A DNA stretch of 64,000 bases from an uncultured Verrucomicrobiota bacterium (GTDB taxonomy: Bacteria; Verrucomicrobiota; Verrucomicrobiia; Limisphaerales; UBA9464): positions 16,342 to 80,341 of the forward strand of contig CAILNN010000007.1 in assembly GCA_903835555.1 (NCBI GenBank), in the 5' to 3' direction. The notes beneath the pieces are model-generated. The model did not search any database, had not been told where the DNA came from, and was given only the letters and a program-made list of their open reading frames with translations. A program made the translations under genes and the position numbers. Positions 1-64,000 of this stretch are shown here, one piece after another (the first letter of the stretch is position 1; the number at the start of each line of letters is the position of its first letter).

Positions 1-896
1 GCATTGTTTACGGGGCTACCTATCGTTGGCGCGCAGACCATTCCGATGCCGATTTGGTGACAGCCGCCGAGACGGAGGATATTGTCGTCACGACCGCGAC
101 TGGGTCCCGAACTCAAACTTGGTACTACCCCAGCTCCACCGATTGCGTTGTCTGCCACAACCAAAATGCAGGCGGCATTTTGGGAGCATCGAAGACTCGG
201 CAGTTGAATCGCAACTGGACCTATCAGGGCAATGGAGTAACCGACAACCAACTCCGCACCTTGAACTATGTCGGCCTTTTCAACCCGGCGGTCGATGAAT
301 CGATTCTTCCGTCGCTCAATCGATTCGAAGATATCGGCCAGACGAATGTGGCGGTCAGTGAGCGCGTACGCTCGTTTCTCGATGTCAATTGCTCCTATTG
401 TCATCAACCGGGCGGTGTTCGAGCCTATTTTGACGCCCGGATTACTACACCGGCCGCCAATGCAGGCATCCGCAATGGACCGCTCATCGCTCCCGGCCCC
501 ATCCCGGGTTCCAAGGTGATTGTCCCCGGTGATGAGATTCGTTCCATGATTCTCCAACGCATCTTGAGTACCGATACGCTGCAAAAGATGCCACCGATCG
601 GACGCAACGTGGTCGATCAAGCGGCGGCGGACCTCCTTGTTCAGCTCATTGATCAGATGGCCGGGATTCCCCCCCGCCTTAGTGTGGCCCGTGGGAATGA
701 CGTTCTGCACCTAACCTGGCCTGCCACCCAAACACCATTTTACCTGTTGGTTGGAAACAGCCTTTCTGGTTCGACAAATTGGACGGCTGGACCAGCTGGT
801 GTTCTGGCAAATGGTCATTATACGACCGATGTTCCTGTGACCTCTGGTGCAAGCCCCGAATTCTTGCGGCTGACCAGTCAGCAACCCCTGCCCTAG
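1..896 (+). CDS. C-terminal part of a c-type cytochrome-domain protein (5' end outside window)
   Basis: The reading frame is open from the window edge (phase 3) to TAG at 894-896. It carries two CxxCH motifs (CVVCH and CSYCH-QPGG). The listed ORF 54..896 is only the Met-initiated part. Confidence 0.7.
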   Translation, partial: IVYGATYRWRADHSDADLVTAAETEDIVVTTATGSRTQTWYYPSSTDCVVCHNQNAGGILGASKTRQLNRNWTYQGNGVTDNQLRTLNYVGLFNPAVDESILPSLNRFEDIGQTNVAVSERVRSFLDVNCSYCHQPGGVRAYFDARITTPAANAGIRNGPLIAPGPIPGSKVIVPGDEIRSMILQRILSTDTLQKMPPIGRNVVDQAAADLLVQLIDQMAGIPPRLSVARGNDVLHLTWPATQTPFYLLVGNSLSGSTNWTAGPAGVLANGHYTTDVPVTSGASPEFLRLTSQQPLP

Positions 897-919
897 AGCG
901 TCGCTGCCTTTGAGATGCG

Positions 920-956
920 AAACCCTGTGGTCTTGGCCACAGGGTTTTTCTGTTTT
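920..956 (+). terminator. Rho-independent terminator
   Basis: A perfect 11-bp stem (aaaccctgtgg at 920-930 pairing with ccacagggttt at 937-947) has a 6-nt loop and is followed by tttttctgtttt. It lies 24 nt after the upstream stop codon. Confidence 0.8.
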
Positions 957-1074
957 GGTCGATTGCGAGGGACGAGCGTTTGCTGGAGCGAAGTTTCTAC
1001 TCGCCAGATTATCGGGCTTCGTCAACCTCTTCCCACCGTCTTACTCACATGCCGTGAAAGAGACGGTTTTATCC

Positions 1075-1866
1075 ATGAAAGATTCCGCCATTCGTTCTTG
1101 GTTCTGCGCGACCGCCGTAGTTGCCGAACTTATTTTGACTCAACTTTCCGTAGATGCAGGAGTGGGAGTTGGAGCCAAACCGCTACAGGGAGCGGAAGTC
1201 CTGTTGGATGGAACCCGAGCGATCGTGGATCAAAAATGGACCTACTGGCAGGGTCCTCGATTTGGATCGTCACTCCCAATAAAATGGCCGATCGTTTCTG
1301 ATCCGGTGGACGGTGGAACGTGTTTAATGACGGATGATCCCGCAGCGGTGGGTGGCAAATACGGCGCGGCGGACATCGTGACGAAAAAGGCCTATCGCGA
1401 CTTTCGGTTGCATATTGAATTCCTGGTCATGAATCCGACCGGGAATAGCGGTGTGTATCTGCAAAATCGGTACGAAATTCAAATTTGCGACGGAGATAAG
1501 ACCAGTCATGGCATGGGAGCGGTCATCAATGAATCCCCTTCTCCGTATTCCACCTATAAAGGTATCGGGAAATGGAACAGCTATGACATCCAGTTTCGCG
1601 CCGCCCGTTTTGAGAATGGCAAAAAGACGGAGCATGCCTTGGTGAGCATGTACTTTAACGGCGTCAAGGTTCACACGAACCAACCGATTACCCAGGTGTG
1701 GGGCGGACCCAATTCTGGAATTGACGGCGGGAATGATGGCGGAAAAGGAATCACCGACATCCCCGGAGGATTAAAGCTCCAATGCGAGGGCCATGATGTC
1801 CGATTCCGCAATGGATGGATTCAGGAAATCAACCTGACCAAGCCAGACACTGATTTTCAGGAATAG
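1075..1866 (+). CDS. DUF1080 (3-keto-disaccharide hydrolase-like) domain protein, secreted
   Basis: The DUF1080-type pattern is present (DFRLHIEF...NSGVYLQNRYEIQI...WNSYDIQF...NGVKVH). I chose the start at ATG 1075 (MKDSAIRSWF..., signal-like) because the upstream part of ORF 910.. overlaps the terminator. Confidence 0.75.
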   Translation: MKDSAIRSWFCATAVVAELILTQLSVDAGVGVGAKPLQGAEVLLDGTRAIVDQKWTYWQGPRFGSSLPIKWPIVSDPVDGGTCLMTDDPAAVGGKYGAADIVTKKAYRDFRLHIEFLVMNPTGNSGVYLQNRYEIQICDGDKTSHGMGAVINESPSPYSTYKGIGKWNSYDIQFRAARFENGKKTEHALVSMYFNGVKVHTNQPITQVWGGPNSGIDGGNDGGKGITDIPGGLKLQCEGHDVRFRNGWIQEINLTKPDTDFQE

Positions 1867-1913
1867 TTTTTTCCAGATCGGGTGAGACCCAGTTCTTTTT
1901 CTCCGGGCTAAGA

Positions 1914-3554
1914 ATGCAATTGCGCTGCCTGTTCTCCACAAGGCCAATTCTTCTCTGGGTCATCGGGTGCCTTATGACGACTGGCTGCCATCGGCCGGTC
2001 GTCGTTCGTACGGTGACCACCCGGACCGCACCTGCAGCCGAGGCACTTGAACGGGTTCAAAAAGCATGGGAAGCGATTTGCGAACCGGGAGTCACGAATC
2101 TCTCGGTACTCATGCAAGGGTATAATAATGGGGTTCTTGACCTCCTCCGGACCTGGCCGCGGGGAGCGCGGGGACAGTTCCTAGCGCGCGAATTCGCAGA
2201 TGGCGACCATCGCTTTTCCGTCGACGTCCAATGGGCGGTTCCCGATTTTTCACCCAACTATTTTGACCAATTCTTCCTGGCGGAGGCACTGCGGTACCAA
2301 GGACTGCGACACTACGATCCTACGGGCTGGGGACAACCACTAATCGCATTGGCCACCAACCGTGGAACACTACCGGAAGAAACCTATTTTCCGCCGGAAG
2401 GCATCGTTCGATCATTAACGGCAACGATGGAGTTCCCCAAGGTCGAGGGGCGGGCAAAAACCGCCCGACTGGTCATTTACGAACCTGACCGACAGCCGGA
2501 GATAACCGTTGGGGGGCGTCACATGACGTTGGCGGCGGATTTTTCGGCGGCGTATGCATACCTCCTGTCACGCACACAATTGAAAGGATATGGCCTGCGC
2601 GCCTTTCTTAATCGGAAGACGTTCGGTCGCGAAGCTGGAATCTTCCTGATGGAGCCCTATCGCCCGGACAAAATCCCCGTGCTCATGGTTCACGGGTTGG
2701 CATCGTCACCTTTGGCATGGGCGGAATTGACGGACGCACTTTGGAGTAATCCGGTCCTGCGGAGTCACTATCAGGTGTGGCATTATTTTTATCCAACGAC
2801 ATTTCCGTACCTCCACTCGGCGGCGGAACTCCACGATAATCTGGAGGAGATTCGGGAATACTTCGACCCGCAGCATGAATCCCCCGCGCTGACCAATATG
2901 GTGATTGTTGGGCACAGCATGGGGGGGCTTTTGGCGCGAAGGCTGATCACAGACAGCGGCGACGCCGTTTGGACAAACGCGTTTTCTCGCCCACTCGAAC
3001 AACTAAACTGTTCGGAAGTGGAGCGGTCGACCCTCCGGCGCTATTTTTATTTTCATGCGACACCGGGTATTGGGCGGGTTATTTTTTTGGCCACGCCCCA
3101 TCGCGGAAGCGATCTCGCAGCGGGATGGGAGGGGAGGATTGGTCGCGCTCTGGCGGACCAGAATCCGGAATTCGCAGAGTTTTTCCGTTCCATCGCCCTC
3201 CGAAATCCATACGCAATGACGATGCGAATGCGAACTTGGTCGGCGAAAAAACGCCTCAGCTCGGTGCAAGTCCTCTCATCGGAAAATCCGGTGCTGCGGG
3301 CAATGGCTGAATTGCCGTTTTCTCCCGGAGTAAAGGCGCATTCCATCTTGGGCGATCGCGGCAGGAAATTGGGACCAGAGAGTTGCGACGGCGTGGTCAC
3401 CTACCGTAGCGGACACTTGGATCAAGCTGATTCCGAGCGCATTGTGCCGTCTGGGCACGACGTGAACCGGCATCCGGAAGCGATTGCGGAAACGCTTCGT
3501 ATTTTGCATCAACATTGGCGGGAGTACTCCGAACGGATTGGGACGGGGGGATAA
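1914..3554 (+). CDS. Alpha/beta-hydrolase (lipase/esterase-like) lipoprotein
   Basis: The N-terminus has a lipobox (LMTTGC). The sequence VLMVHGLASSP plus the nucleophile elbow GHSMGG fits the alpha/beta hydrolase fold. Confidence 0.7.
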   Translation: MQLRCLFSTRPILLWVIGCLMTTGCHRPVVVRTVTTRTAPAAEALERVQKAWEAICEPGVTNLSVLMQGYNNGVLDLLRTWPRGARGQFLAREFADGDHRFSVDVQWAVPDFSPNYFDQFFLAEALRYQGLRHYDPTGWGQPLIALATNRGTLPEETYFPPEGIVRSLTATMEFPKVEGRAKTARLVIYEPDRQPEITVGGRHMTLAADFSAAYAYLLSRTQLKGYGLRAFLNRKTFGREAGIFLMEPYRPDKIPVLMVHGLASSPLAWAELTDALWSNPVLRSHYQVWHYFYPTTFPYLHSAAELHDNLEEIREYFDPQHESPALTNMVIVGHSMGGLLARRLITDSGDAVWTNAFSRPLEQLNCSEVERSTLRRYFYFHATPGIGRVIFLATPHRGSDLAAGWEGRIGRALADQNPEFAEFFRSIALRNPYAMTMRMRTWSAKKRLSSVQVLSSENPVLRAMAELPFSPGVKAHSILGDRGRKLGPESCDGVVTYRSGHLDQADSERIVPSGHDVNRHPEAIAETLRILHQHWREYSERIGTGG

Positions 3555-3606
3555 CGCCCTTAGATTGCCATTGCCTGGGCTGGTCCGATGTCATTCCATC
3601 ACTTGG

Positions 3607-4083
3607 ATGGTTTCCTTCCGATTCTTCTTGAGTCTCTTGATGATTGGATTAGCGGTGCTTTGCCCGGGATGTCGTCCCACACCGCCCGTCGCTGAGGGCG
3701 TGATTACCCCCCATTTGCATCATTCGCCGCATGGTGGGACCGCAGTTGAGCTGGGAAAAGAAGAGTACCACTTGGAGTTGGTCCATGAAACGGGAAGCCC
3801 ACAAATGACTGCCTACATCTTGGACGGGGAGTTGGAAAAGTTCATTCGCTTGCCGTTGGCGGAGTTTATCATCCGCGTCAAAGGCCAAAATAGCGAAATG
3901 CTTCGATTTCAAGCATCTGGAAATCCGGCGACGGGGGAGAAAGTTGGGGATACCTCCGAATACATCGCCTCCAGCTCTTGGCTGACAAACCATGCCGAAT
4001 TTGACGGCGTCTTGGTTGAAATCAAGATTGGTACGAAGACATACCAGGAAGTAGCCTTTAGCTATCCAAAAGGAAACGAATGA
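3607..4083 (+). CDS. Hypothetical His-rich lipoprotein
   Basis: Start chosen at ATG 3607 (MVSFRFFLSLLMIGLAVLCPGC, lipobox). It has an HLHHSPHGG...YHLELVH motif. Its stop overlaps the next start (ATGA at 4080-4083). Confidence 0.55.
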   Translation: MVSFRFFLSLLMIGLAVLCPGCRPTPPVAEGVITPHLHHSPHGGTAVELGKEEYHLELVHETGSPQMTAYILDGELEKFIRLPLAEFIIRVKGQNSEMLRFQASGNPATGEKVGDTSEYIASSSWLTNHAEFDGVLVEIKIGTKTYQEVAFSYPKGNE

Positions 4084-4715
4084 ATCGGCACCATCTGTCA
4101 GCGGCTTTAATCGCTATCTCTTTATCTTTGGCGCTTGGCACAACTCGCGGCGACGAAGGGGTCAAAGCACCGCGCGGCGAACCGATTAAGCCATTGGCTC
4201 CGCGTGGTGAGCCTATTCAGGCGCTTCAGCCAGCTAGCTCGACTTCGACACCAGGAAAGCCTGTGGCCGCAGCGAATGCCGATGCAACTTCTGTCGGCGG
4301 GGAGTTTGCCGTCGTTGGATTCGACAAGCTCAGTTCTTTCAAGTATGAGGTCCCGGATGACACCGTGAAGGCGGCGCCGAGTGCTGATCCAGACCAGCAG
4401 ATTCCGGCTTTAGTCAAAGGACTCAATAACAAGCGAGTCTCCCTGAAGGGCTTCATGCTCCCACTGAAGGTTGAAGCTGGCATGGTGACGGAGATGTTGA
4501 TCTTACGGGACCAGTCGGCTTGTTGTTTTGGTGCCACACCAAAGATCAACGAATGGGTCTCGGTGAAAATGGTCGGGGGCGGGGTAAAGCCAATCATGGA
4601 TCAAGCTGTGACGCTTTACGGAACCCTGAAGGTTGGGGCCATGCGCGAGAATGGTTATATTGTGGGCATCTACCAACTTGATGGAGAGAAGATGCAGGGA
4701 CCTCCAGGTACCTAA
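4080..4715 (+). CDS. DUF3299 domain protein, secreted
   Basis: It has a signal peptide, and the C-terminal pattern VSLKGFMLPL...ILRDQSACCFGATPKINEWV is typical of DUF3299. An ATGA overlap couples it to the upstream gene. Confidence 0.65.
   Translation: MNRHHLSAALIAISLSLALGTTRGDEGVKAPRGEPIKPLAPRGEPIQALQPASSTSTPGKPVAAANADATSVGGEFAVVGFDKLSSFKYEVPDDTVKAAPSADPDQQIPALVKGLNNKRVSLKGFMLPLKVEAGMVTEMLILRDQSACCFGATPKINEWVSVKMVGGGVKPIMDQAVTLYGTLKVGAMRENGYIVGIYQLDGEKMQGPPGT
4167..4226 (+). repeat. Two tandem 30-nt coding repeats (APRGEPIKPL / APRGEPIQAL)
   Basis: The repeat is directly visible in the DNA and in the translation of the DUF3299 gene linker. Confidence 0.8.
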
Positions 4716-4903
4716 GGGTCCCGCGGGCGGCCAGTTACCTTCGGTTTTTGCGAAATTGGGGTGACTTAGACTGCCAAGCTGGTCTGGGGGGATGCGGTAC
4801 GGTAGCGTCTCCCCTTGGTGCTCTGGGGCGGGCTATGAATAGCTTGCGGGTGATGCCCGGTTCGGACCGCGCCCGGCTCAACAGAATCTCGGCCGATGTT
4901 GCT

Positions 4904-4932
4904 TTGCTTCAATCGGTTACGTTTGATATAAT
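4904..4932 (+). promoter_or_regulatory. Near-consensus sigma70-type promoter with extended -10
   Basis: TTGCTT (4904-4909), a 17-nt spacer, then TGaTATAAT (4924-4932), about 60 nt upstream of ATG 4993. Confidence 0.4.
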
Positions 4933-4992
4933 GCCACTTGCGGAGAGGCATTTTGAAGTGCCGTACTAATTCCTCGAAATTTTTTCCCAGCT

Positions 4993-6075
4993 ATGCCGTC
5001 ACCGGTTTCTCTGGATATCCCTGCTGCAATGCAGGCTGCGGTCTATCGCGGCGAAGGCCGATTGTGCTTGGAAGAGGTAGAGGTTCCGCAGATTGAGTCG
5101 GGAGAAATCCTCGTCCGAGTGGCTGCCTGCGGTGTTTGCCCAACGGACATCAAAAAAATCCACTACAATACAGTGGCTCCGCCGCGAATTTTCGGGCATG
5201 AGACTTCCGGAACGATTGTCCAGGTGGGAGCGTTGGTTCGTGGATTTGAGGTCGGCGACCGTGTGGGGTTGCACCACCACGTGCCGTGCATGGACTGCCA
5301 TTTTTGTAAGCATCACGCTTTTGCTCAATGCGCTACATACCGAAGAACCGGGATAACCGCCGGATTTGAACCCTCTGGCGGAGGATTTGCCGAATTTGTC
5401 CGGGTAATGCCTTTCTGCCTGCCGGGAGTGGTGCGAATTCCACGGAAGAACAGTTTCTTGGAGGGTGCCCTTCTGGAGCCGGTAAACACGGTGCTCAAGG
5501 GCATTCGGCAATTGGGGTTGCTGCCAGGGGATACGGTGTTGGTCTGTGGTCAGGGTCCGATCGGTCTGCTTTTCACCAGAATATTATCGATTCACGGCAT
5601 GCGCGTCATCGCGACCGATCTTCTCCCCAACCGCTTGGTTCTGGCCAAACAATGGGGTGCCTGGCAGTCGATAGAAGCCAATGAGCACCAGGTTGCTGAA
5701 TCAGTGGGACGATGGACCGAAGGGCGTGGTGCCGATGCGGCGGTGGTAGCGGTCCCAAATGACGGCGCCGTATGGCAAGCGCAGTCCGCCATTCGCGGCG
5801 GCGGACGCGTCCTACTGTTCGCCCATACGGTTCGCGACCGACAAACGTCCATCGACTTGGCCAAAATCTGTGTGGATGAAAAGGCGTTGGTGGGTAGCTA
5901 TTCATCGGATTTTACCCTCCAAAAGGCCGTCGCGCGCCTAGTGTTTTCCCGACAATTGGATGTTCGACCGTTGATTACCCACACCTTTCATTTGGCGCAA
6001 ACATCCGAGGCGGTCGGATTGGCGGCCAAACCGACTGCAGAATCGCTAAAGATTGTCGTGACACCTGGAGTATAG
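4993..6075 (+). CDS. Zinc-dependent medium-chain alcohol/polyol dehydrogenase family protein
   Basis: Contains GVCPTDIKK and GHETSGTIVQVG, a structural-zinc Cys cluster (CMDCHFCKHHAFAQC) and a Rossmann motif (VCGQGPIG). Confidence 0.8.
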   Translation: MPSPVSLDIPAAMQAAVYRGEGRLCLEEVEVPQIESGEILVRVAACGVCPTDIKKIHYNTVAPPRIFGHETSGTIVQVGALVRGFEVGDRVGLHHHVPCMDCHFCKHHAFAQCATYRRTGITAGFEPSGGGFAEFVRVMPFCLPGVVRIPRKNSFLEGALLEPVNTVLKGIRQLGLLPGDTVLVCGQGPIGLLFTRILSIHGMRVIATDLLPNRLVLAKQWGAWQSIEANEHQVAESVGRWTEGRGADAAVVAVPNDGAVWQAQSAIRGGGRVLLFAHTVRDRQTSIDLAKICVDEKALVGSYSSDFTLQKAVARLVFSRQLDVRPLITHTFHLAQTSEAVGLAAKPTAESLKIVVTPGV

Positions 6076-6184
6076 CCTCAGTAGAGCGCAGCGTTGGGCT
6101 CCGGCTTTGCGGATTTGGGACTGAACGGACTGCCACGCCGGTCTGGATCAAGCAGTCGAGACGTCTGCGCTCCAAGGGAAGGTA

Positions 6185-7042
6185 TCAGGTGCCGAAGAGT
6201 CGGTTAAAGTTTTCTTCCACCTGGACCTGAAGTTCGCCGAGGTCAGTTTCGAGCCATTTGGCCAAGTATTCGTAAATCGCGGGGAGGTTGGCGGGATGAT
6301 TCAGCGCCCGCGTGGGTTCGAGCTCCGAGAATAAAGGGAACTGGGTAAGCTCTTCGGGCGGAAGTTGGTCCGGGGCATCGGTTTCGACGAGAAGGCGATC
6401 GCGGGGAATTTTTTGGAAGACCTCGCGCTGGCGACGTTTACGATCCAGCGCAAAGTAGCCCGGGAAACTAAAATAGGCTCCAAGCTTGGCGAGTTCCGGC
6501 ACCAAGTCCGCAGAGCCGCCGTAGCTGTGAAGTAAGAACCCACGAGGGGCTCGTTCCTCGGTGCGCAGAATTTCGAGCAGGCGTCCCCAGGCATTCAGGC
6601 AGTGAACCGTGATCGGACGTCGAAATCGAACCGCCAGCCGCCATTGGGCAACAAAAGCCTCGATCTGTTGAGTCAAGGTGGCTGGTTCACTCTTTAGAAA
6701 ATCTGGTTGGTATCGGGCTCGGACAGAAGGCGGTTGGGCCAGTATCCATCGGTCGAGGCCAATTTCGCCCACGGCGGAATGTGGATACTTGGTCAAGAAC
6801 TGCTCTAGCAAGTCCAACGCGTTCGAACGCATTTCATGGAGATACCACGGATGCAATCCAAAACTAGGAATAACCAACCTGCTAAGTTGGGAGCACTCGA
6901 GGACCTGTGGCCAATCGTCGGCACACGCACCGTTGACAACCATTCTAGTAACGCCTACAGACTCAGCAGTGGCCAACAATCTGGATTGTCGGTTTGAGAA
7001 TCGGGCGTCCTGCAAATGATTATGGGCGTCGCAGAAGCTCAT
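6185..7042 (-). CDS. tatD: TatD-family metal-dependent hydrolase
   Basis: Start chosen at MSFCDAHNHL (the TatD N-terminal HxH motif). This ATG forms an ATGA overlap with the upstream sufE-like stop at 7039-7042. The 92-aa upstream extension of the listed ORF overlaps sufE. Confidence 0.75.
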   Translation of the reverse strand: MSFCDAHNHLQDARFSNRQSRLLATAESVGVTRMVVNGACADDWPQVLECSQLSRLVIPSFGLHPWYLHEMRSNALDLLEQFLTKYPHSAVGEIGLDRWILAQPPSVRARYQPDFLKSEPATLTQQIEAFVAQWRLAVRFRRPITVHCLNAWGRLLEILRTEERAPRGFLLHSYGGSADLVPELAKLGAYFSFPGYFALDRKRRQREVFQKIPRDRLLVETDAPDQLPPEELTQFPLFSELEPTRALNHPANLPAIYEYLAKWLETDLGELQVQVEENFNRLFGT

Positions 7043-7470
7043 CCGTGGTCCCGCGATAAACCCGAATTCGAGGCAAAATCCCGAATTTTCGAAGCTAGAC
7101 GTAGGATGGTGGCCCGGCGGTTGTCCGCCAATTGGCGAAGGACACCCCACTTTTCCAGCATATCGGCTTGGAACTGTTGTTGTTCCTGAAGGGACAGGGA
7201 GGTGGCCTGCTCGCACAAGAATCCACCGAGGGCTTTGAGCGTGACGGCGTCGGAATCGAGGCCAAACCAGCAGGCATGCGAACGAATTTCCCCAATCCAC
7301 CATGTCCGGACTTGGCAACCTTCCACGCGGTTGACGTCCAACCGATAGGCGTCGGGAAGAGGCATCCTCTTTCGCGCCCGTTCAACGAGGTAAATAAACC
7401 GTTGCTGCGGGTCTCGCAATTGATCGAGCAATTCCATGGCCTCAGCTAGGGATAGGTCATTGATTGTCAT
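7039..7470 (-). CDS. sufE: SufE-like sulfur-acceptor protein
   Basis: The SufE pattern is present (RFIYLVERARKRMPLP...NRVEGCQVRTWW). Start chosen at MTINDLSL (7470), which gives the usual length of about 140 aa; the alternative start is 7587. Confidence 0.65.
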   Translation of the reverse strand: MTINDLSLAEAMELLDQLRDPQQRFIYLVERARKRMPLPDAYRLDVNRVEGCQVRTWWIGEIRSHACWFGLDSDAVTLKALGGFLCEQATSLSLQEQQQFQADMLEKWGVLRQLADNRRATILRLASKIRDFASNSGLSRDHG

Positions 7471-7760
7471 CACCAGTGAATCTAGGCGATCGTTGGTCCC
7501 GAGGCTAATCCGCACGTTTTCTGACGCCAAGCCCAAGAAAAAGAGTGATTCGAATGGGTCGGAAAATTGGTTATACCGATCCATCATTGCCGAAATAAGT
7601 TCAAGGTTGAGTAAATTGCGGTTCGGGAAATTGGAGTTAAACTGGTAAGTAAGGGTCTCGAACGTAACTTGGCCTTGAAAATTCGATCCGAATGACCTTA
7701 GGTGTAGAAATGAGATGGAACGGGTGAAAACCCGCCCTAGGCATTTTCAGTATTGCGCAC

Positions 7761-8324
7761 ATGACCGCCAGAAATCAGCAGCGCCCGACTTTTTTAAGTC
7801 AAAAACTCTCTGCGATTATTATTGGGATCGTCCTTTTGGGCATCTTCCAGACAACCGCCGAGACGATTGGCTCCATACCTCCACCACTGGAAACTCCGAA
7901 GGGCCCGGTCCTTTTGACGGTTACCGGCAAGATTACCCAAAAGAACCGAGGAGACTCGGCAGTCTTTGACTTGGAAATGCTGGATCGGCTGGAACTTGGA
8001 GTCATCAAGACGGCAAACCCGTGGATTGCCGGCACGAATGAGTATTCGGGACCGAAATTCTCGGCACTGCTGAGAGCGGTCGGTGCCTCTGGAACGAATC
8101 CTGTGGTTGTTACAGCATTGAACGATTATGTCGGGAAAGTGCCGGTCGATGACATTGTTAATCTTCACTTGATTTTGGCGACGCGTAAGAATGGGAAGCC
8201 GTTAAAGATTCGGGAGAAGGGACCGCTTTTCGTCGTCTATCCGTTTTCTGAACGGCAGGACATCTATGACGAGGTGCATTTTTGCCGTTCAGTGTGGCAG
8301 ATTAAATCGATCGAAATTCGCTGA
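7761..8324 (+). CDS. Small periplasmic protein resembling the molybdopterin-oxidoreductase (YedY/SorA-type) substrate domain
   Basis: It has an N-terminal TM/signal segment. The pattern NPWIAGTNEYSGPKFSALL...ALNDYVGKVPVDD...ILATRKNGKPL..REKGPLFVVYP is recalled from that fold. It lies 84 nt upstream of the kinase gene. Confidence 0.45.
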   Translation: MTARNQQRPTFLSQKLSAIIIGIVLLGIFQTTAETIGSIPPPLETPKGPVLLTVTGKITQKNRGDSAVFDLEMLDRLELGVIKTANPWIAGTNEYSGPKFSALLRAVGASGTNPVVVTALNDYVGKVPVDDIVNLHLILATRKNGKPLKIREKGPLFVVYPFSERQDIYDEVHFCRSVWQIKSIEIR

Positions 8325-8408
8325 GATGGCATTTGAAACCACCACGAGCGTAGGTCCAGACTACGTTACGACCGCGCTCTTATGTCGGCATCTAAAGTAG
8401 CATAGAAG

Positions 8409-11108
8409 ATGCCTTTTCTGACGCAAGCCCTGATCGCCGGTGTCATGCCACGAAATCGGAAATTTACCCTTTCGGTGTTGCTGCTGGCTTTCGTTCTGGC
8501 CGTTTGCTCTTTGACGATCGCGGCGAGGAGCGTGTTCTTGCTTCAGAACCTCTCCGAGACATTGGATGAAAAGGAAAACAGCGTCCGAGAAAACGCAGTC
8601 TGGTCGGCCTTTACCATCGAACGCGAGACGGGTGAACTGGAGCACGCCCTTAAGCTTTTCCGCCACAAAATACAAGGGACCACGGAATCCGATTTATCCC
8701 AACGCCTGGACATCCTACTCAGTAGCCATCCAAACCTGTTCGTGGCCAATCTAAAGGAACCGTTTAATTCTAACACTGAATACACCAACATGGTGGGTGG
8801 AGTGATTAGTCGGCTACATGATTTGGAAAACAAATATGGGAACACTTTTGAAAACGGTCCCGTTGACGAAGCGACGCTTCAATCCCTATCCACAGATGTA
8901 AGCGACCTCCGTGAAATGACCAAGGTCATGGCCAGTCTAACCAATGACATTCAGGAAGCAAAGAAGGCTCAAAATCGAAAAGAAACCCGGAAGCGCTTTT
9001 CGACTCTTATTTTCCAGATCACTGAAGTGGCAACACTCCTATGCATCGTGGTGGGACTTATGGCAAGGCAATTGTCGAAAACGCGCAAGACCAATGAGAA
9101 ACTCGAACAACTGAATATAAAGTTAGGGAACGCAAACACGCGTTCGGAAGAAGCCGCCGCCGAGGCACAAGCGGGATCGCGGGCCAAGACGGTATTTCTG
9201 GCGGTAATGAGTCATGAAATCCGAACTCCATTGAATGGGATTATCGGCAACGTGGACCTTTTGGAGGGGCCAAACCTCAATCGGGACCAGCGAGAATCCG
9301 TGGAAACTATTCGGGAATGCGGCACCTCGCTATTGGAATTGATTGACGATGTCCTTGATTTTACCAGGTTGGAGGCCGGTTTGATCAAGTTGGAAAATCG
9401 GCGTTTTGAATTGGGGACCGTCATTGAATCAGCCGTGGATATCGTCTCGTACAGAGCCAGGGCCAAGGGTTTGGGATTGATCGCACTCTATCCGAGAGCG
9501 CTTTTGGATGGAGATGAGGTGCGTATCCGTCAAATTTTGGTCAACCTGTGCGCCAATGCCATCAAGTTCACCGAGCACGGTGATGTGGTTATCTCGGTTC
9601 AACGCATCGCCGAGGAAGCGGGACGCGCATGGCTTCGTTTTGAAGTCCGAGATACGGGGATAGGGATTCCCAAGGATGCACAGTCAAAACTCTTTGAAGA
9701 ATTCAAGCAACTCGATGCCTCTATCAAGCGCAAGTATGGCGGGTCCGGCCTTGGTTTGGCGATATGCCGACGTCTCATCACGGCGATGGAGGGCAAGATT
9801 GGAGTTGAAAGCGATACCGGAAAGGGAAGCTGCTTCTGGTTTAGCCTGCCGATTGCAGAGGAAATTCCAGTCGCTCCGATAGACATAATATGGCCGACAG
9901 AAACGCTCAGACTTGCGACGATATCCCCGATGGCCGGTGAAGTGATGCGGCGCGAATGGGGTGAATCTCGAATGATACCGTATCGGGCGACTGACCAGAA
10001 CGCAGTGAATCCGTCAAGCGAATGGGCGATGATCGATGTCCGCAATCTTAGGAGTACCACAGTTTCGGGAATCGACCCAACCAGAATGCTGGTATATGGT
10101 TATGAGGCAGGAAAATACCATGAGGCAGCCGTGGTCGTGGACGGGCCCCTCACCACTCGCAGACTTCAGCAGGCTTTGGAGTCACCACAAAAAATGCGGC
10201 GAGAAGTGGAAGCCCAAATGCCTCGTGACCATCCTATGCTTCTTCGGGGGAAGGTTTTGTTGGTCGAGGACAACCTTGTCAATCAGACGGTGGCGACCAA
10301 GCTTCTCCGCAAACTAGGGCTGACTGTCGAAGTAACGGAGGACGGTGCGCAGGCAGTCGAGCGGCTTGAAAAAGGCGCAGTTGATCTCGTCATCATGGAC
10401 ATGCAGATGCCCGTAATGGATGGATTGGAAGCAACCCGGAGAATTCGGAAACTCCGTCCCGATCTGGCTTCGATTCCGATTGTTGGACTTACTGCCAATG
10501 CATTCGAATCCGATCGAGAGGATTGCTTGAATGCGGGTATGAATGACTTTTTTTCAAAACCGGTCAACCGCGAGATGCTGGAGGCGATGGTGGTGAAATG
10601 GTGTTCCAATAATCGTCTGTCTCGAGACGCAGGCGCAGAATTGGTAGGTGAGCCCGATCATTTTGAAAACGCGACCTGTTCATCGTTACAAACATTGCAT
10701 TTGAATGGCCGCGTCGTTCAGGCAGACCTAGCAGCGACTCAAGAGTCTAATCATTCCGATACACCGGCCAACTCAAATCCATTCGTAGACTGGAAGCGCC
10801 AACAATCGATTGCTGAAGACCTCGGACCGGAAATGGTCGTCGAATTGGTTGAACTCTTTTGGAAGGACTTCGAGCAATTGCTCGCCGAGCTAAAACAACC
10901 AACTGCCTTGTCGGATTCGGAGTCGACCCGGCGGGTTTTCCACACGATCAAGGGAACATCAGAGGCCGTGGGTTTCACGGCAATTCTTGAAGCGGCGTCG
11001 GCCACACGCGATACGTATTTGAAACTCGGTATACTTGACCTGACACCCCTACAAAATGCGAAAGCGGCTACGCGGCAGTTTTTGGAGCAGGTTGCGGCTT
11101 CGGGGTGA
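8409..11108 (+). CDS. Hybrid sensor histidine kinase / response regulator with C-terminal Hpt domain
   Basis: Two TM segments flank a sensor domain of about 160 aa. It has an H-box (MSHEIRTPLNGI), HATPase motifs (DTGIGI, GGSGLGLAI), a REC domain (LLVEDNLVNQ...DLVIMDMQMPVMDG...KP) and an Hpt motif (HTIKGTSEAVG). Confidence 0.9.
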   Translation: MPFLTQALIAGVMPRNRKFTLSVLLLAFVLAVCSLTIAARSVFLLQNLSETLDEKENSVRENAVWSAFTIERETGELEHALKLFRHKIQGTTESDLSQRLDILLSSHPNLFVANLKEPFNSNTEYTNMVGGVISRLHDLENKYGNTFENGPVDEATLQSLSTDVSDLREMTKVMASLTNDIQEAKKAQNRKETRKRFSTLIFQITEVATLLCIVVGLMARQLSKTRKTNEKLEQLNIKLGNANTRSEEAAAEAQAGSRAKTVFLAVMSHEIRTPLNGIIGNVDLLEGPNLNRDQRESVETIRECGTSLLELIDDVLDFTRLEAGLIKLENRRFELGTVIESAVDIVSYRARAKGLGLIALYPRALLDGDEVRIRQILVNLCANAIKFTEHGDVVISVQRIAEEAGRAWLRFEVRDTGIGIPKDAQSKLFEEFKQLDASIKRKYGGSGLGLAICRRLITAMEGKIGVESDTGKGSCFWFSLPIAEEIPVAPIDIIWPTETLRLATISPMAGEVMRREWGESRMIPYRATDQNAVNPSSEWAMIDVRNLRSTTVSGIDPTRMLVYGYEAGKYHEAAVVVDGPLTTRRLQQALESPQKMRREVEAQMPRDHPMLLRGKVLLVEDNLVNQTVATKLLRKLGLTVEVTEDGAQAVERLEKGAVDLVIMDMQMPVMDGLEATRRIRKLRPDLASIPIVGLTANAFESDREDCLNAGMNDFFSKPVNREMLEAMVVKWCSNNRLSRDAGAELVGEPDHFENATCSSLQTLHLNGRVVQADLAATQESNHSDTPANSNPFVDWKRQQSIAEDLGPEMVVELVELFWKDFEQLLAELKQPTALSDSESTRRVFHTIKGTSEAVGFTAILEAASATRDTYLKLGILDLTPLQNAKAATRQFLEQVAASG

Positions 11109-11110
11109 TG

Positions 11111-11842
11111 CTATTTTTTAACTTCCTTCATCAGCGCTTCCAATTGTTCGCCGGAAAGGGCTTTGAGGGCAGCCTTCAATTGATCCGGGGTCATTGCCGC
11201 ACTCGGGGCAGCCCCGCCACCGACCATGACCGGCATCTTCATTAAATCGTCGGGATTCCAGTATCCAGACTTAGCGGCGGTATCCTTGATCACGGTTGAG
11301 ACCATGTCCACAGACACCATCGGGGCTTTGTTACCCCAGGCGTTCCGGACATAGCTGAGGACATTGGCGATATCCTCCGGAGTCAGGCCGGCCGGATTAT
11401 CTGCGGTTTTGGCTTGGGCAGGCATCTGATTCTGCCCCCAAGCAGTGCCGTTCACTTTAACGGGACCTTCGAGTCCATGAAGGACGATGCGGATAATTCG
11501 GCTGGGACCTTCGGTGGTTACCCAATCCGAACCAGCCAAAGGAGGAATCCCACCACCGGGGTTGCCGTTCCCATCGGCTTGGTGGCAAGCAATACAAACG
11601 GCGGCGTAGACTTTGGCTCCCTTCTTGATGGTTTCGGCGTTGGGGTCCAAGGCAGCAACCACTGGTTTAGCCGGACGGCCATGGGGAATTTCGCTAAATT
11701 CGTCCGAATCAAAACGGCCACTGTATTTCCCAACGTAGAGACCGCCCCAAATCAACAGCGAGGCACTGCCAATCAAGAGCGACAGATTCAATGAACCGAA
11801 ACCGGGGCTACCGATCTTGGGGGTAGAGGAAAAAATCTTCAT
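11111..11842 (-). CDS. Membrane-anchored mono-haem class I cytochrome c (CcoP-position subunit)
   Basis: It has an N-terminal TM segment and CIACHQADGNG...PPLAGSDW...MPA...YVRNAWGN. Its ATG overlaps the upstream stop (ATGA at 11839-11842). Confidence 0.8.
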   Translation of the reverse strand: MKIFSSTPKIGSPGFGSLNLSLLIGSASLLIWGGLYVGKYSGRFDSDEFSEIPHGRPAKPVVAALDPNAETIKKGAKVYAAVCIACHQADGNGNPGGGIPPLAGSDWVTTEGPSRIIRIVLHGLEGPVKVNGTAWGQNQMPAQAKTADNPAGLTPEDIANVLSYVRNAWGNKAPMVSVDMVSTVIKDTAAKSGYWNPDDLMKMPVMVGGGAAPSAAMTPDQLKAALKALSGEQLEALMKEVKK

Positions 11843-12492
11843 TTGGATGCCTCCTCGGAGGGAACGGGAAGCAATGCTTCCGGAACTTCAACCGATGTAT
11901 GGAGGCTCTTGAGATAGGCCGCCAATTGATAGGCGGCCAAAGTTGGCACCACTTCTTCACCCACAGCAGGAGCAGCGGTGCCTTTCAGAACCAAAGCCTC
12001 CGCAGATGGACCGGAAATACGAACCGAGCGATGATCAAAGAGGAAAGGAAGCGGGGGACAGATGGTATTGGAGACCACGAGTTGCGGATTGAAAAGTCGG
12101 GTCAATGGGAATGCATTGGTACCCAAGCGTTCACCGTAGTTGGCCAAGTCCGGGCCCAAGCGATTATCACCCATCTGAACGGGCTCATCGTAGATATAAT
12201 CCCGTGCTACGGAGCGTCGACGCCCCCAACCTCTCGCGATATCGTTTCCGCCGTCCACTGGTCTAACCTGCTGAGTATGACAAGCGACACAACCGAGGGA
12301 GACATAGACCTGACGGCCTTGGGCGGCCTCACCGCTGCGAGCAGTCGGATACTGATAGGCCATCCCGGCATCATTAGTGCCGAGGTAGATCGGCAGATTG
12401 GATAGCTGGCGCTGAGGGTAGGCCACCATCCCCCACCATGACGCCGAAAACGCGGTCAAGACTCCGCAGAAAAGCAAGGCTCCGTGTTTCAT
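11839..12492 (-). CDS. CcoO/FixO-like mono-haem cytochrome c subunit
   Basis: The sequence GRQVYVSLGCVACHTQQVRP...GPDLANYG...LFNP matches the CcoO pattern. It starts 2 nt after the upstream stop. Confidence 0.75.
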   Translation of the reverse strand: MKHGALLFCGVLTAFSASWWGMVAYPQRQLSNLPIYLGTNDAGMAYQYPTARSGEAAQGRQVYVSLGCVACHTQQVRPVDGGNDIARGWGRRRSVARDYIYDEPVQMGDNRLGPDLANYGERLGTNAFPLTRLFNPQLVVSNTICPPLPFLFDHRSVRISGPSAEALVLKGTAAPAVGEEVVPTLAAYQLAAYLKSLHTSVEVPEALLPVPSEEASK

Positions 12493-12494
12493 CG

Positions 12495-13931
12495 TTACTT
12501 ATTATGCACGGCGGCGGTTTGATTTGGAGCCAAAACCCAGTCGAGAACTGGCTTTCCAAACGGAATTAGGAAATAACCAACAGCCACCAAAAGATTCGCC
12601 AAAAGGGCAAATTGGGAGCCAAGGAAGACAAGCAGGCCAAAAGCATGCAACCCGAGCCATGGCTTGAGGTTCTGAACGACCGTGACAATGGGCGTTTGGG
12701 AATTTAGTTCCCAACCCTGGCACCAACCGCCTACAAGAAGTGGAATCACGACAATGCCTACCCCGAAAATCGAGCCCGCCACGTGTAAGAACGAGAGGAT
12801 GGGAAACGGCAGCTTCCGTCCCAATAAGCGAGGAACCGCCACATAAATACCTGCAAACAGGGCCAAAGCAATAAAACCGAAGAAGGTCAATTGCTGCAAA
12901 CCGGTGAAAAACTCGGTATGCTGAAGAACTTCACGGGCGCAACGAAAACTAGTCAAAGCGGTCGCCAAGCCGGAAATCGTGAACGAGATTCCACTGAAGG
13001 TGGCCAAGAATAGCCCTGGAGAAGAAAGTAGAACACGAAGTTGAGGCGAGGTATGGAGACTGAGGCTGATGTGCACCGTCGGGATGATCAACAAAACCCC
13101 GGATGCCACAGCCAAGGTAGGTATCCATGCGGGAACTGGGCCGCCGACGAGTGAACTCCCAGCAGTCCAGCCAGATAGAATCAGCCAGGTCCAGAAGCCG
13201 ATAGCTTCATAAAAAGGTTGCCGCGACGCCCGACCGGACAATTCTGGAAGAATGGAGTATAACCCACCCAAAGCAATTGGCGTCAACCAGCCCAGGAGAA
13301 TTGCTTGTCCGTACCAACCCGCAATGATCGCCTGCAACACCCCGCGAACCGGCCAGTAAACAAGAGTCACTTCACCGGTAGCGAACGCCCAAGGAAACCA
13401 AAAGAGTGCCACCAGCAGGTAGGCTTGCGCCGTTGAAAAGCGCTTCTGGCTACGGCGGAAAAACAGCAGCGTACCGATGACTGCGAGTGTGATGTAGGAC
13501 AGGAATAGGAGAGGGACAACTTCCTTGGGAAGTTCCAACCAGCGATAGGCAACGCCTTGGCCGACCAAAATTCCGGGAACCCCAAACGTCAATGCCACGT
13601 TCCAACTAGCCACAGCGATAATGGCCAACCCACCAGCAGGCAGCGGACGTTCACCCAAGCGGGCCAAAAGCCAGAGGGTCAATGCCATGCCTGCCTGACC
13701 GGCAAAACCGTAAATCAAGGATGCATTGGCAGCGCCCTGAACCCGTCCTATGGACAAGAAGGCAAATTCGGCACCGAGGGTAGGGAATTGTAGTTTGACA
13801 GCGGCCACGAGGCTGAACACCAATCCAACCAGCAACCAAAGCAACCCGCTGCCGAAGAGATACAGGACGGGGCCTGCCGATCGAAGTTCGGAAGTGTCGC
13901 CGCGAACAGAAAATGAAGGACTAGACGACAT
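12495..13931 (-). CDS. Haem-copper oxidase subunit I (CcoN)-like 12-TM protein lacking the canonical His ligands
   Basis: The helix-by-helix motifs resemble CcoN (IGRVQGAANASLIYGF, AGWYGQAILLGW, GWTAGSSLVG, FTGLQQLTFFGF), but His is absent at all ligand positions. See findings. Confidence 0.75.
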   Translation of the reverse strand: MSSSPSFSVRGDTSELRSAGPVLYLFGSGLLWLLVGLVFSLVAAVKLQFPTLGAEFAFLSIGRVQGAANASLIYGFAGQAGMALTLWLLARLGERPLPAGGLAIIAVASWNVALTFGVPGILVGQGVAYRWLELPKEVVPLLFLSYITLAVIGTLLFFRRSQKRFSTAQAYLLVALFWFPWAFATGEVTLVYWPVRGVLQAIIAGWYGQAILLGWLTPIALGGLYSILPELSGRASRQPFYEAIGFWTWLILSGWTAGSSLVGGPVPAWIPTLAVASGVLLIIPTVHISLSLHTSPQLRVLLSSPGLFLATFSGISFTISGLATALTSFRCAREVLQHTEFFTGLQQLTFFGFIALALFAGIYVAVPRLLGRKLPFPILSFLHVAGSIFGVGIVVIPLLVGGWCQGWELNSQTPIVTVVQNLKPWLGLHAFGLLVFLGSQFALLANLLVAVGYFLIPFGKPVLDWVLAPNQTAAVHNK

Positions 13932-13938
13932 CCCAATC

Positions 13939-14307
13939 CTATTCGTAGGTCACTGCTTTGGTGGAATTTTCCAAACGCTTGAGAAGTTTGGCGCGAGCCT
14001 CCGAGTTGCCCTCCCGGGCTTCATTGGCAAACACTTCCAAGGCACGGGAAACGGGAAGCCGATAGACGCCGTTGTCGGCTTTCAGCACGGCGTAGTGGGT
14101 TAACGCGTCAGCATTCTGAGCTTGAAGCTCAGTCCAAAGTTTCTTCCGTTCCTCCGCCCGCGCCGTCCCAAGAGGAGTCGGTTGACCGGAGTTGACGAGG
14201 TACAAGGCAAGAAGCCCAACGACCAGAAGCGAACCGAGACCACCCAGCACCCAAGCGATGGAGGCTGAAAGGGCTTCGGAACGTGGAGTGCGATCATTCA
14301 TAAGCAC
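13939..14307 (-). CDS. Small single-TM protein of the ACIII/oxidase operon
   Basis: It is 122 aa with one TM segment (IAWVLGGLGSLLVVGLLALYLV) and a charged helical C-terminal half. It is wedged 15 nt after actF and 7 nt before the CcoN-like gene. Confidence 0.6.
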   Translation of the reverse strand: MLMNDRTPRSEALSASIAWVLGGLGSLLVVGLLALYLVNSGQPTPLGTARAEERKKLWTELQAQNADALTHYAVLKADNGVYRLPVSRALEVFANEAREGNSEARAKLLKRLENSTKAVTYE

Positions 14308-14322
14308 TTGAAAGAAGCTCAG

Positions 14323-15606
14323 TTAATGAGAAGCAGGACCCGCAGAGGTTTCCGGCACGGGATGATAGGTGAGGGCTTCCTTGAGACGCGGATGGCGAAG
14401 GGGATAAGGAGGAAAGGAGCGGAAACTCTTCCACCACGCGAATCCGAGCAGAAAAGCCATCCCTCCCCAGCAAATTGGGTCAAATATCGTGACATGAAGG
14501 CCTTTGGGATAAAGAACCGGCATGACATTGAAGGTCATGTCGACGTAATGCATGAGCCATGCCCAGATTACAATGGGCCCCATGACCGTCATGCTTTGTT
14601 TGGCGTCGATTCTCAGGAGAAGGAGGAATGGAACAAAGAAATGGCCGAAAAGGATCAATAGACCGACATCCCACCAACTGCCTTCCTCACGCTTCACATA
14701 CCAAAAGGTCTCTTCTGGAATCGCGGCGTTCCAAATCAGGAAGTACTGGGAGAAGTGGATGTAGGCGTAGAAGACGGTAAAGGCGAAGAACAAGACACCG
14801 GAATCGTGGATATGACGCTTGGCGACAATGCCCTTGAGTTCCCGAGTTTGGAGCCATCGGGCAATGGCATAAATGGTGGCAAGAGTCACCCAGAAACTTC
14901 CAGCAAAGTAGTAAACACCATACATGGTGCTGAAGAACTGATGCATCAGCGATTTCATCAGGAGGAAGCAGGCGAGTGTCAGGGTGACGGCGAAGGCGTA
15001 AATGCCCCATGCAGCAAGAAAGCGTGCCTTTTGAGTCCAAATCGCCTTGCCATCTTTGTCCTGAGCCAGAGAGAAGCGTCGGAAGGTATGGGACATCCAG
15101 CCCCAAAACAGGAGAATCACAACCAAGAGCAGGTTGAATGAGTAGGAATTAAACAGAATCCGTTTCACCCCAAGAGCATGGTCGAGATTTGGGTCCAAGC
15201 TCATCCATGGATAGATGGACTTTTGCAGAGCCAATATCGGAAGCAGCAAGACCAACATCCAGGGAAAAAACAAGCATGCCATGTTTTCGGCAATCCGTAG
15301 CATTGGGACACTCCAAGCCGCATCAAATAGGTGGTGAATGATCAGGTAGAAAAGAGCTCCGACACACAGGCTCAAGCAGAACATGTAGGCGGTGAGGTAG
15401 CTATAGCCGATCTGAGCGACCAGGGTCGGTTCCACGGCTTCTTCTGATTCGCCATGACCAGCGGCGGCAACCTCCGCGCTTTGGAAAGTGGCGGTATTCG
15501 TTTCAGCCTTAGCTTCAGCGGCCAAGACTGAACGGGCGGAGGTAATCAAAATTCCGGCACAGGCCAACAGCACCCAGCAACGTTTAATGAAAGAGGTAAG
15601 GTTCAT
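14323..15606 (-). CDS. actF: Alternative complex III subunit ActF (quinol:cytochrome c oxidoreductase membrane subunit)
   Basis: It is a polytopic membrane protein in the ActF position, directly after actE, and about 420 aa long. Confidence 0.8.
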   Translation of the reverse strand: MNLTSFIKRCWVLLACAGILITSARSVLAAEAKAETNTATFQSAEVAAAGHGESEEAVEPTLVAQIGYSYLTAYMFCLSLCVGALFYLIIHHLFDAAWSVPMLRIAENMACLFFPWMLVLLLPILALQKSIYPWMSLDPNLDHALGVKRILFNSYSFNLLLVVILLFWGWMSHTFRRFSLAQDKDGKAIWTQKARFLAAWGIYAFAVTLTLACFLLMKSLMHQFFSTMYGVYYFAGSFWVTLATIYAIARWLQTRELKGIVAKRHIHDSGVLFFAFTVFYAYIHFSQYFLIWNAAIPEETFWYVKREEGSWWDVGLLILFGHFFVPFLLLLRIDAKQSMTVMGPIVIWAWLMHYVDMTFNVMPVLYPKGLHVTIFDPICWGGMAFLLGFAWWKSFRSFPPYPLRHPRLKEALTYHPVPETSAGPASH

Positions 15607-15612
15607 GGCCGG

Positions 15613-16260
15613 TTATTTGAGTTTCTCGAGAACGGGTGCAGGCACATCGTCTTTGCTGCCCAAGCGGCTTAATTGAATAGCGCGCAAATAGGCGACTATG
15701 GCCCATCGATCGGGAACGGGAACATTGCCGCCGTATCCCATCATGGTGTTCTTCCCGTAGGTGATGGTATTGAAGATTTCCCCGTCATTCATCTTGATGA
15801 TGCGTGGGTCGTGAAGATTGGCGACGGTGGACATGCCGAGCTTCTTGGTAATTCCATTGCCGTCTGCCTGAGCACCGTGACAGGGCTGGCAATAAATTAA
15901 GTAACGGTCCTGTCCGCGTTTGAGCAACTCGGAAGTAATGGGAACCGGGTTTACCTCGACGAAATTGTTAGGGATATCGCCCTTGGAAAAATCGCGTCCG
16001 GTGTTGAACGGATCATTTTTCCAGGTGGTATTATCCTGATATCCAACTTGTTGAGCCACGGTGCCAGCGGGAAAAGGACGGGATGAAACACCATCGGCAA
16101 ATCCCGGGAACGTGCTGTCCGTTTGCGGCCTCAGTTTGGCTTGGTTCTTCATGTCATTGAAGACCTGCAGCGGCGTCCGAGTGGAATACCCGCCACGGAA
16201 GCCGGTGATACCAAGCGTGGCCGCTATCGACAGGAAGAAGAAGAGAAAGAAGTAGCGCAT
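15613..16260 (-). CDS. actE: Alternative complex III mono-haem cytochrome c subunit ActE
   Basis: It has a single CQPCH motif and an N-terminal hydrophobic anchor. A 1-nt TAATG-type overlap joins it to actD. Confidence 0.85.
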   Translation of the reverse strand: MRYFFLFFFLSIAATLGITGFRGGYSTRTPLQVFNDMKNQAKLRPQTDSTFPGFADGVSSRPFPAGTVAQQVGYQDNTTWKNDPFNTGRDFSKGDIPNNFVEVNPVPITSELLKRGQDRYLIYCQPCHGAQADGNGITKKLGMSTVANLHDPRIIKMNDGEIFNTITYGKNTMMGYGGNVPVPDRWAIVAYLRAIQLSRLGSKDDVPAPVLEKLK

Positions 16261-16793
16261 TAGTCCTCCACAAGTTCAATTGCCTTGGCTCCAGCCGACT
16301 CCAGCAGCGCGCGCGCATCGGAGAATTTAGCATCCCGGGCCTCGATGCAGAGAAAGAAACGGTCGTCCGAGGCACGTTTGAACCGTTCGCTGTTAAACAG
16401 CGGGTGATGAAGACGGGGAAGTTGATTTAAGGCAAACATGCCGAAAATCGTTCCAAAAGCTCCCAACAGAATGGTCAGTTCATAACTGACCGGGAAGGCG
16501 AAGAGTGGGGTAAACAACGGTTTGCCACCGACGACCAACGGGTATTCAAAACCGTTCATGTACCAGATCATGGTCATGCCGGTGAAGAATCCGGTGAAGC
16601 CGCCGATGAAGGTGAACCAACCGACGGGCGAATTTTTCAGCCCCATGGCATCGTCCATGCCGTGAATGGGAAATGGGGTGAAGACATCCCAACGACGGTA
16701 ACCAGCATCTCGAACGCGGATCGCGGCTTCGAAGATATCGGCCGCTGTGTCGAATTCGGCCAGCAGTCCGTAGGGTTTAGGAGTAGAGCTCAT
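16260..16793 (-). CDS. actD: Alternative complex III membrane subunit ActD (DUF3341)
   Basis: It starts PYGLLAEFDT and has two TM helices. Size and position match ActD, and a 1-nt overlap joins it to actC. Confidence 0.85.
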   Translation of the reverse strand: MSSTPKPYGLLAEFDTAADIFEAAIRVRDAGYRRWDVFTPFPIHGMDDAMGLKNSPVGWFTFIGGFTGFFTGMTMIWYMNGFEYPLVVGGKPLFTPLFAFPVSYELTILLGAFGTIFGMFALNQLPRLHHPLFNSERFKRASDDRFFLCIEARDAKFSDARALLESAGAKAIELVED

Positions 16794-18271
16794 TAGTGAT
16801 GGGCTTCCTTGGCACCACCGAGAGGATGATGCGGGTCAGCTTGCGGGGTTACGCCCTTGACTTCGCTGATGGCGATGACGGGCAGGAAGCGGATAAACAG
16901 CAGGAACAAGGTCATGAACTGGCCAAAGCTTCCAACGAAAGTGAACACATCGACCCAGGTCGGGGTGAAATACCCCCAACTTGCGGGAAGGTAGTCGCGG
17001 TGAAGCGAGGTGACGATGATGACGAATCGTTCGAACCACATGCCGATGTTCACGACAATGGATACCAACCAAACGAACCACATGGTCTTGCGGCACCATT
17101 TGAACCAGAACAAGTGCGGGCTGATCACGTTGCAGGTGATCATGCTCCAGTAGGCCCACCAATAGGGACCGAAGGCGCGGTTTTTGAAAGCGTAGAGTTC
17201 GTAGGGGCTGCCGCCATACCAAGCGATGAAGAACTCCATCCCGTAGGCGTACCCGACCATGGAACCGGTGGCCAAGATGACTTTGCACATGAGGCCGACA
17301 TGGCGCTCGGTGATGACGTCTTCCAGCTTAAAGATCGTCCGCATCGGGATCATGAGGGTCAGCACCATGCCGAATCCCGAGAAGATGGCCCCGGCGACGA
17401 AGTAGGGCGGGAAGATGGTCGTATGCCAACCAGGAACCACCGAGACGGCGAAGTCAAAGGACACGATGGAGTGTACCGACAACACCAGTGGGGTGCTGAT
17501 ACCGGCGAGGATTAAATAGGCCTTTTCATAGTTCCGCCAGTGCCGGTTCGAACCGCGCCAGCCCAGCGCGAAAATTCCGTAAGCGATGGCTCGGATGCGA
17601 TTGGAGGCGCGGTCACGCAAGGTGGCGAGGTCGGGGATCAAACCAACGTACCAGAACAAAAGCGAAACCGTCCCATAGGTCGATACGGCAAACACGTCCC
17701 AGAGGAGCGGCGACCGGAACTGCGGCCAAATCATGTTCGAGTTTGGAATCGGGGCCAGAAAGAGGGGCGCATACCAGATACGTCCGACGTGAATAACCGG
17801 GAAGATGCCAGCGCAAGCGACGGCAAACAGGGTCATCGCTTCAGCGGCGCGGTTAATGCTGGTACGCCACTTTTGGCGAAGAAGGAACAAAACGGCTGAG
17901 ATCAAGGTTCCGGCGTGGCCGATACCGATCCAAAACACGAAGTTGGTGATGTCCCAAGCCCAAGCAACGGGATTGTTTAGTCCCCAAACGCCGACGCCAG
18001 TTGCAACCAGATAAGCGATCAGGGCATACATCAAACCCATCAAGCCGGCACTGCCGATGAAGGCGGGAAGCCACCAAGCCGGCATCGGGTTTTCGCAAAT
18101 GCCCGCAATTTTATTGGTGATCCAGCCGAGAGAACGATTGTTCAGTACCAACGGCGGATTAACCAACGCGGCAGGTGGGTCTTCAAGAACCACCGTCTTC
18201 GCCGGTGGGTGAGAATGGGCATGTCCAGTGGCGGCCTGGGCCGACAACGGGACGCTAGCGCTCTTGGCCAT
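16793..18271 (-). CDS. actC: Alternative complex III quinol-binding subunit ActC (NrfD/PsrC-like)
   Basis: It is a 10-TM NrfD-like protein. A TAATG overlap joins it to the actB stop at 18269-18273. Confidence 0.9.
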
Positions 18272-21200
18272 TAGGCAGCTCCTTTCTTCTCCGAAGCATG
18301 GCCAGGATGGCTCTCCTCGGTTTTCTCAAACGGATTTTCGTGACGGAACGTTTCGTAGTCGCGGAGGGAATCGGGCATGGTGCGCTTTTCCAACTTAGCG
18401 ATCTCCGGGTTGGGATTTCGAATTCGGGCAAGGTAGGTAACCCGGGGGCGAATATCGAGGAAGCCCAGAACCGAGTAGTTGCGAGGGTCTTTTTTTAATT
18501 CCGAAACCTTGCTCTTGGGATCGAGGAGGTTACCGAAATTAATGGCTTCCGCCGGGCAAACCTGTTGGCAAGCGGTCTTGAGAGCCCCATCACGCACCGC
18601 AACGTCCGAGCTGTCGCGGGCGATATTCTTTTGGGCGATCTTGGCCTGCTCAATCCGCTGGACACAGAAGGTGCATTTCTCCATGACGCCCCGCATCCGC
18701 ACGGTTACATCCGGATTCTTGACCAGTTTGATGATTTCCCATTGCGGATCGGTGTTCTTGTTTGGACCTAGCGGACCGTGATAGAGTGGTCCTTCCACAT
18801 TGAGGAAGAGGTTGCCTTCGTTTTTTCCGTAGCTGATCTCGCGCTTGTTGTAGTCGAAGAAATTGAAGCGCCGAACCTTGAAGGGACAGTTGTTGGAACA
18901 ATAGCGAGTGCCAATGCACCGGTTGTAGGCCATGACGTTGACACCTTCCTCGTCGTGGACGGTGGCATTAACCGGGCAGACGCTTTCGCAGGGAGCCGCC
19001 TCGCAATGCTGGCAGAACATCGGCTGGACAACCATCTGGGGGTCTTCAGAAACGTGTTCGCCAGTAATTTCCAAGGCTGGGTCGTGGCTGTAGTATCGGT
19101 CGAGACGAAGCCAGTGCATTTCACGGCCACGCATCACCTGGTCTTTGCCAACAATGGGAATGTTGTTTTCCGCCTGGCAGGCCATGACGCAGGCACCACA
19201 ACCGACACACGAGCCAAGGTCAATGGTCATTCCCCATTGATGAACCTCCGACTTGGTGAATGGATTCTGCTGGTACGGATGCTTATAGATGTTCTTGATC
19301 GAGCCATCTTCCCGATGCGGAACGTAGTGGGGGAGATGCTCATCAAGGTCCATGTGAGCGGCAAAATCAGCTCGCTCCTTGAACTGATCGAGATTGGCCT
19401 CGCGAATCACCGGACGCCCTTCCATCAGGCCGTGCTCCTGAACAGTGGCAACGAACGCCTTGCGAAGGATGGGTTTGAGGGTGGCACCCGTCGACCAATA
19501 CCGATTAGCCGCCGTCTGCAAGGCGTAAGCATTGAAACCACTGCCAGCTCCGACACGACCTACCACGGAACGTCCGTACCCAAGTGCCAGAGCGACGACG
19601 TTATCGGCCAAACCGGGCTGAATCCAAACGGGTCCACGGATGGTCCGGCCATTGACGGTGACTTCGATGATTTGCTGCTCGTATTGACCACTGTGGGCGG
19701 CGGCGTAGTCCGTCGATGCCCCCTGCCCTGTCAGGCCCAAGTTCTTGCCGGTCGCGGGAGAAATCATCACCACATTTTCCCAGACTATTTTAGTCACGGG
19801 ATCCGGCAGTTCCTGAAGCCAACCGTTGTTGGTGAACCGTCCATCGTCGACTTTAGAGTCGCGGTGCAAAATGACTTCGATTCCCGACGAAGTGGCGGGG
19901 GTAAAAGCTGCCCACGCTTTGAGGGCGGCTCTCGAATCAAACTTGCCGGAGACAGGTTCTGGAGCGCTATCCTTGAGAAAACCATCGTGGAGGAATTGTT
20001 TCCAAGCTTGATCGTCCCCTTTGAAGTTCGCGCGGACAATGTCGTAGGCCGACGACTTGGATTCACCCAACAAGCGGGCGAGGAATTCCAACTCGGTTAA
20101 GCCGCCGAGGAGCGGTTCAATCAAAGGCTGGACGGGTACCAACGTTCCATCACTGGTGAGGGCATCGCCCCACGATTCGAGGAAGTGAGTGGAGGAAAGG
20201 TGCCAGACATCGCCCTTGGTCTTGGCGGTGCTGGTTTCGTCCTCATAGTAGCCATACCGGATGATGTTCTTGGCTCCGGATAGGGCGGAGGCAAAGTCGA
20301 GATCAGCCGGGGCGTTGTAGACCGGATTGCCACCGAGGATGACGAGCGTATCCACACCGCTCTTGATGGCGGCAACGGCTTCCGACACTCCTCCGTGCGA
20401 AGGCGGCTGGGGCGTTGGAAGCAATTGGACCGTCTTGCCGATCGCGCCGAGTTCGGCATTGATGGCATGGGCGATCAGGTGGACGGCGAGCGGTTGTGAA
20501 TAACCGACGACCACGGCGATTGCTCCTCCGGCGGCCTTCAAGTCGTCTGCACAGGCTTTGGCCCAATCGGCACTGGCGGGAGAATCATGCGCCAAGCGTT
20601 GGCAGGCACCGGCTAGTTCGCCCTTGAGGATGAAGGAAGCAATTTGTGCGGCCACGCGAACGACGTCGCTGGGACGAACACGCAACCGGTGATCGGCCTG
20701 TCCGCCAGTGAGGCTGAACAAAGACTCGACCACATACAGCCGGTTCATGTCGTCGCCGGGCTTACGCCCGCGAGCAAATCCGCGAATGTGGTGAGCGGCA
20801 TCGGATTCAGAGCCGACAAAGTCACAATCCAGGGATAGAATTCGGCGCGCTTTCTCCAGATGGAGATGCGGAGTCACTTCGATGCCAAAGGCAAGGCTCG
20901 CCGATTCACGGTGAATATCGAAATCGACTGGCTCATAGGAAAACCATTTTGCCTTGGGGAATTTGGATACCAGCTTTTCCTGGAGAGTTGCGCGGGAGGG
21001 TGAGGTGCTGCGATCGGCGAGAATCACCAAACCGTCACCACTGTTGGCGGTAAACTTTTTGGCGGTGGCGGCGAGGGCGTCGCGGACCTTTTCCACTTTG
21101 ACGTCGTTGCCGTTCAGAGTATGCCGGGCACCGCGATCGGGATCGTAAAGATTCAGGAGGGCTGCCTGAGCGTAAAGGTCGGTGGCACCGTTGCTATCGG

Positions 21201-21591
21201 GATGCAGCGGGTTGCCTTCGATCTTGGTCGGACGCCCGTCGGAGGATTTGACAATGAGCGGAACGGCACCAGCTCGGGCCGGCATGGCGGTGGCGAAATA
21301 CTGCCAGCCTCCGTGGGTATAGTTCTCCGGCTGCTTTGCGAAGGGTAAAAGGTGTGTTTCCGGACGACGGCATCCGGCCGCCATGCCGCCGAGGCCAGCC
21401 AGCAGAAAACTGGCCGACATCAGTTTCATCCACTCGCGTCGGCTTTCACCTTCCGGAGCGATGCTCGCACCGGCAGGGAATTCGCGTTCAACCCATTGAC
21501 GGAATTCCGGACGATCCGCGAGGTGGTCCAAGGAACGCCAATACTTCGGGCCGGTTTCCGGCTCAGGACAAACAGGGGGAATCGTCTTCAT
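18271..21591 (-). CDS. actB: Alternative complex III subunit ActB (molybdopterin-oxidoreductase-like + 4Fe-4S domains)
   Basis: Start chosen at [21 protein letters not shown] (an ATGA overlap with the actA stop at 21588-21591). It has a Tat-like SRREWMKL motif and C-terminal ferredoxin motifs ([37 protein letters not shown]). The 126-aa N-terminal extension of the listed ORF overlaps actA. Confidence 0.9.
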
Positions 21592-22283
21592 CGGTGACAG
21601 GTCGAACAGCTCTGGCCGGGTTTCACATTCCAGTCGTTCACCAGCTTTTTGCCATCGACGGCTCCAGCCCAATCCAGTTGGGTTACGAGGTCGACGGGTC
21701 GGATTTTCTCTTCCGGTGCCCGGTGACAGTCGAGGCAGAATCCCATCGACAAGGGCTTGGCATGGAAGACTTCCTCCATGTGGTTGATTTGACCATGGCA
21801 GTGAACACAGGAAATCCCGCGGTTCACATGCACAGAGTGATTGAAATAAGCAAAGTCCGGCGTGCGATGCAACTGGACCCAAGGGATCGACTTTCCAGTG
21901 GTATAGCTGTCGCGCACCAGAGCCAATTTGGGGTCTTCCTTGAGCAACAGGCTGTGGCAGTTCATGCACGTCGAACTGGCTGGGATATTGGAGAACCAGG
22001 AACGTTCAACCGCTGAATGGCAGTAGCGGCAATCGATGCCGAGTTGGTCGGCATGGATGTTGTGTGAGAAGGCCACCGGTTGTTTGGGTTGGTACCCGAC
22101 CCGCGAATACTTGGGGGTCCAGTAGTACCAGACACCCGCCGTAGCCGCCCCGCCTAGGCACGCCACCGCGACGGCCAGCTTTAATGGCAACAGGTTGGTC
22201 CACTTGGGAAAGATAGAAGGCATGACTGAGACTTGCTTGACCGGTCCACCGCAATCCTGCGCGGCGGGGTCCCGATCGTTCAT
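21588..22283 (-). CDS. actA: Alternative complex III penta-haem cytochrome c subunit ActA
   Basis: It has five CxxCH motifs (CRYCH, CMNCH, CVHCH, CLDCH, CSTCH) and an N-terminal TM segment. An alternative start is MPSIF at 22223. Confidence 0.9.
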   Translation of the reverse strand: MNDRDPAAQDCGGPVKQVSVMPSIFPKWTNLLPLKLAVAVACLGGAATAGVWYYWTPKYSRVGYQPKQPVAFSHNIHADQLGIDCRYCHSAVERSWFSNIPASSTCMNCHSLLLKEDPKLALVRDSYTTGKSIPWVQLHRTPDFAYFNHSVHVNRGISCVHCHGQINHMEEVFHAKPLSMGFCLDCHRAPEEKIRPVDLVTQLDWAGAVDGKKLVNDWNVKPGQSCSTCHR

Positions 22284-22470
22284 GGCACTAATTCAACATC
22301 GAAATTTACTTGTTACATCCAATAAATCCTCGGTCCAACAGTCTCCTCTATCGGACGATCTCGGTTTTTTGGCAACAGCCAAACCGCCGATGGCGAAAAC
22401 TATCGGACCGGATAATTCGGCGAATAAGTCCACGCTCCCCGCCGTACGAACATCACCGTGACGCCGTAAC

Positions 22471-22490
22471 CTTGTGAAAAAAATCACAAG
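22471..22490. promoter_or_regulatory. Perfect CRP/FNR-family type palindrome CTTGTGA-N6-TCACAAG
   Basis: TGTGA (22473-22477), six A residues, then TCACA (22484-22488). It sits in the 400-nt divergent region between actA and cysS. A second CTTGTGA half-site lies at 22523-22529. Confidence 0.4.
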
Positions 22491-22685
22491 CCTGCCATCC
22501 AGTGCAAGCGTGGAATCGATTTCTTGTGAGTGATTTTCTGTAACCCCTTGATTTGCAGGCTTGTTTTCATCCAGGGAAGTTGGTGGATTTGCTGCAATGC
22601 CGAGTCATCTTCCTGCGATGCTGTGCCGTTTGGAGGACTTTCGCTTTCCGTTCGCGGCCCCCTTCCCTATCCTCCAAATCGCATC

Positions 22686-24116
22686 ATGGCTTTGCAGTTG
22701 TTCAATTCGCTTTCCCGGCAGGTGGAAACATTTGTGCCGCTCGACCCGGAGCGGCGTTCATCCGATGGTCGACCCTATGTCGGTCTCTATTGCTGCGGAC
22801 CGACGGTTTACGACTACGGTCATATCGGCAATTTCCGAACCTTCGTTTTCTCGGACTTGGTCCGGCGCTATCTCGACTTTCGCGGATATGGGGTGCGGGC
22901 GGTGATGAACATCACCGATGTCGAGGACAAGATCATCCGTCGCGTCCAAAAAAGCGGCCAAGGCCTTCGCGAATTCACCAGCGTGTACGAAAAGGCCTTT
23001 TTGGAAGACCTCCGGACTTTGAACTGTCAACCGAGTGAAATGCCTCGGGCCACTGACCATATCGCCGACATGATCGCCTTGATTTCCAAACTGGAAGCCC
23101 GTGGACTAGCCTATCGGACACCAGACGGATCGGTGTGGTTTAGCATTGGGAATTACCAGGGATGCGGATGCCGGTATGGTGTACTCAAGGCCCTGGATTT
23201 CAGCCAGATGCGGGCGGGTGAACGGGTGGCGGCGGATGAATATGAGAAGGAATCGGCGGCTGACTTCGCCCTGTGGAAGGCCCGCGTGCCCGAGGATGGC
23301 GAGGTCAGTTGGGAAAGTCCGTGGGGTCCTGGGCGTCCGGGATGGCACATCGAATGTTCCGCAATGAGTATGGCCTTGTTGGGGCCCAGCTTCGATTTGC
23401 ACTTGGGAGGTGAGGACCTCGCCTTTCCCCATCACGAAGATGAAATCGCGCAGAGCGAAGGAAGCGCGATGCAGGGGCCGGGACGTCCCTTTGTAAAATA
23501 CTGGCTGCATGGGGCGCACCTCCTGGTCGAAGGAATGAAAATGAGCAAGTCGCTGGGTAATTTTTTCACCCTTCGGGACCTGACCGCCAAGGGATTTCAG
23601 GGACGGGAGATTCGTCAATTACTGATGAGTGCCTATTACCGTGAAACATTCAATTTCACTATGGACGGACTGGCGGGCGCACGCTCGGCATTGACGCGGA
23701 TTGACGAATGCGTTGACAAGCTGGGTGGACTGGCGGGAAACCAGAATGCTGCGGCAGACTCTACCTTGTTGAGCGCGTTCACCGAAGCCATGGACGATGA
23801 CCTCAATGTCGCACGGGCGTGGGCGGTGGTCTTCGACTGGGTGCGGGAAACCAATCGCCAATTGGCGGCGAAGGTAATGACCTCAGTCCAGGCGGCTTCG
23901 GCTTTGGCTGCGTGGACACAAATCAACTCGGTGCTGGGATTGGGGCGACGGGTGGTGGAAGAGGCTCCAGCCGACCTTTTGGCCTTGGCGCACGAACGGG
24001 TGCTGGCGAAAAAGGCAAAGGATTTCGCGAAGGCAGACCAATTGCGTCAGCAAGTCAAATCGCAGGGCTGGGTGATTGAGGATACCCCTGCCGGGCCAAG
24101 GTTGAAGAGGGGATGA
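22686..24116 (+). CDS. cysS: Cysteine--tRNA ligase
   Basis: MALQLFNSLSR..., the HIGH region (YDYGHIGN) and KMSKS are all present. Start chosen at 22686, because the upstream part of ORF 22530.. is not CysS-like. Confidence 0.92.
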   Translation: MALQLFNSLSRQVETFVPLDPERRSSDGRPYVGLYCCGPTVYDYGHIGNFRTFVFSDLVRRYLDFRGYGVRAVMNITDVEDKIIRRVQKSGQGLREFTSVYEKAFLEDLRTLNCQPSEMPRATDHIADMIALISKLEARGLAYRTPDGSVWFSIGNYQGCGCRYGVLKALDFSQMRAGERVAADEYEKESAADFALWKARVPEDGEVSWESPWGPGRPGWHIECSAMSMALLGPSFDLHLGGEDLAFPHHEDEIAQSEGSAMQGPGRPFVKYWLHGAHLLVEGMKMSKSLGNFFTLRDLTAKGFQGREIRQLLMSAYYRETFNFTMDGLAGARSALTRIDECVDKLGGLAGNQNAAADSTLLSAFTEAMDDDLNVARAWAVVFDWVRETNRQLAAKVMTSVQAASALAAWTQINSVLGLGRRVVEEAPADLLALAHERVLAKKAKDFAKADQLRQQVKSQGWVIEDTPAGPRLKRG

Positions 24117-24119
24117 GGT

Positions 24120-24718
24120 TATAATCAACGAAGCCGAAGTTCAGGCTTTATTGGTTGAGTTGGAGTCAGATCGCGTTGAAAGAACGATCTCCACCTCCAA
24201 TATGGAGAAGCTCTCAGGCTGTCTGTGCTTTTGCTAACGACTTTGCGGGCATCTCAAGCCTTGTTATCTCTTCATTGGAGTAGCGGACGACGATTCATTG
24301 ATTGGTTTGCGAGTCACGGATGAACTCCTCCAATTGCTGGGAGGACTGCATTCGGACGGAAATATCCAACCAATGCAGGAATCCTCGCGTTGCCATGCGG
24401 GAGCTGTTGCTCAACGCGGTGGTGCATCGCAGCTACCAGTCGACGGCTCCCGTCCGATTTTATTGCTTTAGCGATCGCATGATGATTGAGAATCCCGGGG
24501 GACTGTACGGTTAGGCGACGCTCGAAACGTTTCTGAATACCGTGGGCTACCGAAAGCCGATTCTGGCTGAAGCCACGCGGGTATTGGGTTTTACCAATCG
24601 ATTTGGACAAGGGATCGCACGGGTTCAAAAGGCGCTGGAAATCAATGGAAATCCACCCGCCGAGTTTCATTTTGAACTGTTCTTGTTTCGGGTGATCGTA
24701 AGGCCTCGGAGGGTTTAG
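24120..24718 (+). pseudogene. Decayed AlbA_2/Schlafen-like ATP-binding putative DNA-binding regulator
   Basis: Homologous pieces lie in different frames: ESDRVERT... / AVCAFANDFAG / GYLFIGVADDDSLIGL (the AlbA_2 part), then ELLLNAVVHRSYQSTAPVRFYCFSDRMMIENPGGLYG, an in-frame TAG at 24512-24514, then RKPILAEATRVLGFTNRFGQGIARV. The total is far shorter than intact family members. Confidence 0.7.
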
Positions 24719-25254
24719 ATTTTGGCCCGGTGGGGTGGTCCGAATACGAGGGCCTCGGTATCCAGCCTTAGTTATCCGTCGGCTCGCCAGTTTGCACCCC
24801 ACCGGCGGGATTATTTTGTCAATAAACTATTGGTATAGAGGCATTTGAACGATTAATGGAGAGGGATTCCGACGAAAAGGCGAGCTAAAACCCAGGTCCT
24901 GGAAAAGGGCAATCCGCGATTTCGCCGACCGATCCGCTACTGGCAGAGCAAACCGATGCCGCAAAAACAATTCAAGGCGGCCTCCCGAAAGGATCAACGT
25001 TGACTTACGACCGACGGCTCCGGAAGGGCGTCTTGCCATCGGTCGGGCTACTTTTGGCAGGGAAAATGCCTTATTATCCAATAGACATGGAATTCTATTG
25101 CAGTTCCTATGTCTCTATTGGTATTTCACAGACCATAAAAATAAGCCAGAAAACCGAGGCACCCATGGGCATGTCCCATGAACGTCGCTGTCGCGATTCA
25201 GATTTGCCATGGGTCACTGGTTTTGTTGACCGCTAGAACCGTAGGGAATTACCC

Positions 25255-26724
25255 ATGAGCATGCCAACGTCGCTGCAAAGTCCGCAGGTGAATCCCATTC
25301 TCCAACCGCTGGTGTTCCCGAAGGTGGCCCGTGATGCGACTGGAAAGCTGGTGGTAACTCCGGGAATGGGCCTAACCGTCAAGAATCGGATATTTCGATC
25401 CAGTATCTCTGGACAATTTGATCACTACAATGGGACCGGTTCGGAGGTTCGGATCCGATGGGAGGAAAAATTCGCCCGAGGTGGGGTGGGTGCAATCATA
25501 TCCTCTTTTGTACCTGTACGATTGGACGGACGGATATTGCCGCGATATGCCCTTATTCATGACGATTCAACGATTCCGTTTTGGGAAGCCCTGGTAAAAC
25601 GAGTGCATGCCTTTGGCTGTAAGTACATCATTCAACTCAGTCATGGCGGACGTCAGCGCGATGTCCCTGGGGTGGAGAACATGATGGAGGCGGGTAAATC
25701 ATCAACCAACCAGACGGACAGCTTCCACGGACTCCTGGCGCGGGCCATGACCCGGGATGAAATCCATGAGATCGTGCAATCTTTTGCTGCGGGAGCTCGC
25801 CGTGCCAAGGCTGCGGGAGCGGATGGGGTCGAGTTGCATGCCTCCCACGGGTATCTATTCACTCAGTTTTTGAGTTCAGCAATCAATGATCGCACCGATG
25901 AATACGGCGGATCCATCAACAACCGGGCGCGATTTCTCCTGGAGGTCATTCGAGCGATTCGGGCGGAAGTGGGTTGGGATTTTCATGTTCAAGCGAAAAT
26001 CAATATCCTTGATCTCAACCGTGCATTTTTCCCCCTGGAATGGAAACAGGGTAATACCGTGGAAGAGGCGCTCCAAGTTTTTGCCTGGGCGGAGGAGGAA
26101 GGATTGAATGGGCTGCATGTCTCCGCCGGGACAACCTTCCCGCATCCGCTCGTACCACCGGGCGGCTTCCCAATTGATGAGGCCAATCGCCTCTATGGAG
26201 TCATGTGCCTGAGTGGTACACACGGATATCTCAATTATACCCTGTTCCATTTCCCATGGCTGCGGTGGATTTTCCGAGCCATCTGGAATCGAACCAAGAA
26301 AGATTTCCCCATCGAGGGGGTGACGGCCGCCCTCTGCAAGTTGGTCAAAGACGAGGCGATCGCCCGGGGATCCGCTCGCGGACTAAGAGTAAGTGCGGAG
26401 GAAGCCTCCCGGGGCATTCTAGCCCACATTCCGGTCCTGAATACGGGCGGTTATCAGGATGGTGCCCTCATTCGGCGGGTGATCACCGGGGGCCATTGTG
26501 ACGGGGTAGCCATTGCCCGCCCTTTGATTGCTAACAACGACTTGGTGAACAGCTATTTTGCGCAGGGAAAGGACCTGCCGGAGAAACCGTGCACGTTCTG
26601 CAATCGTTGCCTCCTCAACGCCTTGGGGCATCCATTGGGATGCTATGACGAGAGCCGCTTTACCAATCGCGAAGAAATGATTAAGACCGCCATGAGCGTT
26701 TTTCCTGATGCCTATGAACCCTAA
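25255..26724 (+). CDS. Old Yellow Enzyme-family NAD(P)H:flavin oxidoreductase with C-terminal Cys cluster
   Basis: It shows the OYE TIM-barrel pattern (GVGAIISSF..., GVELHASHGYLFTQFLSSAINDRTDEYGGSINNRARFLLEV) and a C-terminal CTFCNRCLLNALGHPLGC motif. Confidence 0.8.
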   Translation: MSMPTSLQSPQVNPILQPLVFPKVARDATGKLVVTPGMGLTVKNRIFRSSISGQFDHYNGTGSEVRIRWEEKFARGGVGAIISSFVPVRLDGRILPRYALIHDDSTIPFWEALVKRVHAFGCKYIIQLSHGGRQRDVPGVENMMEAGKSSTNQTDSFHGLLARAMTRDEIHEIVQSFAAGARRAKAAGADGVELHASHGYLFTQFLSSAINDRTDEYGGSINNRARFLLEVIRAIRAEVGWDFHVQAKINILDLNRAFFPLEWKQGNTVEEALQVFAWAEEEGLNGLHVSAGTTFPHPLVPPGGFPIDEANRLYGVMCLSGTHGYLNYTLFHFPWLRWIFRAIWNRTKKDFPIEGVTAALCKLVKDEAIARGSARGLRVSAEEASRGILAHIPVLNTGGYQDGALIRRVITGGHCDGVAIARPLIANNDLVNSYFAQGKDLPEKPCTFCNRCLLNALGHPLGCYDESRFTNREEMIKTAMSVFPDAYEP

Positions 26725-28333
26725 TCCAGACCCGGGCTTGCCGACCACGCGAACCCGCGGAGCTGACCGGGTGTTGGTCGATGTTGTGCGGTCCACTCCG
26801 GTCGAGGTGGCGCTGCGGCGGTTGTGGAGCCGAATCGCTGTAAGCATTGTCCTTCTTCTTTTGCTGCTGATCGTGCTCGCATTGGTTCGTCGTTTTACTA
26901 TCGACCAACCCGTAACCTACAAGACTGAGGCCGAACATTTTTTATACGGCTCCATCGGCAGTGAACCTGGGGGCAGCTTGCTTAGCCCCGTCGGCGGGAT
27001 GCTTCCCCCTTTCCAAATCATGGCCGTGCTGCCAGAGATGTTCCCGGATAAACTTCCGGGCGGTTATGCTTCTCTGGGACTGATTTATGAAAATGGTCCC
27101 GACGGAAAACCACGGGACCTACCCATCGGCCTAAGCCGACGTCATCGATTGGGGATGGAAATGGTCGGGCTCAATTGCGCGGTCTGCCACGTGGGGACTT
27201 ACCGAACATCGGCGGGCACCCCGCGTCGCATTGTCCCGGGTATGCCGGCGCATCAATTGGACCTCCAAGGCCTGTTCGCCTTTGTTTTGGACGTTGTATC
27301 GGACCCCAGATTCACGGCCGACAATGTCATCGGTCATATTGAAGCCAAGTTTGGCCCGATGAATCGTTTCGACCGCTTTGTCCTCGGCACGGCTATCATT
27401 CCCCAGGTGCAACGTCAAACTCTCACGCTTCGGTCGCGCGTTGGCATTCTATTTCAGCCGACGGCGGCGGTGTGGGGTCCCGGACGCGTCGATACGTTCA
27501 ATCCCTATAAATCCCTCCAGTTTGGTTGGTCACTTGAACGGCTTCCGAAGCGGGAACTTGTTGCCGCCTCAGACTTTCCAGCACTCTGGAATCAGGCACC
27601 CCGGCAAGGGTTGAACCTGCACTGGGACGGCAACAATTCCTCGCTCGATGAACGAAACCTCAGCGCAGGCCTTGGGGCAGGAATCACCCCGGTCACGGTA
27701 GACCGCTCAGGGATTGCCCGCGTTAAGTCGTACATTCTCGACCTGCCGCCTCCGAAATGGCCGGAAAGCCCGGAAATGCCGCTGGACCATGCTGCGGCTG
27801 GTCGCGGTGCCGGCATATTCAGGTCATATTGTGCCGAATGTCATGATTTTTCCGGAAAATACATCGGTACGGTGGTTCCGTGGGAGAAAATCCGAACGGA
27901 CCGCGCCCGTTTTGATTCCTACACCCTGGAGTTTTCCGCCAACCAAAACACCCTCTTTCCCAATTCCACTAATCGCTTCAGATCGTTCAAGAAAACCGTT
28001 GGTTACGCTAACCAGCCGCTGGACGGCATTTGGGCGCGAGCACCCTATCTTCACAATGGTTCGGTGCCCAGCCTGAGGGATTTATTGGAACCGTCTTCCC
28101 ATCGTCCAAAACAGTTCTATCGAGGGTGCGATATCTATGATCCCGCACGAGTCGGATTTGTGGATCAGGTAGCGCAAGAAAACGGGCACGCCTATTTTCT
28201 TTACCGCAGCCGTTTGGAGGACGGAACCCCAGTCGACGGTAACTCAAATGAAGGACACGAAGGAGAACTATATGGAACAGAATTGTCGCTCGCGGAGAAG
28301 CATGATCTGATTGAGTATCTGAAGACGCTATGA
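26708..28333 (+). CDS. Membrane-anchored di-haem cytochrome c peroxidase/MauG/RoxA-like protein, paralogue 1
   Basis: It has an N-terminal signal anchor and two CxxCH motifs (CAVCH at 27176-27190, CAECH at 27830-27844). It also has a CCP-like APYLHNGSVPSLRDLL motif. Its start overlaps the OYE gene by 17 nt. Confidence 0.7.
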   Translation: MPMNPNPDPGLPTTRTRGADRVLVDVVRSTPVEVALRRLWSRIAVSIVLLLLLLIVLALVRRFTIDQPVTYKTEAEHFLYGSIGSEPGGSLLSPVGGMLPPFQIMAVLPEMFPDKLPGGYASLGLIYENGPDGKPRDLPIGLSRRHRLGMEMVGLNCAVCHVGTYRTSAGTPRRIVPGMPAHQLDLQGLFAFVLDVVSDPRFTADNVIGHIEAKFGPMNRFDRFVLGTAIIPQVQRQTLTLRSRVGILFQPTAAVWGPGRVDTFNPYKSLQFGWSLERLPKRELVAASDFPALWNQAPRQGLNLHWDGNNSSLDERNLSAGLGAGITPVTVDRSGIARVKSYILDLPPPKWPESPEMPLDHAAAGRGAGIFRSYCAECHDFSGKYIGTVVPWEKIRTDRARFDSYTLEFSANQNTLFPNSTNRFRSFKKTVGYANQPLDGIWARAPYLHNGSVPSLRDLLEPSSHRPKQFYRGCDIYDPARVGFVDQVAQENGHAYFLYRSRLEDGTPVDGNSNEGHEGELYGTELSLAEKHDLIEYLKTL

Positions 28334-30687
28334 ATCCTGACGCCTCTGATCCGCGGTACTGGAAGCGGCTATACTCTTATACAGCCGGACTGGGGACCGT
28401 GCTGAGTTTCGTGTTGGCCTTGGCGCTAATGCTTGCGGCTCCGCAAGTTCTTGCACTCACGGGAGTGGGTGGTTTGCCAATCACCTGGACCCAGCTCTGC
28501 GGCGAGCTGTTGACTTTGATCAGCATCTTCTACCTGCCTCCGCTTTTGAACATTGACCGATACCGCCCCCACGGTTGGATCGCTGCGGTCATCGCACGCG
28601 GGACCACCGGTTTACTCTGTTGCATAGCTGTCCTGATTGGAGGGGCTCCGCGCTTGTTTCTCGCCTGGGGTTTGGTTGAATTTGTATTCGGTTTCGCCCA
28701 GATTTATCTGCTCCGTCGGCTAGAAGGGGCAGAAAATGGCCGGGGAAATCGTCCAGGAAGCGAGTGGAACGGCGGAGCGCGACCAAGCTGGAACCCCGAA
28801 GTCCCCCGTGCGGTAGATGCTATTCGGGTCAGGTGCTGGAAAAGAGCGTATCATTGGGTTGCCTGGATTGGCATCGGAGCAAACATGATTTTTGTCCTCC
28901 CTCTGGTGTTTTTTCCCCAGTGGATGCTCCGCATGCTCGGCGTGCCATCCGAGCCCGTGATTTGGGCTCAGTTGGCGGGACTTTTCCTCGGTTTGGTCAG
29001 TGTATTCTATATTCCGGCCATTGGTGATGTTGACAAATACCGGCTATTCGCTTGGTTGGCTATTTTCCCCTCCCGCACGGCGGGATTCACTTTTTGCACG
29101 ATTGCCGTGGTGAGTCTTGGTGCCAATGAGGCTTTCCTCCTTGGGGTGCTGTTGGATCTGCCGTTCGCCTTTCTTCAGACGATTATCCTTTCCCGCTTGA
29201 ATGTCGCGGAGCGGGCATTTGGTACGGCACCGAAACGACCTGCCTGGCGACCTTGGTTGAGACCTATCGCGGCTCTTGCGGTTGCCGTTGCCATTCTAGG
29301 AACAATCGGATGGCACAAACTGATTCGGGAATATCCACAAGCCCTGGCGAATGATTCGGTGGAGGAATACTTTAAGCACGGTTCTATCGGTGCCGAGGAC
29401 GCGCAAGGTCTGCCCTACTGGCTTTGGGTCTCGCTTCCAGCCGCCTTTCCGGAATACCTGCCAAAACCTGGGGGTTATGCCGCTCTCGGCTTTATCTGGG
29501 AACCGGGATCTGAAATGCCCGTTGGATTTACGCGCAAGCGAATCGGCTTCGATCGGGTGGGGATTAATTGTGCCCTATGTCACGCCGGTTCGGTACAGAT
29601 TCCAGGGGAAGCCCTCCCCCGCTGTTACCTGGGTGCGCCGGCCAATACGGCCAATATACTCGGATACCAACGGTTCCTGTTCGCCTGTGCCAAGGACCCT
29701 CGATTTAATGGAGCAACGTTGATGCCGATCATCGCACGTCAGGTCCGCTTGTCGTTGGCGGACCAGGCGCTCTATCGCGGGCTGCTAATTCCTGCCACAC
29801 GAAAAGCGCTCCTTCAGCAGGCCGCGGATTGGGATTGGACCAACGATCCCAAGAGACCCGAGTGGGGACCGGGTCGAATCGAACCCTTTAATCCGGTAAA
29901 AGTAGCCATTCTCCACGGTGTCGATCCCAAGGTTACCGTCGGAGAAACCCTTGGCACCTCGGACATGGAGCCCCTTTGGAGCCTGGGCACACATCCTGGA
30001 CGAGCCTTTCATTGGGATGGATTAAATACCGATCTCCGCGAAGTGGTGGATAGCTCTGCTCTGGGTGATGGAGCCACGCCGACATCCATTCCCCGCCCCC
30101 GTCTGCGGGAACTGGAGGTTTGGATTCGCAATAACCCGGCTCCCAAGTTTCCCTTTCCCGAGCCGGTGGACACCAACCTGGTCGCGCGGGGAGCGGGAAT
30201 CTATCGCGCCCAGTGTGCACGCTGTCATGCCGCCGATGGCGATCTTCTCGGACGGGTCACACCCGCTACAGAAATCGGCACCGATGATAACCGCGCCAAA
30301 ATGTGGACGCCCGAGGCAGCAACAGCCTACAACGGCTATCTGGATGGAAAATCATGGGTATTTTCTCACTTTAGGTCCACCGGAGGCTACGTCAATGTGC
30401 CCCTGGATGGACTGTGGCTCCGGGCACCCTACCTTCATAACGGATCAGTGCCGACGCTCAGCGATATCCTGAAACCGGTAGCCGAAAGACCCACCATATT
30501 CTGGCGCGGGCTGAACGACTACGATCCCAAGGCGGTGGGTTATGTCACCGATGGCCCCGCCGCACAATCCAAAGGGTTCCGATATGACACATCCCTTCGA
30601 GGCAACGGCAACCAGGGTCACACGTACGGGACCACCCTACCGCAGTCAGACAAGGCAGCGTTGCTGGAATACCTCAAGCAATTATGA
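28330..30687 (+). CDS. Di-haem CCP/MauG/RoxA-like protein, paralogue 2, fused to a duplicated 4-TM N-terminal domain
   Basis: An ATGA overlap joins it to paralogue 1. It has about 330 aa of N-terminal TM region, CALCH (29569-29583), CARCH (30214-30228) and APYLHNGSVPTLSDIL. It ends LLEYLKQL, compared with LIEYLKTL in paralogue 1. Confidence 0.7.
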   Translation: MNPDASDPRYWKRLYSYTAGLGTVLSFVLALALMLAAPQVLALTGVGGLPITWTQLCGELLTLISIFYLPPLLNIDRYRPHGWIAAVIARGTTGLLCCIAVLIGGAPRLFLAWGLVEFVFGFAQIYLLRRLEGAENGRGNRPGSEWNGGARPSWNPEVPRAVDAIRVRCWKRAYHWVAWIGIGANMIFVLPLVFFPQWMLRMLGVPSEPVIWAQLAGLFLGLVSVFYIPAIGDVDKYRLFAWLAIFPSRTAGFTFCTIAVVSLGANEAFLLGVLLDLPFAFLQTIILSRLNVAERAFGTAPKRPAWRPWLRPIAALAVAVAILGTIGWHKLIREYPQALANDSVEEYFKHGSIGAEDAQGLPYWLWVSLPAAFPEYLPKPGGYAALGFIWEPGSEMPVGFTRKRIGFDRVGINCALCHAGSVQIPGEALPRCYLGAPANTANILGYQRFLFACAKDPRFNGATLMPIIARQVRLSLADQALYRGLLIPATRKALLQQAADWDWTNDPKRPEWGPGRIEPFNPVKVAILHGVDPKVTVGETLGTSDMEPLWSLGTHPGRAFHWDGLNTDLREVVDSSALGDGATPTSIPRPRLRELEVWIRNNPAPKFPFPEPVDTNLVARGAGIYRAQCARCHAADGDLLGRVTPATEIGTDDNRAKMWTPEAATAYNGYLDGKSWVFSHFRSTGGYVNVPLDGLWLRAPYLHNGSVPTLSDILKPVAERPTIFWRGLNDYDPKAVGYVTDGPAAQSKGFRYDTSLRGNGNQGHTYGTTLPQSDKAALLEYLKQL

Positions 30688-30724
30688 TCTACCGGAGTCG
30701 TCCGTTATTCCCAGTTTTCCGCCC

Positions 30725-33700
30725 ATGAACTTAAACAAGCGAGAATTGAATTACGCACCCACGCCCGGGAGATGTCTGGTTGCTCTGGGACTCCTCCTTC
30801 TCCTCTTACCCGGGCTGCCGATCGTTGGGCAAACGACAAACGATTCTAGCTATAAATTCAACGTTCCCGATCGATTTGCCAACCAACCAATCGATGCTGC
30901 CCACCCGGTCGATGCTGGCTCGACCAATCATACCATCAATGATTTTCCGCCTGAGCCGAAAGATGTCTTCCATTTGATGGACCAAGTCGCGGATTCCAAT
31001 GAGGATCTTCACCCGATTGACTTTGGAGTGGCCAACGGGGTAATAGACCCGAGCAGCAAGGGCCAGAAGGCGATTTATGGACGCAACACCTGGCTTTTGT
31101 GGTGCGGCGGGAATGAGGACTTCTGGGATTGGTTATCCCAAGATGCGTATGGAGTTCTCGACTTCCTCAAGATGATCGATAGCCGCAAGCGGGAATCCCG
31201 ATTTCGAGATTTGGGTCTAATCAACCAACCAGGGATGAAGGCATCCACGAAGCCGGGGCCCTATGGGCTATATTTGGATACGGTCGAACGGCGCATCGGA
31301 GAGGAAGGGGGATATTCACCCTATTCGACCAAATTAGTGCCAGGCAGGACCGGACCGGAAGGTCTTGAGAGTGATGGGGTAAATCCCGCCGTTTATGGCT
31401 ATCCTAGCGGGATCATCGGGCTTCGGTTGTTTCCCAATCCCAAGTTTGATGAAGCCGCCCGCCGCCGCTGGAATCCCGAGGCTTTTTACAATGACCCGGT
31501 TTATTCCAAGGACCCGCGGACCGTTCGTCCGTTTCTAGTGGGAATGAGCTGTGCCCTCTGTCACGTGGCCATTCATCCGCTGAATCCACCGGTAAATCCC
31601 GAAGAACCATTATGGGCGAATCTTTCGTCAATCATCGGCAATCAATACTTTCGGACGAGTTCCGCATTCGGTTCGCCGGTCGAGCGAGGCAACTTTCTTT
31701 GGTATTATTTGGCAGCACAGCAACCAGGGACCATCGACACATCGATGGTGACCACTGATCACATCAACAATGCGAACGCCATGAATCCGGTGTTCGAATT
31801 GCCCGCCCGCATAGACCGGGCACTCCTTAATCCGGCGGAGGACCAAGGAGCACCCGCACGAACCTTTCCTGGCTCTGGCGATGGCGTCCGAAAGGTGCCG
31901 CGCGTATTGATGGAGGGAGCCGATTCGGTGGGCGTATTCGGGGCTCTGGCACGTGTGTTCCTAAATATCGGATTATTCCATGACGAATGGAACCTCTGTA
32001 GTAATCCAGTTATTGGTTTTGTGGGACAGAGGCCCTTCTCCATTGACGTCTGCCGTCGGAATTCCGTCTATTGGCGGGTCAACGAAAACTTCCGAGTCGG
32101 TTATCTTGCTGAATTCTTTCTTTGGGATAACCGAACCAACGTTGCCCCCGGTAAGTCAAAAGGAAAACGAATCCAGGCATCGACGGCGGGAATGCACTTG
32201 GACCAAGCCCGAGCTCCCCAATGCAGCATCGAATTGAAGCTCCTCGGGGTCGGCGAAAAGCCAACCCCAAAACCAGGTCGCCTTCTTTATGCGTTGGGAA
32301 AAGATGTCAATGGCCATCTGAAGGTGACCATATACGACGCAAATGGCCAGTTCGCTGTCGAAAAGGACGAAACCGGTGTCACCGGCAAGGATAGCCAGTG
32401 GGAAGCACTGCGAACGGCCACAGCGCATTATTCAACTGCCGACGCCATATCTGATGACCATAAAGCCGAGATTTTGGAGACGGTGTCCTCCTTGGTTGAG
32501 TATTCCCCTAAATTCATTAGTTTGCCGGAAAACAAGCACCATTGGGACCCGGACCGCGCTCTCGATGGCAGTCGGGTGTTTGTTCGAAATTGCATGATTT
32601 GCCATTCCAGCAAACAACCGGTGGGTTTCAACCTGACCTTTTCACAAAAACCTCCTGGAGGGGCCCAGACGTGGGATAAGGCACCGGAAAATCCGGATTC
32701 CCTGTGCCTGCCCTACAACTGGCAGGATTGGGAAATCTTCAAGAAAAGTCCATCTTATAAGGCGTATGTTGATGCAGCAATGACCTTGAGCGGGGCCGGC
32801 AATGCCGCCAAAGTCAAAGAGTTTATCGCGGAGAATTTCCTGTCCACCGATCTTCGTATTCCCGTCACTTTGGTGGGTACCTGCGCTGCCCGAGCATTGG
32901 CGACCAACGGAAAAGAAGGACAGGTTTGGGCGGAATATTCGTCGACGACCTACAAGCAACTGCCATCGGTTGGATTGATTCCCTACTACGATCCGTTTTC
33001 TCACACCACGAATTTCTACAAGGCACCTGGGAATGGTCCTGGTTTTTATCGTCCGGCTTCATTGGTTGGGGTCTGGGCGACAGCCCCATTACTGCATAAC
33101 AATTCATTGGGTTTCTACCTACCGGATTGGGACGAAGCCCGTCGCGTTTCGGTCGAAGGCCGTCTGGCGATGTTTGACGATGCGATCAATAAGTTGCTTT
33201 GGAAGTCCAAGCGTGAACTCAGCCCAAGCGGTGAGGCAGGTCTCCGCGACCCGTCCCCATCGGTCTGGCACGGAAAGGATCCGGGATGGATTTTTCGAAC
33301 TGATATGGAGACCGAGTTGCGCATCCCTCGCGGCCATATCCGCCATTTGATTGTAGGTACACTGCCGGGACTTGTGTATCGACCGCTGGTGCCGCTGGTT
33401 CTAGGAGCCCTCGATTATCCATGGGCACCTCCCTTGCTGTTGGGTGTTTTCAGTCTTGGGATTAGAATATGGAATCGACGATTCTACTTCTATCTGTTGG
33501 TTACTGAGGGGGCAGTGTTGCTTGCCGTCCTCTGGCTGACCGGCCTGGGATATCTGCTACCTTGGGTCATCTGGATTCCGCCACTGACTTTAATTGTCGG
33601 CGGATGGCTTTGGGTTGATTCCGCCCCGTCCACAAGCGCAAATGCTTCATCGCAAACAAAGCCCGTACCAAGCTGGGAGATTTGGGCGAAGACCTTCGTG

Positions 33701-34117
33701 CGTTGGTCAGCCATTGTAAGCAAAGGACTGATTTTGGTCGGTTTGTTCGCGGCTCTCTGGGTTGGGCGGACTTTTGTGAACGGTCAAATCTGTGATTTGG
33801 TGGTCGGTCCTTTTCCCAAGGGGGTTCCGGTCAATGCGTTGATGAATCTTGACCCGGACTCGCCATTTCTAGACCGACTGGGTGCTCTCCGGGGAATCAT
33901 GTCAACCATCGGAAAGCTGCGTGCAGACGATCTCCGTCCCAAGGAAAAGCGGTTCACCGACGAACAGCGTCTCGCCATCTTCGAAGCAGAGGCAGGTCCG
34001 GCGCTGATGAAGGTGAGCAAATGTCCAGACTTCATCATGGACCGTGGCCACTATTTTGGCGAGGCATTGTCGGATGCGGATAAAGTCGATTTGATTGCCT
34101 TCCTGAAAACCCTCTGA
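30725..34117 (+). CDS. Di-haem CCP/MauG/RoxA-like protein, paralogue 3 (expanded, with C-terminal TM insert)
   Basis: Start chosen at MNLNKRELNY... (signal peptide). It has CALCH (31550-31564), CMICH (32591-32605) and VWATAPLLHNNS, with TM helices at about 33380-33770. It ends LIAFLKTL. Confidence 0.65.
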   Translation: MNLNKRELNYAPTPGRCLVALGLLLLLLPGLPIVGQTTNDSSYKFNVPDRFANQPIDAAHPVDAGSTNHTINDFPPEPKDVFHLMDQVADSNEDLHPIDFGVANGVIDPSSKGQKAIYGRNTWLLWCGGNEDFWDWLSQDAYGVLDFLKMIDSRKRESRFRDLGLINQPGMKASTKPGPYGLYLDTVERRIGEEGGYSPYSTKLVPGRTGPEGLESDGVNPAVYGYPSGIIGLRLFPNPKFDEAARRRWNPEAFYNDPVYSKDPRTVRPFLVGMSCALCHVAIHPLNPPVNPEEPLWANLSSIIGNQYFRTSSAFGSPVERGNFLWYYLAAQQPGTIDTSMVTTDHINNANAMNPVFELPARIDRALLNPAEDQGAPARTFPGSGDGVRKVPRVLMEGADSVGVFGALARVFLNIGLFHDEWNLCSNPVIGFVGQRPFSIDVCRRNSVYWRVNENFRVGYLAEFFLWDNRTNVAPGKSKGKRIQASTAGMHLDQARAPQCSIELKLLGVGEKPTPKPGRLLYALGKDVNGHLKVTIYDANGQFAVEKDETGVTGKDSQWEALRTATAHYSTADAISDDHKAEILETVSSLVEYSPKFISLPENKHHWDPDRALDGSRVFVRNCMICHSSKQPVGFNLTFSQKPPGGAQTWDKAPENPDSLCLPYNWQDWEIFKKSPSYKAYVDAAMTLSGAGNAAKVKEFIAENFLSTDLRIPVTLVGTCAARALATNGKEGQVWAEYSSTTYKQLPSVGLIPYYDPFSHTTNFYKAPGNGPGFYRPASLVGVWATAPLLHNNSLGFYLPDWDEARRVSVEGRLAMFDDAINKLLWKSKRELSPSGEAGLRDPSPSVWHGKDPGWIFRTDMETELRIPRGHIRHLIVGTLPGLVYRPLVPLVLGALDYPWAPPLLLGVFSLGIRIWNRRFYFYLLVTEGAVLLAVLWLTGLGYLLPWVIWIPPLTLIVGGWLWVDSAPSTSANASSQTKPVPSWEIWAKTFVRWSAIVSKGLILVGLFAALWVGRTFVNGQICDLVVGPFPKGVPVNALMNLDPDSPFLDRLGALRGIMSTIGKLRADDLRPKEKRFTDEQRLAIFEAEAGPALMKVSKCPDFIMDRGHYFGEALSDADKVDLIAFLKTL

Positions 34118-34121
34118 ATTC

Positions 34122-36332
34122 ATGGCTCCCCTTGGAACAAGCCACGGTGCCGAACCCAGTGGTTTCGATGGCATACCACTGGGGAGCCTGGAGGCCGATT
34201 CAACCGACATCGACTATATCATCGTCGGTTCGGGCCCAGGTGGCTCGCCATTGGCCTGCAGGTTGGCACAGGCGGGAATGCGGGTGCTCGTTCTCGAAGC
34301 CGGCCTCGATTCTGGCCCCAAACTGCTTTCTCCGCACCTGTCGCCTAATGTTGCCGAACAAGTTCAGCATCAATCTGAGAACGAGGCTCTGCTCTATAGC
34401 TGTCCGGGATTGCATGCCGCTTCGACCGAGGCTCACTTATACCCCGACGCCCAGGCCAAACCGTCCTGTTGGGGGTTCTCGGTTCGCCATTACTCCCAAC
34501 CTGAATCCATCCCTGCTCCATCAACGACCTATTATTATCCCCGGGCCTCGGCAGTCGGCGGATGTTCCACTCACCATGCGCTGATTTCGATTTATGGTTT
34601 GGATGCCGATTGGGACGAGATTGCGTCAATGACCGGCGATGGTTCCTGGTCATCGTCCAAAATGCGGTCCATTTATCGCCGAATTGAGCGACTAAGTTAC
34701 GGCAATTCGATAACCCGAATTGGTCGCTGGTGGAACCGATTTTTGGACTGGGTTAATCCCGGTCGGAATGCGCCGGGCGAGCGTGGTGAAGATGGCTGGC
34801 TGGACGTCACCATTAGCAAGCCCGATCTGGCCCTCAAGGACCCTCAATTATCCCGCCTCATCACGACTGCATTCCTCAACGAAACCGACCTATCCACACC
34901 TGAAAAAACGTGGCGTTGGTTGAAGCAATTGTTACTCGGTCAATTTTATCGCGATATTGACCTGAACGATGCCGTACGGATGCGGAATAATCCCGAGGGG
35001 ATTGCCCTGATTCCGATTGCAGTGGCTCCCGGTGGTACGCGACGCGGACCCAGGGAGTTCCTGCTGGAGACCCGCCAACAACTGAAAGAAGCCGTCGAGC
35101 ATGAAGTCAAATCCACCATTCCCACCGGGAGCATTCAGATTGCAACCGGCATATTTGTCCTCCGCGTCATAATGAAAGAGTCAGAAGAAGGCGGCCCTCC
35201 GCGGGCAATCGGGGTGGAATTCTTGCGGGGACATCAGCTTTATTCTGCGAGTTTGCCGTCGGTCCAGGCAACCGACCGGCGTCCTGAACGGTGCTTTTGC
35301 CGCCGGGAGGTAATCCTATCCGCCGGAGCGTTCAATACACCGCAGATTCTCATGCTCAGTGGGATTGGCGATCCAAAGCATTTGGAAGAAATGTTAAACC
35401 AAACGACACCTTTGACGCACGCGCGGCCTCCTATACGGGTGGCTCTCCCCGGTGTTGGGGCAAACCTGATGGATAGGTACGAGATCAGTGTGGTCAGCGT
35501 GTTGAAGGAAGGGTTTTCACTCTTGAATGGCGCAAAATTCCAACCGAATGTTAAGGACAAAGAGGACATTGGCCTTCAGAATTGGCTGGATGTAGAAAAA
35601 ACGGGGAATCGAGACGGAGTTTACACCAGCAACGGGGCCGTGATGGCCATTCTCAAACGGTCGAACCCAAAGCTCAGGAAGCCCGACCTCTTTTTTCTCG
35701 GATTTCCCGCCGCTTTTCGGGGGTATTATCCAGGATGGTCGAAAGACCTTCTCCGACTTGATCCTAAGGAACCCGCAGCCCCGCTAAATCGAAATCTCTG
35801 GAGTTGGACGATTTTAAAGGCGTATTCCAGCAATCGCGGGCACGTTCGCCTGCGCTCTCCAGACCCCCTCCAGGCACCGGATATTCACTTTTGCTACTTC
35901 GACGACAAGCCGGAACAATATGTTGGCCCGCATGCAAATCGAAATGCGGACTTGGACGCCTTGGTTGAGGCTGTTGCCCTCGCGCGACGGCTCAATCATG
36001 GAGCCAAAGCGTTGGTTCACTCCGAACTCCACCCCGGCGCGGAAAAAAAAGACAAATCGGACGACTTGCGTCGCTGGATTGTCGGCCAAACCTGGGGACA
36101 CCATGCCTGCGGTACCTGTCGAATTGGCGCGGACGCATGGCGGTCGAACCCAGCAGAACTCAACGATCGTGGGGCGGTCTTGGACAGCCATTTTCGCGTG
36201 CACGGTGTCGAGGGGCTACGAGTGGTCGACGCATCTGTTTTTCCAAATATACCAGGATATTTTATTGCCACGTCCGTTTATATGGTCAGCGAAAAGGCGG
36301 CGGAGACCATCCTCAATGAACTATCCCTTTGA
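34122..36332 (+). CDS. GMC-family FAD oxidoreductase (unusually long, 736 aa)
   Basis: It has DYIIVGSGPGGSPLACRLAQAGMRVLVLEAG (the FAD fingerprint) and C-terminal GHHACGTCRIG and VVDASVFPNIPG motifs. It starts 4 nt after paralogue 3. Confidence 0.85.
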   Translation: MAPLGTSHGAEPSGFDGIPLGSLEADSTDIDYIIVGSGPGGSPLACRLAQAGMRVLVLEAGLDSGPKLLSPHLSPNVAEQVQHQSENEALLYSCPGLHAASTEAHLYPDAQAKPSCWGFSVRHYSQPESIPAPSTTYYYPRASAVGGCSTHHALISIYGLDADWDEIASMTGDGSWSSSKMRSIYRRIERLSYGNSITRIGRWWNRFLDWVNPGRNAPGERGEDGWLDVTISKPDLALKDPQLSRLITTAFLNETDLSTPEKTWRWLKQLLLGQFYRDIDLNDAVRMRNNPEGIALIPIAVAPGGTRRGPREFLLETRQQLKEAVEHEVKSTIPTGSIQIATGIFVLRVIMKESEEGGPPRAIGVEFLRGHQLYSASLPSVQATDRRPERCFCRREVILSAGAFNTPQILMLSGIGDPKHLEEMLNQTTPLTHARPPIRVALPGVGANLMDRYEISVVSVLKEGFSLLNGAKFQPNVKDKEDIGLQNWLDVEKTGNRDGVYTSNGAVMAILKRSNPKLRKPDLFFLGFPAAFRGYYPGWSKDLLRLDPKEPAAPLNRNLWSWTILKAYSSNRGHVRLRSPDPLQAPDIHFCYFDDKPEQYVGPHANRNADLDALVEAVALARRLNHGAKALVHSELHPGAEKKDKSDDLRRWIVGQTWGHHACGTCRIGADAWRSNPAELNDRGAVLDSHFRVHGVEGLRVVDASVFPNIPGYFIATSVYMVSEKAAETILNELSL

Positions 36333-39159
36333 ACTTCGGCAGCACGAGGCCTATGCGGTGCGCGAGCGGCGGCGCACAGCTCGACAAACAAACGTCAGCG
36401 AGCCGACGAACAGCACCAGTGAGGAAAAAACAGCATCCCTAGGTCGTTTGCCAAGCGATTCGGTTGGCTTGGCTTTCTCAGGGGGTGGGATTCGATCAGC
36501 CACCTTTTGCCTGGGAGTGCTTCAAGGCTTGGCCAAGAAGGACCGGCTTCGACGCATTGATTTTCTTTCAACGGTCTCAGGGGGCGGTTACATCGGGTGT
36601 TTCCTGGGGCGACTATTTACCCGCCAACCCATTCCAAAATTGGGGGCTGATCAGGAATGCCAGTCGTGTCATGGAATCCCCTGTGGTTGCGACCCATGTG
36701 ACAATGTGCAACGGATATTACTGAATAGTCGATCGTCTCCCATCCAATGGCTCCGGGCACATGGCAATTATATCTTTACCAGCGGTTCGGATGAAATCGA
36801 AGGTGTGGGTGGTCTTTGGCGAAATTTGGCTGCCATCCACCTAGTTCTCGCGTTTTTTGGGACCGGGATTTTTGGAATCCTGCATATTTTGGGAGAAATG
36901 AGTGGTGGCTTTCAAATGCTCGAAGCTCCGGTGGTTTTTGGTATTGCTCTAAGTGTTTGGTGGCCCCTGCCGCCACTGTTATTTGCCTTTGCCGTTATTC
37001 CCAATTCTCTGGCTTACTGGTTGGTGCCCAGGAGCGGAAACGCGGCGCGCTTCAATTTTGTCCCTCTAGGAGTCTGGCTGCTGCTTTTCTCGACCCTCGG
37101 ACTCATGCTGGCCGCAGCCGACGCGCCCGTCGGCGGGCTTCTTGCGGTGGCGATTTTGGCCTCGACCCCGATATGGCTGGAATTGACTGGTTATCGTCCG
37201 TCATCGCAAGAACGCATAAAACGGCATTCGACAGAATCCCACCCAATTTCCGACCGATCGCAGAATCGGGATCGATTGACGCTTGGATTGGGGGAGGTTC
37301 TCGCTCTGTTTGCCGCATCTCTTATCTGGGTGTTCATTGATACGCTGGCAAAAAACCTCGCGTCGGGAAATCTCATCTACATCCTGGGGGGATGGAGCGC
37401 GCTTGCGAGCGCACTGTTTCCCTTTTTGCAAAAAGTTGCCAAAAAATGGATGAATCCAGCCAAGACCTCCGGTACGAATCCCTTCCTAAGCACCGGTACC
37501 AAGGCGGCCCTTATCGCCATTCCATTGGTGATCGTGTTGATGAGCTTGCAGGATGCCTTTGTTCATTGGCTTTTCTTGCAGAATTCTATCTGGGGATTGG
37601 AGGTCACGGGATTGGCAATCGGAACTTCCCTTCTGCTGGGAACGGCTGTTCAGTTCTTGAACACTTCTTCGCTATTGCACGCCTACACAGAACGGTTGTC
37701 CCGTTGTTTTCTGGGTGCCTCCAACCCAAAACGCAGCAGCGATTCGGAAGATGCAAACCAAAACGTGCTAATCTCTGAGCCGGAGGATGACCTGCCATTC
37801 CATCAATATCATCCGGAACAGCACGGTGGCCCTCTCCACCTCATCAACCTCTGTATCAATGAGACCGTGGATGCCGTCTCGCAGCGCGAGGCGAGGGATC
37901 GCAAAGGGCTTTCAATGTGCGTCGGGCCTTGTGGAGTCAGCGTCGGGAGGCGCTTTCACTCCCTGTGGAGCCTTCAGCCGGCAAAAAGCGATTTGACCTC
38001 GAGGTTGATTCATTGGGTCCAGCATCGTACGAACGCGCTGGATGCTCAAGTCGCTCTCAAGCCAATCGTGCGATCGAGTGAAACCTTCCACGTCTTAATG
38101 GGGAAAACCGAAGGAGCCGTCTCGGTGGAACCGCTGCCGCTCTCTTTGTGGATGGGCATCTCAGCGGCTGCGTTTGGAACCGGAACGGGAGGGTCAACTT
38201 GTCTTTCGTTTTCCCTCCTTTGCGGATTGGCGAATGTGCGCCTGGGGTACTGGTGGAATAGCGGTTTATCGCCGGGTGATCGCCCGGGTCGTTATCCGCA
38301 AGACCTATGGCAACGATTGAAACAACTTCCGATGTATCTGACCCGGATGCAGCATATGTTGCTGGCTGAATTTCGGGGAAGTTTTGCTGGGCCGGGACAG
38401 CGATATTGGAATCTTTCCGACGGAGGACATTTCGAAATCACGGGTCTTTATGAACTAATTCGGCGGCGAGTGCCCTTCATCATCGCCGTCGATGCCGGAC
38501 ACGATATCGCCCTGACGTTCAGCGATCTGGGCGATTTGGTTCGACTTGTGAGGATTGATTTTTGCGCCGAGATGACCTTTCTTGATCAGGAGCAGGTTCA
38601 AAGTCTCAAACGCTATGTCGAAGGGGGACACGAATATATTGAGGCGACATTGTCTAGTCCCTTGAAGAAGGAGTTGATTCCAGAAGGGCCGCCCGCACTC
38701 GATCCAAAGAAGCTGGAGGAGTTGGAAACGGAATTAGCAGGACATGAATTGAAGTTGTTCCAGAACGGTTTCTTGGATTCAATGGTGATTAATTCAGCAT
38801 CCGACAGTGCTCGCAAAGCGAGACTCCTCGATCAGGGGTTGAAGGAGCATTTTTGGTGGTCCAGATGGCTTCAATTCGACGCGATTAGCTCGCTGGAAAA
38901 GATTGGCAAGAATGACGGCAAACACGCCGCTTTGGCTCGGGTCGCGTTTCCTCCAACCTGCAATGAATACGTCAACACCCTTTGGGTTATTCTACTGAAA
39001 TCGAGTCTGACCGGCGATGAGTCCTTGGACATCAAGTCGTTTAAACAGGCTGATCCCGACTTCCCAAATGATTCTACCACCAATCAATTCTTTACTGAAG
39101 GCCAATGGGAAAGCTACCGCTGTTTGGGCGAACACATTTCCACGACCGTCTTGAAATGA
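36316..39159 (+). CDS. Patatin/cPLA2-like phospholipase with a large polytopic membrane insertion
   Basis: Start chosen at MNYPFELRQ (36316, a 17-nt overlap with the GMC gene). It has an oxyanion motif (SGGGIRS), a nucleophile motif (STVSGGGYIG) and, about 650 aa later, the Asp motif (LSDGGHFEITG). Multiple TM helices lie between them. Confidence 0.75.
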   Translation: MNYPFELRQHEAYAVRERRRTARQTNVSEPTNSTSEEKTASLGRLPSDSVGLAFSGGGIRSATFCLGVLQGLAKKDRLRRIDFLSTVSGGGYIGCFLGRLFTRQPIPKLGADQECQSCHGIPCGCDPCDNVQRILLNSRSSPIQWLRAHGNYIFTSGSDEIEGVGGLWRNLAAIHLVLAFFGTGIFGILHILGEMSGGFQMLEAPVVFGIALSVWWPLPPLLFAFAVIPNSLAYWLVPRSGNAARFNFVPLGVWLLLFSTLGLMLAAADAPVGGLLAVAILASTPIWLELTGYRPSSQERIKRHSTESHPISDRSQNRDRLTLGLGEVLALFAASLIWVFIDTLAKNLASGNLIYILGGWSALASALFPFLQKVAKKWMNPAKTSGTNPFLSTGTKAALIAIPLVIVLMSLQDAFVHWLFLQNSIWGLEVTGLAIGTSLLLGTAVQFLNTSSLLHAYTERLSRCFLGASNPKRSSDSEDANQNVLISEPEDDLPFHQYHPEQHGGPLHLINLCINETVDAVSQREARDRKGLSMCVGPCGVSVGRRFHSLWSLQPAKSDLTSRLIHWVQHRTNALDAQVALKPIVRSSETFHVLMGKTEGAVSVEPLPLSLWMGISAAAFGTGTGGSTCLSFSLLCGLANVRLGYWWNSGLSPGDRPGRYPQDLWQRLKQLPMYLTRMQHMLLAEFRGSFAGPGQRYWNLSDGGHFEITGLYELIRRRVPFIIAVDAGHDIALTFSDLGDLVRLVRIDFCAEMTFLDQEQVQSLKRYVEGGHEYIEATLSSPLKKELIPEGPPALDPKKLEELETELAGHELKLFQNGFLDSMVINSASDSARKARLLDQGLKEHFWWSRWLQFDAISSLEKIGKNDGKHAALARVAFPPTCNEYVNTLWVILLKSSLTGDESLDIKSFKQADPDFPNDSTTNQFFTEGQWESYRCLGEHISTTVLK

Positions 39160-39203
39160 AAGGGGCTTCCTTAATTGCAACTGGCCAAAATCGAATTCAT
39201 TCG

Positions 39204-41252
39204 ATGCAAATGACCGTCATCACGCAAGTAAAGCCTCTCGGCCTTGTCGTCGCTATCAGCCTTTTGGCTATGGGATGCCAATCGATTTCCTCGTCGTTCA
39301 GGTTTGATGAGCGCATCCTTGTCAAGGTTCCAGGGTTGCCGTCTGGGGATACAGTCTGCCGGACGAATGGCTGGAGCTTCAAGCCGATCGTCGCAGCCAC
39401 AAGCACAAATTTTGCCCAACCATTGCCAGCCCAGTGGTATATGGCATGGAAAGATGCTGACGCGACCCATTCCCCTAAAAAGCTTTGTAAGAGTGATAGT
39501 TGGAAGCGGGTTCGTCGCTTGACCCCAGAGCTGGCCAGCGCCAGCTATCGCGCTTTTGGCGATTACCCGGAGATTGTAGAACCCAACTTGATTTTTGCCG
39601 AGGAGAGCCAGGGGCAAAAGACTAATGGCAGCCCAAAGGACGTTCAGTTGACAACTAGCGGTTCGGAAATCCCCACGGTTACTATCGGTGCGCAACCTTC
39701 CAAGGCCTGGCCAATCCCCAAGAGCAAGGATGGAATCTTCTCCCCTTTTTGGCATTTGGATAGTGAGCACTCTCAACTTAAAGATGCGCGCGAGTATGTC
39801 CAGGCTCACTCAACCACTCCGCCAGAAAACATCCGTATTGGAATTTTGGACAATGGCTTCGACGCTGCCCACGTCGCGATGCCGAAGGCACCTCGAATGG
39901 TGGATTTGCCTGAGGGAAATGCTGTAGCAGTACTGCTGAATAAAGATGACGTTGCTCCGATCGCTAGCCCTGGTGCCATTCGGGCTCATCATGGGACGGG
40001 CACAACGAGTCTGCTCGCAGGTGGGAGGATTCGTGTAGTAGAGGTTCAGAATGGAAAGACAAATCAGACCGTCGAATACCTCGGTGCCGCGCCCGATTCC
40101 ACGATTGTTCCAGTTCGCATTGCCCCTTGGGTTTTTTCGTTGTCCACCGCCAACTTGGCCTATGGAATCGACTATGCCAGTCGTCGCCAGCAATGTGATG
40201 TTTTATCCTTGAGTCATGGCGGAGGTCCGTCCCTCATCTGGGTTGATGCGATCAACGCCGCTTATGAGCGTGGCACCGCCATATTTGCCGCAACGGGCGA
40301 TTTTTACCATCTCTCGGGAACCGAACTCGGCGTTCTCGTGCCATCATCCACGGTCTACCCCGCCTCTTTTCGGAGAGTCGTTGGAGTCACGGGTGTAACC
40401 TCCGATGGTAAGACATATGCCAAGAACAATTGCTTTAAGATGGTCCGCGCATTTTGGTCGGTGAATAGTTGGTTGCAGTGGTTCATGCGGGGAAGTTATG
40501 GGGCGGATTTCGAAAGCCACTGGCTCCTCGGCTCAAACAACGACCCAGACCCCTCGCAAGTCCTTCGCAACGGGCGGCTGCATGCCTATCCCATCGCTGC
40601 TTATACTCCGAATGTTCCATGGGCGGTCTCATCAACGGACGAAAATAATCCGAATGGCGACATAAACCGAATCGATCTCGACGGAGCCGGCACATCGGCA
40701 GCGGCCCCTCAGGTCGCTGGAGCTGCAGCGTTGTGGTTGCAAGCGAACGCCGACGCGATTAAGAAGGATGGGAAATGGAATTCCTGGGAAAAGGCTGAAT
40801 CTGTCTATGTGGCCTTACTGACATCCGCGGAGCGACAACGGACCAACCAACCGGACCATTATATAGGGGCGGGAATTCTAAAGGCTCGCCGGGCCTTGGA
40901 CCTCTCCTACTCGGAGGTTGTTTCCAACAGGTTGGAGGCGGTAGAGCGGAAGCATGGGACCAACGTGACGACCCTGGCCTTGCGTTTTACCTGCGCACCC
41001 AGGGACTATTTTGACGGCCAACGGGCCAGTGCTCAACTTCTGATGCCGTGGCATCACCAACCAAAGGTCGAGACCCGTTTGTATCTACGGCAGTCTCCCG
41101 AGTATTTCACGACTCGCGAAAATGCCATTCATAATGTGCTGTTTAACAGTATTTTGCTTGAATGCTATCAACATGCCGAAACACCTACGACCAACGATCT
41201 AAAAAGTCTGGAAAAGCAGGTGGCGAAATGGCAATTGATGGTTCACGAATAA
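39204..41252 (+). CDS. Subtilisin-like (S8) serine protease, lipoprotein
   Basis: It has the D/H/S triad motifs (GILDNGFD, HGTGTTSLLAG, GTSAAAPQVAGAAALW) and a lipobox (LLAMGC). An alternative start is ATG 39156, which forms an ATGA overlap with the patatin stop. Confidence 0.8.
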   Translation: MQMTVITQVKPLGLVVAISLLAMGCQSISSSFRFDERILVKVPGLPSGDTVCRTNGWSFKPIVAATSTNFAQPLPAQWYMAWKDADATHSPKKLCKSDSWKRVRRLTPELASASYRAFGDYPEIVEPNLIFAEESQGQKTNGSPKDVQLTTSGSEIPTVTIGAQPSKAWPIPKSKDGIFSPFWHLDSEHSQLKDAREYVQAHSTTPPENIRIGILDNGFDAAHVAMPKAPRMVDLPEGNAVAVLLNKDDVAPIASPGAIRAHHGTGTTSLLAGGRIRVVEVQNGKTNQTVEYLGAAPDSTIVPVRIAPWVFSLSTANLAYGIDYASRRQQCDVLSLSHGGGPSLIWVDAINAAYERGTAIFAATGDFYHLSGTELGVLVPSSTVYPASFRRVVGVTGVTSDGKTYAKNNCFKMVRAFWSVNSWLQWFMRGSYGADFESHWLLGSNNDPDPSQVLRNGRLHAYPIAAYTPNVPWAVSSTDENNPNGDINRIDLDGAGTSAAAPQVAGAAALWLQANADAIKKDGKWNSWEKAESVYVALLTSAERQRTNQPDHYIGAGILKARRALDLSYSEVVSNRLEAVERKHGTNVTTLALRFTCAPRDYFDGQRASAQLLMPWHHQPKVETRLYLRQSPEYFTTRENAIHNVLFNSILLECYQHAETPTTNDLKSLEKQVAKWQLMVHE

Positions 41253-41458
41253 TTCGTCCCAATTGAGTATCCCACGGCGATAAACGACACCAGCGTCCTG
41301 AAATTAAAGGAACGCAAAGCCTTTGAAATGATACCGATTATCACGGCCACATACGCAAATACGATTACCGGCTTGGCTGTCGACGACAAACCTGACCCAG
41401 CACCTTGAATATACAAAAATATCCCTGCAAACTGGGAAATCGTCGCAGCGATCGACAA
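41243..41458 (-). CDS. Possible small hydrophobic protein (71 aa)
   Basis: The only support is an ORF with 2-3 hydrophobic segments. It is convergent with the S8 gene and overlaps its 3' end by 10 nt, and the local GC content looks lower. Confidence 0.3.
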   Translation of the reverse strand: MSIAATISQFAGIFLYIQGAGSGLSSTAKPVIVFAYVAVIIGIISKALRSFNFRTLVSFIAVGYSIGTNYS

Positions 41459-41489
41459 TGCGTAAAGGTGCCCATGGTCGACTTCGTTC

Positions 41490-42296
41490 TTACGGATTAT
41501 GCGGAGTAGTGGAGGCGCGTTTGCGGAAGACGAGGATGTGCTGGCGTGGGAGGGTGTCGACGACTTCGACCCAGTCCAATGGGTGGAGCGCCATTTCTGT
41601 GCGGACTTGGGCTGTAGTCATTTTGTGCAGCCGTTTGATCGGCACGGAATCGTCTTCGCCACGGTATTCCACCAAGACCAGGCGTCCGCCCACTTTAAGG
41701 GACTGGACGACTCCGCTAATGATCTCATAGGGGAACTCGCACTCGTGGTAGACATCGACGAAGATGGCCAGGTCGACTTGATTGGTTGGAAGTCTGGGAT
41801 CGGACTCGGTTCCTTGAATGGTCACGACGTTGGTAACGCCGTGGGAAGCGACATTGGTGCGCAGGATGGCCAGCATTTCCGGCTGTATATCATTGGCATA
41901 GACACGTCCGCCTGGAGCCACCAGACGAGCCATGCGCCATGAAAGGTAGCCGCTGCCGGCACCAATATCTGCCACTACTTGCCCTGGCTTGAGTCCCAAG
42001 GCGATGATCAACTGGGAGGGTTGTTCTTCCTCTTCGCGCTCTGGGCGTTCCAGCCAGGGAGCCCCCTCGTGACTCATGAAATGGGCTATTTCACGGCCCA
42101 TAAACCATTTCCCGATGCCATCGGGCGATCCTGGACGGAGTTCGTAACGAGATTTCTGGACGGTCTTTTGATCAGGCTTAGGAGGCGGAGCCTGGGTTTC
42201 CGCAACTGCATTGCAGAGGCATGACAGGATCGACCAAGCGAGAAGAACGGGGAGCAAACGGATGAAATGCGGAATCGCAAATGGACGGATAATCAT
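41490..42296 (-). CDS. Class I SAM-dependent methyltransferase with signal peptide
   Basis: It has the SAM motif VVADIGAGSGYLS. The start MIIRPFAIPHF... forms an ATGA overlap with the upstream stop (42293-42296); the alternative start is 42317. Confidence 0.7.
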   Translation of the reverse strand: MIIRPFAIPHFIRLLPVLLAWSILSCLCNAVAETQAPPPKPDQKTVQKSRYELRPGSPDGIGKWFMGREIAHFMSHEGAPWLERPEREEEEQPSQLIIALGLKPGQVVADIGAGSGYLSWRMARLVAPGGRVYANDIQPEMLAILRTNVASHGVTNVVTIQGTESDPRLPTNQVDLAIFVDVYHECEFPYEIISGVVQSLKVGGRLVLVEYRGEDDSVPIKRLHKMTTAQVRTEMALHPLDWVEVVDTLPRQHILVFRKRASTTPHNP

Positions 42297-43054
42297 GGGA
42301 AGGCGTGGATTTGGCAAGCGGCAATGAAGTCGAAAAACAGTCGCCGATGGATCGGGTACTTGGGGGCGAGCCGCTCTGGGTGAAACTGAACGGATTGAAA
42401 CCAGGCGTTTCGGGTGCGTTCTTCGGGGGTGAACTCAGTCGCTTCAATCAGTCCGTCGGGTGCAAAAGCGGTTGGTCGGAGCCCAGGTGCCATACGGTCG
42501 ATGGCCTGATGGTGGGTGCTGTTGACGCCGATATCATCGTGTCCATAAAGTTCGAAGAAATGGGTTCCGGGAATCGCTTGGACGGTGTGGATGGCCTCGA
42601 ACCGTCGGTCGTAGTCGCAATGGCCGATGGGACTGGGGCGTTGGATTGGTAGATCGACAATGAGGGTTCCGCCCAATACCACGTTCACCAATTGATGACC
42701 GCGGCAAATGGCCAGGAGCGGCTTTTTCTGCCGGAATATTTCCTGAATGAGCAGCAATTCCATGGAATCGCGACCTGGCAGGGCAAATTCGCAGGTGGCT
42801 CTCAATTCGGGTGACGCCTCGAATCCATAGAGGCTGGGTTCGATATCGCCGCCGCCGGTCATCAGAATACCGTCCGCGCGGGCGACAGCCGTGCGGATTC
42901 CTTCGTGGTCGGGCACAACGGGCAGGCAGAGCGGCATGGCCCCGGCTTGAGTTAGTGCGTGGATATAATCATAAGCCACGCTGACCGACGGGTCCGGAAA
43001 TTCCCCACCGGATTCGGAGGTGCTGGAGGTCACCAGTATCAAGGGGCGTTTCAT
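42293..43054 (-). CDS. Gamma-glutamyl-GABA hydrolase-like class I glutamine amidotransferase (peptidase C26)
   Basis: It has LLAICRGHQLVN (nucleophile Cys), STHHQAI and QFHPE motifs. Confidence 0.75.
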   Translation of the reverse strand: MKRPLILVTSSTSESGGEFPDPSVSVAYDYIHALTQAGAMPLCLPVVPDHEGIRTAVARADGILMTGGGDIEPSLYGFEASPELRATCEFALPGRDSMELLLIQEIFRQKKPLLAICRGHQLVNVVLGGTLIVDLPIQRPSPIGHCDYDRRFEAIHTVQAIPGTHFFELYGHDDIGVNSTHHQAIDRMAPGLRPTAFAPDGLIEATEFTPEERTRNAWFQSVQFHPERLAPKYPIHRRLFFDFIAACQIHAFP

Positions 43055-43119
43055 GGTGAATCGAATTTATTGGATTCTGGTGCTTTGTTGGCGAAAAAAG
43101 AAACTGCAGTTCGAGTCCA

Positions 43120-43422
43120 TTACGCGGCCGCAGTAGCAACAGTGAATTGGTGTTCCGGATATTTTTCGCGAATGCGCTGGCGGACGGCTTCAATTTGCGA
43201 CGGTGGCGTGAGGTCGCGTGCCGCTCGGCGCTCGAGGTTTTCCAGCAAGTCCAGCCAGTCATTCAGAGCAGGAGTGGCAATTTTCTGCCACTGAACATCT
43301 TTCCCCTTGCGCTTGGGGCGTTCGTGAAAGGCCCATTCACCGCCAAACTTTCGGGCAAATACGTGGCGTTTCACGCCATCAGCACCCGGGGTGGTCCATC
43401 CAACCTCATTCTTGCCACTCAT
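43120..43422 (-). CDS. Hypothetical protein (100 aa)
   Basis: It is an ORF translationally coupled to ispF (ATGA at 43419-43422). I recognise no motif in it. Confidence 0.5.
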   Translation of the reverse strand: MSGKNEVGWTTPGADGVKRHVFARKFGGEWAFHERPKRKGKDVQWQKIATPALNDWLDLLENLERRAARDLTPPSQIEAVRQRIREKYPEHQFTVATAAA

Positions 43423-43913
43423 TTCAGGACCTCCAATTCAGGCAGGTCGATACTGGCGACGGCCATGGCGGCGATGCCCTCTTCGCGACCGATGAATCCA
43501 AGACGTTCATTGGTCGTGGCCTTTACACCAACCCGCCGGGCATCGATTCCGAGGGCCTCGCCGAGGGACTGCTTCATCGCAGCGAGGTGGGGTGCAATCT
43601 TGGGGCGCTCGGCAATCAAAGAAGCGTCAATATTGACCAAGCGTCCACCCCTCAATGCGACTTGTCTAGCGGCTTCAGCCAGGAATACCCGACTGGGTGC
43701 TCCTTTCCACTGCGGGTCGGTGTTGGGGAAAAAATGGCCGATATCGGGCTCACCCAATGCGCCCAGGATGGCGTCGGTGATGGCATGAGCGAGGACGTCG
43801 GCATCGCTATGCCCGGCCAATCCACGGCTGTGAGGAATTTCGACCCCGCCCAGAACAAGTTTTCGCCCGATGGCGAAGGGATGAACGTCATACCCAATCC
43901 CAACAAATATCAT
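43419..43913 (-). CDS. ispF: 2-C-methyl-D-erythritol 2,4-cyclodiphosphate synthase
   Basis: It has the IspF motifs GIGYDVHPF...GGVEIPHSRGLAGHSDADVLAHAITDAILGA. Confidence 0.92.
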   Translation of the reverse strand: MIFVGIGYDVHPFAIGRKLVLGGVEIPHSRGLAGHSDADVLAHAITDAILGALGEPDIGHFFPNTDPQWKGAPSRVFLAEAARQVALRGGRLVNIDASLIAERPKIAPHLAAMKQSLGEALGIDARRVGVKATTNERLGFIGREEGIAAMAVASIDLPELEVLK

Positions 43914-44025
43914 GGACGGAGTTTAGGCGGGGATTTCACTGCCTGAAATTTGATTTTTGCCGTTGCGCAGATTCAGGCGGGAAATGCTTTAAAGAAAGTG
44001 CTCCAAAGGCCGAGGTTGCCGTCTG

Positions 44026-45093
44026 TTAGAACCAGTCCAATCGGTCGGAATTCGAGTAGTAAAATACGCCCAAAAGACGTGCAAGAACCACGCCGAAATA
44101 GATGAAATTGGCCGCCCCCCATAGATCGCGCACACCAGCAATGGCGTATTGTCCAGCTGCGATATTTCCGAGAAAATAGGTCAAGCCGATCAGAGCGAGA
44201 ACCGACACTAGGAGGAGGTAGTCCCAAAGAACTGTCCGAATGGAGTAGAAGATGAAAACCACATCGGCGGCTTCCCAAGTTTCCGCCATGGCGACCGCCA
44301 AGACAGCCATGGGAAAACAGAAAGCACCGGCCAGCGCAAAGACGGTGGAGACTCCGGCCATCGTGGAGAAAGAGTTCGCCGAGGACTGTGCCAGTAAAAT
44401 GAGGGCGGGACCGAAGCAGACGAGGATGCAGGAAATCCAGAGGATTAGCGGACGTAGAACGTCACTGGCGGCGGTTTGAAGCTCTGGCCATTTGGGGACT
44501 TCAGCTTCGCCTTGAGACGAGGCTTGAAGGACAATTTGCAACGATCCAAACAAATAACCGGTGCCAAAAATGCTGAGTGCGGCGGAGAAAACCCGAAATG
44601 GGAGAGCCAGATAACCAAGTAGCCAGAGGATGGCCAAGCCCCCGACACCAATCCCAAGGATTACCGAGCCATCGCCCCGGAAAGGATAGGAAAGCGCGGG
44701 TAGGATTTCGCGGGCGAAGGGTTGGCGTTCTGTCCGGACACGACCGGCCTCCACCTCAATCCGTTCCGGGGGCCGCACCAATGGGCGGACGCCAGGAAAC
44801 ATGTCGCCTAAAGGGCGCCAACCGGTGGCTCCTTCACTCCAACCCAAATCCAGCAAACTGACATGAGCGGACTGAATCAGCGCGACAACCCCTTCACGGG
44901 TTAAGGGGCCTTGCCTTTTGCCGTCCCGAACCAAGTAATAGCCTTTGGCTGCGGGCAGACGCCCCAATTCATCGGCATCGCGAATCTTCAGCCGGGGCTT
45001 CGGCTCCTCCATAAACGGAACAGAAATCGGGTCCCGGCGGACAGGATCCGTCTGAACCGGGTCACCGGAATCCGACTGAGATGGGATTGGCAT
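44026..45093 (-). CDS. GYF_2-like domain membrane protein
   Basis: The N-terminal YYLVRDGKRQGPLTREGVVALI...GWSEGATGWRPL resembles a GYF_2 domain. The C-terminal half is polytopic. Confidence 0.55.
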   Translation of the reverse strand: MPIPSQSDSGDPVQTDPVRRDPISVPFMEEPKPRLKIRDADELGRLPAAKGYYLVRDGKRQGPLTREGVVALIQSAHVSLLDLGWSEGATGWRPLGDMFPGVRPLVRPPERIEVEAGRVRTERQPFAREILPALSYPFRGDGSVILGIGVGGLAILWLLGYLALPFRVFSAALSIFGTGYLFGSLQIVLQASSQGEAEVPKWPELQTAASDVLRPLILWISCILVCFGPALILLAQSSANSFSTMAGVSTVFALAGAFCFPMAVLAVAMAETWEAADVVFIFYSIRTVLWDYLLLVSVLALIGLTYFLGNIAAGQYAIAGVRDLWGAANFIYFGVVLARLLGVFYYSNSDRLDWF

Positions 45094-45172
45094 ACGGGCG
45101 GATGACTAAGATTCCGTATCACAGGAACAGAGCATTGGCGACCTAAAGTTTTGAATTCAGGCCCATTGGACG

Positions 45173-45946
45173 ATGCGCTATCGTTCGCCGGTGACGATTA
45201 TTGGTGTGATTCCGGCCCGGTATGCTTCGACACGGTTTCCCGGCAAGCCGCTGGCCTTGATAGCCGGCAAGACGTTGATCGAGCGAGTGGTGGCTCAATG
45301 CCGAAAAGCACGAGCGCTTTCCGAAGTGGTGGTCGCTACAGATGACGATCGGATTGCCACGGTCGCCCGGCAATTTGCCCGTGTGGAAATGACATCGCCA
45401 GACCATTCCAGCGGGACGGACCGAATTGCGGAGGTGGCCAGAAGGGTTCCTGGCGATGCGTATGTGAATATCCAAGGGGATGAACCGCTGATTAATCCCA
45501 CGGTGATTGATGCAGTCGCAGCACTATTGAGCGAATTTCCGATGTCGACGGCGTCGACACCCATTCGGAGCCTGCATGATTACAATAACCCCAACGTAGT
45601 CAAGGTTGTGGCGGCGTTGGACCGACGAGCCCTTTATTTTTCGCGCCGGACCCTGCCGTACCTCCGCGATCGAGCGAACGAGGCTGAAGAAGTTCAAGTC
45701 GCCAGCTTTCCGTTCCAAAAGCATTTGGGAATATACGGATATCGGCGGGAAACGCTACTTCGGCTGGTGGGGTGGCCAGTTTCATCATTAGAGGCGGCGG
45801 AACGATTGGAGCAATTGCGGGCCCTGGAACATGGAATCGCCATCGGGGTTGTGGAGGTGGCTCATGATAGCTTGGGGGTGGATTTGCCCGGGGATATTGC
45901 CCGGGCTGAAGCCGCACTGTTTAAAGACTTGGCAAACGCAAGCTAA
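45173..45946 (+). CDS. kdsB: 3-deoxy-manno-octulosonate cytidylyltransferase (CMP-KDO synthetase)
   Basis: It has IIGVIPARYASTRFPGKPL...VVVATDDDRI...NIQGDEP. Confidence 0.88.
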   Translation: MRYRSPVTIIGVIPARYASTRFPGKPLALIAGKTLIERVVAQCRKARALSEVVVATDDDRIATVARQFARVEMTSPDHSSGTDRIAEVARRVPGDAYVNIQGDEPLINPTVIDAVAALLSEFPMSTASTPIRSLHDYNNPNVVKVVAALDRRALYFSRRTLPYLRDRANEAEEVQVASFPFQKHLGIYGYRRETLLRLVGWPVSSLEAAERLEQLRALEHGIAIGVVEVAHDSLGVDLPGDIARAEAALFKDLANAS

Positions 45947-46011
45947 ATTGAAGAAAAGCCGGTTGATTTTATTCTTTCCGTTGGGAGTGGGGGGGGAGAA
46001 GCTACCATCCC

Positions 46012-47727
46012 ATGAAGTATATCTTTGTGACGGGAGGCGTCGTCAGTTCACTTGGGAAGGGGTTAACGGCTGCAGCCTTGGGTACCTTGTTGGAGAACCG
46101 TGGGCTGAAAGTGGCGCTGCAAAAATTTGACCCCTACCTGAACGTCGACCCAGGGACGATGAGCCCGACCCAGCACGGGGAGGTGTACGTTCTCGACGAT
46201 GGAGCGGAGACGGATTTGGATTTGGGACACTACGAACGCTTTACCAGCACCAAATTGACACGGCGGAATTCGACCACGAGCGGCCAAGTCTACCAAGAGG
46301 TCTTGAATAACGAACGGGCGGGAACCTATCTCGGGAAAACCGTGCAAGTCATTCCGCATGTGACCGATGAAATCCAGCGGCGAATTTTGCAATTGGCTAC
46401 CGATTCCAAGGTAGACGTCGTCATCACGGAAATCGGTGGAACGGTGGGAGACATTGAAGGGCTTCCTTTTCTCGAAGCGATCCGGGAATTCGCGCTGGAT
46501 GTTGGGCCGGGCAACGTCTGTTTCATCCATGTAACCTATGTCCCGTTCATCAAAGCTGCTGGTGAGCTCAAGACAAAGCCGACCCAGCAGAGCGTCGCGA
46601 AGCTGCGGGAGATCGGTATCACACCGCATCTGTTGGTATGTCGCTGCGAACAACCGTTGAACAAGGAGTTGCGAAGCAAGTTGAGCCTGTTTTGCAATGT
46701 GCCCTACGAAGCGGTCATCGAGGAAAAGGATGTCGAGCATTCAATCTACGAAGTACCGCTCATGCTCCAGCGGGAGCGATTGGACGACCTCGTTTGCAAG
46801 TACTTCCAAATCGTTGCCCCGCCAGCAAACATGTTTCAATGGCAGGAGGTGATTCGACGTCTCGTGGCACCTCAGCATCGGGTGCGAGTTGGCGTGGTCG
46901 GGAAGTACACCGGACTGGCTGACGCTTATAAGTCCGTCCACGAGGCATTGGTGCATGCCGGGATTGCGAGTGATTGCCGCGTCCAGATCGAGCCAATCGA
47001 CGCCGAGGAAGTTGAAAAGGCGGATGGATTGGAGCTACTCAAGGGGTTGGGTGGCATTCTGGTCCCTGGTGGATTCGGCAATCGCGGGATCGAAGGCAAA
47101 ATCCGGGCGGCAAGGTATGCCCGCGAAAACGAGATTCCCTATCTTGGGCTTTGCCTGGGCATGCAGGTGGCGACAATCGAATTCGCCCGCAACATCCTGG
47201 GTTTGAAGAGTGCTAATTCAACCGAGTTCGACGAACTTACCCCTGATCCGGTCATCCATTTGCAGGAGACCCAACGGCATGTGAAACGCAAGGGCGGCTC
47301 CATGCGACTGGGGGCTCAGGAGAGTGCCATCCGTGAGGGCACATTGACCCGAAGGATTTACGATGCGGCCCTGGTGAGCGAACGGCATCGCCATCGATAT
47401 GAGTTTAATAATCTGTATCGTGAACGATTTGAAGCCCGCGGGTTTGTCATCAGCGCAACGACCCCCGACGATCAATTGGTGGAGATTATTGAGTTGAAAG
47501 ATCATCCATTTTTTGTTGCCTCGCAATTCCATCCCGAATTTCAGAGCAAGCCGACCAAGCCACATCCGCTATTTGTCGGGTTCATCACCGCTGCTCACCA
47601 AAGACAACATCACACTCCTCTAGTCCCAATTATTGCACCACCGATTTCCGCGCCAACGGCCGCAGAAAACAGGGCAGGAGCGGTAGCAGCGAGGATTTCG
47701 ACCCGCCCCGTGGACGCCGCCCAATAA
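46012..47727 (+). CDS. pyrG: CTP synthase
   Basis: It starts [17 protein letters not shown] and has a GATase domain ([14 protein letters not shown]). A Pro/Ala-rich tail of about 40 aa follows. Confidence 0.95.
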
Positions 47728-47754
47728 GCCGCGGGCTCGTTCGGTTGGAAGGGC

Positions 47755-48987
47755 TCAGATGACCGGTCCAGAGCCCTTGCTATCCAGACAAACAATGGAG
47801 CCTTGGGCATTTCGGACGTATATCCGACCATTAGCCAACACAGGGACGGTCCAGCACTTGCCCCCGGTTACTTGGGCGCGGGCAACTTCAGAGTATTTAT
47901 CTGGGCGTGCCTCGGCGATAATAAGTTCGCCGCGTCCAGTGATCCAAATGAGTTTGCCGTCTGCCAAGGTCATGTTACCGGTTTCGGATGAAGGGGAGGT
48001 CCATTGGACCTTTCCGGTGGCGATTTCGAGACATTTGAGCTTGGAATCCTTGTCACCGCCCTGGCCATCAATGGCATAAATAAAACCGCCGACGGCAACG
48101 CCGGTGGAAAAATGGCTTCGGACCTCCTTGTTGATCCAGATAGGGGACGGTTTCCCATCGCCAAATGCGATGACTCCAGCCCCGGTCCCGTAGCCTGAAG
48201 AGAGAAACATCTTGTCGCCCACAACGATGGGGTCGGCGGAATTCACTTCGTAGGAGGTCTTCCAGGGATGATGCCATAGGACCTCGCCGGTCTTGGTTTC
48301 AACTGCCCATACTTCTTTGGCTCCGAAAATGGCGACAGCCTGCTTGCCCGTGGAGACAAATGGGACTGGCGTCCCGTAGCCTGCGGCTTCCTTGCCGGAA
48401 GACCAAACAACCTCGCCCGACGCCTTCTTGACTGCGAGTCCGTGTTGGCCGAAATTGAGAACCAGGAGGTCTCCAGCAACATGCGGTGAACCAGCGAAGC
48501 CCCAATCGGGTGTCGTTAGACCGAGATCTTTGGCGAATGTCTTTTGCCAAATCACTTTTCCGCTGGCTGTTTCGAGGCAAAATACATGACCTGATTTGGA
48601 GACGGAATAGAGGCGATCGGTGTCCACTGTCGGGGTGGCACTCGGTCCTCCCTCGTAGTATTTCGGATCGAGCTCTTCGGGATAGGCATGGACCCATTTC
48701 TCCAAACCGGAGGTGGCGTCGAGGCAGTAAATCCGGTCTTCTTTGCCATTGTTTCCGACGGTAAAGAGTCGTCCAGCGGCAATGCTGACCGAGGCAAAGC
48801 CGGTGCCAACGTTTTTCTTCCACAACTGACGCGGCTGACCACCAGGCCAAGCACCCAGCCAGTTTTTCTCGGTCGAAATGCCATTGAATTGTTCACCACG
48901 AAACCGGGGCCAATCTTCCGCAAAAGCAAGGCTCAGACTGAGCGCTGAAACCAAAGTGTAACCGATCCAAGGAAGCAGAGGACGCAT
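47755..48987 (-). CDS. PQQ-like/BamB-like beta-propeller repeat protein, secreted
   Basis: It has a signal peptide and repeated propeller blades of the form G.V.W... (EDWPRFRG start). Confidence 0.7.
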   Translation of the reverse strand: MRPLLPWIGYTLVSALSLSLAFAEDWPRFRGEQFNGISTEKNWLGAWPGGQPRQLWKKNVGTGFASVSIAAGRLFTVGNNGKEDRIYCLDATSGLEKWVHAYPEELDPKYYEGGPSATPTVDTDRLYSVSKSGHVFCLETASGKVIWQKTFAKDLGLTTPDWGFAGSPHVAGDLLVLNFGQHGLAVKKASGEVVWSSGKEAAGYGTPVPFVSTGKQAVAIFGAKEVWAVETKTGEVLWHHPWKTSYEVNSADPIVVGDKMFLSSGYGTGAGVIAFGDGKPSPIWINKEVRSHFSTGVAVGGFIYAIDGQGGDKDSKLKCLEIATGKVQWTSPSSETGNMTLADGKLIWITGRGELIIAEARPDKYSEVARAQVTGGKCWTVPVLANGRIYVRNAQGSIVCLDSKGSGPVI

Positions 48988-49059
48988 AGCCGAACGGTAA
49001 CCTTGGTTGCCAGCCCGTCAATCAGTGCCTGTCCCACGCCTGCTGAAGAGGTCACCCCA

Positions 49060-50916
49060 CTAGATAGACGTTTGGAAGGTTTGATTCGTCCCCTGACTAT
49101 CCTGCATTTCCGCCAAACGGCGATAGGCCCCGTGTTCCCGCTGAATCAATTCCGAGTGTGAACCAGATTCAATCACGGTACCTGATTGAATGAAATAGAT
49201 GCGATCGACATTCCGAATGGTTGAGAGACGGTGGGCTATGATAAAGGCCGTCCGCCCTTCTAATAGCACATTCAGCGCCTGTTGGATGAGTTGCTCGTTT
49301 TCTGAATCTAGCGAACTTGTGGCCTCGTCTAGAATCAGAATGGCCGGGTCCTTGAGCAACGCCCGGGCAATGGCGATACGCTGGCGTTGGCCACCGGATA
49401 GTTTGACTCCCCGCTCGCCGACCACGGTGGAATAACCGTCCGGGAAGCGCTCAATGAATTCATCGCAGATTGCCCGGCGTGCGGCCAATCTCACATCTTC
49501 AGAAGTGGCACTGGGTCGCCCATAACGGATGTTTTCCTCGATGGTACCACCGAAAAGCAGGACTTCCTGGGGAACGATGGCTAGGTTTCGGCGGAGTTCA
49601 ACCACGGGAATCTCACTGGCCAATCGTCCGTCAAAGAGAATGGTCCCGTGGACCGGTTCGTAAAAGCGTAGGAGCAGAGAAACAATCGTGGATTTCCCGG
49701 CACCACTGGGCCCGACAAGAGCGATTTTCTGGCCCGGAGCAGCCTCCAATTGTAGTCGCTGAAGAACCGGGGCGTCTGGACGGGACGGGTAATGAAAATC
49801 CACCTGATTAAAACGAACTTCTCCGCGGAAACGAGGCTTGGGCGTTTCGCCTGGGACGGAGACAGCCATCACATTTAGCTCGGTCGGCTCAGCCATTAAC
49901 TCCCGGACGCGTTCAGTCGCGCCAAGCGTCTTCTGGACTTGGCTAAATACATCAGCAAAGGAGGCAACCGAGCCCCCGACAAAGGTGGTATAGAGTAGAA
50001 AGCGGGTCAGTTCACCAAAGGTCAATTCCCCGGCCTGCATCAAGCGGGCACCGTACCAGAATACCAGGACAATCGAGCCAAAGACTCCAAAGATGATAAA
50101 CGAGATTAGCGATGCTCGAAAGCGGGCCGTCTTAAGGATAACGACCAGGAATTCGTTGAGGCAACGTGAGTAGCGGTCGAGTTCAAATCGCTCGTTGCCA
50201 AAGGCCTTGACTCCGGCGATACCATGAAGTGATTCCTCAACGACAATGGCACCATCGGCCAATCGATCTTGACCGATCCGGGATACTCCCCGAATTCTTC
50301 GTCCCATCATAATGGCGGCGAGCAGTAGGACTGGGAAACTTGAGATCATGACGGCACTTAGCCGAAACGACGTCAACGCGATTAGGGTAACGCCGCCTAA
50401 TAACAAGGCAGATTGCCGAAGGCACTGAGGGATGGTCGATGTCAGCGTGTCCTGAATAATGGAAAGATCGGTGCCAAGTCGGCTGGAGAGTTCACCAACT
50501 CGGCGTTGAGCAAAGAAGGACATGGGCTGCCCCAATAGATGAGCGAAGGTTTCTCGACGAATATCGACCAGTGCCGATTCGCCACACCGATTAAATCCAT
50601 ACGAAGAAATAAACGAAAACGCGGCTTGAATCGCCAGAGTACCGAGGAGTGTCAACGCAATTTGGTTGAGTGAATCGTGAGCATTTCCAGCGCTATTGGG
50701 GGTTACTCGCGAAGCATCCAGTAGTTTCCCGGTGAGGTAGGGAAATGCCAAGCCCAGCGACGACGAAATGACTAATGCAAGAACGGAAATCGAAAAGCGA
50801 ATCCGATAGGGGAGCAAGTAGCGGAAGATACGACTCGCTTGCCGAAAGGATTCCAATCGGGAGGGACGCAGTCCTGACAATCGAAGGGGTGAGTTTGAGT
50901 CCAAAGGTGACGACAC
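49060..50916 (-). CDS. ABC exporter, fused permease/ATPase (MsbA/multidrug type)
   Basis: It has a six-TM N-terminal half, Walker A (GPSGAGKST), the signature motif (LSGGQRQRIAIARAL) and Walker B (ILILDEATS). Confidence 0.88.
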   Translation of the reverse strand: MSSPLDSNSPLRLSGLRPSRLESFRQASRIFRYLLPYRIRFSISVLALVISSSLGLAFPYLTGKLLDASRVTPNSAGNAHDSLNQIALTLLGTLAIQAAFSFISSYGFNRCGESALVDIRRETFAHLLGQPMSFFAQRRVGELSSRLGTDLSIIQDTLTSTIPQCLRQSALLLGGVTLIALTSFRLSAVMISSFPVLLLAAIMMGRRIRGVSRIGQDRLADGAIVVEESLHGIAGVKAFGNERFELDRYSRCLNEFLVVILKTARFRASLISFIIFGVFGSIVLVFWYGARLMQAGELTFGELTRFLLYTTFVGGSVASFADVFSQVQKTLGATERVRELMAEPTELNVMAVSVPGETPKPRFRGEVRFNQVDFHYPSRPDAPVLQRLQLEAAPGQKIALVGPSGAGKSTIVSLLLRFYEPVHGTILFDGRLASEIPVVELRRNLAIVPQEVLLFGGTIEENIRYGRPSATSEDVRLAARRAICDEFIERFPDGYSTVVGERGVKLSGGQRQRIAIARALLKDPAILILDEATSSLDSENEQLIQQALNVLLEGRTAFIIAHRLSTIRNVDRIYFIQSGTVIESGSHSELIQREHGAYRRLAEMQDSQGTNQTFQTSI

Positions 50917-50972
50917 GGCGAGACGTTAACCGACATCCGGTCAATTCCCAAACATGGCCCCGAAGAACCGGT

Positions 50973-51230
50973 CTATGTCTCCGGCGAAACCGGGGAAAGT
51001 TGTAAATCACGCATCCGGAAAACCGGTTCCCCCGCTAGAAACCGAAACTTTCTGGCCCCATCCCGCCACGTTTGTCGTTGTTCTTCGGAAAGTAACTCCA
51101 ACTCCTTGCGCGTGAACTCGGCTTTCTCCTCCCCATGGACAAGGGCATAGAGCCGCAATAACTCTTCGTCAGTGGGAAGAATAGAAGGACGTTGAGGTAC
51201 CTCCACCAGGATATGGAAGTGATTGGACAT
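50973..51230 (-). pseudogene. Remnant of a REP-associated tyrosine transposase (RAYT / IS200-like Y1 transposase)
   Basis: FMSNHFHILVEVPQRPSILPTDEELLRL... matches the central HxH (NHFHILV) block and following helix of PVC-type RAYTs. The N-terminal half and the C-terminal catalytic Tyr region are missing. Confidence 0.6.
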
Positions 51231-51289
51231 AAAACCTGTCCCTTTGTTTTTTATTGCTTCCGGTCGGTGCTGCCTGATTCTTCTACGAT

Positions 51290-51961
51290 ATGCGTCTTGG
51301 TCTGCGTCGATTCCCGTTCTGGGGGATGTTGGCGATTTGTCTGTACCTAGTGACAGGGCTGGCGTGGGCACATCGGCTCGATGAGTACTTGCAGGCGGCT
51401 TTGGTCACGGTTGCGCCACGTCGGGTTACAATCGATCTGTCGCTGACGCCGGGGGTTGCGGTTGTATCAAATGTGGTTGCAGCTATTGATCTGGACAGGA
51501 ACCAAATTATCTCGCCCGAGGAGGAACGGGCATATGGAAAATTGGTGCTCAGCGACCTGACAGCGGAGCTGGACAAGGCGCACGTGCCGCTGCGTTTGGC
51601 TGGATCCAAGTTTCCCAAAATGAGCGAAATGCAGGAGGGGCAAGGCAGCGTCCAACTTCGGTTTGAAGGTCCCCTTCCCCGCCTGAATTCGGGATTTCAT
51701 CACCTGAGAATCGAGAATCGGCATCTTCCCGTAATCAGCCAGTACCTGGTGAATGCCTTGGTCCCGGAATCGCCAATGATTCTGATTCGGCACCAGGAGC
51801 GAAATGCGGCGCAGACTTCCTATACAGTGACGTTTGAAATTAGACAAAAAGAGCCCGATCCCCGGATAGCCGTGGAGCGCGCCCATTTGATTTTGGGAGC
51901 AATTGGAGTAGCCGCCATAGTGGGCGGATTGGGCGTTCTTAGGTCGATTCGGGGAAAATAG
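51290..51961 (+). CDS. Hypothetical secreted protein with C-terminal TM anchor
   Basis: It has a signal peptide (MLAICLYLVTGLAWA) and a C-terminal hydrophobic segment (LILGAIGVAAIVGGLGVL). I recognise no motif in it. Confidence 0.5.
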   Translation: MRLGLRRFPFWGMLAICLYLVTGLAWAHRLDEYLQAALVTVAPRRVTIDLSLTPGVAVVSNVVAAIDLDRNQIISPEEERAYGKLVLSDLTAELDKAHVPLRLAGSKFPKMSEMQEGQGSVQLRFEGPLPRLNSGFHHLRIENRHLPVISQYLVNALVPESPMILIRHQERNAAQTSYTVTFEIRQKEPDPRIAVERAHLILGAIGVAAIVGGLGVLRSIRGK

Positions 51962-52021
51962 CGCGCATAGGACCGATGGGACCTAGGATTGCAGGCTCCG
52001 GCACATCGCGGGTGTAAAACC

Positions 52022-52453
52022 TTAAATTCGGCCTTCGTCGGCGTCGATGCAGTCGAAAAAGGTTTGGATATCATCCCGCTGGAGCATCCCCAATTGGTCT
52101 TTACGGAAGCGTAAGCGCTCTTGGACGGCAGGGTCTTGATCTCGGCCGGAAAGGGGTAATGCATGATTCAGTGCCGCGCGTTCCGAGGACCGGGTGGGAT
52201 TGATATGGATTCGAACCCAATCGCAGATTTGGCCGTCAGTGGGGCAATCGCGGACCACTTCAACGAAGGCTTCGGGGGTAATGCCAGCCGCACTGATCCA
52301 GCGGGCATCAAACCCTTTGTGGAGAAAATTCTCCTGGTAATCGGAATGGAGTTGGCCAGCCAGATGGAGCCGGATTTTATCGATCAGCCTGGGCAGGTAA
52401 ATCCAGCCAGCCATCATTTCACGGGGAGAACGAGGAAAAATGCGTGCGCTCAT
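52022..52453 (-). CDS. DUF5069 domain protein
   Basis: PRSPREMMAGWIYLPRLIDKIR...DYQENF matches the DUF5069 pattern. Start chosen at MSARIF (52453), because the upstream ORF extension is low-complexity. Confidence 0.6.
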   Translation of the reverse strand: MSARIFPRSPREMMAGWIYLPRLIDKIRLHLAGQLHSDYQENFLHKGFDARWISAAGITPEAFVEVVRDCPTDGQICDWVRIHINPTRSSERAALNHALPLSGRDQDPAVQERLRFRKDQLGMLQRDDIQTFFDCIDADEGRI

Positions 52454-52561
52454 TTCGGGATGGTGGGGCGGCCCCCAGAAAAGCCAAGCACCGGTTTGGA
52501 TGGATTTCTGACACCAGCGCTTTTCCTGAAGACGAATCTCTGACAGGTTTTTCGGACTCAC

Positions 52562-53959
52562 ATGAACCCCTCGGATACGCAGCTGATTTTGCTGGCCCTG
52601 GCTGCGGTGGGAGTCTTGGTCGGCTTGATTACCCGCGCCAAGGTCAACGCCTTTATCGCCCTTCTGTTGGCGTCCCTGCTGGTTGGAGCCGGAGCATCGA
52701 TGAGCGGGCACCAGATTGCGGAAGCACCCGGAAAATGGGTGGCCTATACTTTGCCGGGAGTCGTTAAATCTTTTGGCGATGGTCTGGGAGCGACTTTGGG
52801 CGGCATCGCGGCGGTGGTAGGATTGGGAACAATGCTCGGGCGGCTACTTGCTGAATCAGGAGGAGCCGAAGTCTTGGCTAGGCAATTCGCCTGTTTTTTT
52901 GGCCCCAAGTACATTCAGTGGTGCATCATGGCCCTGGCGTTGGCGGTGGGTTTGACCACCTGGTTTGCGGTAGGCTTGGTGCTCTTGCTGCCGATCCTGC
53001 TGACATTGACCCATGAGACCAAACAGCCGTTTCTGCGGTTGACCCTGCCGTTGCTGGCCTGTCTATCGGTGATGCATGGGGTTATGCCACCGCATCCCGG
53101 ACCAGTCGTTGCTGCAGGCGCACTAAAGACGAGTCTGGGACTTGTCTTGTTTTGGGGAATGATCATTGGACTACCAACGGCAGCCATTGCGGGTCCGGTC
53201 TGGGCGAAGTTTGCGGTCACTTGGGTCGAGGCTACACCACCCGCCATCCCGAATCGTTCCTTGACATTGGCTGCGGGGCGTCGCCTCCCGGGCTTCAGGT
53301 TGACCCTTTTTTCCATCCTGTTACCAGTCCTGTTAATGTTAATTGCAACCGCCGCCGAGCTTTTCCCGCCTCCCCAGCCCGCGATTCGTTCTGCCTTTAA
53401 TTTCATTGGAAATCCGACCATTGCGCTGACAATTGCCGTCCTCTTTGCCTCATGGTCACTGGGCACGGGGTGTGGATTTCGCCGTGCGGAAGTACTCAAG
53501 TTTACCGAACAATCAATCGCTGCAGTGGGTATGACTGTCCTCGTGATCGGTGGAGGCGGAGGGTTTGCCCGTGTCTTGCGAGATAGCGGTGTGGCTGATG
53601 CCATTGGGCGATTGGGACAGTCCGCCCATCTTTCACCACTGCTGTATGGGTGGCTGGTGTCGGCGTTTATTCGGGTGGCGACAGGGTCAGCCACGGTGGC
53701 AATCACCACGGCGTCGTCGCTGCTCATACCGGTCATCGCGTTGCATCCCGAGATGGATGAAAATCACAAGGCCCTGATTATTGTTGCCATCGGGTGCGGA
53801 TCGTTGTTCCTCTCGCACCTGAATGACTCTGGCTTTTGGATGGTGAAGGACAGTCTGGGGCTTTCGGTTGGGCAAACACTTCGGACCTGGACGGTGTGTG
53901 AAACGATCGTGGGAATTGCTGGAATGCTTTTTTCGTGGGCGGCTTATTCGGTGTTGTAA
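52562..53959 (+). CDS. GntP-family gluconate/carboxylate:H+ symporter
   Basis: It is a polytopic protein of about 465 aa with GntP-like N-terminal and C-terminal patterns (KVNAFIALLLASLLVG..., GSLFLSHLNDSGFWMV). Confidence 0.8.
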   Translation: MNPSDTQLILLALAAVGVLVGLITRAKVNAFIALLLASLLVGAGASMSGHQIAEAPGKWVAYTLPGVVKSFGDGLGATLGGIAAVVGLGTMLGRLLAESGGAEVLARQFACFFGPKYIQWCIMALALAVGLTTWFAVGLVLLLPILLTLTHETKQPFLRLTLPLLACLSVMHGVMPPHPGPVVAAGALKTSLGLVLFWGMIIGLPTAAIAGPVWAKFAVTWVEATPPAIPNRSLTLAAGRRLPGFRLTLFSILLPVLLMLIATAAELFPPPQPAIRSAFNFIGNPTIALTIAVLFASWSLGTGCGFRRAEVLKFTEQSIAAVGMTVLVIGGGGGFARVLRDSGVADAIGRLGQSAHLSPLLYGWLVSAFIRVATGSATVAITTASSLLIPVIALHPEMDENHKALIIVAIGCGSLFLSHLNDSGFWMVKDSLGLSVGQTLRTWTVCETIVGIAGMLFSWAAYSVL

Positions 53960-53990
53960 ATAGGAGGTTGCTCAACCGGAGGCCTTATGC

Positions 53991-55796
53991 TCAGGCGACC
54001 GATTTTCGCTTCCAGGCGGCGATGAACATCCCGTTTCCACCCGTGTCATTCGGCCACAGGGTCAAGGGCGAACCAACTGGGGCTTGTGGAGAAAATGGAT
54101 TGGCGAATGGCAGCGGCTCGAATTCCGATGCGAACGTGTGAGTGAACCAATCGGAGATTTCAACCGTCTCGGCGCGGGTCACGGTACAGACGGCGTAGAT
54201 TAAGCGTCCGCCCGGTTTTAGCGAACCGCGGGCGTTGGTCAGCAGCCGCCGCTGGGCCTCGACAAGTTCTTGGATGTCAATCGGGGTGGTTGTCCACCGC
54301 GCATGCGGGTTGCGCCCCCAAGTACCGACACCGGAGCACGGCGCATCGACCAAGATGCCGTCGAACTCCGTCTTCGTCGGTGGCTTCTCTCCCCCATCCC
54401 ACGGTGCCACACGATAGTTAAAGCAATGAGCGCGGGCGGTCCTTCGGCGCAGGCGCTCCAACCGCCAAGCGGCTCTATCGCTCGCCCAAATCATGCCTTT
54501 TCCGCCCATGAGGGCCGACAGATGCAATGTCTTTCCCCCTTCCCCGGCACAGGCATCCCACCACGTTTCGGTCCCCCGCGGGGCGCAAACCAAGCTCACG
54601 GCCTGAGAGGCCAAGTCCTGAATCTCAAACTCGCCCGCCTGGAAAGCTGGATGAATGAATAAATCCTCGGATCCTTGATACAGGAAGCTCCCGGCGAAAG
54701 GGCCTGGACAAACCTCCAATTCCTGAGGCAATTCTTCGATATACGCAGGATGCACACGAAGCCAAAGGCGGGGGGCGCTCTGTAGGCTGCGAGCCCAGTG
54801 CGCAGGTGCTTCCACATGCAACCAAGTCCATTCTGGAACGGTATGCGCCCGGAGATCGGAGTCGGAGAAGGAAACAGGATCACGATCAAATCGGGCTGCC
54901 AATTCCGCCGAATGTTCTAACCGCGCTTCAATGGGACCATCCGCATCCAGCCAGCCAAACCAGCGGTAGTGTTGGAAGACAGCGCGACTGATTGCTTCGG
55001 CTTCCACCGGGCTCAAGCCACGAGCATTCTTGAGGACACTGCGCAACGCAGCGTCTGCCGGCACATCCCGATTGGCTCGCTCAATTACTTCCGCCGCCAA
55101 TTCAGGAACGGAAATCGGTTTCGCCGGTGGTTCGGGCCTCCGAAAGGAGCGGACCGGCCCACCCAAGGTCGGGGACGACATCAGTTGACCGCGTCCGGGA
55201 CGCTCGTCAAATCCGAGCCTCTCCGGTCCATCGCGCCAAGGTCCGCCTGGTCCGCTAGGACCCTCTGGACGCCGAAAACGGTCAACACCTTGAAACCGGT
55301 CCTGTCCAGGTAAAGAAAACCGGGGGGGACCGCGAAACTCAGGTCGTCCGGGGCCATCGCGACGCAACTCTCCCGGACCTCGATCGGGTCGGGTACTCCA
55401 TGGGCGTCGCTGCTGCTGATTTGAAAATGAGGGTGGGCCTCCTTCTGGACGATCGGAGTATCCGCCCCCATCCGCGGAAGGACGGGCAAGAGGAGGTCTT
55501 GGACCGGGGGGGCGAGAATTATCGGGACGCGAAGGATAATCCTGATTAGGTTGTCCAGCCGGTCCTCTGGAAATCGGGTTCTGTGTTTCGCCTCGGCGAA
55601 AAAAGGGCCGTTGTCCATTTCGAATGGCATCGCGCTCCTGTCGTCCCGGTCGACCGGGACGAATCTCGCGAAACTCCTCTTGAACATGGCCTTCGGGTGA
55701 AAACACCAATCGACGCTTCCAAGTGGAAGGAGCGGGCCGGGGACCATTTCGATTGGGTGATGGGCGTCCAGGAGGCGAAGGGCGATTGGAATTCAT
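53991..55796 (-). CDS. RsmB/NOL1/NOP2/Sun-family RNA m5C methyltransferase with long Arg/Pro/Gly-rich N-terminal extension
   Basis: It has DACAGEGGKTLHL, ILVDAPCSGVGTWGRNP and LIYAVCT motifs plus a NusB-like middle region. Start chosen at MNSNRPSPPG (55796). Confidence 0.75.
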   Translation of the reverse strand: MNSNRPSPPGRPSPNRNGPRPAPSTWKRRLVFSPEGHVQEEFREIRPGRPGRQERDAIRNGQRPFFRRGETQNPISRGPAGQPNQDYPSRPDNSRPPGPRPPLARPSADGGGYSDRPEGGPPSFSNQQQRRPWSTRPDRGPGELRRDGPGRPEFRGPPRFSLPGQDRFQGVDRFRRPEGPSGPGGPWRDGPERLGFDERPGRGQLMSSPTLGGPVRSFRRPEPPAKPISVPELAAEVIERANRDVPADAALRSVLKNARGLSPVEAEAISRAVFQHYRWFGWLDADGPIEARLEHSAELAARFDRDPVSFSDSDLRAHTVPEWTWLHVEAPAHWARSLQSAPRLWLRVHPAYIEELPQELEVCPGPFAGSFLYQGSEDLFIHPAFQAGEFEIQDLASQAVSLVCAPRGTETWWDACAGEGGKTLHLSALMGGKGMIWASDRAAWRLERLRRRTARAHCFNYRVAPWDGGEKPPTKTEFDGILVDAPCSGVGTWGRNPHARWTTTPIDIQELVEAQRRLLTNARGSLKPGGRLIYAVCTVTRAETVEISDWFTHTFASEFEPLPFANPFSPQAPVGSPLTLWPNDTGGNGMFIAAWKRKSVA

Positions 55797-55942
55797 GAAA
55801 GAATAGTAACAGGGGGGCCACTTCCATTGCCTTCTTCCGCAGACGACCACGTCGAGGTATCCCCAGGTCGAATGGCGAAGGCGCGACGGGCCAAACCAGT
55901 CTGTTATTTTCGCGGAAAACGTCCTTGATGCAAGCCAATGGA

Positions 55943-56881
55943 TTACTGAGATGTCGGAGGCTTGCTCGATTCGGACTTTTCGGGGATGAGCAACAGGGGG
56001 GGCTTCCATGCCTCGGGCTTGACCTTGGCAGCCATCACGCGGGCGACATGCGACATGAAATCGTCTTGGGTAGCGAGTGGTTGGCAGCTTTTAAGTTCGG
56101 AGGCCAATCGGACGGCATCTCCTTGAACCTCAAAGTAGAGGGCTAAATACAAATGCGCGTAAAACCGTTGCTGGCGAGTCAGCTCAATAGTATCGGCTGG
56201 GATCGCGACCTCGGCCAGGACCTTCTCCGGGGTGGATTGTCCGCCGAAAAGCCGATGTATTTCGGTCATGGGAACGCGGTCGTCGCCATCGATCGGTATC
56301 AAACGTGCCTGCGCCCGGGAGAAATCCAGCTCGCGGGCCGTGCACAAGAAGTGCCATACGGCGTTTTCCACGTCATGAGGGTTCACTGTCTGGTGGCTCT
56401 CGAATTGCTTCCGGCCATCGGCAAATCGCCCGGCAAAATAGAGGGCGATACCCCGTTGCCAATTGTAGGGGGCAAATGCCGGTTCCACCTCATTGACCTT
56501 GTCGAAATCCCGAACGGACTCCGTGATCCGACCGGCTTTGAATAATTCCTCGGCACGCCCCTGGAGGAGCACTCGCGAACGGGGTTCACATTCCAAGGCA
56601 TGCCCCAAGTCATCAATGGTCGCGTCGCGCTTGCCCAAGAGAGAGTTCATCTGTGCCCGAAGGTGCCACCAACGGGACTCCTTCGGGTCTGTCCGGATAG
56701 CCTCTGAAATCAAAGCGATAGCATTCGTTGAGTGGCCAGCCTTCCACTCGTTGAATGCCATTTCCGCGACCTGCTCCGGCTTGTTTTCCTCAGCGACTAT
56801 CTGGAGCGGCAATGCAAGAAGTAGGCCGGTCAATAGCAGAAAGGGGCTGATTGGTCGGACGTAACCCGCGAGACAGAACAT
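55943..56881 (-). CDS. NlpI-like TPR-repeat protein, secreted
   Basis: Start chosen at MFCLAGYVRPISPFLLLTGLLLALP. It has TPR helices and an NlpI-like block (QRGIALYFAGRFADGRKQFESHQTVNPHDVENAVWHFLC). Confidence 0.55.
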   Translation of the reverse strand: MFCLAGYVRPISPFLLLTGLLLALPLQIVAEENKPEQVAEMAFNEWKAGHSTNAIALISEAIRTDPKESRWWHLRAQMNSLLGKRDATIDDLGHALECEPRSRVLLQGRAEELFKAGRITESVRDFDKVNEVEPAFAPYNWQRGIALYFAGRFADGRKQFESHQTVNPHDVENAVWHFLCTARELDFSRAQARLIPIDGDDRVPMTEIHRLFGGQSTPEKVLAEVAIPADTIELTRQQRFYAHLYLALYFEVQGDAVRLASELKSCQPLATQDDFMSHVARVMAAKVKPEAWKPPLLLIPEKSESSKPPTSQ

Positions 56882-57132
56882 CGCGGGAATCTTGACGGCG
56901 AATGCGTGCGCGGCAACTCCAGAACTCAGAATCCTGACTTCCTCCGTGGGCAAATGCTTTTCCCGCAATCCCGTTGCCGACTTTTCCCTGCCAGGCAGCT
57001 TGAATGGATCGCGTCCTTTTTGCGTGCAGACAAATCCCTCCCTCCAACAACCCCTCGCCTGCTCAATTCAAACCATCGAATTTCCCACTAAGAAACCGGA
57101 AGAACCCGAAAATATCTGCGGCCCTTCGGGTT

Positions 57133-57221
57133 GCGCCTAAAATGCCCCAAGGCTTCGTTGTTCGTCGGTCACAGACGCCATATTCGACCGCCTCGGGCCT
57201 CCCCCCGGGCATTTTAGACGC
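57133..57221. repeat. Long imperfect palindrome (potential stem-loop element)
   Basis: gcgcctaaaatgccc (57133-57147) pairs with gggcattttagacgc (57207-57221) at 14 of 15 positions, around a GC-rich loop region of about 59 nt. Confidence 0.6.
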
Positions 57222-57423
57222 AACAAACTGCAAGCTATTTCGGAAACACGGCCTTAGAAGCGTTCGCTACGGAGTCGGGCTGCGGCCTTCACCCAGCAAA
57301 AGCGGGACTCCCTGTTTGTTGACGCTTCGGGATGGCTACCTACGCTTTCGGCTAATTCTACAAAGTTGAGTGCTTACTGCGCACTTCCATTTCCAAAACG
57401 ATTTCCCATACTATCACCATCTT

Positions 57424-57894
57424 ATGAAGTGCTTGCGTCTTTCGGTTGGTCGCCTATTTGTCGCCGGACTGTTGAGCCTCGGCTTGACGCGCCTGGTGGC
57501 TCAGAATCCCGCTGCGGCGCATACAGCCACTAATGCCCCACAGAAAACCACCACCCCAGGTGCACCCGGTGTCAATTCCGCTGGTGGGATGCCCCGCCCG
57601 GTCAATGCAGCGCGGCTCAAGTTTTTGACTGAGAAACTGGGGCTGGATACTGCGCAGCAGGGCAAAATCCGGGATATTTTGGAACACGATGCCCGGAAAA
57701 TGAGCGAGCTCACATCGCCTGCCCAACGGACTGGAGAGTCAGTCCGCGAATTGAACCGTGCCAGGAATGCCGCCATCGAAGCCGTCCTTACCCCAGAGCA
57801 GCGGGAAAAGTATAAGGCTCTGGTGACCCCGACGCCGGGAAGCCGCACGGAAAAGGCTGGTGTCCGTCCAGCAAACACCCCCGTGTCGCAGTGA
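57424..57894 (+). CDS. Small periplasmic helical protein (Spy/CpxP-like LTxxQ type)
   Basis: Start chosen at MKCLRLSVGRLFVAGLLSLG (signal peptide). It has LGLDTAQQGKIRDIL and LTPEQREKYKAL motifs. Confidence 0.55.
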   Translation: MKCLRLSVGRLFVAGLLSLGLTRLVAQNPAAAHTATNAPQKTTTPGAPGVNSAGGMPRPVNAARLKFLTEKLGLDTAQQGKIRDILEHDARKMSELTSPAQRTGESVRELNRARNAAIEAVLTPEQREKYKALVTPTPGSRTEKAGVRPANTPVSQ

Positions 57895-58270
57895 ACATAC
57901 CGAAAAAGTCGGCTGCGGTTGACGGACTCAAGTTGGAACATGGGCGGGTGCGAATCTCCTTTTAGGCGAAAAATGGCGAAGCTTGAACAGACATCCCAGA
58001 AGACACCCGATGCTGTAACGATAAGTGCAGTCCATATCCAGGATAATGCAATCGTTGATCCGACGATGCGCTCCCGGAGCGCTGCGATACTTTCGGCTCG
58101 ACTCATAGGCACCGGCGTAATGACGAACTGTGGTTCGTAAGCCACGCAGTAAGTCAAGCGCTGAAGTCATCCGCAAATCCGCGCGTAAGGCGGTAGGAAA
58201 GTTTTCACGGTCCTTCCGCGCTGATTTGAGAGGCTAGCGGACCTTCGAGGCTTTGATAACGCGCGGCAGC

Positions 58271-58396
58271 GTCTTGGACTGCGGTTGTCCGCTACCGCTT
58301 TTGGCCTCGCGACCCGAAGAGCCCGTCCGTGAGTTCGGTCCGCTGTCCAATTCACGCCCGGCTCCAAAGCGCCAGAGGACTGTCGCAGTCCAAGAC
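58271..58396. repeat. 126-bp imperfect palindromic (REP/MITE-like) element between convergent genes
   Basis: The terminal inverted repeat is a perfect 13 bp: gtcttggactgcg (58271-58283) and cgcagtccaagac (58384-58396). The arms continue with partial complementarity (ccgcttttgg vs ccaaagcg). Confidence 0.65.
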
Positions 58397-58450
58397 CTAG
58401 CGGACATCTCCTTGCCCAATAACTCCGGGAGCGCCTAGCCGACGAGCCGA

Positions 58451-59503
58451 CTACCGATAGGCGGCCGGCGGCTTGGGCACAACACCGATATCGGCGTAAT
58501 CGAATCCGCTCTCCAGCGGTTTGAAGGGGCCAACATATTCCACGCTGCTGGTCGGTGAGATGGCTGATTCCATGCCGAGGCCCCAGTAGGCAGCGTTGAC
58601 GATCAATCGACGCAACCCGGCACTCTTAAAATCTTCGCCACTGCCCATGGTCGAGTGGAACACGCGTGCCGACTTGCCGTCGCTGGTTTGCCAGAACTTG
58701 AACCAGGCGACGGGCAGCGGTTCGAGTTCCCGGTTGGGTGGATCATCGTGCTGTCGTCCGAGGAGCGGCTGCCCCCAGACCAAAGCAGTGCAGCCTGCAG
58801 GCAGACTGCCGCCCTCCTTATAGGTCCGGTATACGTCGGAGGTGCCCCAAATATCTTTGACTCCAGTTAGTATGGGATGGTTTTTCTGAGCTTCGACTAG
58901 AATGCCCCGGGTAGAGTCGGCGTGCCAGTTGCCGTGGTGATTCAGAAAGGTTCCGCCCAAGATATCGACGCCCCAGTCGATCCGTTTGCCATTCATCTGG
59001 TAGGGAAGCGCATGCAGGAAGCCGTGATTGGCCGTTCGGAGGGCGATGATCGGTTTACCGGAATCGATGTATCGTACAATCTGCTCCTGTTCATCGTTGG
59101 GAAGGGTGAGCAATCGGGTGAAAAAGATCACGAGATCGGCGGAGGCCAGGTTTTCGAGACCGGGAATATGGTGTGACTTGAACTCTTTTCCTTTTTCCGG
59201 ATAAACGGGCATCGTGGGGTCGACTTCCCCCTTTTCATTGACCGCAAAGAGGACGGTGCAGTCAAAGCCATGATGCTGGCTTAATATCCGCGCCATCATG
59301 GGCATGGATTGCTCGCTGCGGTATTCCTGATCGGCAGCGATCAGCACGATATGTTTTCCTTTGCCTGGACCGTCGCCGCCGGAATAGGTCAACCATTTGG
59401 GGCTTTCGGGTACAGGATGAGCGATCGCTTGAAAATTAAGCACAGCCAAAAGCAACCAGATGATCGAGAGACGGAATGGAAAGGACATATACGGGAGAAA
59501 CAA
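58451..59503 (-). CDS. ThuA-like (class I glutamine-amidotransferase-fold) domain protein, secreted
   Basis: It has a signal peptide. The pattern KHIVLIAADQEYRSE...ADLVIFFTR...IVRYIDSGKPIIALRTANHGF is recalled from ThuA-like proteins in PVC dehydrogenase clusters. Confidence 0.5.
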   Translation of the reverse strand: MFLPYMSFPFRLSIIWLLLAVLNFQAIAHPVPESPKWLTYSGGDGPGKGKHIVLIAADQEYRSEQSMPMMARILSQHHGFDCTVLFAVNEKGEVDPTMPVYPEKGKEFKSHHIPGLENLASADLVIFFTRLLTLPNDEQEQIVRYIDSGKPIIALRTANHGFLHALPYQMNGKRIDWGVDILGGTFLNHHGNWHADSTRGILVEAQKNHPILTGVKDIWGTSDVYRTYKEGGSLPAGCTALVWGQPLLGRQHDDPPNRELEPLPVAWFKFWQTSDGKSARVFHSTMGSGEDFKSAGLRRLIVNAAYWGLGMESAISPTSSVEYVGPFKPLESGFDYADIGVVPKPPAAYR

Positions 59504-59507
59504 TGGG

Positions 59508-60998
59508 TCAGTTTTTGGGAATTTCGTTCACCGTGTAGTAGGCCTTTCGATGAAGCAGCGGTTCGCCGTCCTGCGAGGTCATTCTGGCGAGGTCAAAGTC
59601 GTGAATGTGGTCCTCGACGATGGCGTTCAATTGAAGCACCACGGAAAGACCATCTGCCGAAGGAGTGGCCGCCATCACCTCGGCGGTGGTTTGGTCGACC
59701 TCGGGACTGCCGTAGTCTCCCTGATAGATATGGGTGTAGGTAGTGATGTTATAAATATCCGTGTGGGCAGCCAACTCGCGATCGACTGGCTTGGTGAAGG
59801 TGATTTTGAAGCCGTCCTTCAGAATATGGATCTCGCGCATTTCGAAGGGAACGCGGCCATTCCAATCGATACGTTGGATGGCAAATGGTTCGGTACCTCT
59901 GACGGGCCATTGGCTCGTGGTGGTAAATCCGCCTACGATCAATTGCCCCTTGGGAGTAAATTCCACAGTCATCAGGCCGGTGGCCAAGCCCTCCCGGAAT
60001 GGGTAGCAGGCCCCCTGCCACACGCCATTGACCTCTTCCATGGTGGCGCGCATGACCAGACTTAGGGTGTAGTCCCCGAGAAAAATCTGGTCGTCGAATG
60101 GCCCAAATTTTCCGCCGGTGCGATTAAGTCGGAATCCGGAGATGGAACGCCCCATCTTAATGTAGGGAAAGCAAACTGCGGGTGGCACCAACTCCTTGAC
60201 TCGCCTCTTTTCAACCGCCATGCGGGAATTGCTGTTGGGCTCCACGGCGGGGGCTTTCATTCCCGGAACAAATGGATACCAGTTATAACTGGCCGGATGT
60301 CCGAGAAAGGCACCCTGCTTGAGATGCTTGAGCGAGCAGCAGCCATTCCACGGGCCCTGGCTCTCGATCGCAAACATCACTCCGGCGGCATTGGTTCCTA
60401 CTCCGCCCGGACTTCGCAGTCCACTGCACACCGGAATCATCCGCCCGTCGGGGGTAACTTTCACCGCCCAGCCGCGAAAGAGATTGTGCGATTCATAGGA
60501 GCCACTGAGTCCCAGCGCCACCCAGACATTGCCTTCGGGATCATGCTTGGAGCCAAAGGCAAACTCGTGTCCCTCGGCGTAGCCCCAATTGTTGCTGAGC
60601 GTCTCATATCGGTCGGCGACGCCATCCCCATCGGTGTCGGTGACGCGGATGACTTCGCTAAAGGTGGTGGCGGTCATGGACCCGTCTTTCCAGGAAAGAC
60701 CGAAGACCTCGTCCTGACCGGTGGCAAAGAGGTGATATTCCGGAGCGGGTGGGATCTCGAAGGCTCCCTTTATGAAATAAATATCTCCACGCCTTGTGCC
60801 AACGGCCAGTCGCCCATCCGGTAGGATTTCAAAACTTCCCGGGCGCATCGGCACCTCCTGCGGGATCGGGATATTAACGATTGGATAGTACTTGGCCTCT
60901 TCCTGGGCTGTTCCCCACATGGCACCGAGTTCTTCGGCGGCCAATGTGGGTGCCACAACCAGAGCCAAAACACCAAAAATCGATCGAAGGGTTACCAT
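59508..60998 (-). CDS. Sugar/sorbosone-dehydrogenase-like beta-propeller protein, secreted
   Basis: Start chosen at MVTLRSIFGVLALVVAPTLA (60998, overlapping the upstream stop by 7 nt). It has a propeller pattern (LPDGRLAVGTRRGDIY..., DTDGDGVAD, GLRSPGG). Confidence 0.6.
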   Translation of the reverse strand: MVTLRSIFGVLALVVAPTLAAEELGAMWGTAQEEAKYYPIVNIPIPQEVPMRPGSFEILPDGRLAVGTRRGDIYFIKGAFEIPPAPEYHLFATGQDEVFGLSWKDGSMTATTFSEVIRVTDTDGDGVADRYETLSNNWGYAEGHEFAFGSKHDPEGNVWVALGLSGSYESHNLFRGWAVKVTPDGRMIPVCSGLRSPGGVGTNAAGVMFAIESQGPWNGCCSLKHLKQGAFLGHPASYNWYPFVPGMKAPAVEPNSNSRMAVEKRRVKELVPPAVCFPYIKMGRSISGFRLNRTGGKFGPFDDQIFLGDYTLSLVMRATMEEVNGVWQGACYPFREGLATGLMTVEFTPKGQLIVGGFTTTSQWPVRGTEPFAIQRIDWNGRVPFEMREIHILKDGFKITFTKPVDRELAAHTDIYNITTYTHIYQGDYGSPEVDQTTAEVMAATPSADGLSVVLQLNAIVEDHIHDFDLARMTSQDGEPLLHRKAYYTVNEIPKN

Positions 60999-63697
60999 TG
61001 GTATTCGAGGGAAAGAGTGGTCGCGCCCTTGGGTAGGGTTATCGGAATCAGGACTTCTGCGGGATTGCCCTCTCGAACGATTCCCGGATGGTCGCTGATG
61101 ATTCGCAATTGGAGTTGGTCTACGGAGAACTCGCGCCCGGATTTTTTCATGACGCTTTTGCCGGTCGCCGCCCGAAAATAAAAGGGAAGCTGGGTATCCG
61201 GGGCATCGAGCCGGATGGTTCGCTGAAACCACGCACTCCCGTTCCCTTGCGAGATGTCGTCAAAATATTCCTCCACCACGATGTCGCCATAACGGTACAT
61301 CAGTGTCGGCTTTCGATGGGCATCCAAATAATAGCCGCGAAATTGATAACCATGGTCCTTAGGAAAGGTATAGCTGGTCTTGCCTTTGTAAGGCCAATTT
61401 TCGTCGAGGGACTTCAACCGATGGAATGGGATGCCCGATGGAAACACAATCCGTTCCTGTCCCCGGGGGTGGAAGGTACCCAAATCCACATCGACAAACT
61501 CCCCCTTCCACAGCATCCGGAGCGACATCTGTTCAGAATCAAAGGCGAGATTGATTCCGGAGGGATATCCGACGGCGAAGCCTCGATAACCGACTGGGCT
61601 CTGCCCACGGCAGATTTCCGTGACATCGGTCACCCGCAGTTCGCGCGCCTGACGGGAAAGACCAATCGGGTTCTTTGCGTGTGTACCGTCCTCTAGATAG
61701 GCCCACAACGCCTCGATTTGCCGTGCGGAATCGCCGCCGAGGATGTTGGGGCGAACCGACTGCCCACCGGGCCAGTAGGTCGGCATGATTCCAGTGGGAT
61801 AGAACCGGGCCGGTTCTCTGAGGTAGAGATGGAACCAGTTTTTCTGGAGACGTTCGGTCGCATGCACGATATCGAGCGCACCCGCGCCCGTCGATTTTTG
61901 CCCATTGAAATCATGACAAGCGATACAGCTCAGTCCGTTCACTCCAATCATCTCGTGGCCCGCGCTTTTCAATTCCCGCAGGTCCGTGACGACTCGGACC
62001 GGTGCCGTTTCCAACGAATCGAGCTTGTTGAACAAAGAAACCAAATGGCCCACATTGGATTCGCCAAACTGGGGCATCGAGGTATTCAGATACTCGCGTT
62101 GACGGCCTCCATGCAACAAAACATCCGCCATCCAAGTCGCCGTCAACTTGGCCCCCACATCGGTCAGCGGTGGCGGCAGACGTCCTTGATCGCCGAGGGC
62201 TTCGTGAGTTCCGGTAAAGTAGACGCTACGCTCGGGTGCAATCCCACCCAAACCTTTCCGTTGATGGCAGGCGATGCAATTGAACGTAATCAGGGTTTTG
62301 TTGAGGGTCTGAAGGTCATCCAATGGCTGCTGCTCGGCGGTAGGCAGGGCAAGGGCAATCCACGAGCGCTGTTGTTGGCTTAAGTCAAACCGTGGCCAGG
62401 GACCCACCGAATCACTGAGACATCCTCGGGAGGGATTGAGCTTGGCAAACGTCGTTGCTGGCGGAGCGGCGACGGAGAGATCATCGTGGCAGCGGGCGCA
62501 GCCGAATTTTGCAAACTGTTCGCGCCCGAGGGCGGCAAGAGCAGGATTCACCTCAAGCGGTTTGAAGGTGGGAATTGGTTCATTCGACACCGACAGCATT
62601 GACGACGGTATCGGGTGACGTGGAAATCCAGGTCCCTCCATGTCAAAGACAAATCGGGGATCGTAGCCGGTGTGAAAATAGGTCAGTTCGATCTTTCGCC
62701 AACCAACCGATAAATCGATACTGGTTTCAAACGTTTTCACTTCACGTCGATCGCTCGGGTCTTCCTCGACCAACCGCTTACCATCCAACGTGAGCAAGCC
62801 TCCGTTCATTTCCAGATAAAAGGTGTAATGGCCGGTATTGCTGATATTAATCCAACCTTCATACTGGATGGCGGTGTGATGTTCGACCCTGCCCAAACTT
62901 GCCAGATTGAAGTCAGCCACCATTCCAGCTCGCTCGGGCCGGACTTCATCGCTTCGGAGTCCTTCCCAGACCTGTCCGCGAAAAAGGGTGTAAGCCAATG
63001 GGCCTGGAACGCGCGTGTCGCGGATCAAATAATGCGCGATGCGCTCGATGTCCTGTCGCGATAACCGCATGTCCGGCATCCGCCCGGATGGCCGACTGGC
63101 ATGGGGATTTTGCAAAAACTCGACCAGGCTTTTGAAGCTATACTTTTTGTCGAGCGCACCGAGAGGAACCGAACTGGAGTTCAGGAGCTCAGCCCCCTGC
63201 CCGCTCCTAGGAGAGTGACAGGCAACGCATCCGCGCGAATGAAAGAGCCGTTCGCCGTGTTTGGCGGCCACGGCGTCGGGTGCTTGGAATCCAAAATCGT
63301 TGGTCTTGAGTGACAGCAAGAAATGGGTGAGCGATTGAGCCACTTCCCGTTTTTGGTTCTCCGGAAGATGCGAAAAGACATCGGGCATGGTGGCCCCTGG
63401 CTTGACCGCGTGCGGATTCTGGAGGAAGGCCTGGAGGTAGTCCGGATTTACGCGGGAGCCGATATCGCTGAGGCGTGGTGCCTTTTTTGACCGAGTGGAA
63501 AAGGGGGCATCACTGGTATGGCAGGCGGCGCAATGGAGTTCCTCGATCAAAACAAGGCCTTTGAGACCAGGGTCCAATTGACTGGCGGCCAGGGCGGGCA
63601 AGGCAACATCGGCAGATGCCGATGCTAGAAGGCAAGCCAATAGAAAAATACCGAATAGGACCCAACGGCAGAAAGGCGTCGAAATAGAATGGGACAT
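60992..63697 (-). CDS. Multi-haem c-type cytochrome with PA14 domain
   Basis: It has a signal peptide and five CxxCH motifs (CAACH, CVACH, CARCH, CIACH, CIACH). It also has a PA14-like block (FRGQVWEGL...IQYEGWINISNTGHYTFYLEMNGGLLTLDGK). Confidence 0.75.
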   Translation of the reverse strand: MSHSISTPFCRWVLFGIFLLACLLASASADVALPALAASQLDPGLKGLVLIEELHCAACHTSDAPFSTRSKKAPRLSDIGSRVNPDYLQAFLQNPHAVKPGATMPDVFSHLPENQKREVAQSLTHFLLSLKTNDFGFQAPDAVAAKHGERLFHSRGCVACHSPRSGQGAELLNSSSVPLGALDKKYSFKSLVEFLQNPHASRPSGRMPDMRLSRQDIERIAHYLIRDTRVPGPLAYTLFRGQVWEGLRSDEVRPERAGMVADFNLASLGRVEHHTAIQYEGWINISNTGHYTFYLEMNGGLLTLDGKRLVEEDPSDRREVKTFETSIDLSVGWRKIELTYFHTGYDPRFVFDMEGPGFPRHPIPSSMLSVSNEPIPTFKPLEVNPALAALGREQFAKFGCARCHDDLSVAAPPATTFAKLNPSRGCLSDSVGPWPRFDLSQQQRSWIALALPTAEQQPLDDLQTLNKTLITFNCIACHQRKGLGGIAPERSVYFTGTHEALGDQGRLPPPLTDVGAKLTATWMADVLLHGGRQREYLNTSMPQFGESNVGHLVSLFNKLDSLETAPVRVVTDLRELKSAGHEMIGVNGLSCIACHDFNGQKSTGAGALDIVHATERLQKNWFHLYLREPARFYPTGIMPTYWPGGQSVRPNILGGDSARQIEALWAYLEDGTHAKNPIGLSRQARELRVTDVTEICRGQSPVGYRGFAVGYPSGINLAFDSEQMSLRMLWKGEFVDVDLGTFHPRGQERIVFPSGIPFHRLKSLDENWPYKGKTSYTFPKDHGYQFRGYYLDAHRKPTLMYRYGDIVVEEYFDDISQGNGSAWFQRTIRLDAPDTQLPFYFRAATGKSVMKKSGREFSVDQLQLRIISDHPGIVREGNPAEVLIPITLPKGATTLSLEYQW

Positions 63698-64000
63698 TGG
63701 GGTGGAGTGCAGAAAACCGCAACCCGATCAGTGCGTTGAACCGGGTGGTTGGTCAAGACTGGGATTTTTGTCTGCCGCAGGATACAGGGACTCAGGCACC
63801 CCGTTCGAGGTACACTTTCTTGGTGTTACCGCCATTCGGTTCGCGTGATCAAAACGAGGGGAGCCTCCAGCCCTCAATATAAATACGGCGTTCAACCTCG
63901 GCAAAGTAGGATTGGGAAACGAGCTGCCCTTGACATTCAAGCGAATGGCTCTCCAGCTTTACCGAATAAATGAAACGGTTTTCATCTGTCCTGCCATTAC

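Follow-up and report, generated by a model that had tools for sequence, protein, structure and literature searches.

A CcoN-like protein without histidine ligands in an alternative complex III operon of Verrucomicrobiota

Does a gene that carries the database label of a terminal oxidase subunit encode part of an oxidase once the residues that hold its metals are gone? This question is raised by a locus in 64,000 nucleotides of DNA from an uncultured Verrucomicrobiota bacterium, the whole of which is called the window here. The metal-binding histidines of subunit I have been treated as an invariant signature of the haem-copper superfamily, and the proteins concerned are named 'cbb3-type cytochrome c oxidase subunit I' by NCBI and JGI. 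A first-pass annotation of the window had suggested that all six His ligands of one CcoN-like product are substituted, and that the protein is a catalytically dead pseudo-oxidase kept as a structural, electron-conduit or proton-channel partner of alternative complex III (ACIII).

Fold and ligand columns of the CcoN-like protein

The gene occupies positions 12495..13931 of the minus strand, no strand having been given by the first-pass annotation, and its open reading frame (ATG start, one stop) encodes 478 amino acids. The product matches Pfam COX1 (PF00115) from end to end (85.9 bits, profile positions 3-434 of 436) and scores 52.6 bits against the ccoN equivalog TIGR00780, below the cutoff of 583. 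Its AF2 model (pLDDT 87.7, pTM 0.89) has the 12-helix transmembrane fold of CcoN; the best Foldseek match is 3mk7, the CcoN protein of P. stutzeri (TM-score 0.86-0.89, rmsd 2.1-2.5 Å), and NorB structures are weaker matches (TM-score 0.77-0.79).

The ligand columns were located by phmmer against the solved CcoN chains 3mk7_A, 9g6b_A and 6xkw_n, by MAFFT with 37 intact-ligand relatives, and by a profile-profile comparison with hhalign (probability 100 %, E 4e-92, 454 columns). These three independent alignments were concordant and placed no His in any ligand column, bearing out the claim that all six are substituted. In P. stutzeri numbering, both axial ligands of the low-spin haem b are replaced (H60 by A68, H347 by Q347), as are the ligand of the high-spin haem b3 (H345 by L345) and those of CuB (H207 by Q209, H257 by S259, H258 by S260). 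Where the first-pass annotation had offered Ala67/68 as a ligand position, A68 stands in the H60 column and A67 is merely the adjacent residue. Its statement that the cross-linked active-site Tyr is not conserved was correct, Y251 of helix VII being S253 in this protein. The test for a cNOR NorB, namely six His plus the Glu of FeB, was not met, as the columns are those of CcoN and all are non-His.

The His residues that remain fall outside all ligand columns. H383, alone among the His residues in being 100 % conserved across the window's clade, aligns with H384, a conserved non-ligand of canonical CcoN. Partial conservation is seen for H293 (64 % His) and H429 (73 % His), Phe is the commonest residue in the H338 column, and H287 and H476 lie within variable regions of a 20-sequence alignment of the clade. 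Migration of the ligands to other positions was considered and rejected, since the clade alignments contain no conserved alternative set of His, Met, Lys or Tyr. A relocated conserved Tyr was not found either; Y225 and Y363 are conserved in intact relatives too.

Other positions have changed as well. Intact relatives share 165 columns with a conservation of 90 % or more; 86 of these have been lost in both large ligand-less groups of the family, among them E122, R57, W203, T215, S240 and Y251. Invariant glycines have given way to larger residues (G211 to L, G360 to A), and the invariant G349 is replaced by T in the window, its clade having mostly F.

These changes bear on the possibility that the protein now works with ACIII in a different capacity, conducting ions or protons or acting as a transporter. 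The single K-analogue proton channel of the C-family reportedly comprises S240, Y223, Y317 and others (Buschmann 2010; Hemp 2007). Y223 is retained as Y225. The channel has otherwise been dismantled in the window's clade: the S240 column holds E in the window and A in the clade, Y317 is F in 100 % of the clade, Y251 is A or S, and T215 is Ala in 73 % of the clade (Thr217 in the window). The replacements at S240, Y251 and Y317 disfavour the proton-channel option of the first-pass annotation. A conduit could draw on the in-helix polar residues that are invariant in the window's clade (Q79, N111, Q209, T256, Q405 and Q440) and on the E/Q/R/H/Q constellation fixed at the old active site of the second large ligand-less group. 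However, the former active-site columns differ from clade to clade, and the cytoplasmic loops, on the expected entrance side, are the least conserved part of the protein. Invariant residues make up 23 % of the periplasmic loops versus 1 % of the cytoplasmic loops, a bias due in part to variable termini; GGPVPAW, R330-C331 and E133-P135 are among the invariant periplasmic segments. A conduit role is considered quite unlikely.

The ACIII operon, its cytochromes and the lost maturation gene

The test for an ACIII cluster was met, with actABCDEF in order on the minus strand (ORFs 14323-22283) and NrfD, ActD, Fer4_11 and cytochrome c Pfam matches made on L087, a locus identical to the window. ActA (21588..22283, 231 aa), the multihaem cytochrome c subunit, has Cytochrome_C7/c3 matches and is 51-82 % identical to ActA in related loci. 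ActB (18271..21591, 1106 aa), the Fe-S/molybdopterin-like subunit, has Fer4_11 and Fer4_7 matches and overlaps ActA by 4 nt. ActC (16793..18271, 492 aa), the NrfD-type quinol-binding membrane subunit (PF03916), shows 61-85 % identity across loci. ActD (16260..16793, 177 aa) matches PF11821, and ActE (15613..16260, 215 aa), a monohaem cytochrome c, matches PF13442 and contains CQPCH in its translation. ActF (14323..15606, 427 aa), a second NrfD-like membrane subunit, has no Pfam match in the window and was identified by position and by homology across loci; the window's ActC gives a weak tblastn match to the ActF gene of L083 (22 % identity, E 7e-07). Between ActF and the CcoN-like gene lies a small ORF, also called as a gene in L087 (13939..14301, minus strand, 120 aa), encoding a putative unnamed subunit with a single helix and without a Pfam or NCBIfam match. 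Its homologues occupy the same position in intact and ligand-less operons alike.

The order ActABCDEF, small ORF, CcoN-like, CcoO-like and cytochrome c genes was counted from the locus tables in 47 of the 47 ligand-less loci with upstream sequence. The full-length, tightly coupled reading frame described in the first-pass annotation is real: 7 nt separate the small ORF from the CcoN-like gene and 2 nt separate the latter from the CcoO-like gene, which overlaps the cytochrome c gene by 4 nt. A search for promoters or terminators inside the operon, which might divide it, gave nothing above shuffled expectation.

Both partner cytochromes are likewise encoded on the minus strand. The CcoO/FixO-like monohaem cytochrome c (11839..12492, 217 aa) was assigned by a match to PF02433 FixO (71 bits), by alignment with solved CcoO chains and by column tabulation, and the protein that follows (11111..11842, 243 aa) is a membrane-anchored, CcoP-like monohaem class I cytochrome c (PF00034, PF13442). 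The first-pass annotation had regarded both as intact. Their haem-attachment motifs are indeed present, CVACH (C68/C71/H72) in the former and CIACH (C83/C86/H87) in the latter, which also keeps the conserved Met of 'NQMP'. However, the canonical axial Met of the CcoO-like protein is Cys145 (codon 12058-12060), and the conserved CcoO W-H motif has been lost. Across loci, CxxCH is kept in the CcoO-like protein in 77 of 77 cases and in the CcoP-like cytochrome in 74 of 74, and the Met column of the latter is at least 90 % conserved.

The axial column of the CcoO-like protein varies among ligand-less loci (His 20, Met 17, Cys 11, Val 1), whereas it is Met in 28 of 28 intact loci. All 11 members of the window's clade have Cys there, as do L084 and L085. 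Haem ligation is inferred from sequence, namely the FixO match, CVACH and the Cys in the Met column, and the invariant Cys predicts an unusual haem c. An axial Cys normally gives a haem of very low potential, which would sit uneasily with a simple relay placed after ACIII. An intersubunit disulfide between this Cys145 and Cys331 of the CcoN-like protein was entertained but weakened, as L083 has Cys331 with a Met-type partner and L084 has Ser331 with a Cys-type partner.

Because the axial replacements are fixed clade by clade, they argue for a newly selected property, and the module may have turned into a terminal reductase or redox sensor of a new kind. The active site would then lie at the remodelled haem c of the CcoO-like protein, whose ligation would be of His/Cys type in the window's clade and bis-His in numerous Opitutales. 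The CcoN-like protein would anchor it, and menaquinol electrons would pass via ACIII to a periplasmic substrate and not to O2. His/Cys haems are catalytic in TsdA and SoxXA. However, Met is kept at the axial column of 17 ligand-less loci, and Pfam scans of the window's ORFs linked no substrate-related genes. In L085 and L086, furthermore, the Cys-type CcoO-like protein has lost CxxCH (GGVYAHS) and the operon is still kept beside an aa3 oxidase; haem chemistry in this protein is therefore not essential to the family. A reductase or sensor is regarded as unlikely, but not as negligible.

The loss of the haem motif in L085 and L086 also demonstrates that a purely structural role is possible for parts of the module. 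The CcoN-like protein could thus be an assembly or stability factor only, serving ACIII or the downstream cytochromes without any part in electron routing, for instance if the CcoO-like protein were unable to fold or insert without a CcoN-type partner. The tight translational coupling agrees with such a role, and the data that support a scaffold fit it equally. Nevertheless, the conserved CxxCH and Met of the CcoP-like cytochrome speak for continued electron transfer through one or more haems of the module, and a role confined to assembly seems improbable.

Ligand loss is accompanied by two changes, the replacement of the CcoO axial Met and the loss of the FixS/CcoS maturation gene. The latter, identified by matches that pass the Pfam cutoff, lies upstream of the CcoN gene in 29 of 31 intact loci, the two misses being contig edges, versus 1 of 50 ligand-less loci (Fisher p = 1.7e-18). 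The exception, L026, is a part-degraded intermediate, and no FixS/CcoS gene was found in the 64-kb window. Co-loss of this cofactor-insertion gene provides independent support for a cofactor-free CcoN-like protein.

Pfam scans of 20 further ORFs revealed no other terminal oxidase in the window, and neither the window nor the 10-kb flanks of the 80 loci gave an A-type oxidase when searched with a bovine COX1 probe. No terminal acceptor was found near the operon in the window or within 10 kb of it in the 80 related loci. In a sister lineage (L084-L086), the CcoN-like, CcoO-like and cytochrome c genes are directly flanked by ACIII on one side and by a complete aa3 oxidase operon on the other, being followed at once by COX2, A-type COX1 (497 bits to PF00115), CtaA, CtaB, COX3 and SCO1. 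The L084 contig includes only the ActF end and the small ORF of ACIII.

Extent, selection and origin of ligand loss

The ligand set is missing from 110 of 120 homologues and, in full or in part, from 136 of the 140 nearest full-length representatives of 50 %-identity clusters; in 78 of these 136, all six columns are without His. A survey of orthologues beside act clusters found the loss to be common to 49 of 80 related genomic loci and to 11 of 11 in the window's clade. The reading frame is unbroken in all 49 ligand-less loci and in all 136 representatives without the full set.

Selection was gauged by NG86 estimates of dN/dS, taken from closer pairs because synonymous sites are saturated between the window and its nearest loci. 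Across twelve ligand-less pairs the CcoN-like gene gave ratios of 0.04-0.29, narrowing to 0.07-0.13 for close pairs within the window's clade, compared with 0.03-0.30 in neighbouring genes and 0.03-0.06 in intact CcoN. Selection is purifying without relaxation to neutrality, the close-pair values being similar to those of ActF and the CcoO-like gene. Nonetheless, this is the fastest-evolving gene of the operon (61 % identity between L004 and L013, versus 90 % for ActC), so that it is less constrained than a catalytic subunit.

The speed of this evolution relative to its neighbours, together with a gradient of erosion in which the number of the 165 residues conserved in the intact clade that are still retained declines from 149 (L026) to 77 (window's clade), would suit a gene in decay through recent pseudogenisation, or an oxidase or NO reductase that still works with unconventional ligands. 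The remaining evidence speaks against both. Frames are intact throughout, the oldest ligand-less clades show a dN/dS of about 0.1, and sequences with only 38-80 % identity still share 53 invariant residues; no substitute ligand set is conserved, and FixS has been lost. This explanation is highly improbable, and the same evidence upholds the opinion of the first-pass annotation that the gene is not decaying. It belongs to a large Verrucomicrobiota family that is under selection and is not a one-off.

A single origin of the ligand-less state was supported by a neighbour-joining tree of CcoN sequences alone, in which the two large ligand-less groups are monophyletic in 49 of 50 bootstraps, yet it was rejected by concatenates of the ACIII genes and of the two cytochrome genes, each of which recovered this monophyly in 0 of 50 bootstraps. 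L028 falls among intact-ligand loci in both the CcoN tree and the ActC tree and shows 30-40 % convergence on the same residues. Because of this convergence and the verdict of the concatenates, the grouping in the CcoN tree was read as convergence or long-branch attraction, a matter that remains unresolved. The window's ACIII and cytochrome genes are closest to intact-ligand loci of the ACIII-cbb3 superoperon type.

A proposed scaffold and its relation to known systems

On the best reading, considered probable though far from certain, the CcoN-like protein is non-catalytic and serves ACIII as a scaffold and an adaptor for electron output. The analysis demonstrates loss of the ligands, retention of the fold, purifying selection, synteny with ACIII, co-loss of FixS and remodelling of the CcoO-like protein; that the protein lacks cofactors, that it acts as a scaffold and that electrons flow in the proposed direction is inferred without biochemical evidence. 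The protein would descend from the CcoN of a cbb3 oxidase linked to ACIII and carry no cofactors itself, retaining the 12-helix fold and a conserved periplasmic face. Unable to bind haem b, haem b3 or CuB, it would neither reduce O2 nor pump protons. Instead, it may form a membrane platform that docks the single-helix CcoO-like and CcoP-like cytochromes next to ACIII, a former terminal oxidase having been turned into a cytochrome-c output module. Electrons are proposed to pass from menaquinol through ActC/ActB to the haems of ActA/ActE, then to those of the two cytochromes, and finally to an acceptor encoded elsewhere, which in the sister lineage would be the aa3 oxidase encoded immediately downstream. 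The first-pass proposal of a dead structural or electron-conduit partner of ACIII finds support in the profile alignments, the act-linked orthologues, dN/dS and the co-loss of FixS. 'Catalytically dead' and 'scaffold' remain inferences drawn from genes alone, with no data on haem or copper content, activity or complex composition.

Full-text literature searches found no description of a ligand-less CcoN, reviews simply calling the ACIII-adjacent genes cbb3 oxidase; the family is undescribed in the literature found, and databases still label its members in the same way. A large, selected family without all six His implies that the fold can have a second, non-catalytic life. Its members form a natural series from dead enzyme to 'accessory' subunit of a supercomplex, extending from the just-inactivated L026 to fully remodelled forms; the series also includes the cluster with ACIII and aa3 oxidase. 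High-affinity O2 respiration inferred from such genes in freshwater, soil and gut Verrucomicrobiota is probably wrong for more than half of the sampled ACIII-linked loci. A more speculative and doubtful idea is that terminal oxidases were repeatedly and convergently converted to cofactor-free scaffolds in several Verrucomicrobiota lineages, and that this conversion, together with Met-to-Cys re-ligation of the partner haem c in the window's clade, endowed ACIII with a low-potential gate or with a new terminal redox activity not directed at oxygen. If true, the remains of cbb3 would have been made into a respiratory module of a new type.

The nearest known system is the cbb3 oxidase CcoN/CcoO/CcoP (P. 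stutzeri, 3MK7/5DJQ), with which the module shares the 12-TM fold, a full-length PF00115 match, and a FixO-family partner and membrane-anchored cytochrome c downstream in the same order. Unlike cbb3 CcoN, the protein lacks the six His, the cross-linked Tyr, the Ca2+-binding Glu122 and most channel residues; the window lacks FixS/CcoS, the CcoO axial Met is Cys, and the third subunit is monohaem rather than dihaem as in CcoP.

An ACIII-cbb3 'superoperon' has been noted in Verrucomicrobia such as Methylacidiphilum and Opitutaceae (Refojo et al. 2010; reviews PMC8498564, PMC6688271). Its gene order, ActABCDEF, small ORF, CcoN, CcoO and cytochrome c, is identical to that of the window, but the described operons have been treated as functional C-type oxidases. 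Intact loci of this type keep HHYHHHH, FixS and the CcoO Met, whereas the window is without all three.

ACIII is also coupled, physically and genetically, to a haem-copper oxidase in the ACIII-aa3 supercomplex of Flavobacterium johnsoniae (Sun et al. 2018, cited in PMC8498564), in which membrane-anchored c haems act as a wire. The L084-L086 loci resemble it in placing ACIII, the CcoN-like module and aa3 in one cluster. The F. johnsoniae complex is not known to contain CcoN-like or CcoO-like proteins, whereas these loci would add a dead C-family module, lying either between ACIII and the true oxidase or alongside them. No structure of such an arrangement was found by a sequence search of solved chains or by Foldseek.

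Finally, a 2024 survey holds that only one haem-copper family has replaced even one metal-binding His. Non-canonical His3-CuB/Tyr sites occur within the same fold in gNOR and other NOR families (Murali et al. 2024, PMC11214002). These enzymes keep both haems and most of their metal ligands, whereas the CcoN-like protein of the window retains none of the six His.

Ligand columns and fold of the CcoN-like subunit

The CcoN-like gene is a single complete ORF (12495-13931, minus strand, 478 aa), the eighth of ten in a tightly packed minus-strand cluster encoding alternative complex III (ACIII; ActA, 21588-22283; ActB, 18271-21591; ActC, 16793-18271; ActD, 16260-16793; ActE, 15613-16260; ActF, 14323-15606), an unnamed 120-aa single-helix ORF (13939-14301), the CcoN-like subunit I, a FixO/CcoO-like protein (11839-12492) and a membrane-anchored, CcoP-like monohaem cytochrome c (11111-11842). 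The tight coupling described in the first-pass annotation is seen in the 7-nt and 2-nt gaps flanking the CcoN-like gene and the 4-nt overlap of the last two genes, and a consensus scan of the cluster found no internal promoters or terminators exceeding shuffled expectation. Boreal-lake metagenome scaffolds hold the same locus, with Act genes of the expected Pfam families (NrfD, ActD, Fer4_11 and cytochrome c), and the closest genomic relatives are uncultured freshwater Verrucomicrobia.

The protein aligns with Pfam COX1 from end to end (85.9 bits), and its score on the ccoN equivalog model is only 52.6 bits (cutoff 583). Its ligand columns were placed by three independent alignments: phmmer against three solved CcoN chains, MAFFT with 37 close relatives keeping all ligands, and profile-profile hhalign (probability 100 %, E 4e-92, 454 columns, sites without nearby gaps). 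All three agree with the earlier reading that the six His ligands and the cross-linked Tyr are substituted (H60 to A68, H207 to Q209, Y251 to S253, H257 to S259, H258 to S260, H345 to L345 and H347 to Q347). The remaining His residues that could have overturned that reading (H287, H293, H338 and H383) lie outside the ligand columns. H383, 100 % conserved in the window's clade of 11 loci, aligns with a His that canonical CcoN conserves but does not use as a ligand; conservation of H293 and H429 in that clade is partial (64 % and 73 % His), Phe is the commonest residue in the H338 column, and H287 and H476 fall in variable regions. Modelling with AlphaFold2 from 20 aligned sequences gave a confident structure (pLDDT 87.7, pTM 0.89), which has cbb3 CcoN chains as its best structural matches (TM-score 0.86-0.89, rmsd 2.1-2.5 Å, 18 % identity). 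Because the ligand columns are non-His in the alignments and the model matches CcoN chains, a CcoN fold without metal or haem ligands is confirmed, while the absence of the cofactors themselves is inferred. Several members lacking the ligand set are named 'cbb3-type cytochrome c oxidase subunit I' by NCBI and JGI; that the protein is still an oxidase or NOR is very unlikely.

Intact ACIII-linked CcoN has 165 columns with a conservation of 90 % or more; both large ligand-less groups have lost 86 of these, and only 39 persist in the two alike. R57, W203, T215, S240, Y251 and E122, a Ca2+ ligand in canonical cbb3, are among the losses; every member of the window's clade has Phe in place of Y317, and bulkier residues substitute for several invariant Gly close to the haem sites. 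The suggestion that the subunit might serve ACIII as a proton channel is disfavoured, since it lacks the residues that form the channel in canonical cbb3. Across 20 CcoN-like sequences just 38-80 % identical, 53 residues are invariant, comprising 23 % of periplasmic-loop versus 1 % of cytoplasmic-loop positions; variable termini inflate this contrast, and the periplasmic invariants fit a conserved periplasmic docking face.

A new Cys331 (codon 12939-12941, minus strand) sits in the periplasmic loop that joins helices 9 and 10; all 20 closest homologues share it, and intact relatives have Ser or Thr there. The alignment of the CcoN proteins from 80 related loci also contains an invariant N-H-H at the cytoplasmic end of helix 8 of the intact ACIII-linked clade (P. 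stutzeri N289-G290-M291 columns) and an additional invariant His in helix 12 (column of window Q440). Both are absent from Pseudomonas CcoN and may represent a clade-specific channel entrance or ACIII contact.

Distribution, selection and origin of the ligand-less family

In a 90 %-clustered protein collection, 110 of the 120 homologues listed lacked the ligand set and 10 retained HHYHHHH (the six His ligands and the Tyr). An exhaustive phmmer search over 1.84 billion representatives gave 215 matches at E <= 1e-30; for the 140 full-length representatives within the best 150 of these, the six ligand columns contained no His in 78, one in 44, two in 11, three in 2, four in 1 and six in only 4. 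The ligand-less protein is thus a family, not an accident. Scanning one genome per species yielded the 80 loci, each a separate assembly and almost all from Verrucomicrobiota (Opitutales, Verrucomicrobiales-like), with a few from other phyla. The ligand set was intact in 31, and the survey of orthologues next to act clusters that the first-pass annotation had called for revealed the same loss in 49.

Synteny is equally a matter of observation. ActABCDEF lies directly upstream in 47/47 ligand-less loci having upstream sequence (our own tally from locus tables), and the CcoO-like and cytochrome c genes follow wherever the contig reaches far enough. The order in intact locus L081 (ActA-F, small ORF, a 68-aa FixS/CcoS gene, CcoN, CcoO, cytochrome c) shows the ancestral arrangement. 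The conserved 120-aa ORF (13939-14301, minus strand) between ActF and the CcoN-like gene had no Pfam or NCBIfam match; it occupies the same position in intact and ligand-less operons alike and probably represents a subunit of the ACIII-cbb3 assembly that has gone unrecognised.

Simple decay of the CcoN-like gene is very unlikely, as had been argued earlier. It is the operon's fastest-evolving gene (61 % identity in one pair versus 90 % for ActC), yet its NG86 dN/dS is purifying throughout (0.04-0.29): 0.07 for L001-L002, 0.08-0.13 for four close relatives in the window's clade, 0.04-0.20 in an Opitutales group and 0.29 for the more divergent pair L004-L013. Corresponding values were 0.05-0.22 for ActF, 0 to 0.18 for the CcoO-like gene and 0.03-0.06 for intact CcoN. 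Constraint is therefore reduced yet clearly purifying.

CcoS is needed for cofactor insertion into CcoN. A FixS/CcoS gene was detected by HMM search just upstream of CcoN in 29/31 intact loci, the other two starting at a contig edge, and in only 1/50 ligand-less loci with the window counted (Fisher p = 1.7e-18); the peptide exceeds the Pfam FixS cutoff. The sole exception, L026, also has a Met-type CcoO. Its CcoN (10001-11290) has the pattern HHSQHHH, lacking the Tyr and one CuB His, and keeps 149/165 conserved residues, and so the locus looks like a just-inactivated intermediate.

Trees of the 80 loci, all neighbour-joining only, disagree over how often the ligands were lost. The two big ligand-less groups were united in 0/50 bootstraps both for concatenated ACIII (2162 columns) and for the CcoO-like protein plus cytochrome c (349 columns), and the window fell beside intact-ligand loci in 50/50 and 48/50, whereas the CcoN tree alone joined both groups in 49/50. 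Strong convergence or replacement of this gene alone would each explain the conflict. At 23/55 doubly-lost columns the derived residue is identical in the two groups; ligand-less locus L028 lies among intact-ligand loci in both CcoN and ActC trees, and of the 32 columns in which it has changed, 9-12 carry the residue of the groups' consensus. Since the flanking-gene trees split the groups, and given the position and convergence of L028, several independent losses with convergent remodelling are favoured, although transfer of the CcoN gene alone is not excluded. The gradient of intact-clade residues kept (162 of 165 in intact CcoN, then 149, 131, 127, 118, 101, 97, 95, 84 and 77) argues for losses of different ages.

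Remodelling of the haem c subunits and a proposed role

The co-transcribed subunits had been described as intact, which holds for haem attachment but only partly for the CcoO-like protein as a whole. The attachment motif is kept in 77/77 CcoO-like proteins and 74/74 cytochromes c, and conservation of the Met column in the latter is 90 % or higher; hence the c-haem portion of the former oxidase remains in use. The column of CcoO M136, the axial Met of canonical cbb3, holds Met in 28/28 intact loci and His (20), Met (17), Cys (11) or Val (1) in ligand-less loci. Throughout the window's clade (11 loci) this residue is Cys and the CcoO W-H motif has disappeared; in the window the Cys is Cys145 (codon 12058-12060, minus strand), which predicts an unusual haem c, with perhaps His/Cys ligation. 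Because Met is retained in little-eroded ligand-less loci with a readable CcoO-like gene (L026, L028, L003 and L023), this remodelling seems to follow ligand loss in CcoN. It is not strictly coupled to Cys331, as L083 combines Cys331 with a Met-type protein and L084 a Cys-type protein without Cys331. The cytochrome c ends in an Ala/Lys/Glu-rich tail (11111-11245, minus strand; last ~32 residues AAPSAAMTPDQLKAALKALSGEQLEALMKEVKK) missing from at least 90 % of homologues.

Neither the 64-kb window nor the sequence up to 10 kb from each of the 80 loci encodes a further terminal oxidase. A hybrid histidine kinase (8409-11108, plus strand; HisKA, HATPase_c, receiver and Hpt domains) converges on the operon end, the stop codons lying just 2 nt apart. 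Two proteins with RoxA-like cytochrome c domains (26708-28333 and 30542-34117), a PSCyt1/cytochrome c ORF (54-896) and a small molybdopterin-oxidoreductase-domain protein (7761-8324), all on the plus strand, are periplasmic redox proteins, none a recognised terminal oxidase.

In a sister lineage (L084, 1430-11478; L085, 142-8332; L086, 258-8244), genes for a ligand-less CcoN-like protein, a FixO-like protein and a cytochrome c lie immediately ahead of COX2, an intact A-type COX1, CtaA, CtaB, COX3 and SCO1. Upstream in L084 are the end of ActF and the small ORF, fused here to a long Pro/Ala-rich tail; the FixO-like protein of L084, like that of L085, has Cys at the axial-Met column. The FixO-like protein of L085 (1737-2384), still scoring 50 bits on Pfam FixO, and that of L086 have lost the haem motif (GGVYAHS replacing GCVYCHS), so that cofactor loss has also struck a second subunit. 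In these two loci, the CcoN-like and FixO-like proteins can only be structural.

We propose, as its most likely role, that the CcoN-like subunit is a membrane platform holding the CcoO-like protein and cytochrome c docked to ACIII, and that this module would hand electrons from ACIII on to a terminal enzyme whose gene lies elsewhere. The proposal rests on the continued use of the c-haems and on the purely structural pair beside the aa3 genes of the sister lineage; physical association with ACIII and the electron route are inferred. The most interesting alternative is that the Cys-type haem of the CcoO-like protein may have taken on a new function, in catalysis or gating.

No description of a ligand-less CcoN family was found in the literature searched. 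In a survey of the haem-copper superfamily, the active-site His residues were fully conserved in every family except one, in which a single His is replaced (Murali et al., 2024; PMC11214002). Linkage of ACIII and cbb3 genes in Verrucomicrobia has been described, with the module treated as a functional C-type oxidase (PMC8498564; PMC6688271), whereas the window's subunit has none of the ligands; we rate its family a derivative of that ACIII-linked cbb3 module, cofactor-less by inference.

What the first reader, a model, noticed from the sequence alone, without database searches (positions are those of the whole stretch)
36316..39159. Patatin-like lipase whose catalytic Ser and Asp motifs are separated by about 650 residues of polytopic membrane domain, plus a Cys-rich CxxCH-containing knot
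The oxyanion and nucleophile motifs (SGGGIRS, STVSGGGYIG) lie at residues of about 55-93. The catalytic-Asp motif (LSDGGHFEITG) lies near residue 740. Many hydrophobic helices lie between them. Directly after the Ser motif there is a compact Cys cluster, ECQSCHGIPCGCDPCDN (about 36658-36702). It contains a formal CxxCH haem-attachment motif and could equally be a metal knuckle. The gene overlaps the GMC gene by 17 nt, so it belongs to the operon.
Basis: partly seen in the sequence, partly recalled or inferred. Interest (0 to 1): 0.55.

Follow-up and report, generated by a model that had tools for sequence, protein, structure and literature searches.

The report
Membrane-embedded patatin-type lipase, GMC-coupled
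This gene encodes a lipase of the patatin/cytosolic-phospholipase-A2 type whose catalytic domain is split by an eight-helix membrane bundle. It belongs to a very large, unstudied bacterial family that is usually fused to a flavin oxidoreductase, and its eye-catching cysteine cluster is a lineage-specific cytoplasmic loop, not a haem site.

Summary
The Ser and Asp are 614 residues apart. About 290 of those residues form an eight-helix membrane bundle. The other ~250 are cytoplasmic.

Positive-inside analysis and the signal-less GMC partner put both catalytic halves in the cytoplasm. The AlphaFold model (pLDDT 80.5) best matches cPLA2.

The Cys cluster is non-random but occurs in only 2 of 113 homologues. 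CxxCH occurs in 1 of 113, and the loop is cytoplasmic, so c-type haem attachment is excluded.

The family is very large: 3,448 clusters at 50% identity with E<=1e-30. Neither Pfam nor NCBIfam covers residues 105-947, and I found no literature on it.

Of the 120 nearest relatives, 86 are GMC-patatin fusions. The window carries a conserved split form with a 17-nt overlap. Every GMC-linked locus with enough upstream DNA also encodes a ~1,100-aa membrane di-haem cytochrome.

Best reading: an integral-membrane, cytoplasm-facing lipid acyl-hydrolase working as one unit with an FAD oxidoreductase, probably in oxidative lipid processing. The substrate is unknown.

The parts
36316..39159 (+). Gene for the 947-aa membrane-embedded patatin/cPLA2-like hydrolase ('PatTM')
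   Evidence: ORF and translation. Exact protein is present in public assemblies. More than 6,600 homologues.
36328..36384 (+). Conserved N-terminal helix (aa 5-23). In fused relatives it is the linker that follows the GMC domain.
   Evidence: Y3, P4, E11, A14, R18 and R19 are nearly invariant. Helix 5-23 has pLDDT 86-93.
36478..36498 (+). Oxyanion / phosphate-binding loop SGGGIRS (aa 55-61) after strand beta1
   Evidence: G56 113/113, G57 112/113, G58 112/113, R60 108/113. Aligns with the GGG(A/x)K loop of VipD and ExoU. Strand 50-55.
36568..36597 (+). Nucleophile elbow STVSGGGYIG (aa 85-94) with catalytic Ser88. The motif is (T/S)xSGG rather than GxSxG.
   Evidence: S88 113/113; position 86 is T in 87, S in 25 and G in 1. 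Strand 83-86 followed by helix 89-102. Aligns with VipD Ser73.
36655..36705 (+). Lineage-specific Cys-rich loop ECQSCHGIPCGCDPCDN (aa 114-130), cytoplasmic
   Evidence: The insertion is present in 2 of 113 homologues and CxxCH in 1 of 113. pLDDT is 56-70, below 50 at aa 120-123. P~5e-4 for 5 Cys within 15 aa.
36787..37665 (+). Eight-helix membrane bundle (aa ~158-450) inserted after the nucleophile helix. N and C ends are both cytoplasmic.
   Evidence: Hydropathy cores at 171-189, 210-228, 248-266, 270-290, 323-341, 353-371, 398-416 and 430-448. Family-average profile and K+R counts of 17.6 inside vs 3.3 outside. Long helices in the AF2 model. No Pfam match.
37666..38586 (+). Second, cytoplasmic half of the catalytic alpha/beta core (aa 451-757)
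   Evidence: Strands 507-515, 531-552, 580-584, 645-648, 697-701 and 721-726. Many invariant residues. Foldseek best hits are cPLA2 alpha and delta.
38413..38445 (+). Catalytic Asp motif LSDGGHFEITG (aa 700-710; Asp702)
   Evidence: D702 111/113, G703 113/113, G704 112/113. A collinear sub-threshold alignment places it on VipD Asp288.
38587..38868 (+). Lineage-specific helical, charged insertion (aa ~758-851)
   Evidence: Present only in the window protein and P0002. pLDDT is 43-52 over aa ~781-830, with segments below 50.
38869..39156 (+). Conserved C-terminal subdomain (aa 852-947)
   Evidence: W890, K895, F916, P917, E932, R935 and G938 are invariant. pLDDT 85-95.
34122..36332 (+). GMC-family FAD oxidoreductase (736 aa, no signal peptide). 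Obligate partner, fused to PatTM in most relatives.
   Evidence: Pfam GMC_oxred_N/C. N-terminus has no signal or TAT motif. Fusions. 17-nt overlap.
30725..34117 (+). Membrane di-haem cytochrome c (1,130 aa): signal/anchor, two invariant CxxCH (aa 276-280 and 623-627), and a membrane-helix cluster at aa ~869-1018. Conserved genetic partner.
   Evidence: Translation. Start 30725 matches the deposited protein. C276/C279/H280 and C623/C626/H627 are invariant. Present upstream in 32 of 32 GMC-linked loci with enough sequence. AF2 pLDDT 86.
25255..30687 (+). Upstream genes of the same tightly packed operon: an OYE-type flavin ene-reductase (25255-26724) and two paralogous di-haem CCP/RoxA-like cytochromes (26708-28333, 28330-30687)
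   Evidence: Pfam and NCBIfam hits. Overlaps of 17 nt and 4 nt. The two cytochromes are 36% identical paralogues.

Best explanation
Shown or strongly indicated:
- The gene encodes an integral inner-membrane enzyme built on the Ser-Asp acyl-hydrolase fold of patatin and cytosolic phospholipase A2.
- The fold is interrupted directly after the nucleophile helix by an eight-helix membrane bundle.
- Because the number of helices is even, the two halves (aa 1-157 and 451-947) both lie in the cytoplasm.

Inferred:
- The two halves reassemble into one catalytic domain under the bundle, bringing Ser88, the GGGxR oxyanion/phosphate loop and Asp702 together at the cytoplasmic face of the membrane.
- The bundle replaces the soluble cap of cPLA2 and feeds a membrane lipid ester laterally into the active site, where an acyl chain is cleaved off.
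- The enzyme acts as one unit with the cytoplasmic GMC flavoprotein encoded 17 nt-overlapped upstream (covalently fused in most relatives), which oxidises a hydroxyl of the released or remaining lipid product.
- This unit is genetically tied to a membrane-anchored periplasmic di-haem cytochrome. In this window it also sits with two CCP/RoxA-like di-haem proteins and an ene-reductase, which together suggest oxidative lipid processing (oxylipin formation or turnover of oxidised lipid).

The Cys cluster is a clade-specific cytoplasmic loop. It has no role in haem binding and is not part of the family's mechanism.
For: Catalytic motifs:
- They are invariant across 113 homologues.
- The Pfam Patatin model matches aa 52-102.
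- The profile hits VipD, ExoU and cPLA2-delta. A collinear sub-threshold alignment puts Ser88 on VipD Ser73 and Asp702 on VipD Asp288.

Structure:
- The AF2 model has pLDDT 80.5 and pTM 0.82, with the order beta1-loop-helix-beta2-Ser-helix ... beta-DGG.
- The best Foldseek hits are cPLA2-alpha and cPLA2-delta (prob 0.93-0.98), followed by ExoU, patatin, VipD and CapV/CapE.

Topology:
- Eight hydrophobic helices are predicted. K+R counts are 17.6 inside and 3.3 outside, averaged over the family.
- The GMC protein and the fused relatives start directly with the FAD-binding motif and have no signal peptide.

Coupling to GMC:
- 86 of the 120 nearest relatives are fusions.
- Among 80 genomes, 33 loci are fused and 5 are split.
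- The 17-nt overlap is conserved.

Coupling to the di-haem protein:
- It is present in 32 of 32 informative GMC-linked loci and in 4 GMC-less loci.
- A two-gene module occurs on plasmid pOM4.

Hints at a lipid or oxygenase theme:
- One natural GMC-PatTM-cytochrome P450 triple fusion exists. Its P450 is nearest to CYP19, CYP4B1 and CYP102.
- The C-terminal half of the GMC protein is closest to fatty-acid photodecarboxylase.
- Di-haem CCP-like enzymes are known fatty-acid dioxygenases in P. aeruginosa (PMC4496055).
Against: - There are no biochemical data for any family member.
- The Patatin HMM only just reaches its threshold (27.9 vs 27.7 bits) and covers 50 of 191 positions.
- Nothing in Pfam or NCBIfam matches aa 105-947.
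- Foldseek E-values are only 9e-3 or worse.
- The Asp assignment rests on motif conservation, the predicted strand context and a non-significant alignment.
- I could not read model coordinates, so the Ser-Asp distance was not measured.
- The nucleophile pentapeptide is not the canonical GxSxG.
- The di-haem partner has only sub-threshold similarity to CCP/RoxA, and its confident model has no PDB fold match. Its oxygenase or peroxidase role is therefore conjecture.
- The OYE and subtilase genes are not conserved next to the module elsewhere.
- The haem proteins are periplasmic while the hydrolase and GMC are cytoplasmic. A shared pathway would need a lipid to cross leaflets.
Confidence: 0.6

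Rival explanations
1. Membrane-disrupting defence or toxin effector. Like CBASS CapV/CapE or ExoU-type patatins, the protein would be a regulated phospholipase that destroys the cell's own (or a target's) membrane on activation. The membrane bundle would keep it in place.
For: - Patatin effectors of defence systems are among the Foldseek hits (CapV, CapE).
- TIR-domain genes lie near the module in two relatives.
- Relatives occur on plasmids and singly in variable regions.
Against: - No PADLOC model matches PatTM, GMC or the di-haem protein.
- No cyclase, sensor or nucleotide-binding partner is conserved.
- The conserved partners are redox enzymes.
- The family is spread across many phyla as a stable two- or three-gene module.
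Confidence: 0.1
2. The membrane protein is mainly an anchor and quinone-access module for the GMC dehydrogenase, in the way BetA and AlkJ are membrane-associated quinone-linked GMC enzymes. The patatin part would be a vestigial or purely structural scaffold, or a transacylase rather than a hydrolase.
For: - GMC is fused or translationally coupled.
- From general knowledge, membrane-associated GMC dehydrogenases pass electrons to quinone, and patatin-family enzymes can act as transacylases.
- Invariant polar residues D342, D413 and H417 in the bundle suggest that it does more than hold the protein in the membrane.
Against: - The oxyanion loop, Ser and Asp are invariant in GMC-linked relatives.
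- Motif matches to all three were found in 124 of 143 wider-family representatives, mostly GMC-less, which argues for retained catalysis.
- Most of the wider family has no GMC at all: 128 of 143 representatives are under 1,300 aa.
Confidence: 0.15
3. One reading: the Cys cluster with its CxxCH binds a c-type haem, or is a functionally central metal knuckle. This would make the protein a redox-active lipase.
For: - A formal CxxCH is present, and 5 Cys plus 1 His lie within 15 aa, which is non-random.
- All five Cys are kept in the one close relative.
Against: - The loop is an insertion in 2 of 113 homologues, and the His is Arg in the other carrier.
- The loop is cytoplasmic, whereas covalent haem attachment takes place on the periplasmic side (established knowledge of the Ccm and Ccs systems).
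- Model confidence is low in the loop.
- A zinc site specific to this clade remains possible but would not be part of the family mechanism.
Confidence: 0.03

Closest known systems
Cytosolic phospholipase A2 (group IV; PDB 1cjy, 5iz5)
   Same: - Ser-Asp dyad.
- GGGxR loop whose Arg binds the phosphate.
- A large insertion (the cap) between the Ser and the Asp.
- Works at the cytoplasmic membrane surface.
- Best structural match to the model.
   Different: - No C2 domain.
- The soluble cap is replaced by an eight-helix integral membrane bundle.
- The nucleophile motif is (T/S)xSGG rather than GLSGS.
- It is not detected by any cPLA2 sequence model.
- Foldseek E is only 9e-3.
Patatin-like phospholipases (Pfam PF01734): patatin, ExoU, VipD, CapV, PlpD
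   Same: The N-terminal beta-loop-helix-beta-Ser-helix unit matches the HMM (27.9 bits) and the VipD/ExoU sequences. A DGG Asp motif is present.
   Different: - The Ser-Asp distance is ~614 aa here. From general knowledge it is ~150-215 aa in these proteins.
- The membrane bundle lies inside the domain. Known membrane-attached members carry an appended domain instead: the Omp85 barrel in PlpD, or (from general knowledge) an N-terminal helix in PNPLA6.
- About 85% of the protein is outside any curated model.
Membrane-associated GMC dehydrogenases (BetA choline dehydrogenase, AlkJ alcohol dehydrogenase) and fatty-acid photodecarboxylase
   Same: The partner is a cytoplasmic FAD enzyme of the GMC family. 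Its C-terminal half is most similar to fatty-acid photodecarboxylase among solved structures (E 3e-12).
   Different: - It is ~190 aa longer than typical GMC enzymes.
- It is covalently or translationally joined to a lipase.
- The usual second catalytic His/Asn position appears to read PxIPGYF. This is an alignment judged by eye and has not been verified.
Fatty-acid di-haem cytochrome c peroxidases (FadCcp; P. aeruginosa PA2077/PA2078) and rubber oxygenase RoxA
   Same: Two operon genes (26708-28333 and 28330-30687) pass the NCBIfam di-haem CCP model and match the RoxA cytochrome-c-like element. FadCcp enzymes oxygenate free unsaturated fatty acids in the periplasm (PMC4496055).
   Different: The conserved partner (30725-34117) matches only below threshold, contains a membrane-helix cluster, and its confident model has no PDB match. 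No direct comparison with PA2077 or PA2078 could be run.

Membership tests
Patatin / cPLA2-type Ser-Asp acyl hydrolases | Gly-rich oxyanion loop GGGx(R/K) directly after the first beta-strand | tested here: met
   SGGGIRS at aa 55-61. G56 113/113, G57 112/113, G58 112/113, R60 108/113. Strand 50-55 precedes it. Aligns with the same loop of VipD and ExoU.
Patatin / cPLA2-type Ser-Asp acyl hydrolases | Nucleophilic Ser on a strand-turn-helix elbow | tested here: met
   S88 is invariant in 113/113. It lies between strand 83-86 and helix 89-102. It aligns with VipD Ser73.
Patatin / cPLA2-type Ser-Asp acyl hydrolases | Literal GxSxG pentapeptide around the Ser | tested here: not met
   The motif is (T/S)-x-S-G-G. 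The first position is T in 87, S in 25 and G in only 1 of 113. I therefore file the protein as a divergent new family of the superfamily, not as a canonical patatin.
Patatin / cPLA2-type Ser-Asp acyl hydrolases | Catalytic Asp in a DG(G/A) motif after a beta-strand | tested here: met
   D702 111/113, G703 113/113, G704 112/113. Strand 697-701 precedes it. A collinear but non-significant alignment places it on VipD Asp288.
Patatin / cPLA2-type Ser-Asp acyl hydrolases | Sequence-model score above the curated threshold over the whole domain | tested here: inconclusive
   PF01734 scores 27.9 bits against a cut-off of 27.7, and only profile positions 1-49 of 191 are matched. The C-terminal half matches nothing.
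Patatin / cPLA2-type Ser-Asp acyl hydrolases | Alpha/beta fold superposable on solved members, with Ser and Asp adjacent | tested here: inconclusive
   The best Foldseek hits are cPLA2-alpha and cPLA2-delta (prob 0.93-0.98) but with E>=9e-3 and low TM-scores, because of the membrane insert.
Patatin / cPLA2-type Ser-Asp acyl hydrolases | Acyl-ester hydrolase activity | not testable with these tools
   Needs enzyme assays.
c-type cytochrome (covalent haem at CxxCH) | CxxCH conserved among homologues | tested here: not met
   CxxCH is in 1 of 113 homologues. The only other carrier of the Cys loop has CQSCR.
c-type cytochrome (covalent haem at CxxCH) | Motif located on the periplasmic side, where haem is attached | tested here: not met
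   The loop lies before TM1 on the K/R-rich side, and it is contiguous with a signal-less GMC domain in fused relatives.
Unnamed GMC-patatin-membrane family with a di-haem partner | Full-length collinear homology, a GMC domain or gene directly upstream, and a ~1,100-aa di-haem membrane protein gene upstream of that | tested here: met
   Homologues score from E=0 to 1e-157. GMC lies at 34122-36332 with a 17-nt overlap. The di-haem gene lies at 30725-34117, and 32 of 32 informative GMC-linked loci show the same order.
Anti-phage defence patatin effectors (for example CBASS CapV) | Match to a defence-system model and a conserved signalling or sensor partner | tested here: not met
   No PADLOC hit for PatTM, GMC or the di-haem protein. 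The conserved neighbours are redox proteins.
Zinc / metal knuckle | Metal bound by the Cys/His cluster | not testable with these tools
   All five Cys are conserved in the two carriers. The AF2 model is of low confidence here. Metal analysis is needed.

The most novel reading that the evidence does not exclude
The membrane-split lipase, the GMC flavoprotein and the membrane di-haem cytochrome form one inner-membrane machine that has not been described. In this reading the di-haem subunit oxygenates, or reduces a peroxide on, a membrane lipid at the periplasmic leaflet. The lipase bundle takes the modified lipid to the cytoplasmic face and cuts off the acyl chain. The FAD domain then oxidises the new hydroxyl. 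This would be a bacterial, membrane-integrated route for making oxylipins or clearing oxidised phospholipids, present in hundreds of soil and aquatic species.
Probability: 0.25. Interest if true: 0.8.

Novelty: new variant of a known kind. Interest (0 to 1): 0.6.

Why it matters
Patatin and cPLA2 enzymes are textbook peripheral, interfacially activated lipases. Here the same catalytic fold is permanently built into the membrane, with an eight-helix bundle inserted inside the domain.

The scale is large and the family is undescribed:
- The architecture defines a family with 3,448 sequence clusters (50% identity) at E<=1e-30.
- It was found in more than 500 species genomes across Verrucomicrobiota, Planctomycetota, Acidobacteriota and Proteobacteria.
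- No curated model covers about 85% of the protein.
- My searches found no literature on it.

Its near-obligate pairing with a flavin oxidoreductase and a di-haem membrane protein with no detectable relative among solved structures points to an unexplored lipid-oxidation or lipid-repair activity in the bacterial inner membrane. Cultured carriers make this directly testable: Paraburkholderia nodosa DSM 21604, Labrys okinawensis DSM 18385, Mesorhizobium onobrychidis OM4 and Roseateles sp. SL47.

Tried and rejected
- Pfam, NCBIfam and PADLOC scans of the whole protein and of four separate segments found only the N-terminal 50-residue patatin match.
- PDB sequence searches with the full-family profile and with a profile from which the membrane insert was removed gave only weak N-terminal hits (VipD, E~3e-3) and a sub-threshold Asp-region alignment.
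- Foldseek found no credible relative for the membrane bundle. Transporter hits had prob <0.1.
- Foldseek on the confident model of the di-haem partner found nothing (best E 0.74), so its 'peroxidase/oxygenase' label could not be strengthened. Its PDB sequence search was also empty.
- Four literature searches for GMC+patatin, membrane patatins, patatin+CCP/oxylipin and patatin+choline dehydrogenase found no paper on this architecture. The one candidate, a Collimonas study, mentions patatin only in passing.
- Contexts of GMC-less relatives on plasmids were uninformative.
- A crude hydropathy count of helices across 124 distant relatives over-splits segments. I used it only to show that a long hydrophobic insert between Ser and Asp is general (Ser-Asp distance 489-966 aa, median 630).
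- The haem hypothesis was rejected and the defence-effector hypothesis was ranked low, for the reasons given under the rival explanations.
Full report
**Observation**

The ORF at 36316-39159 (+) is intact and encodes 947 aa. Exact motif positions:
- SGGGIRS at aa 55-61.
- STVSGGGYIG at aa 85-94.
- The Cys cluster ECQSCHGIPCGCDPCDN at aa 114-130 (nt 36655-36705).
- LSDGGHFEITG at aa 700-710.

The start MNYPFEL is conserved in stand-alone homologues. A GGAG lies 10 nt upstream, and the ATG sits 17 nt inside the GMC gene (34122-36332). The cluster of five Cys within 15 residues is non-random (P~5e-4 by shuffling), and the expected number of CxxCH motifs is 0.007. All the described features are therefore real. 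Two figures need correcting. Ser88 and Asp702 are 614 residues apart, not ~650. Only ~290 of those residues are membrane helices.

**Anatomy and topology**

Hydropathy gives eight helices: 171-189, 210-228, 248-266, 270-290, 323-341, 353-371, 398-416 and 430-448. The same cores appear in the family-average profile of 113 homologues.

Averaged over the family, the predicted cytoplasmic segments carry 17.6 Lys+Arg and the predicted periplasmic loops carry 3.3. An even helix number puts both soluble parts on the same side.

That side is the cytoplasm. The GMC protein has no signal or twin-arginine peptide. In fused relatives the polypeptide begins with a short hydrophilic stretch that runs straight into the FAD-binding GxGxxG, and then continues without a break into the patatin N-terminus.

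An AlphaFold2 model built on 54 sequences is confident (pLDDT 80.5, pTM 0.82). Its element order is:
- strand 50-55, the Gly loop, helix 58-74;
- strand 83-86, Ser88, helix 89-102;
- the low-confidence Cys loop and two short helices;
- the long membrane helices, aa 158-450;
- a second alpha/beta region that includes strand 697-701 followed by Asp702.

**What it is**

Pfam sees only the first ~50 residues of the patatin domain (27.9 bits against a cut-off of 27.7). NCBIfam and PADLOC see nothing.

Family profiles hit VipD (E~3e-3), ExoU and cPLA2-delta at the Gly-loop/Ser unit. With the membrane insert removed, a collinear sub-threshold alignment also puts Asp702 on VipD Asp288 and Ser88 on VipD Ser73.

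Foldseek ranks cPLA2-alpha and cPLA2-delta first (prob 0.93-0.98, E 9e-3). ExoU, patatin, VipD and CapV/CapE follow.

Across 113 homologues, G56/G57/G58 are present in 113/112/112, R60 in 108, S88 in 113, D702 in 111 and G703/G704 in 113/112. The nucleophile pentapeptide is (T/S)xSGG, not GxSxG.

I conclude that this is a divergent member of the patatin/cPLA2 superfamily, with a membrane bundle inserted after the nucleophile helix. It is closest in logic to cPLA2, which also has a large insertion (the cap) between its Ser and its Asp.

**The Cys cluster**

In the alignments the cluster is an insertion present only in the window protein and in its 77%-identical relative P0002. P0002 reads CQSCRGNPCDCDPC, so CxxCH occurs in 1 of 113 sequences. 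Only the last Cys (C128) is at all common, in 38 of 113.

The loop is cytoplasmic (see topology above) and poorly modelled. A clade-specific metal site cannot be tested here.

A second clade-specific insertion (aa ~758-851, helical and charged, low confidence) is also confined to these two proteins.

**Family size and distribution**

A word-indexed search returned more than 6,600 homologues. An exhaustive HMMER search of 1.84 billion cluster representatives found 14,440 at E<=1e-3, 8,876 at <=1e-10 and 3,448 at <=1e-30.

A scan of one genome per species found at least 526 species. They include Verrucomicrobiota, Planctomycetota, Acidobacteriota, Myxococcota, Burkholderiales and Rhizobiales. 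Cultured carriers include Paraburkholderia nodosa, Labrys, Dongia soli, Rhizobium sp. BK602 and Paludisphaera soli. Forty plasmid records also carry relatives.

In 124 of 143 distant representatives all three motifs are found, 489-966 residues apart (median 630), with several hydrophobic segments in between. The membrane insertion is therefore the hallmark of the whole family. Literature searches found no description of it.

**Partners**

GMC:
- Of the 120 nearest relatives, 86 are ~1,550-1,650-aa proteins with GMC_oxred_N/C fused in front of the patatin part.
- Among 80 genome loci, 33 are fused, 5 are split, 31 lack GMC and 11 are cut by contig ends.
- The split form with exactly 17 nt of overlap recurs in relatives of 43-77% identity. 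It is a stable, translationally coupled arrangement, not an assembly error.

The di-haem protein:
- In all 32 GMC-linked loci with enough upstream sequence, a ~1,000-1,130-aa protein homologous to window 30725-34117 lies directly upstream.
- Four GMC-less loci keep the di-haem genes next to the lipase.
- In Mesorhizobium onobrychidis plasmid pOM4 and in Roseateles sp. SL47 the two genes stand as a minimal module.
- The partner has a signal/anchor, two invariant CxxCH motifs and a cluster of membrane helices near its C-terminus.
- It matches the di-haem CCP and RoxA-like models only below threshold. Its confident model (pLDDT 86) has no PDB match.

The window operon:
- The genes are packed tightly: overlaps of 17, 4 and 17 nt, and gaps of 37, 4 and 44 nt.
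- It also contains an OYE-type ene-reductase and two paralogous di-haem proteins that do pass the NCBIfam CCP model.
- The OYE and the downstream subtilase are not conserved with the module elsewhere.

**Mechanism**

Shown or strongly indicated:
- A cytoplasm-facing Ser-Asp hydrolase domain split by an eight-helix bundle.
- An obligate link to a cytoplasmic FAD enzyme.
- A conserved genetic link to a periplasmic di-haem membrane protein.

Inferred:
- The bundle takes the place of the cPLA2 cap and delivers a bilayer lipid ester to the active site.
- The conserved GGGxR Arg favours a phospholipid-type head group. This rests on the known role of Arg200 in cPLA2.
- The GMC domain oxidises a hydroxyl on the product.

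The theme of oxidative lipid processing is supported only by circumstantial points:
- One natural GMC-lipase-P450 triple fusion, whose P450 is nearest to CYP19, CYP4B1 and CYP102.
- The C-terminal half of the GMC protein is closest to fatty-acid photodecarboxylase.
- Di-haem CCP-like fatty-acid dioxygenases are known in P. aeruginosa (PMC4496055).
- The window operon contains an ene-reductase, which would fit reduction of an enone made from an allylic alcohol.

The main difficulty is that the haem proteins and the hydrolase/GMC lie on opposite sides of the membrane.

**Rivals**

- A defence or toxin effector (~0.1). It has no PADLOC match and no signalling partner.
- A mere anchor for GMC, or a transacylase (~0.15). 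The invariant dyad in GMC-linked relatives, and the matching motifs in the mostly GMC-less wider family, argue for retained catalysis.
- A haem or metal redox knot (~0.03).

**Verdict**

The Cys/haem idea is refuted. It is a new variant of a known enzyme kind, with an unknown substrate and a conserved, uncharacterised set of partners.

Noticed in passing
window 30542-34117 (true start 30725): The mechanical ORF of the di-haem partner starts at 30542 and overlaps the preceding gene by 146 nt. The start at 30725 (MNLNKRE..., followed by a signal/anchor helix) gives a 1,130-aa protein identical to deposited gene calls.
   Followed up: yes
window 30725-34117: The conserved di-haem membrane protein gives a confident AF2 model (pLDDT 86, pTM 0.86). 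It has no Foldseek match in the PDB (best E 0.74) and no sequence match either, so it may have a new fold. Its family has at least 857 members (E <= 1e-10), and the 120 listed carry either no name or only 'hypothetical protein' or a generic cytochrome c label.
   Followed up: partly
window 39105-41252: The subtilase (Peptidase_S8) ORF overlaps the lipase gene by 55 nt if it starts at 39105. An internal ATG at 39204 is followed by a lipoprotein-like signal (…LLAMGC…), so the overlap is probably a gene-call artefact and the protease a periplasmic lipoprotein. It is not conserved next to the module elsewhere.
   Followed up: partly
protein P0129 (metagenomic relative, 2,027 aa): A natural triple fusion of GMC oxidoreductase, membrane-split patatin and cytochrome P450. 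The P450 part is nearest to CYP19, CYP4B1 and CYP102 among solved structures.
   Followed up: partly
window 37339-37341, 37552-37554, 37564-37566 (aa D342, D413, H417): Invariant or nearly invariant polar residues lie near the predicted periplasmic ends of TM5 and TM7 of the lipase bundle: D342 113/113, D413 109/113, H417 97/113. A pure anchor role does not explain them. They could be a contact site for the di-haem partner, or a metal or head-group site.
   Followed up: no
window 35772-36329 (C-terminal half of the GMC protein): Among solved structures, this half is most similar to the algal fatty-acid photodecarboxylase (E 3e-12). The protein keeps the first catalytic His (GHHACGTC) but reads PNIPGYF where canonical GMC enzymes have the second His/Asn. 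This alignment was judged by eye.
   Followed up: partly
window 25255-28333: The OYE-type flavoprotein gene and the first di-haem gene also overlap by exactly 17 nt. This is the same overlap length as the GMC/lipase junction. The two following di-haem genes overlap by 4 nt.
   Followed up: no
window 28330-30687: The 785-aa di-haem protein is a paralogue of the 541-aa one (36% identity over its C-terminal ~455 aa). It carries an extra ~330-aa N-terminal region that looks hydrophobic in places.
   Followed up: no
window 12495-21969 (minus strand): A respiratory cluster unrelated to the finding: a 1,232-aa protein with 4Fe-4S dicluster domains, an NrfD-like membrane subunit and a COX1-like oxidase subunit. 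It looks like an alternative-complex-III plus oxidase arrangement.
   Followed up: no
L007 (Luteolibacter) 1342-4260 and 15041-20660; L005 1-671: In Luteolibacter, a second long patatin-like gene (972 aa) and three TIR-domain genes flank the module. A TIR gene also lies ~9 kb upstream of the module in another relative. This could be coincidence or a link to defence islands.
   Followed up: no
L008 (Roseateles) 17662-18462 and 24227-24677; L089 (Mesorhizobium pOM4) 14642-16642: Nickel/cobalt-type transporter genes (NicO, HupE/UreJ, DUF4198) lie near the two-gene module in two unrelated proteobacteria.
   Followed up: no
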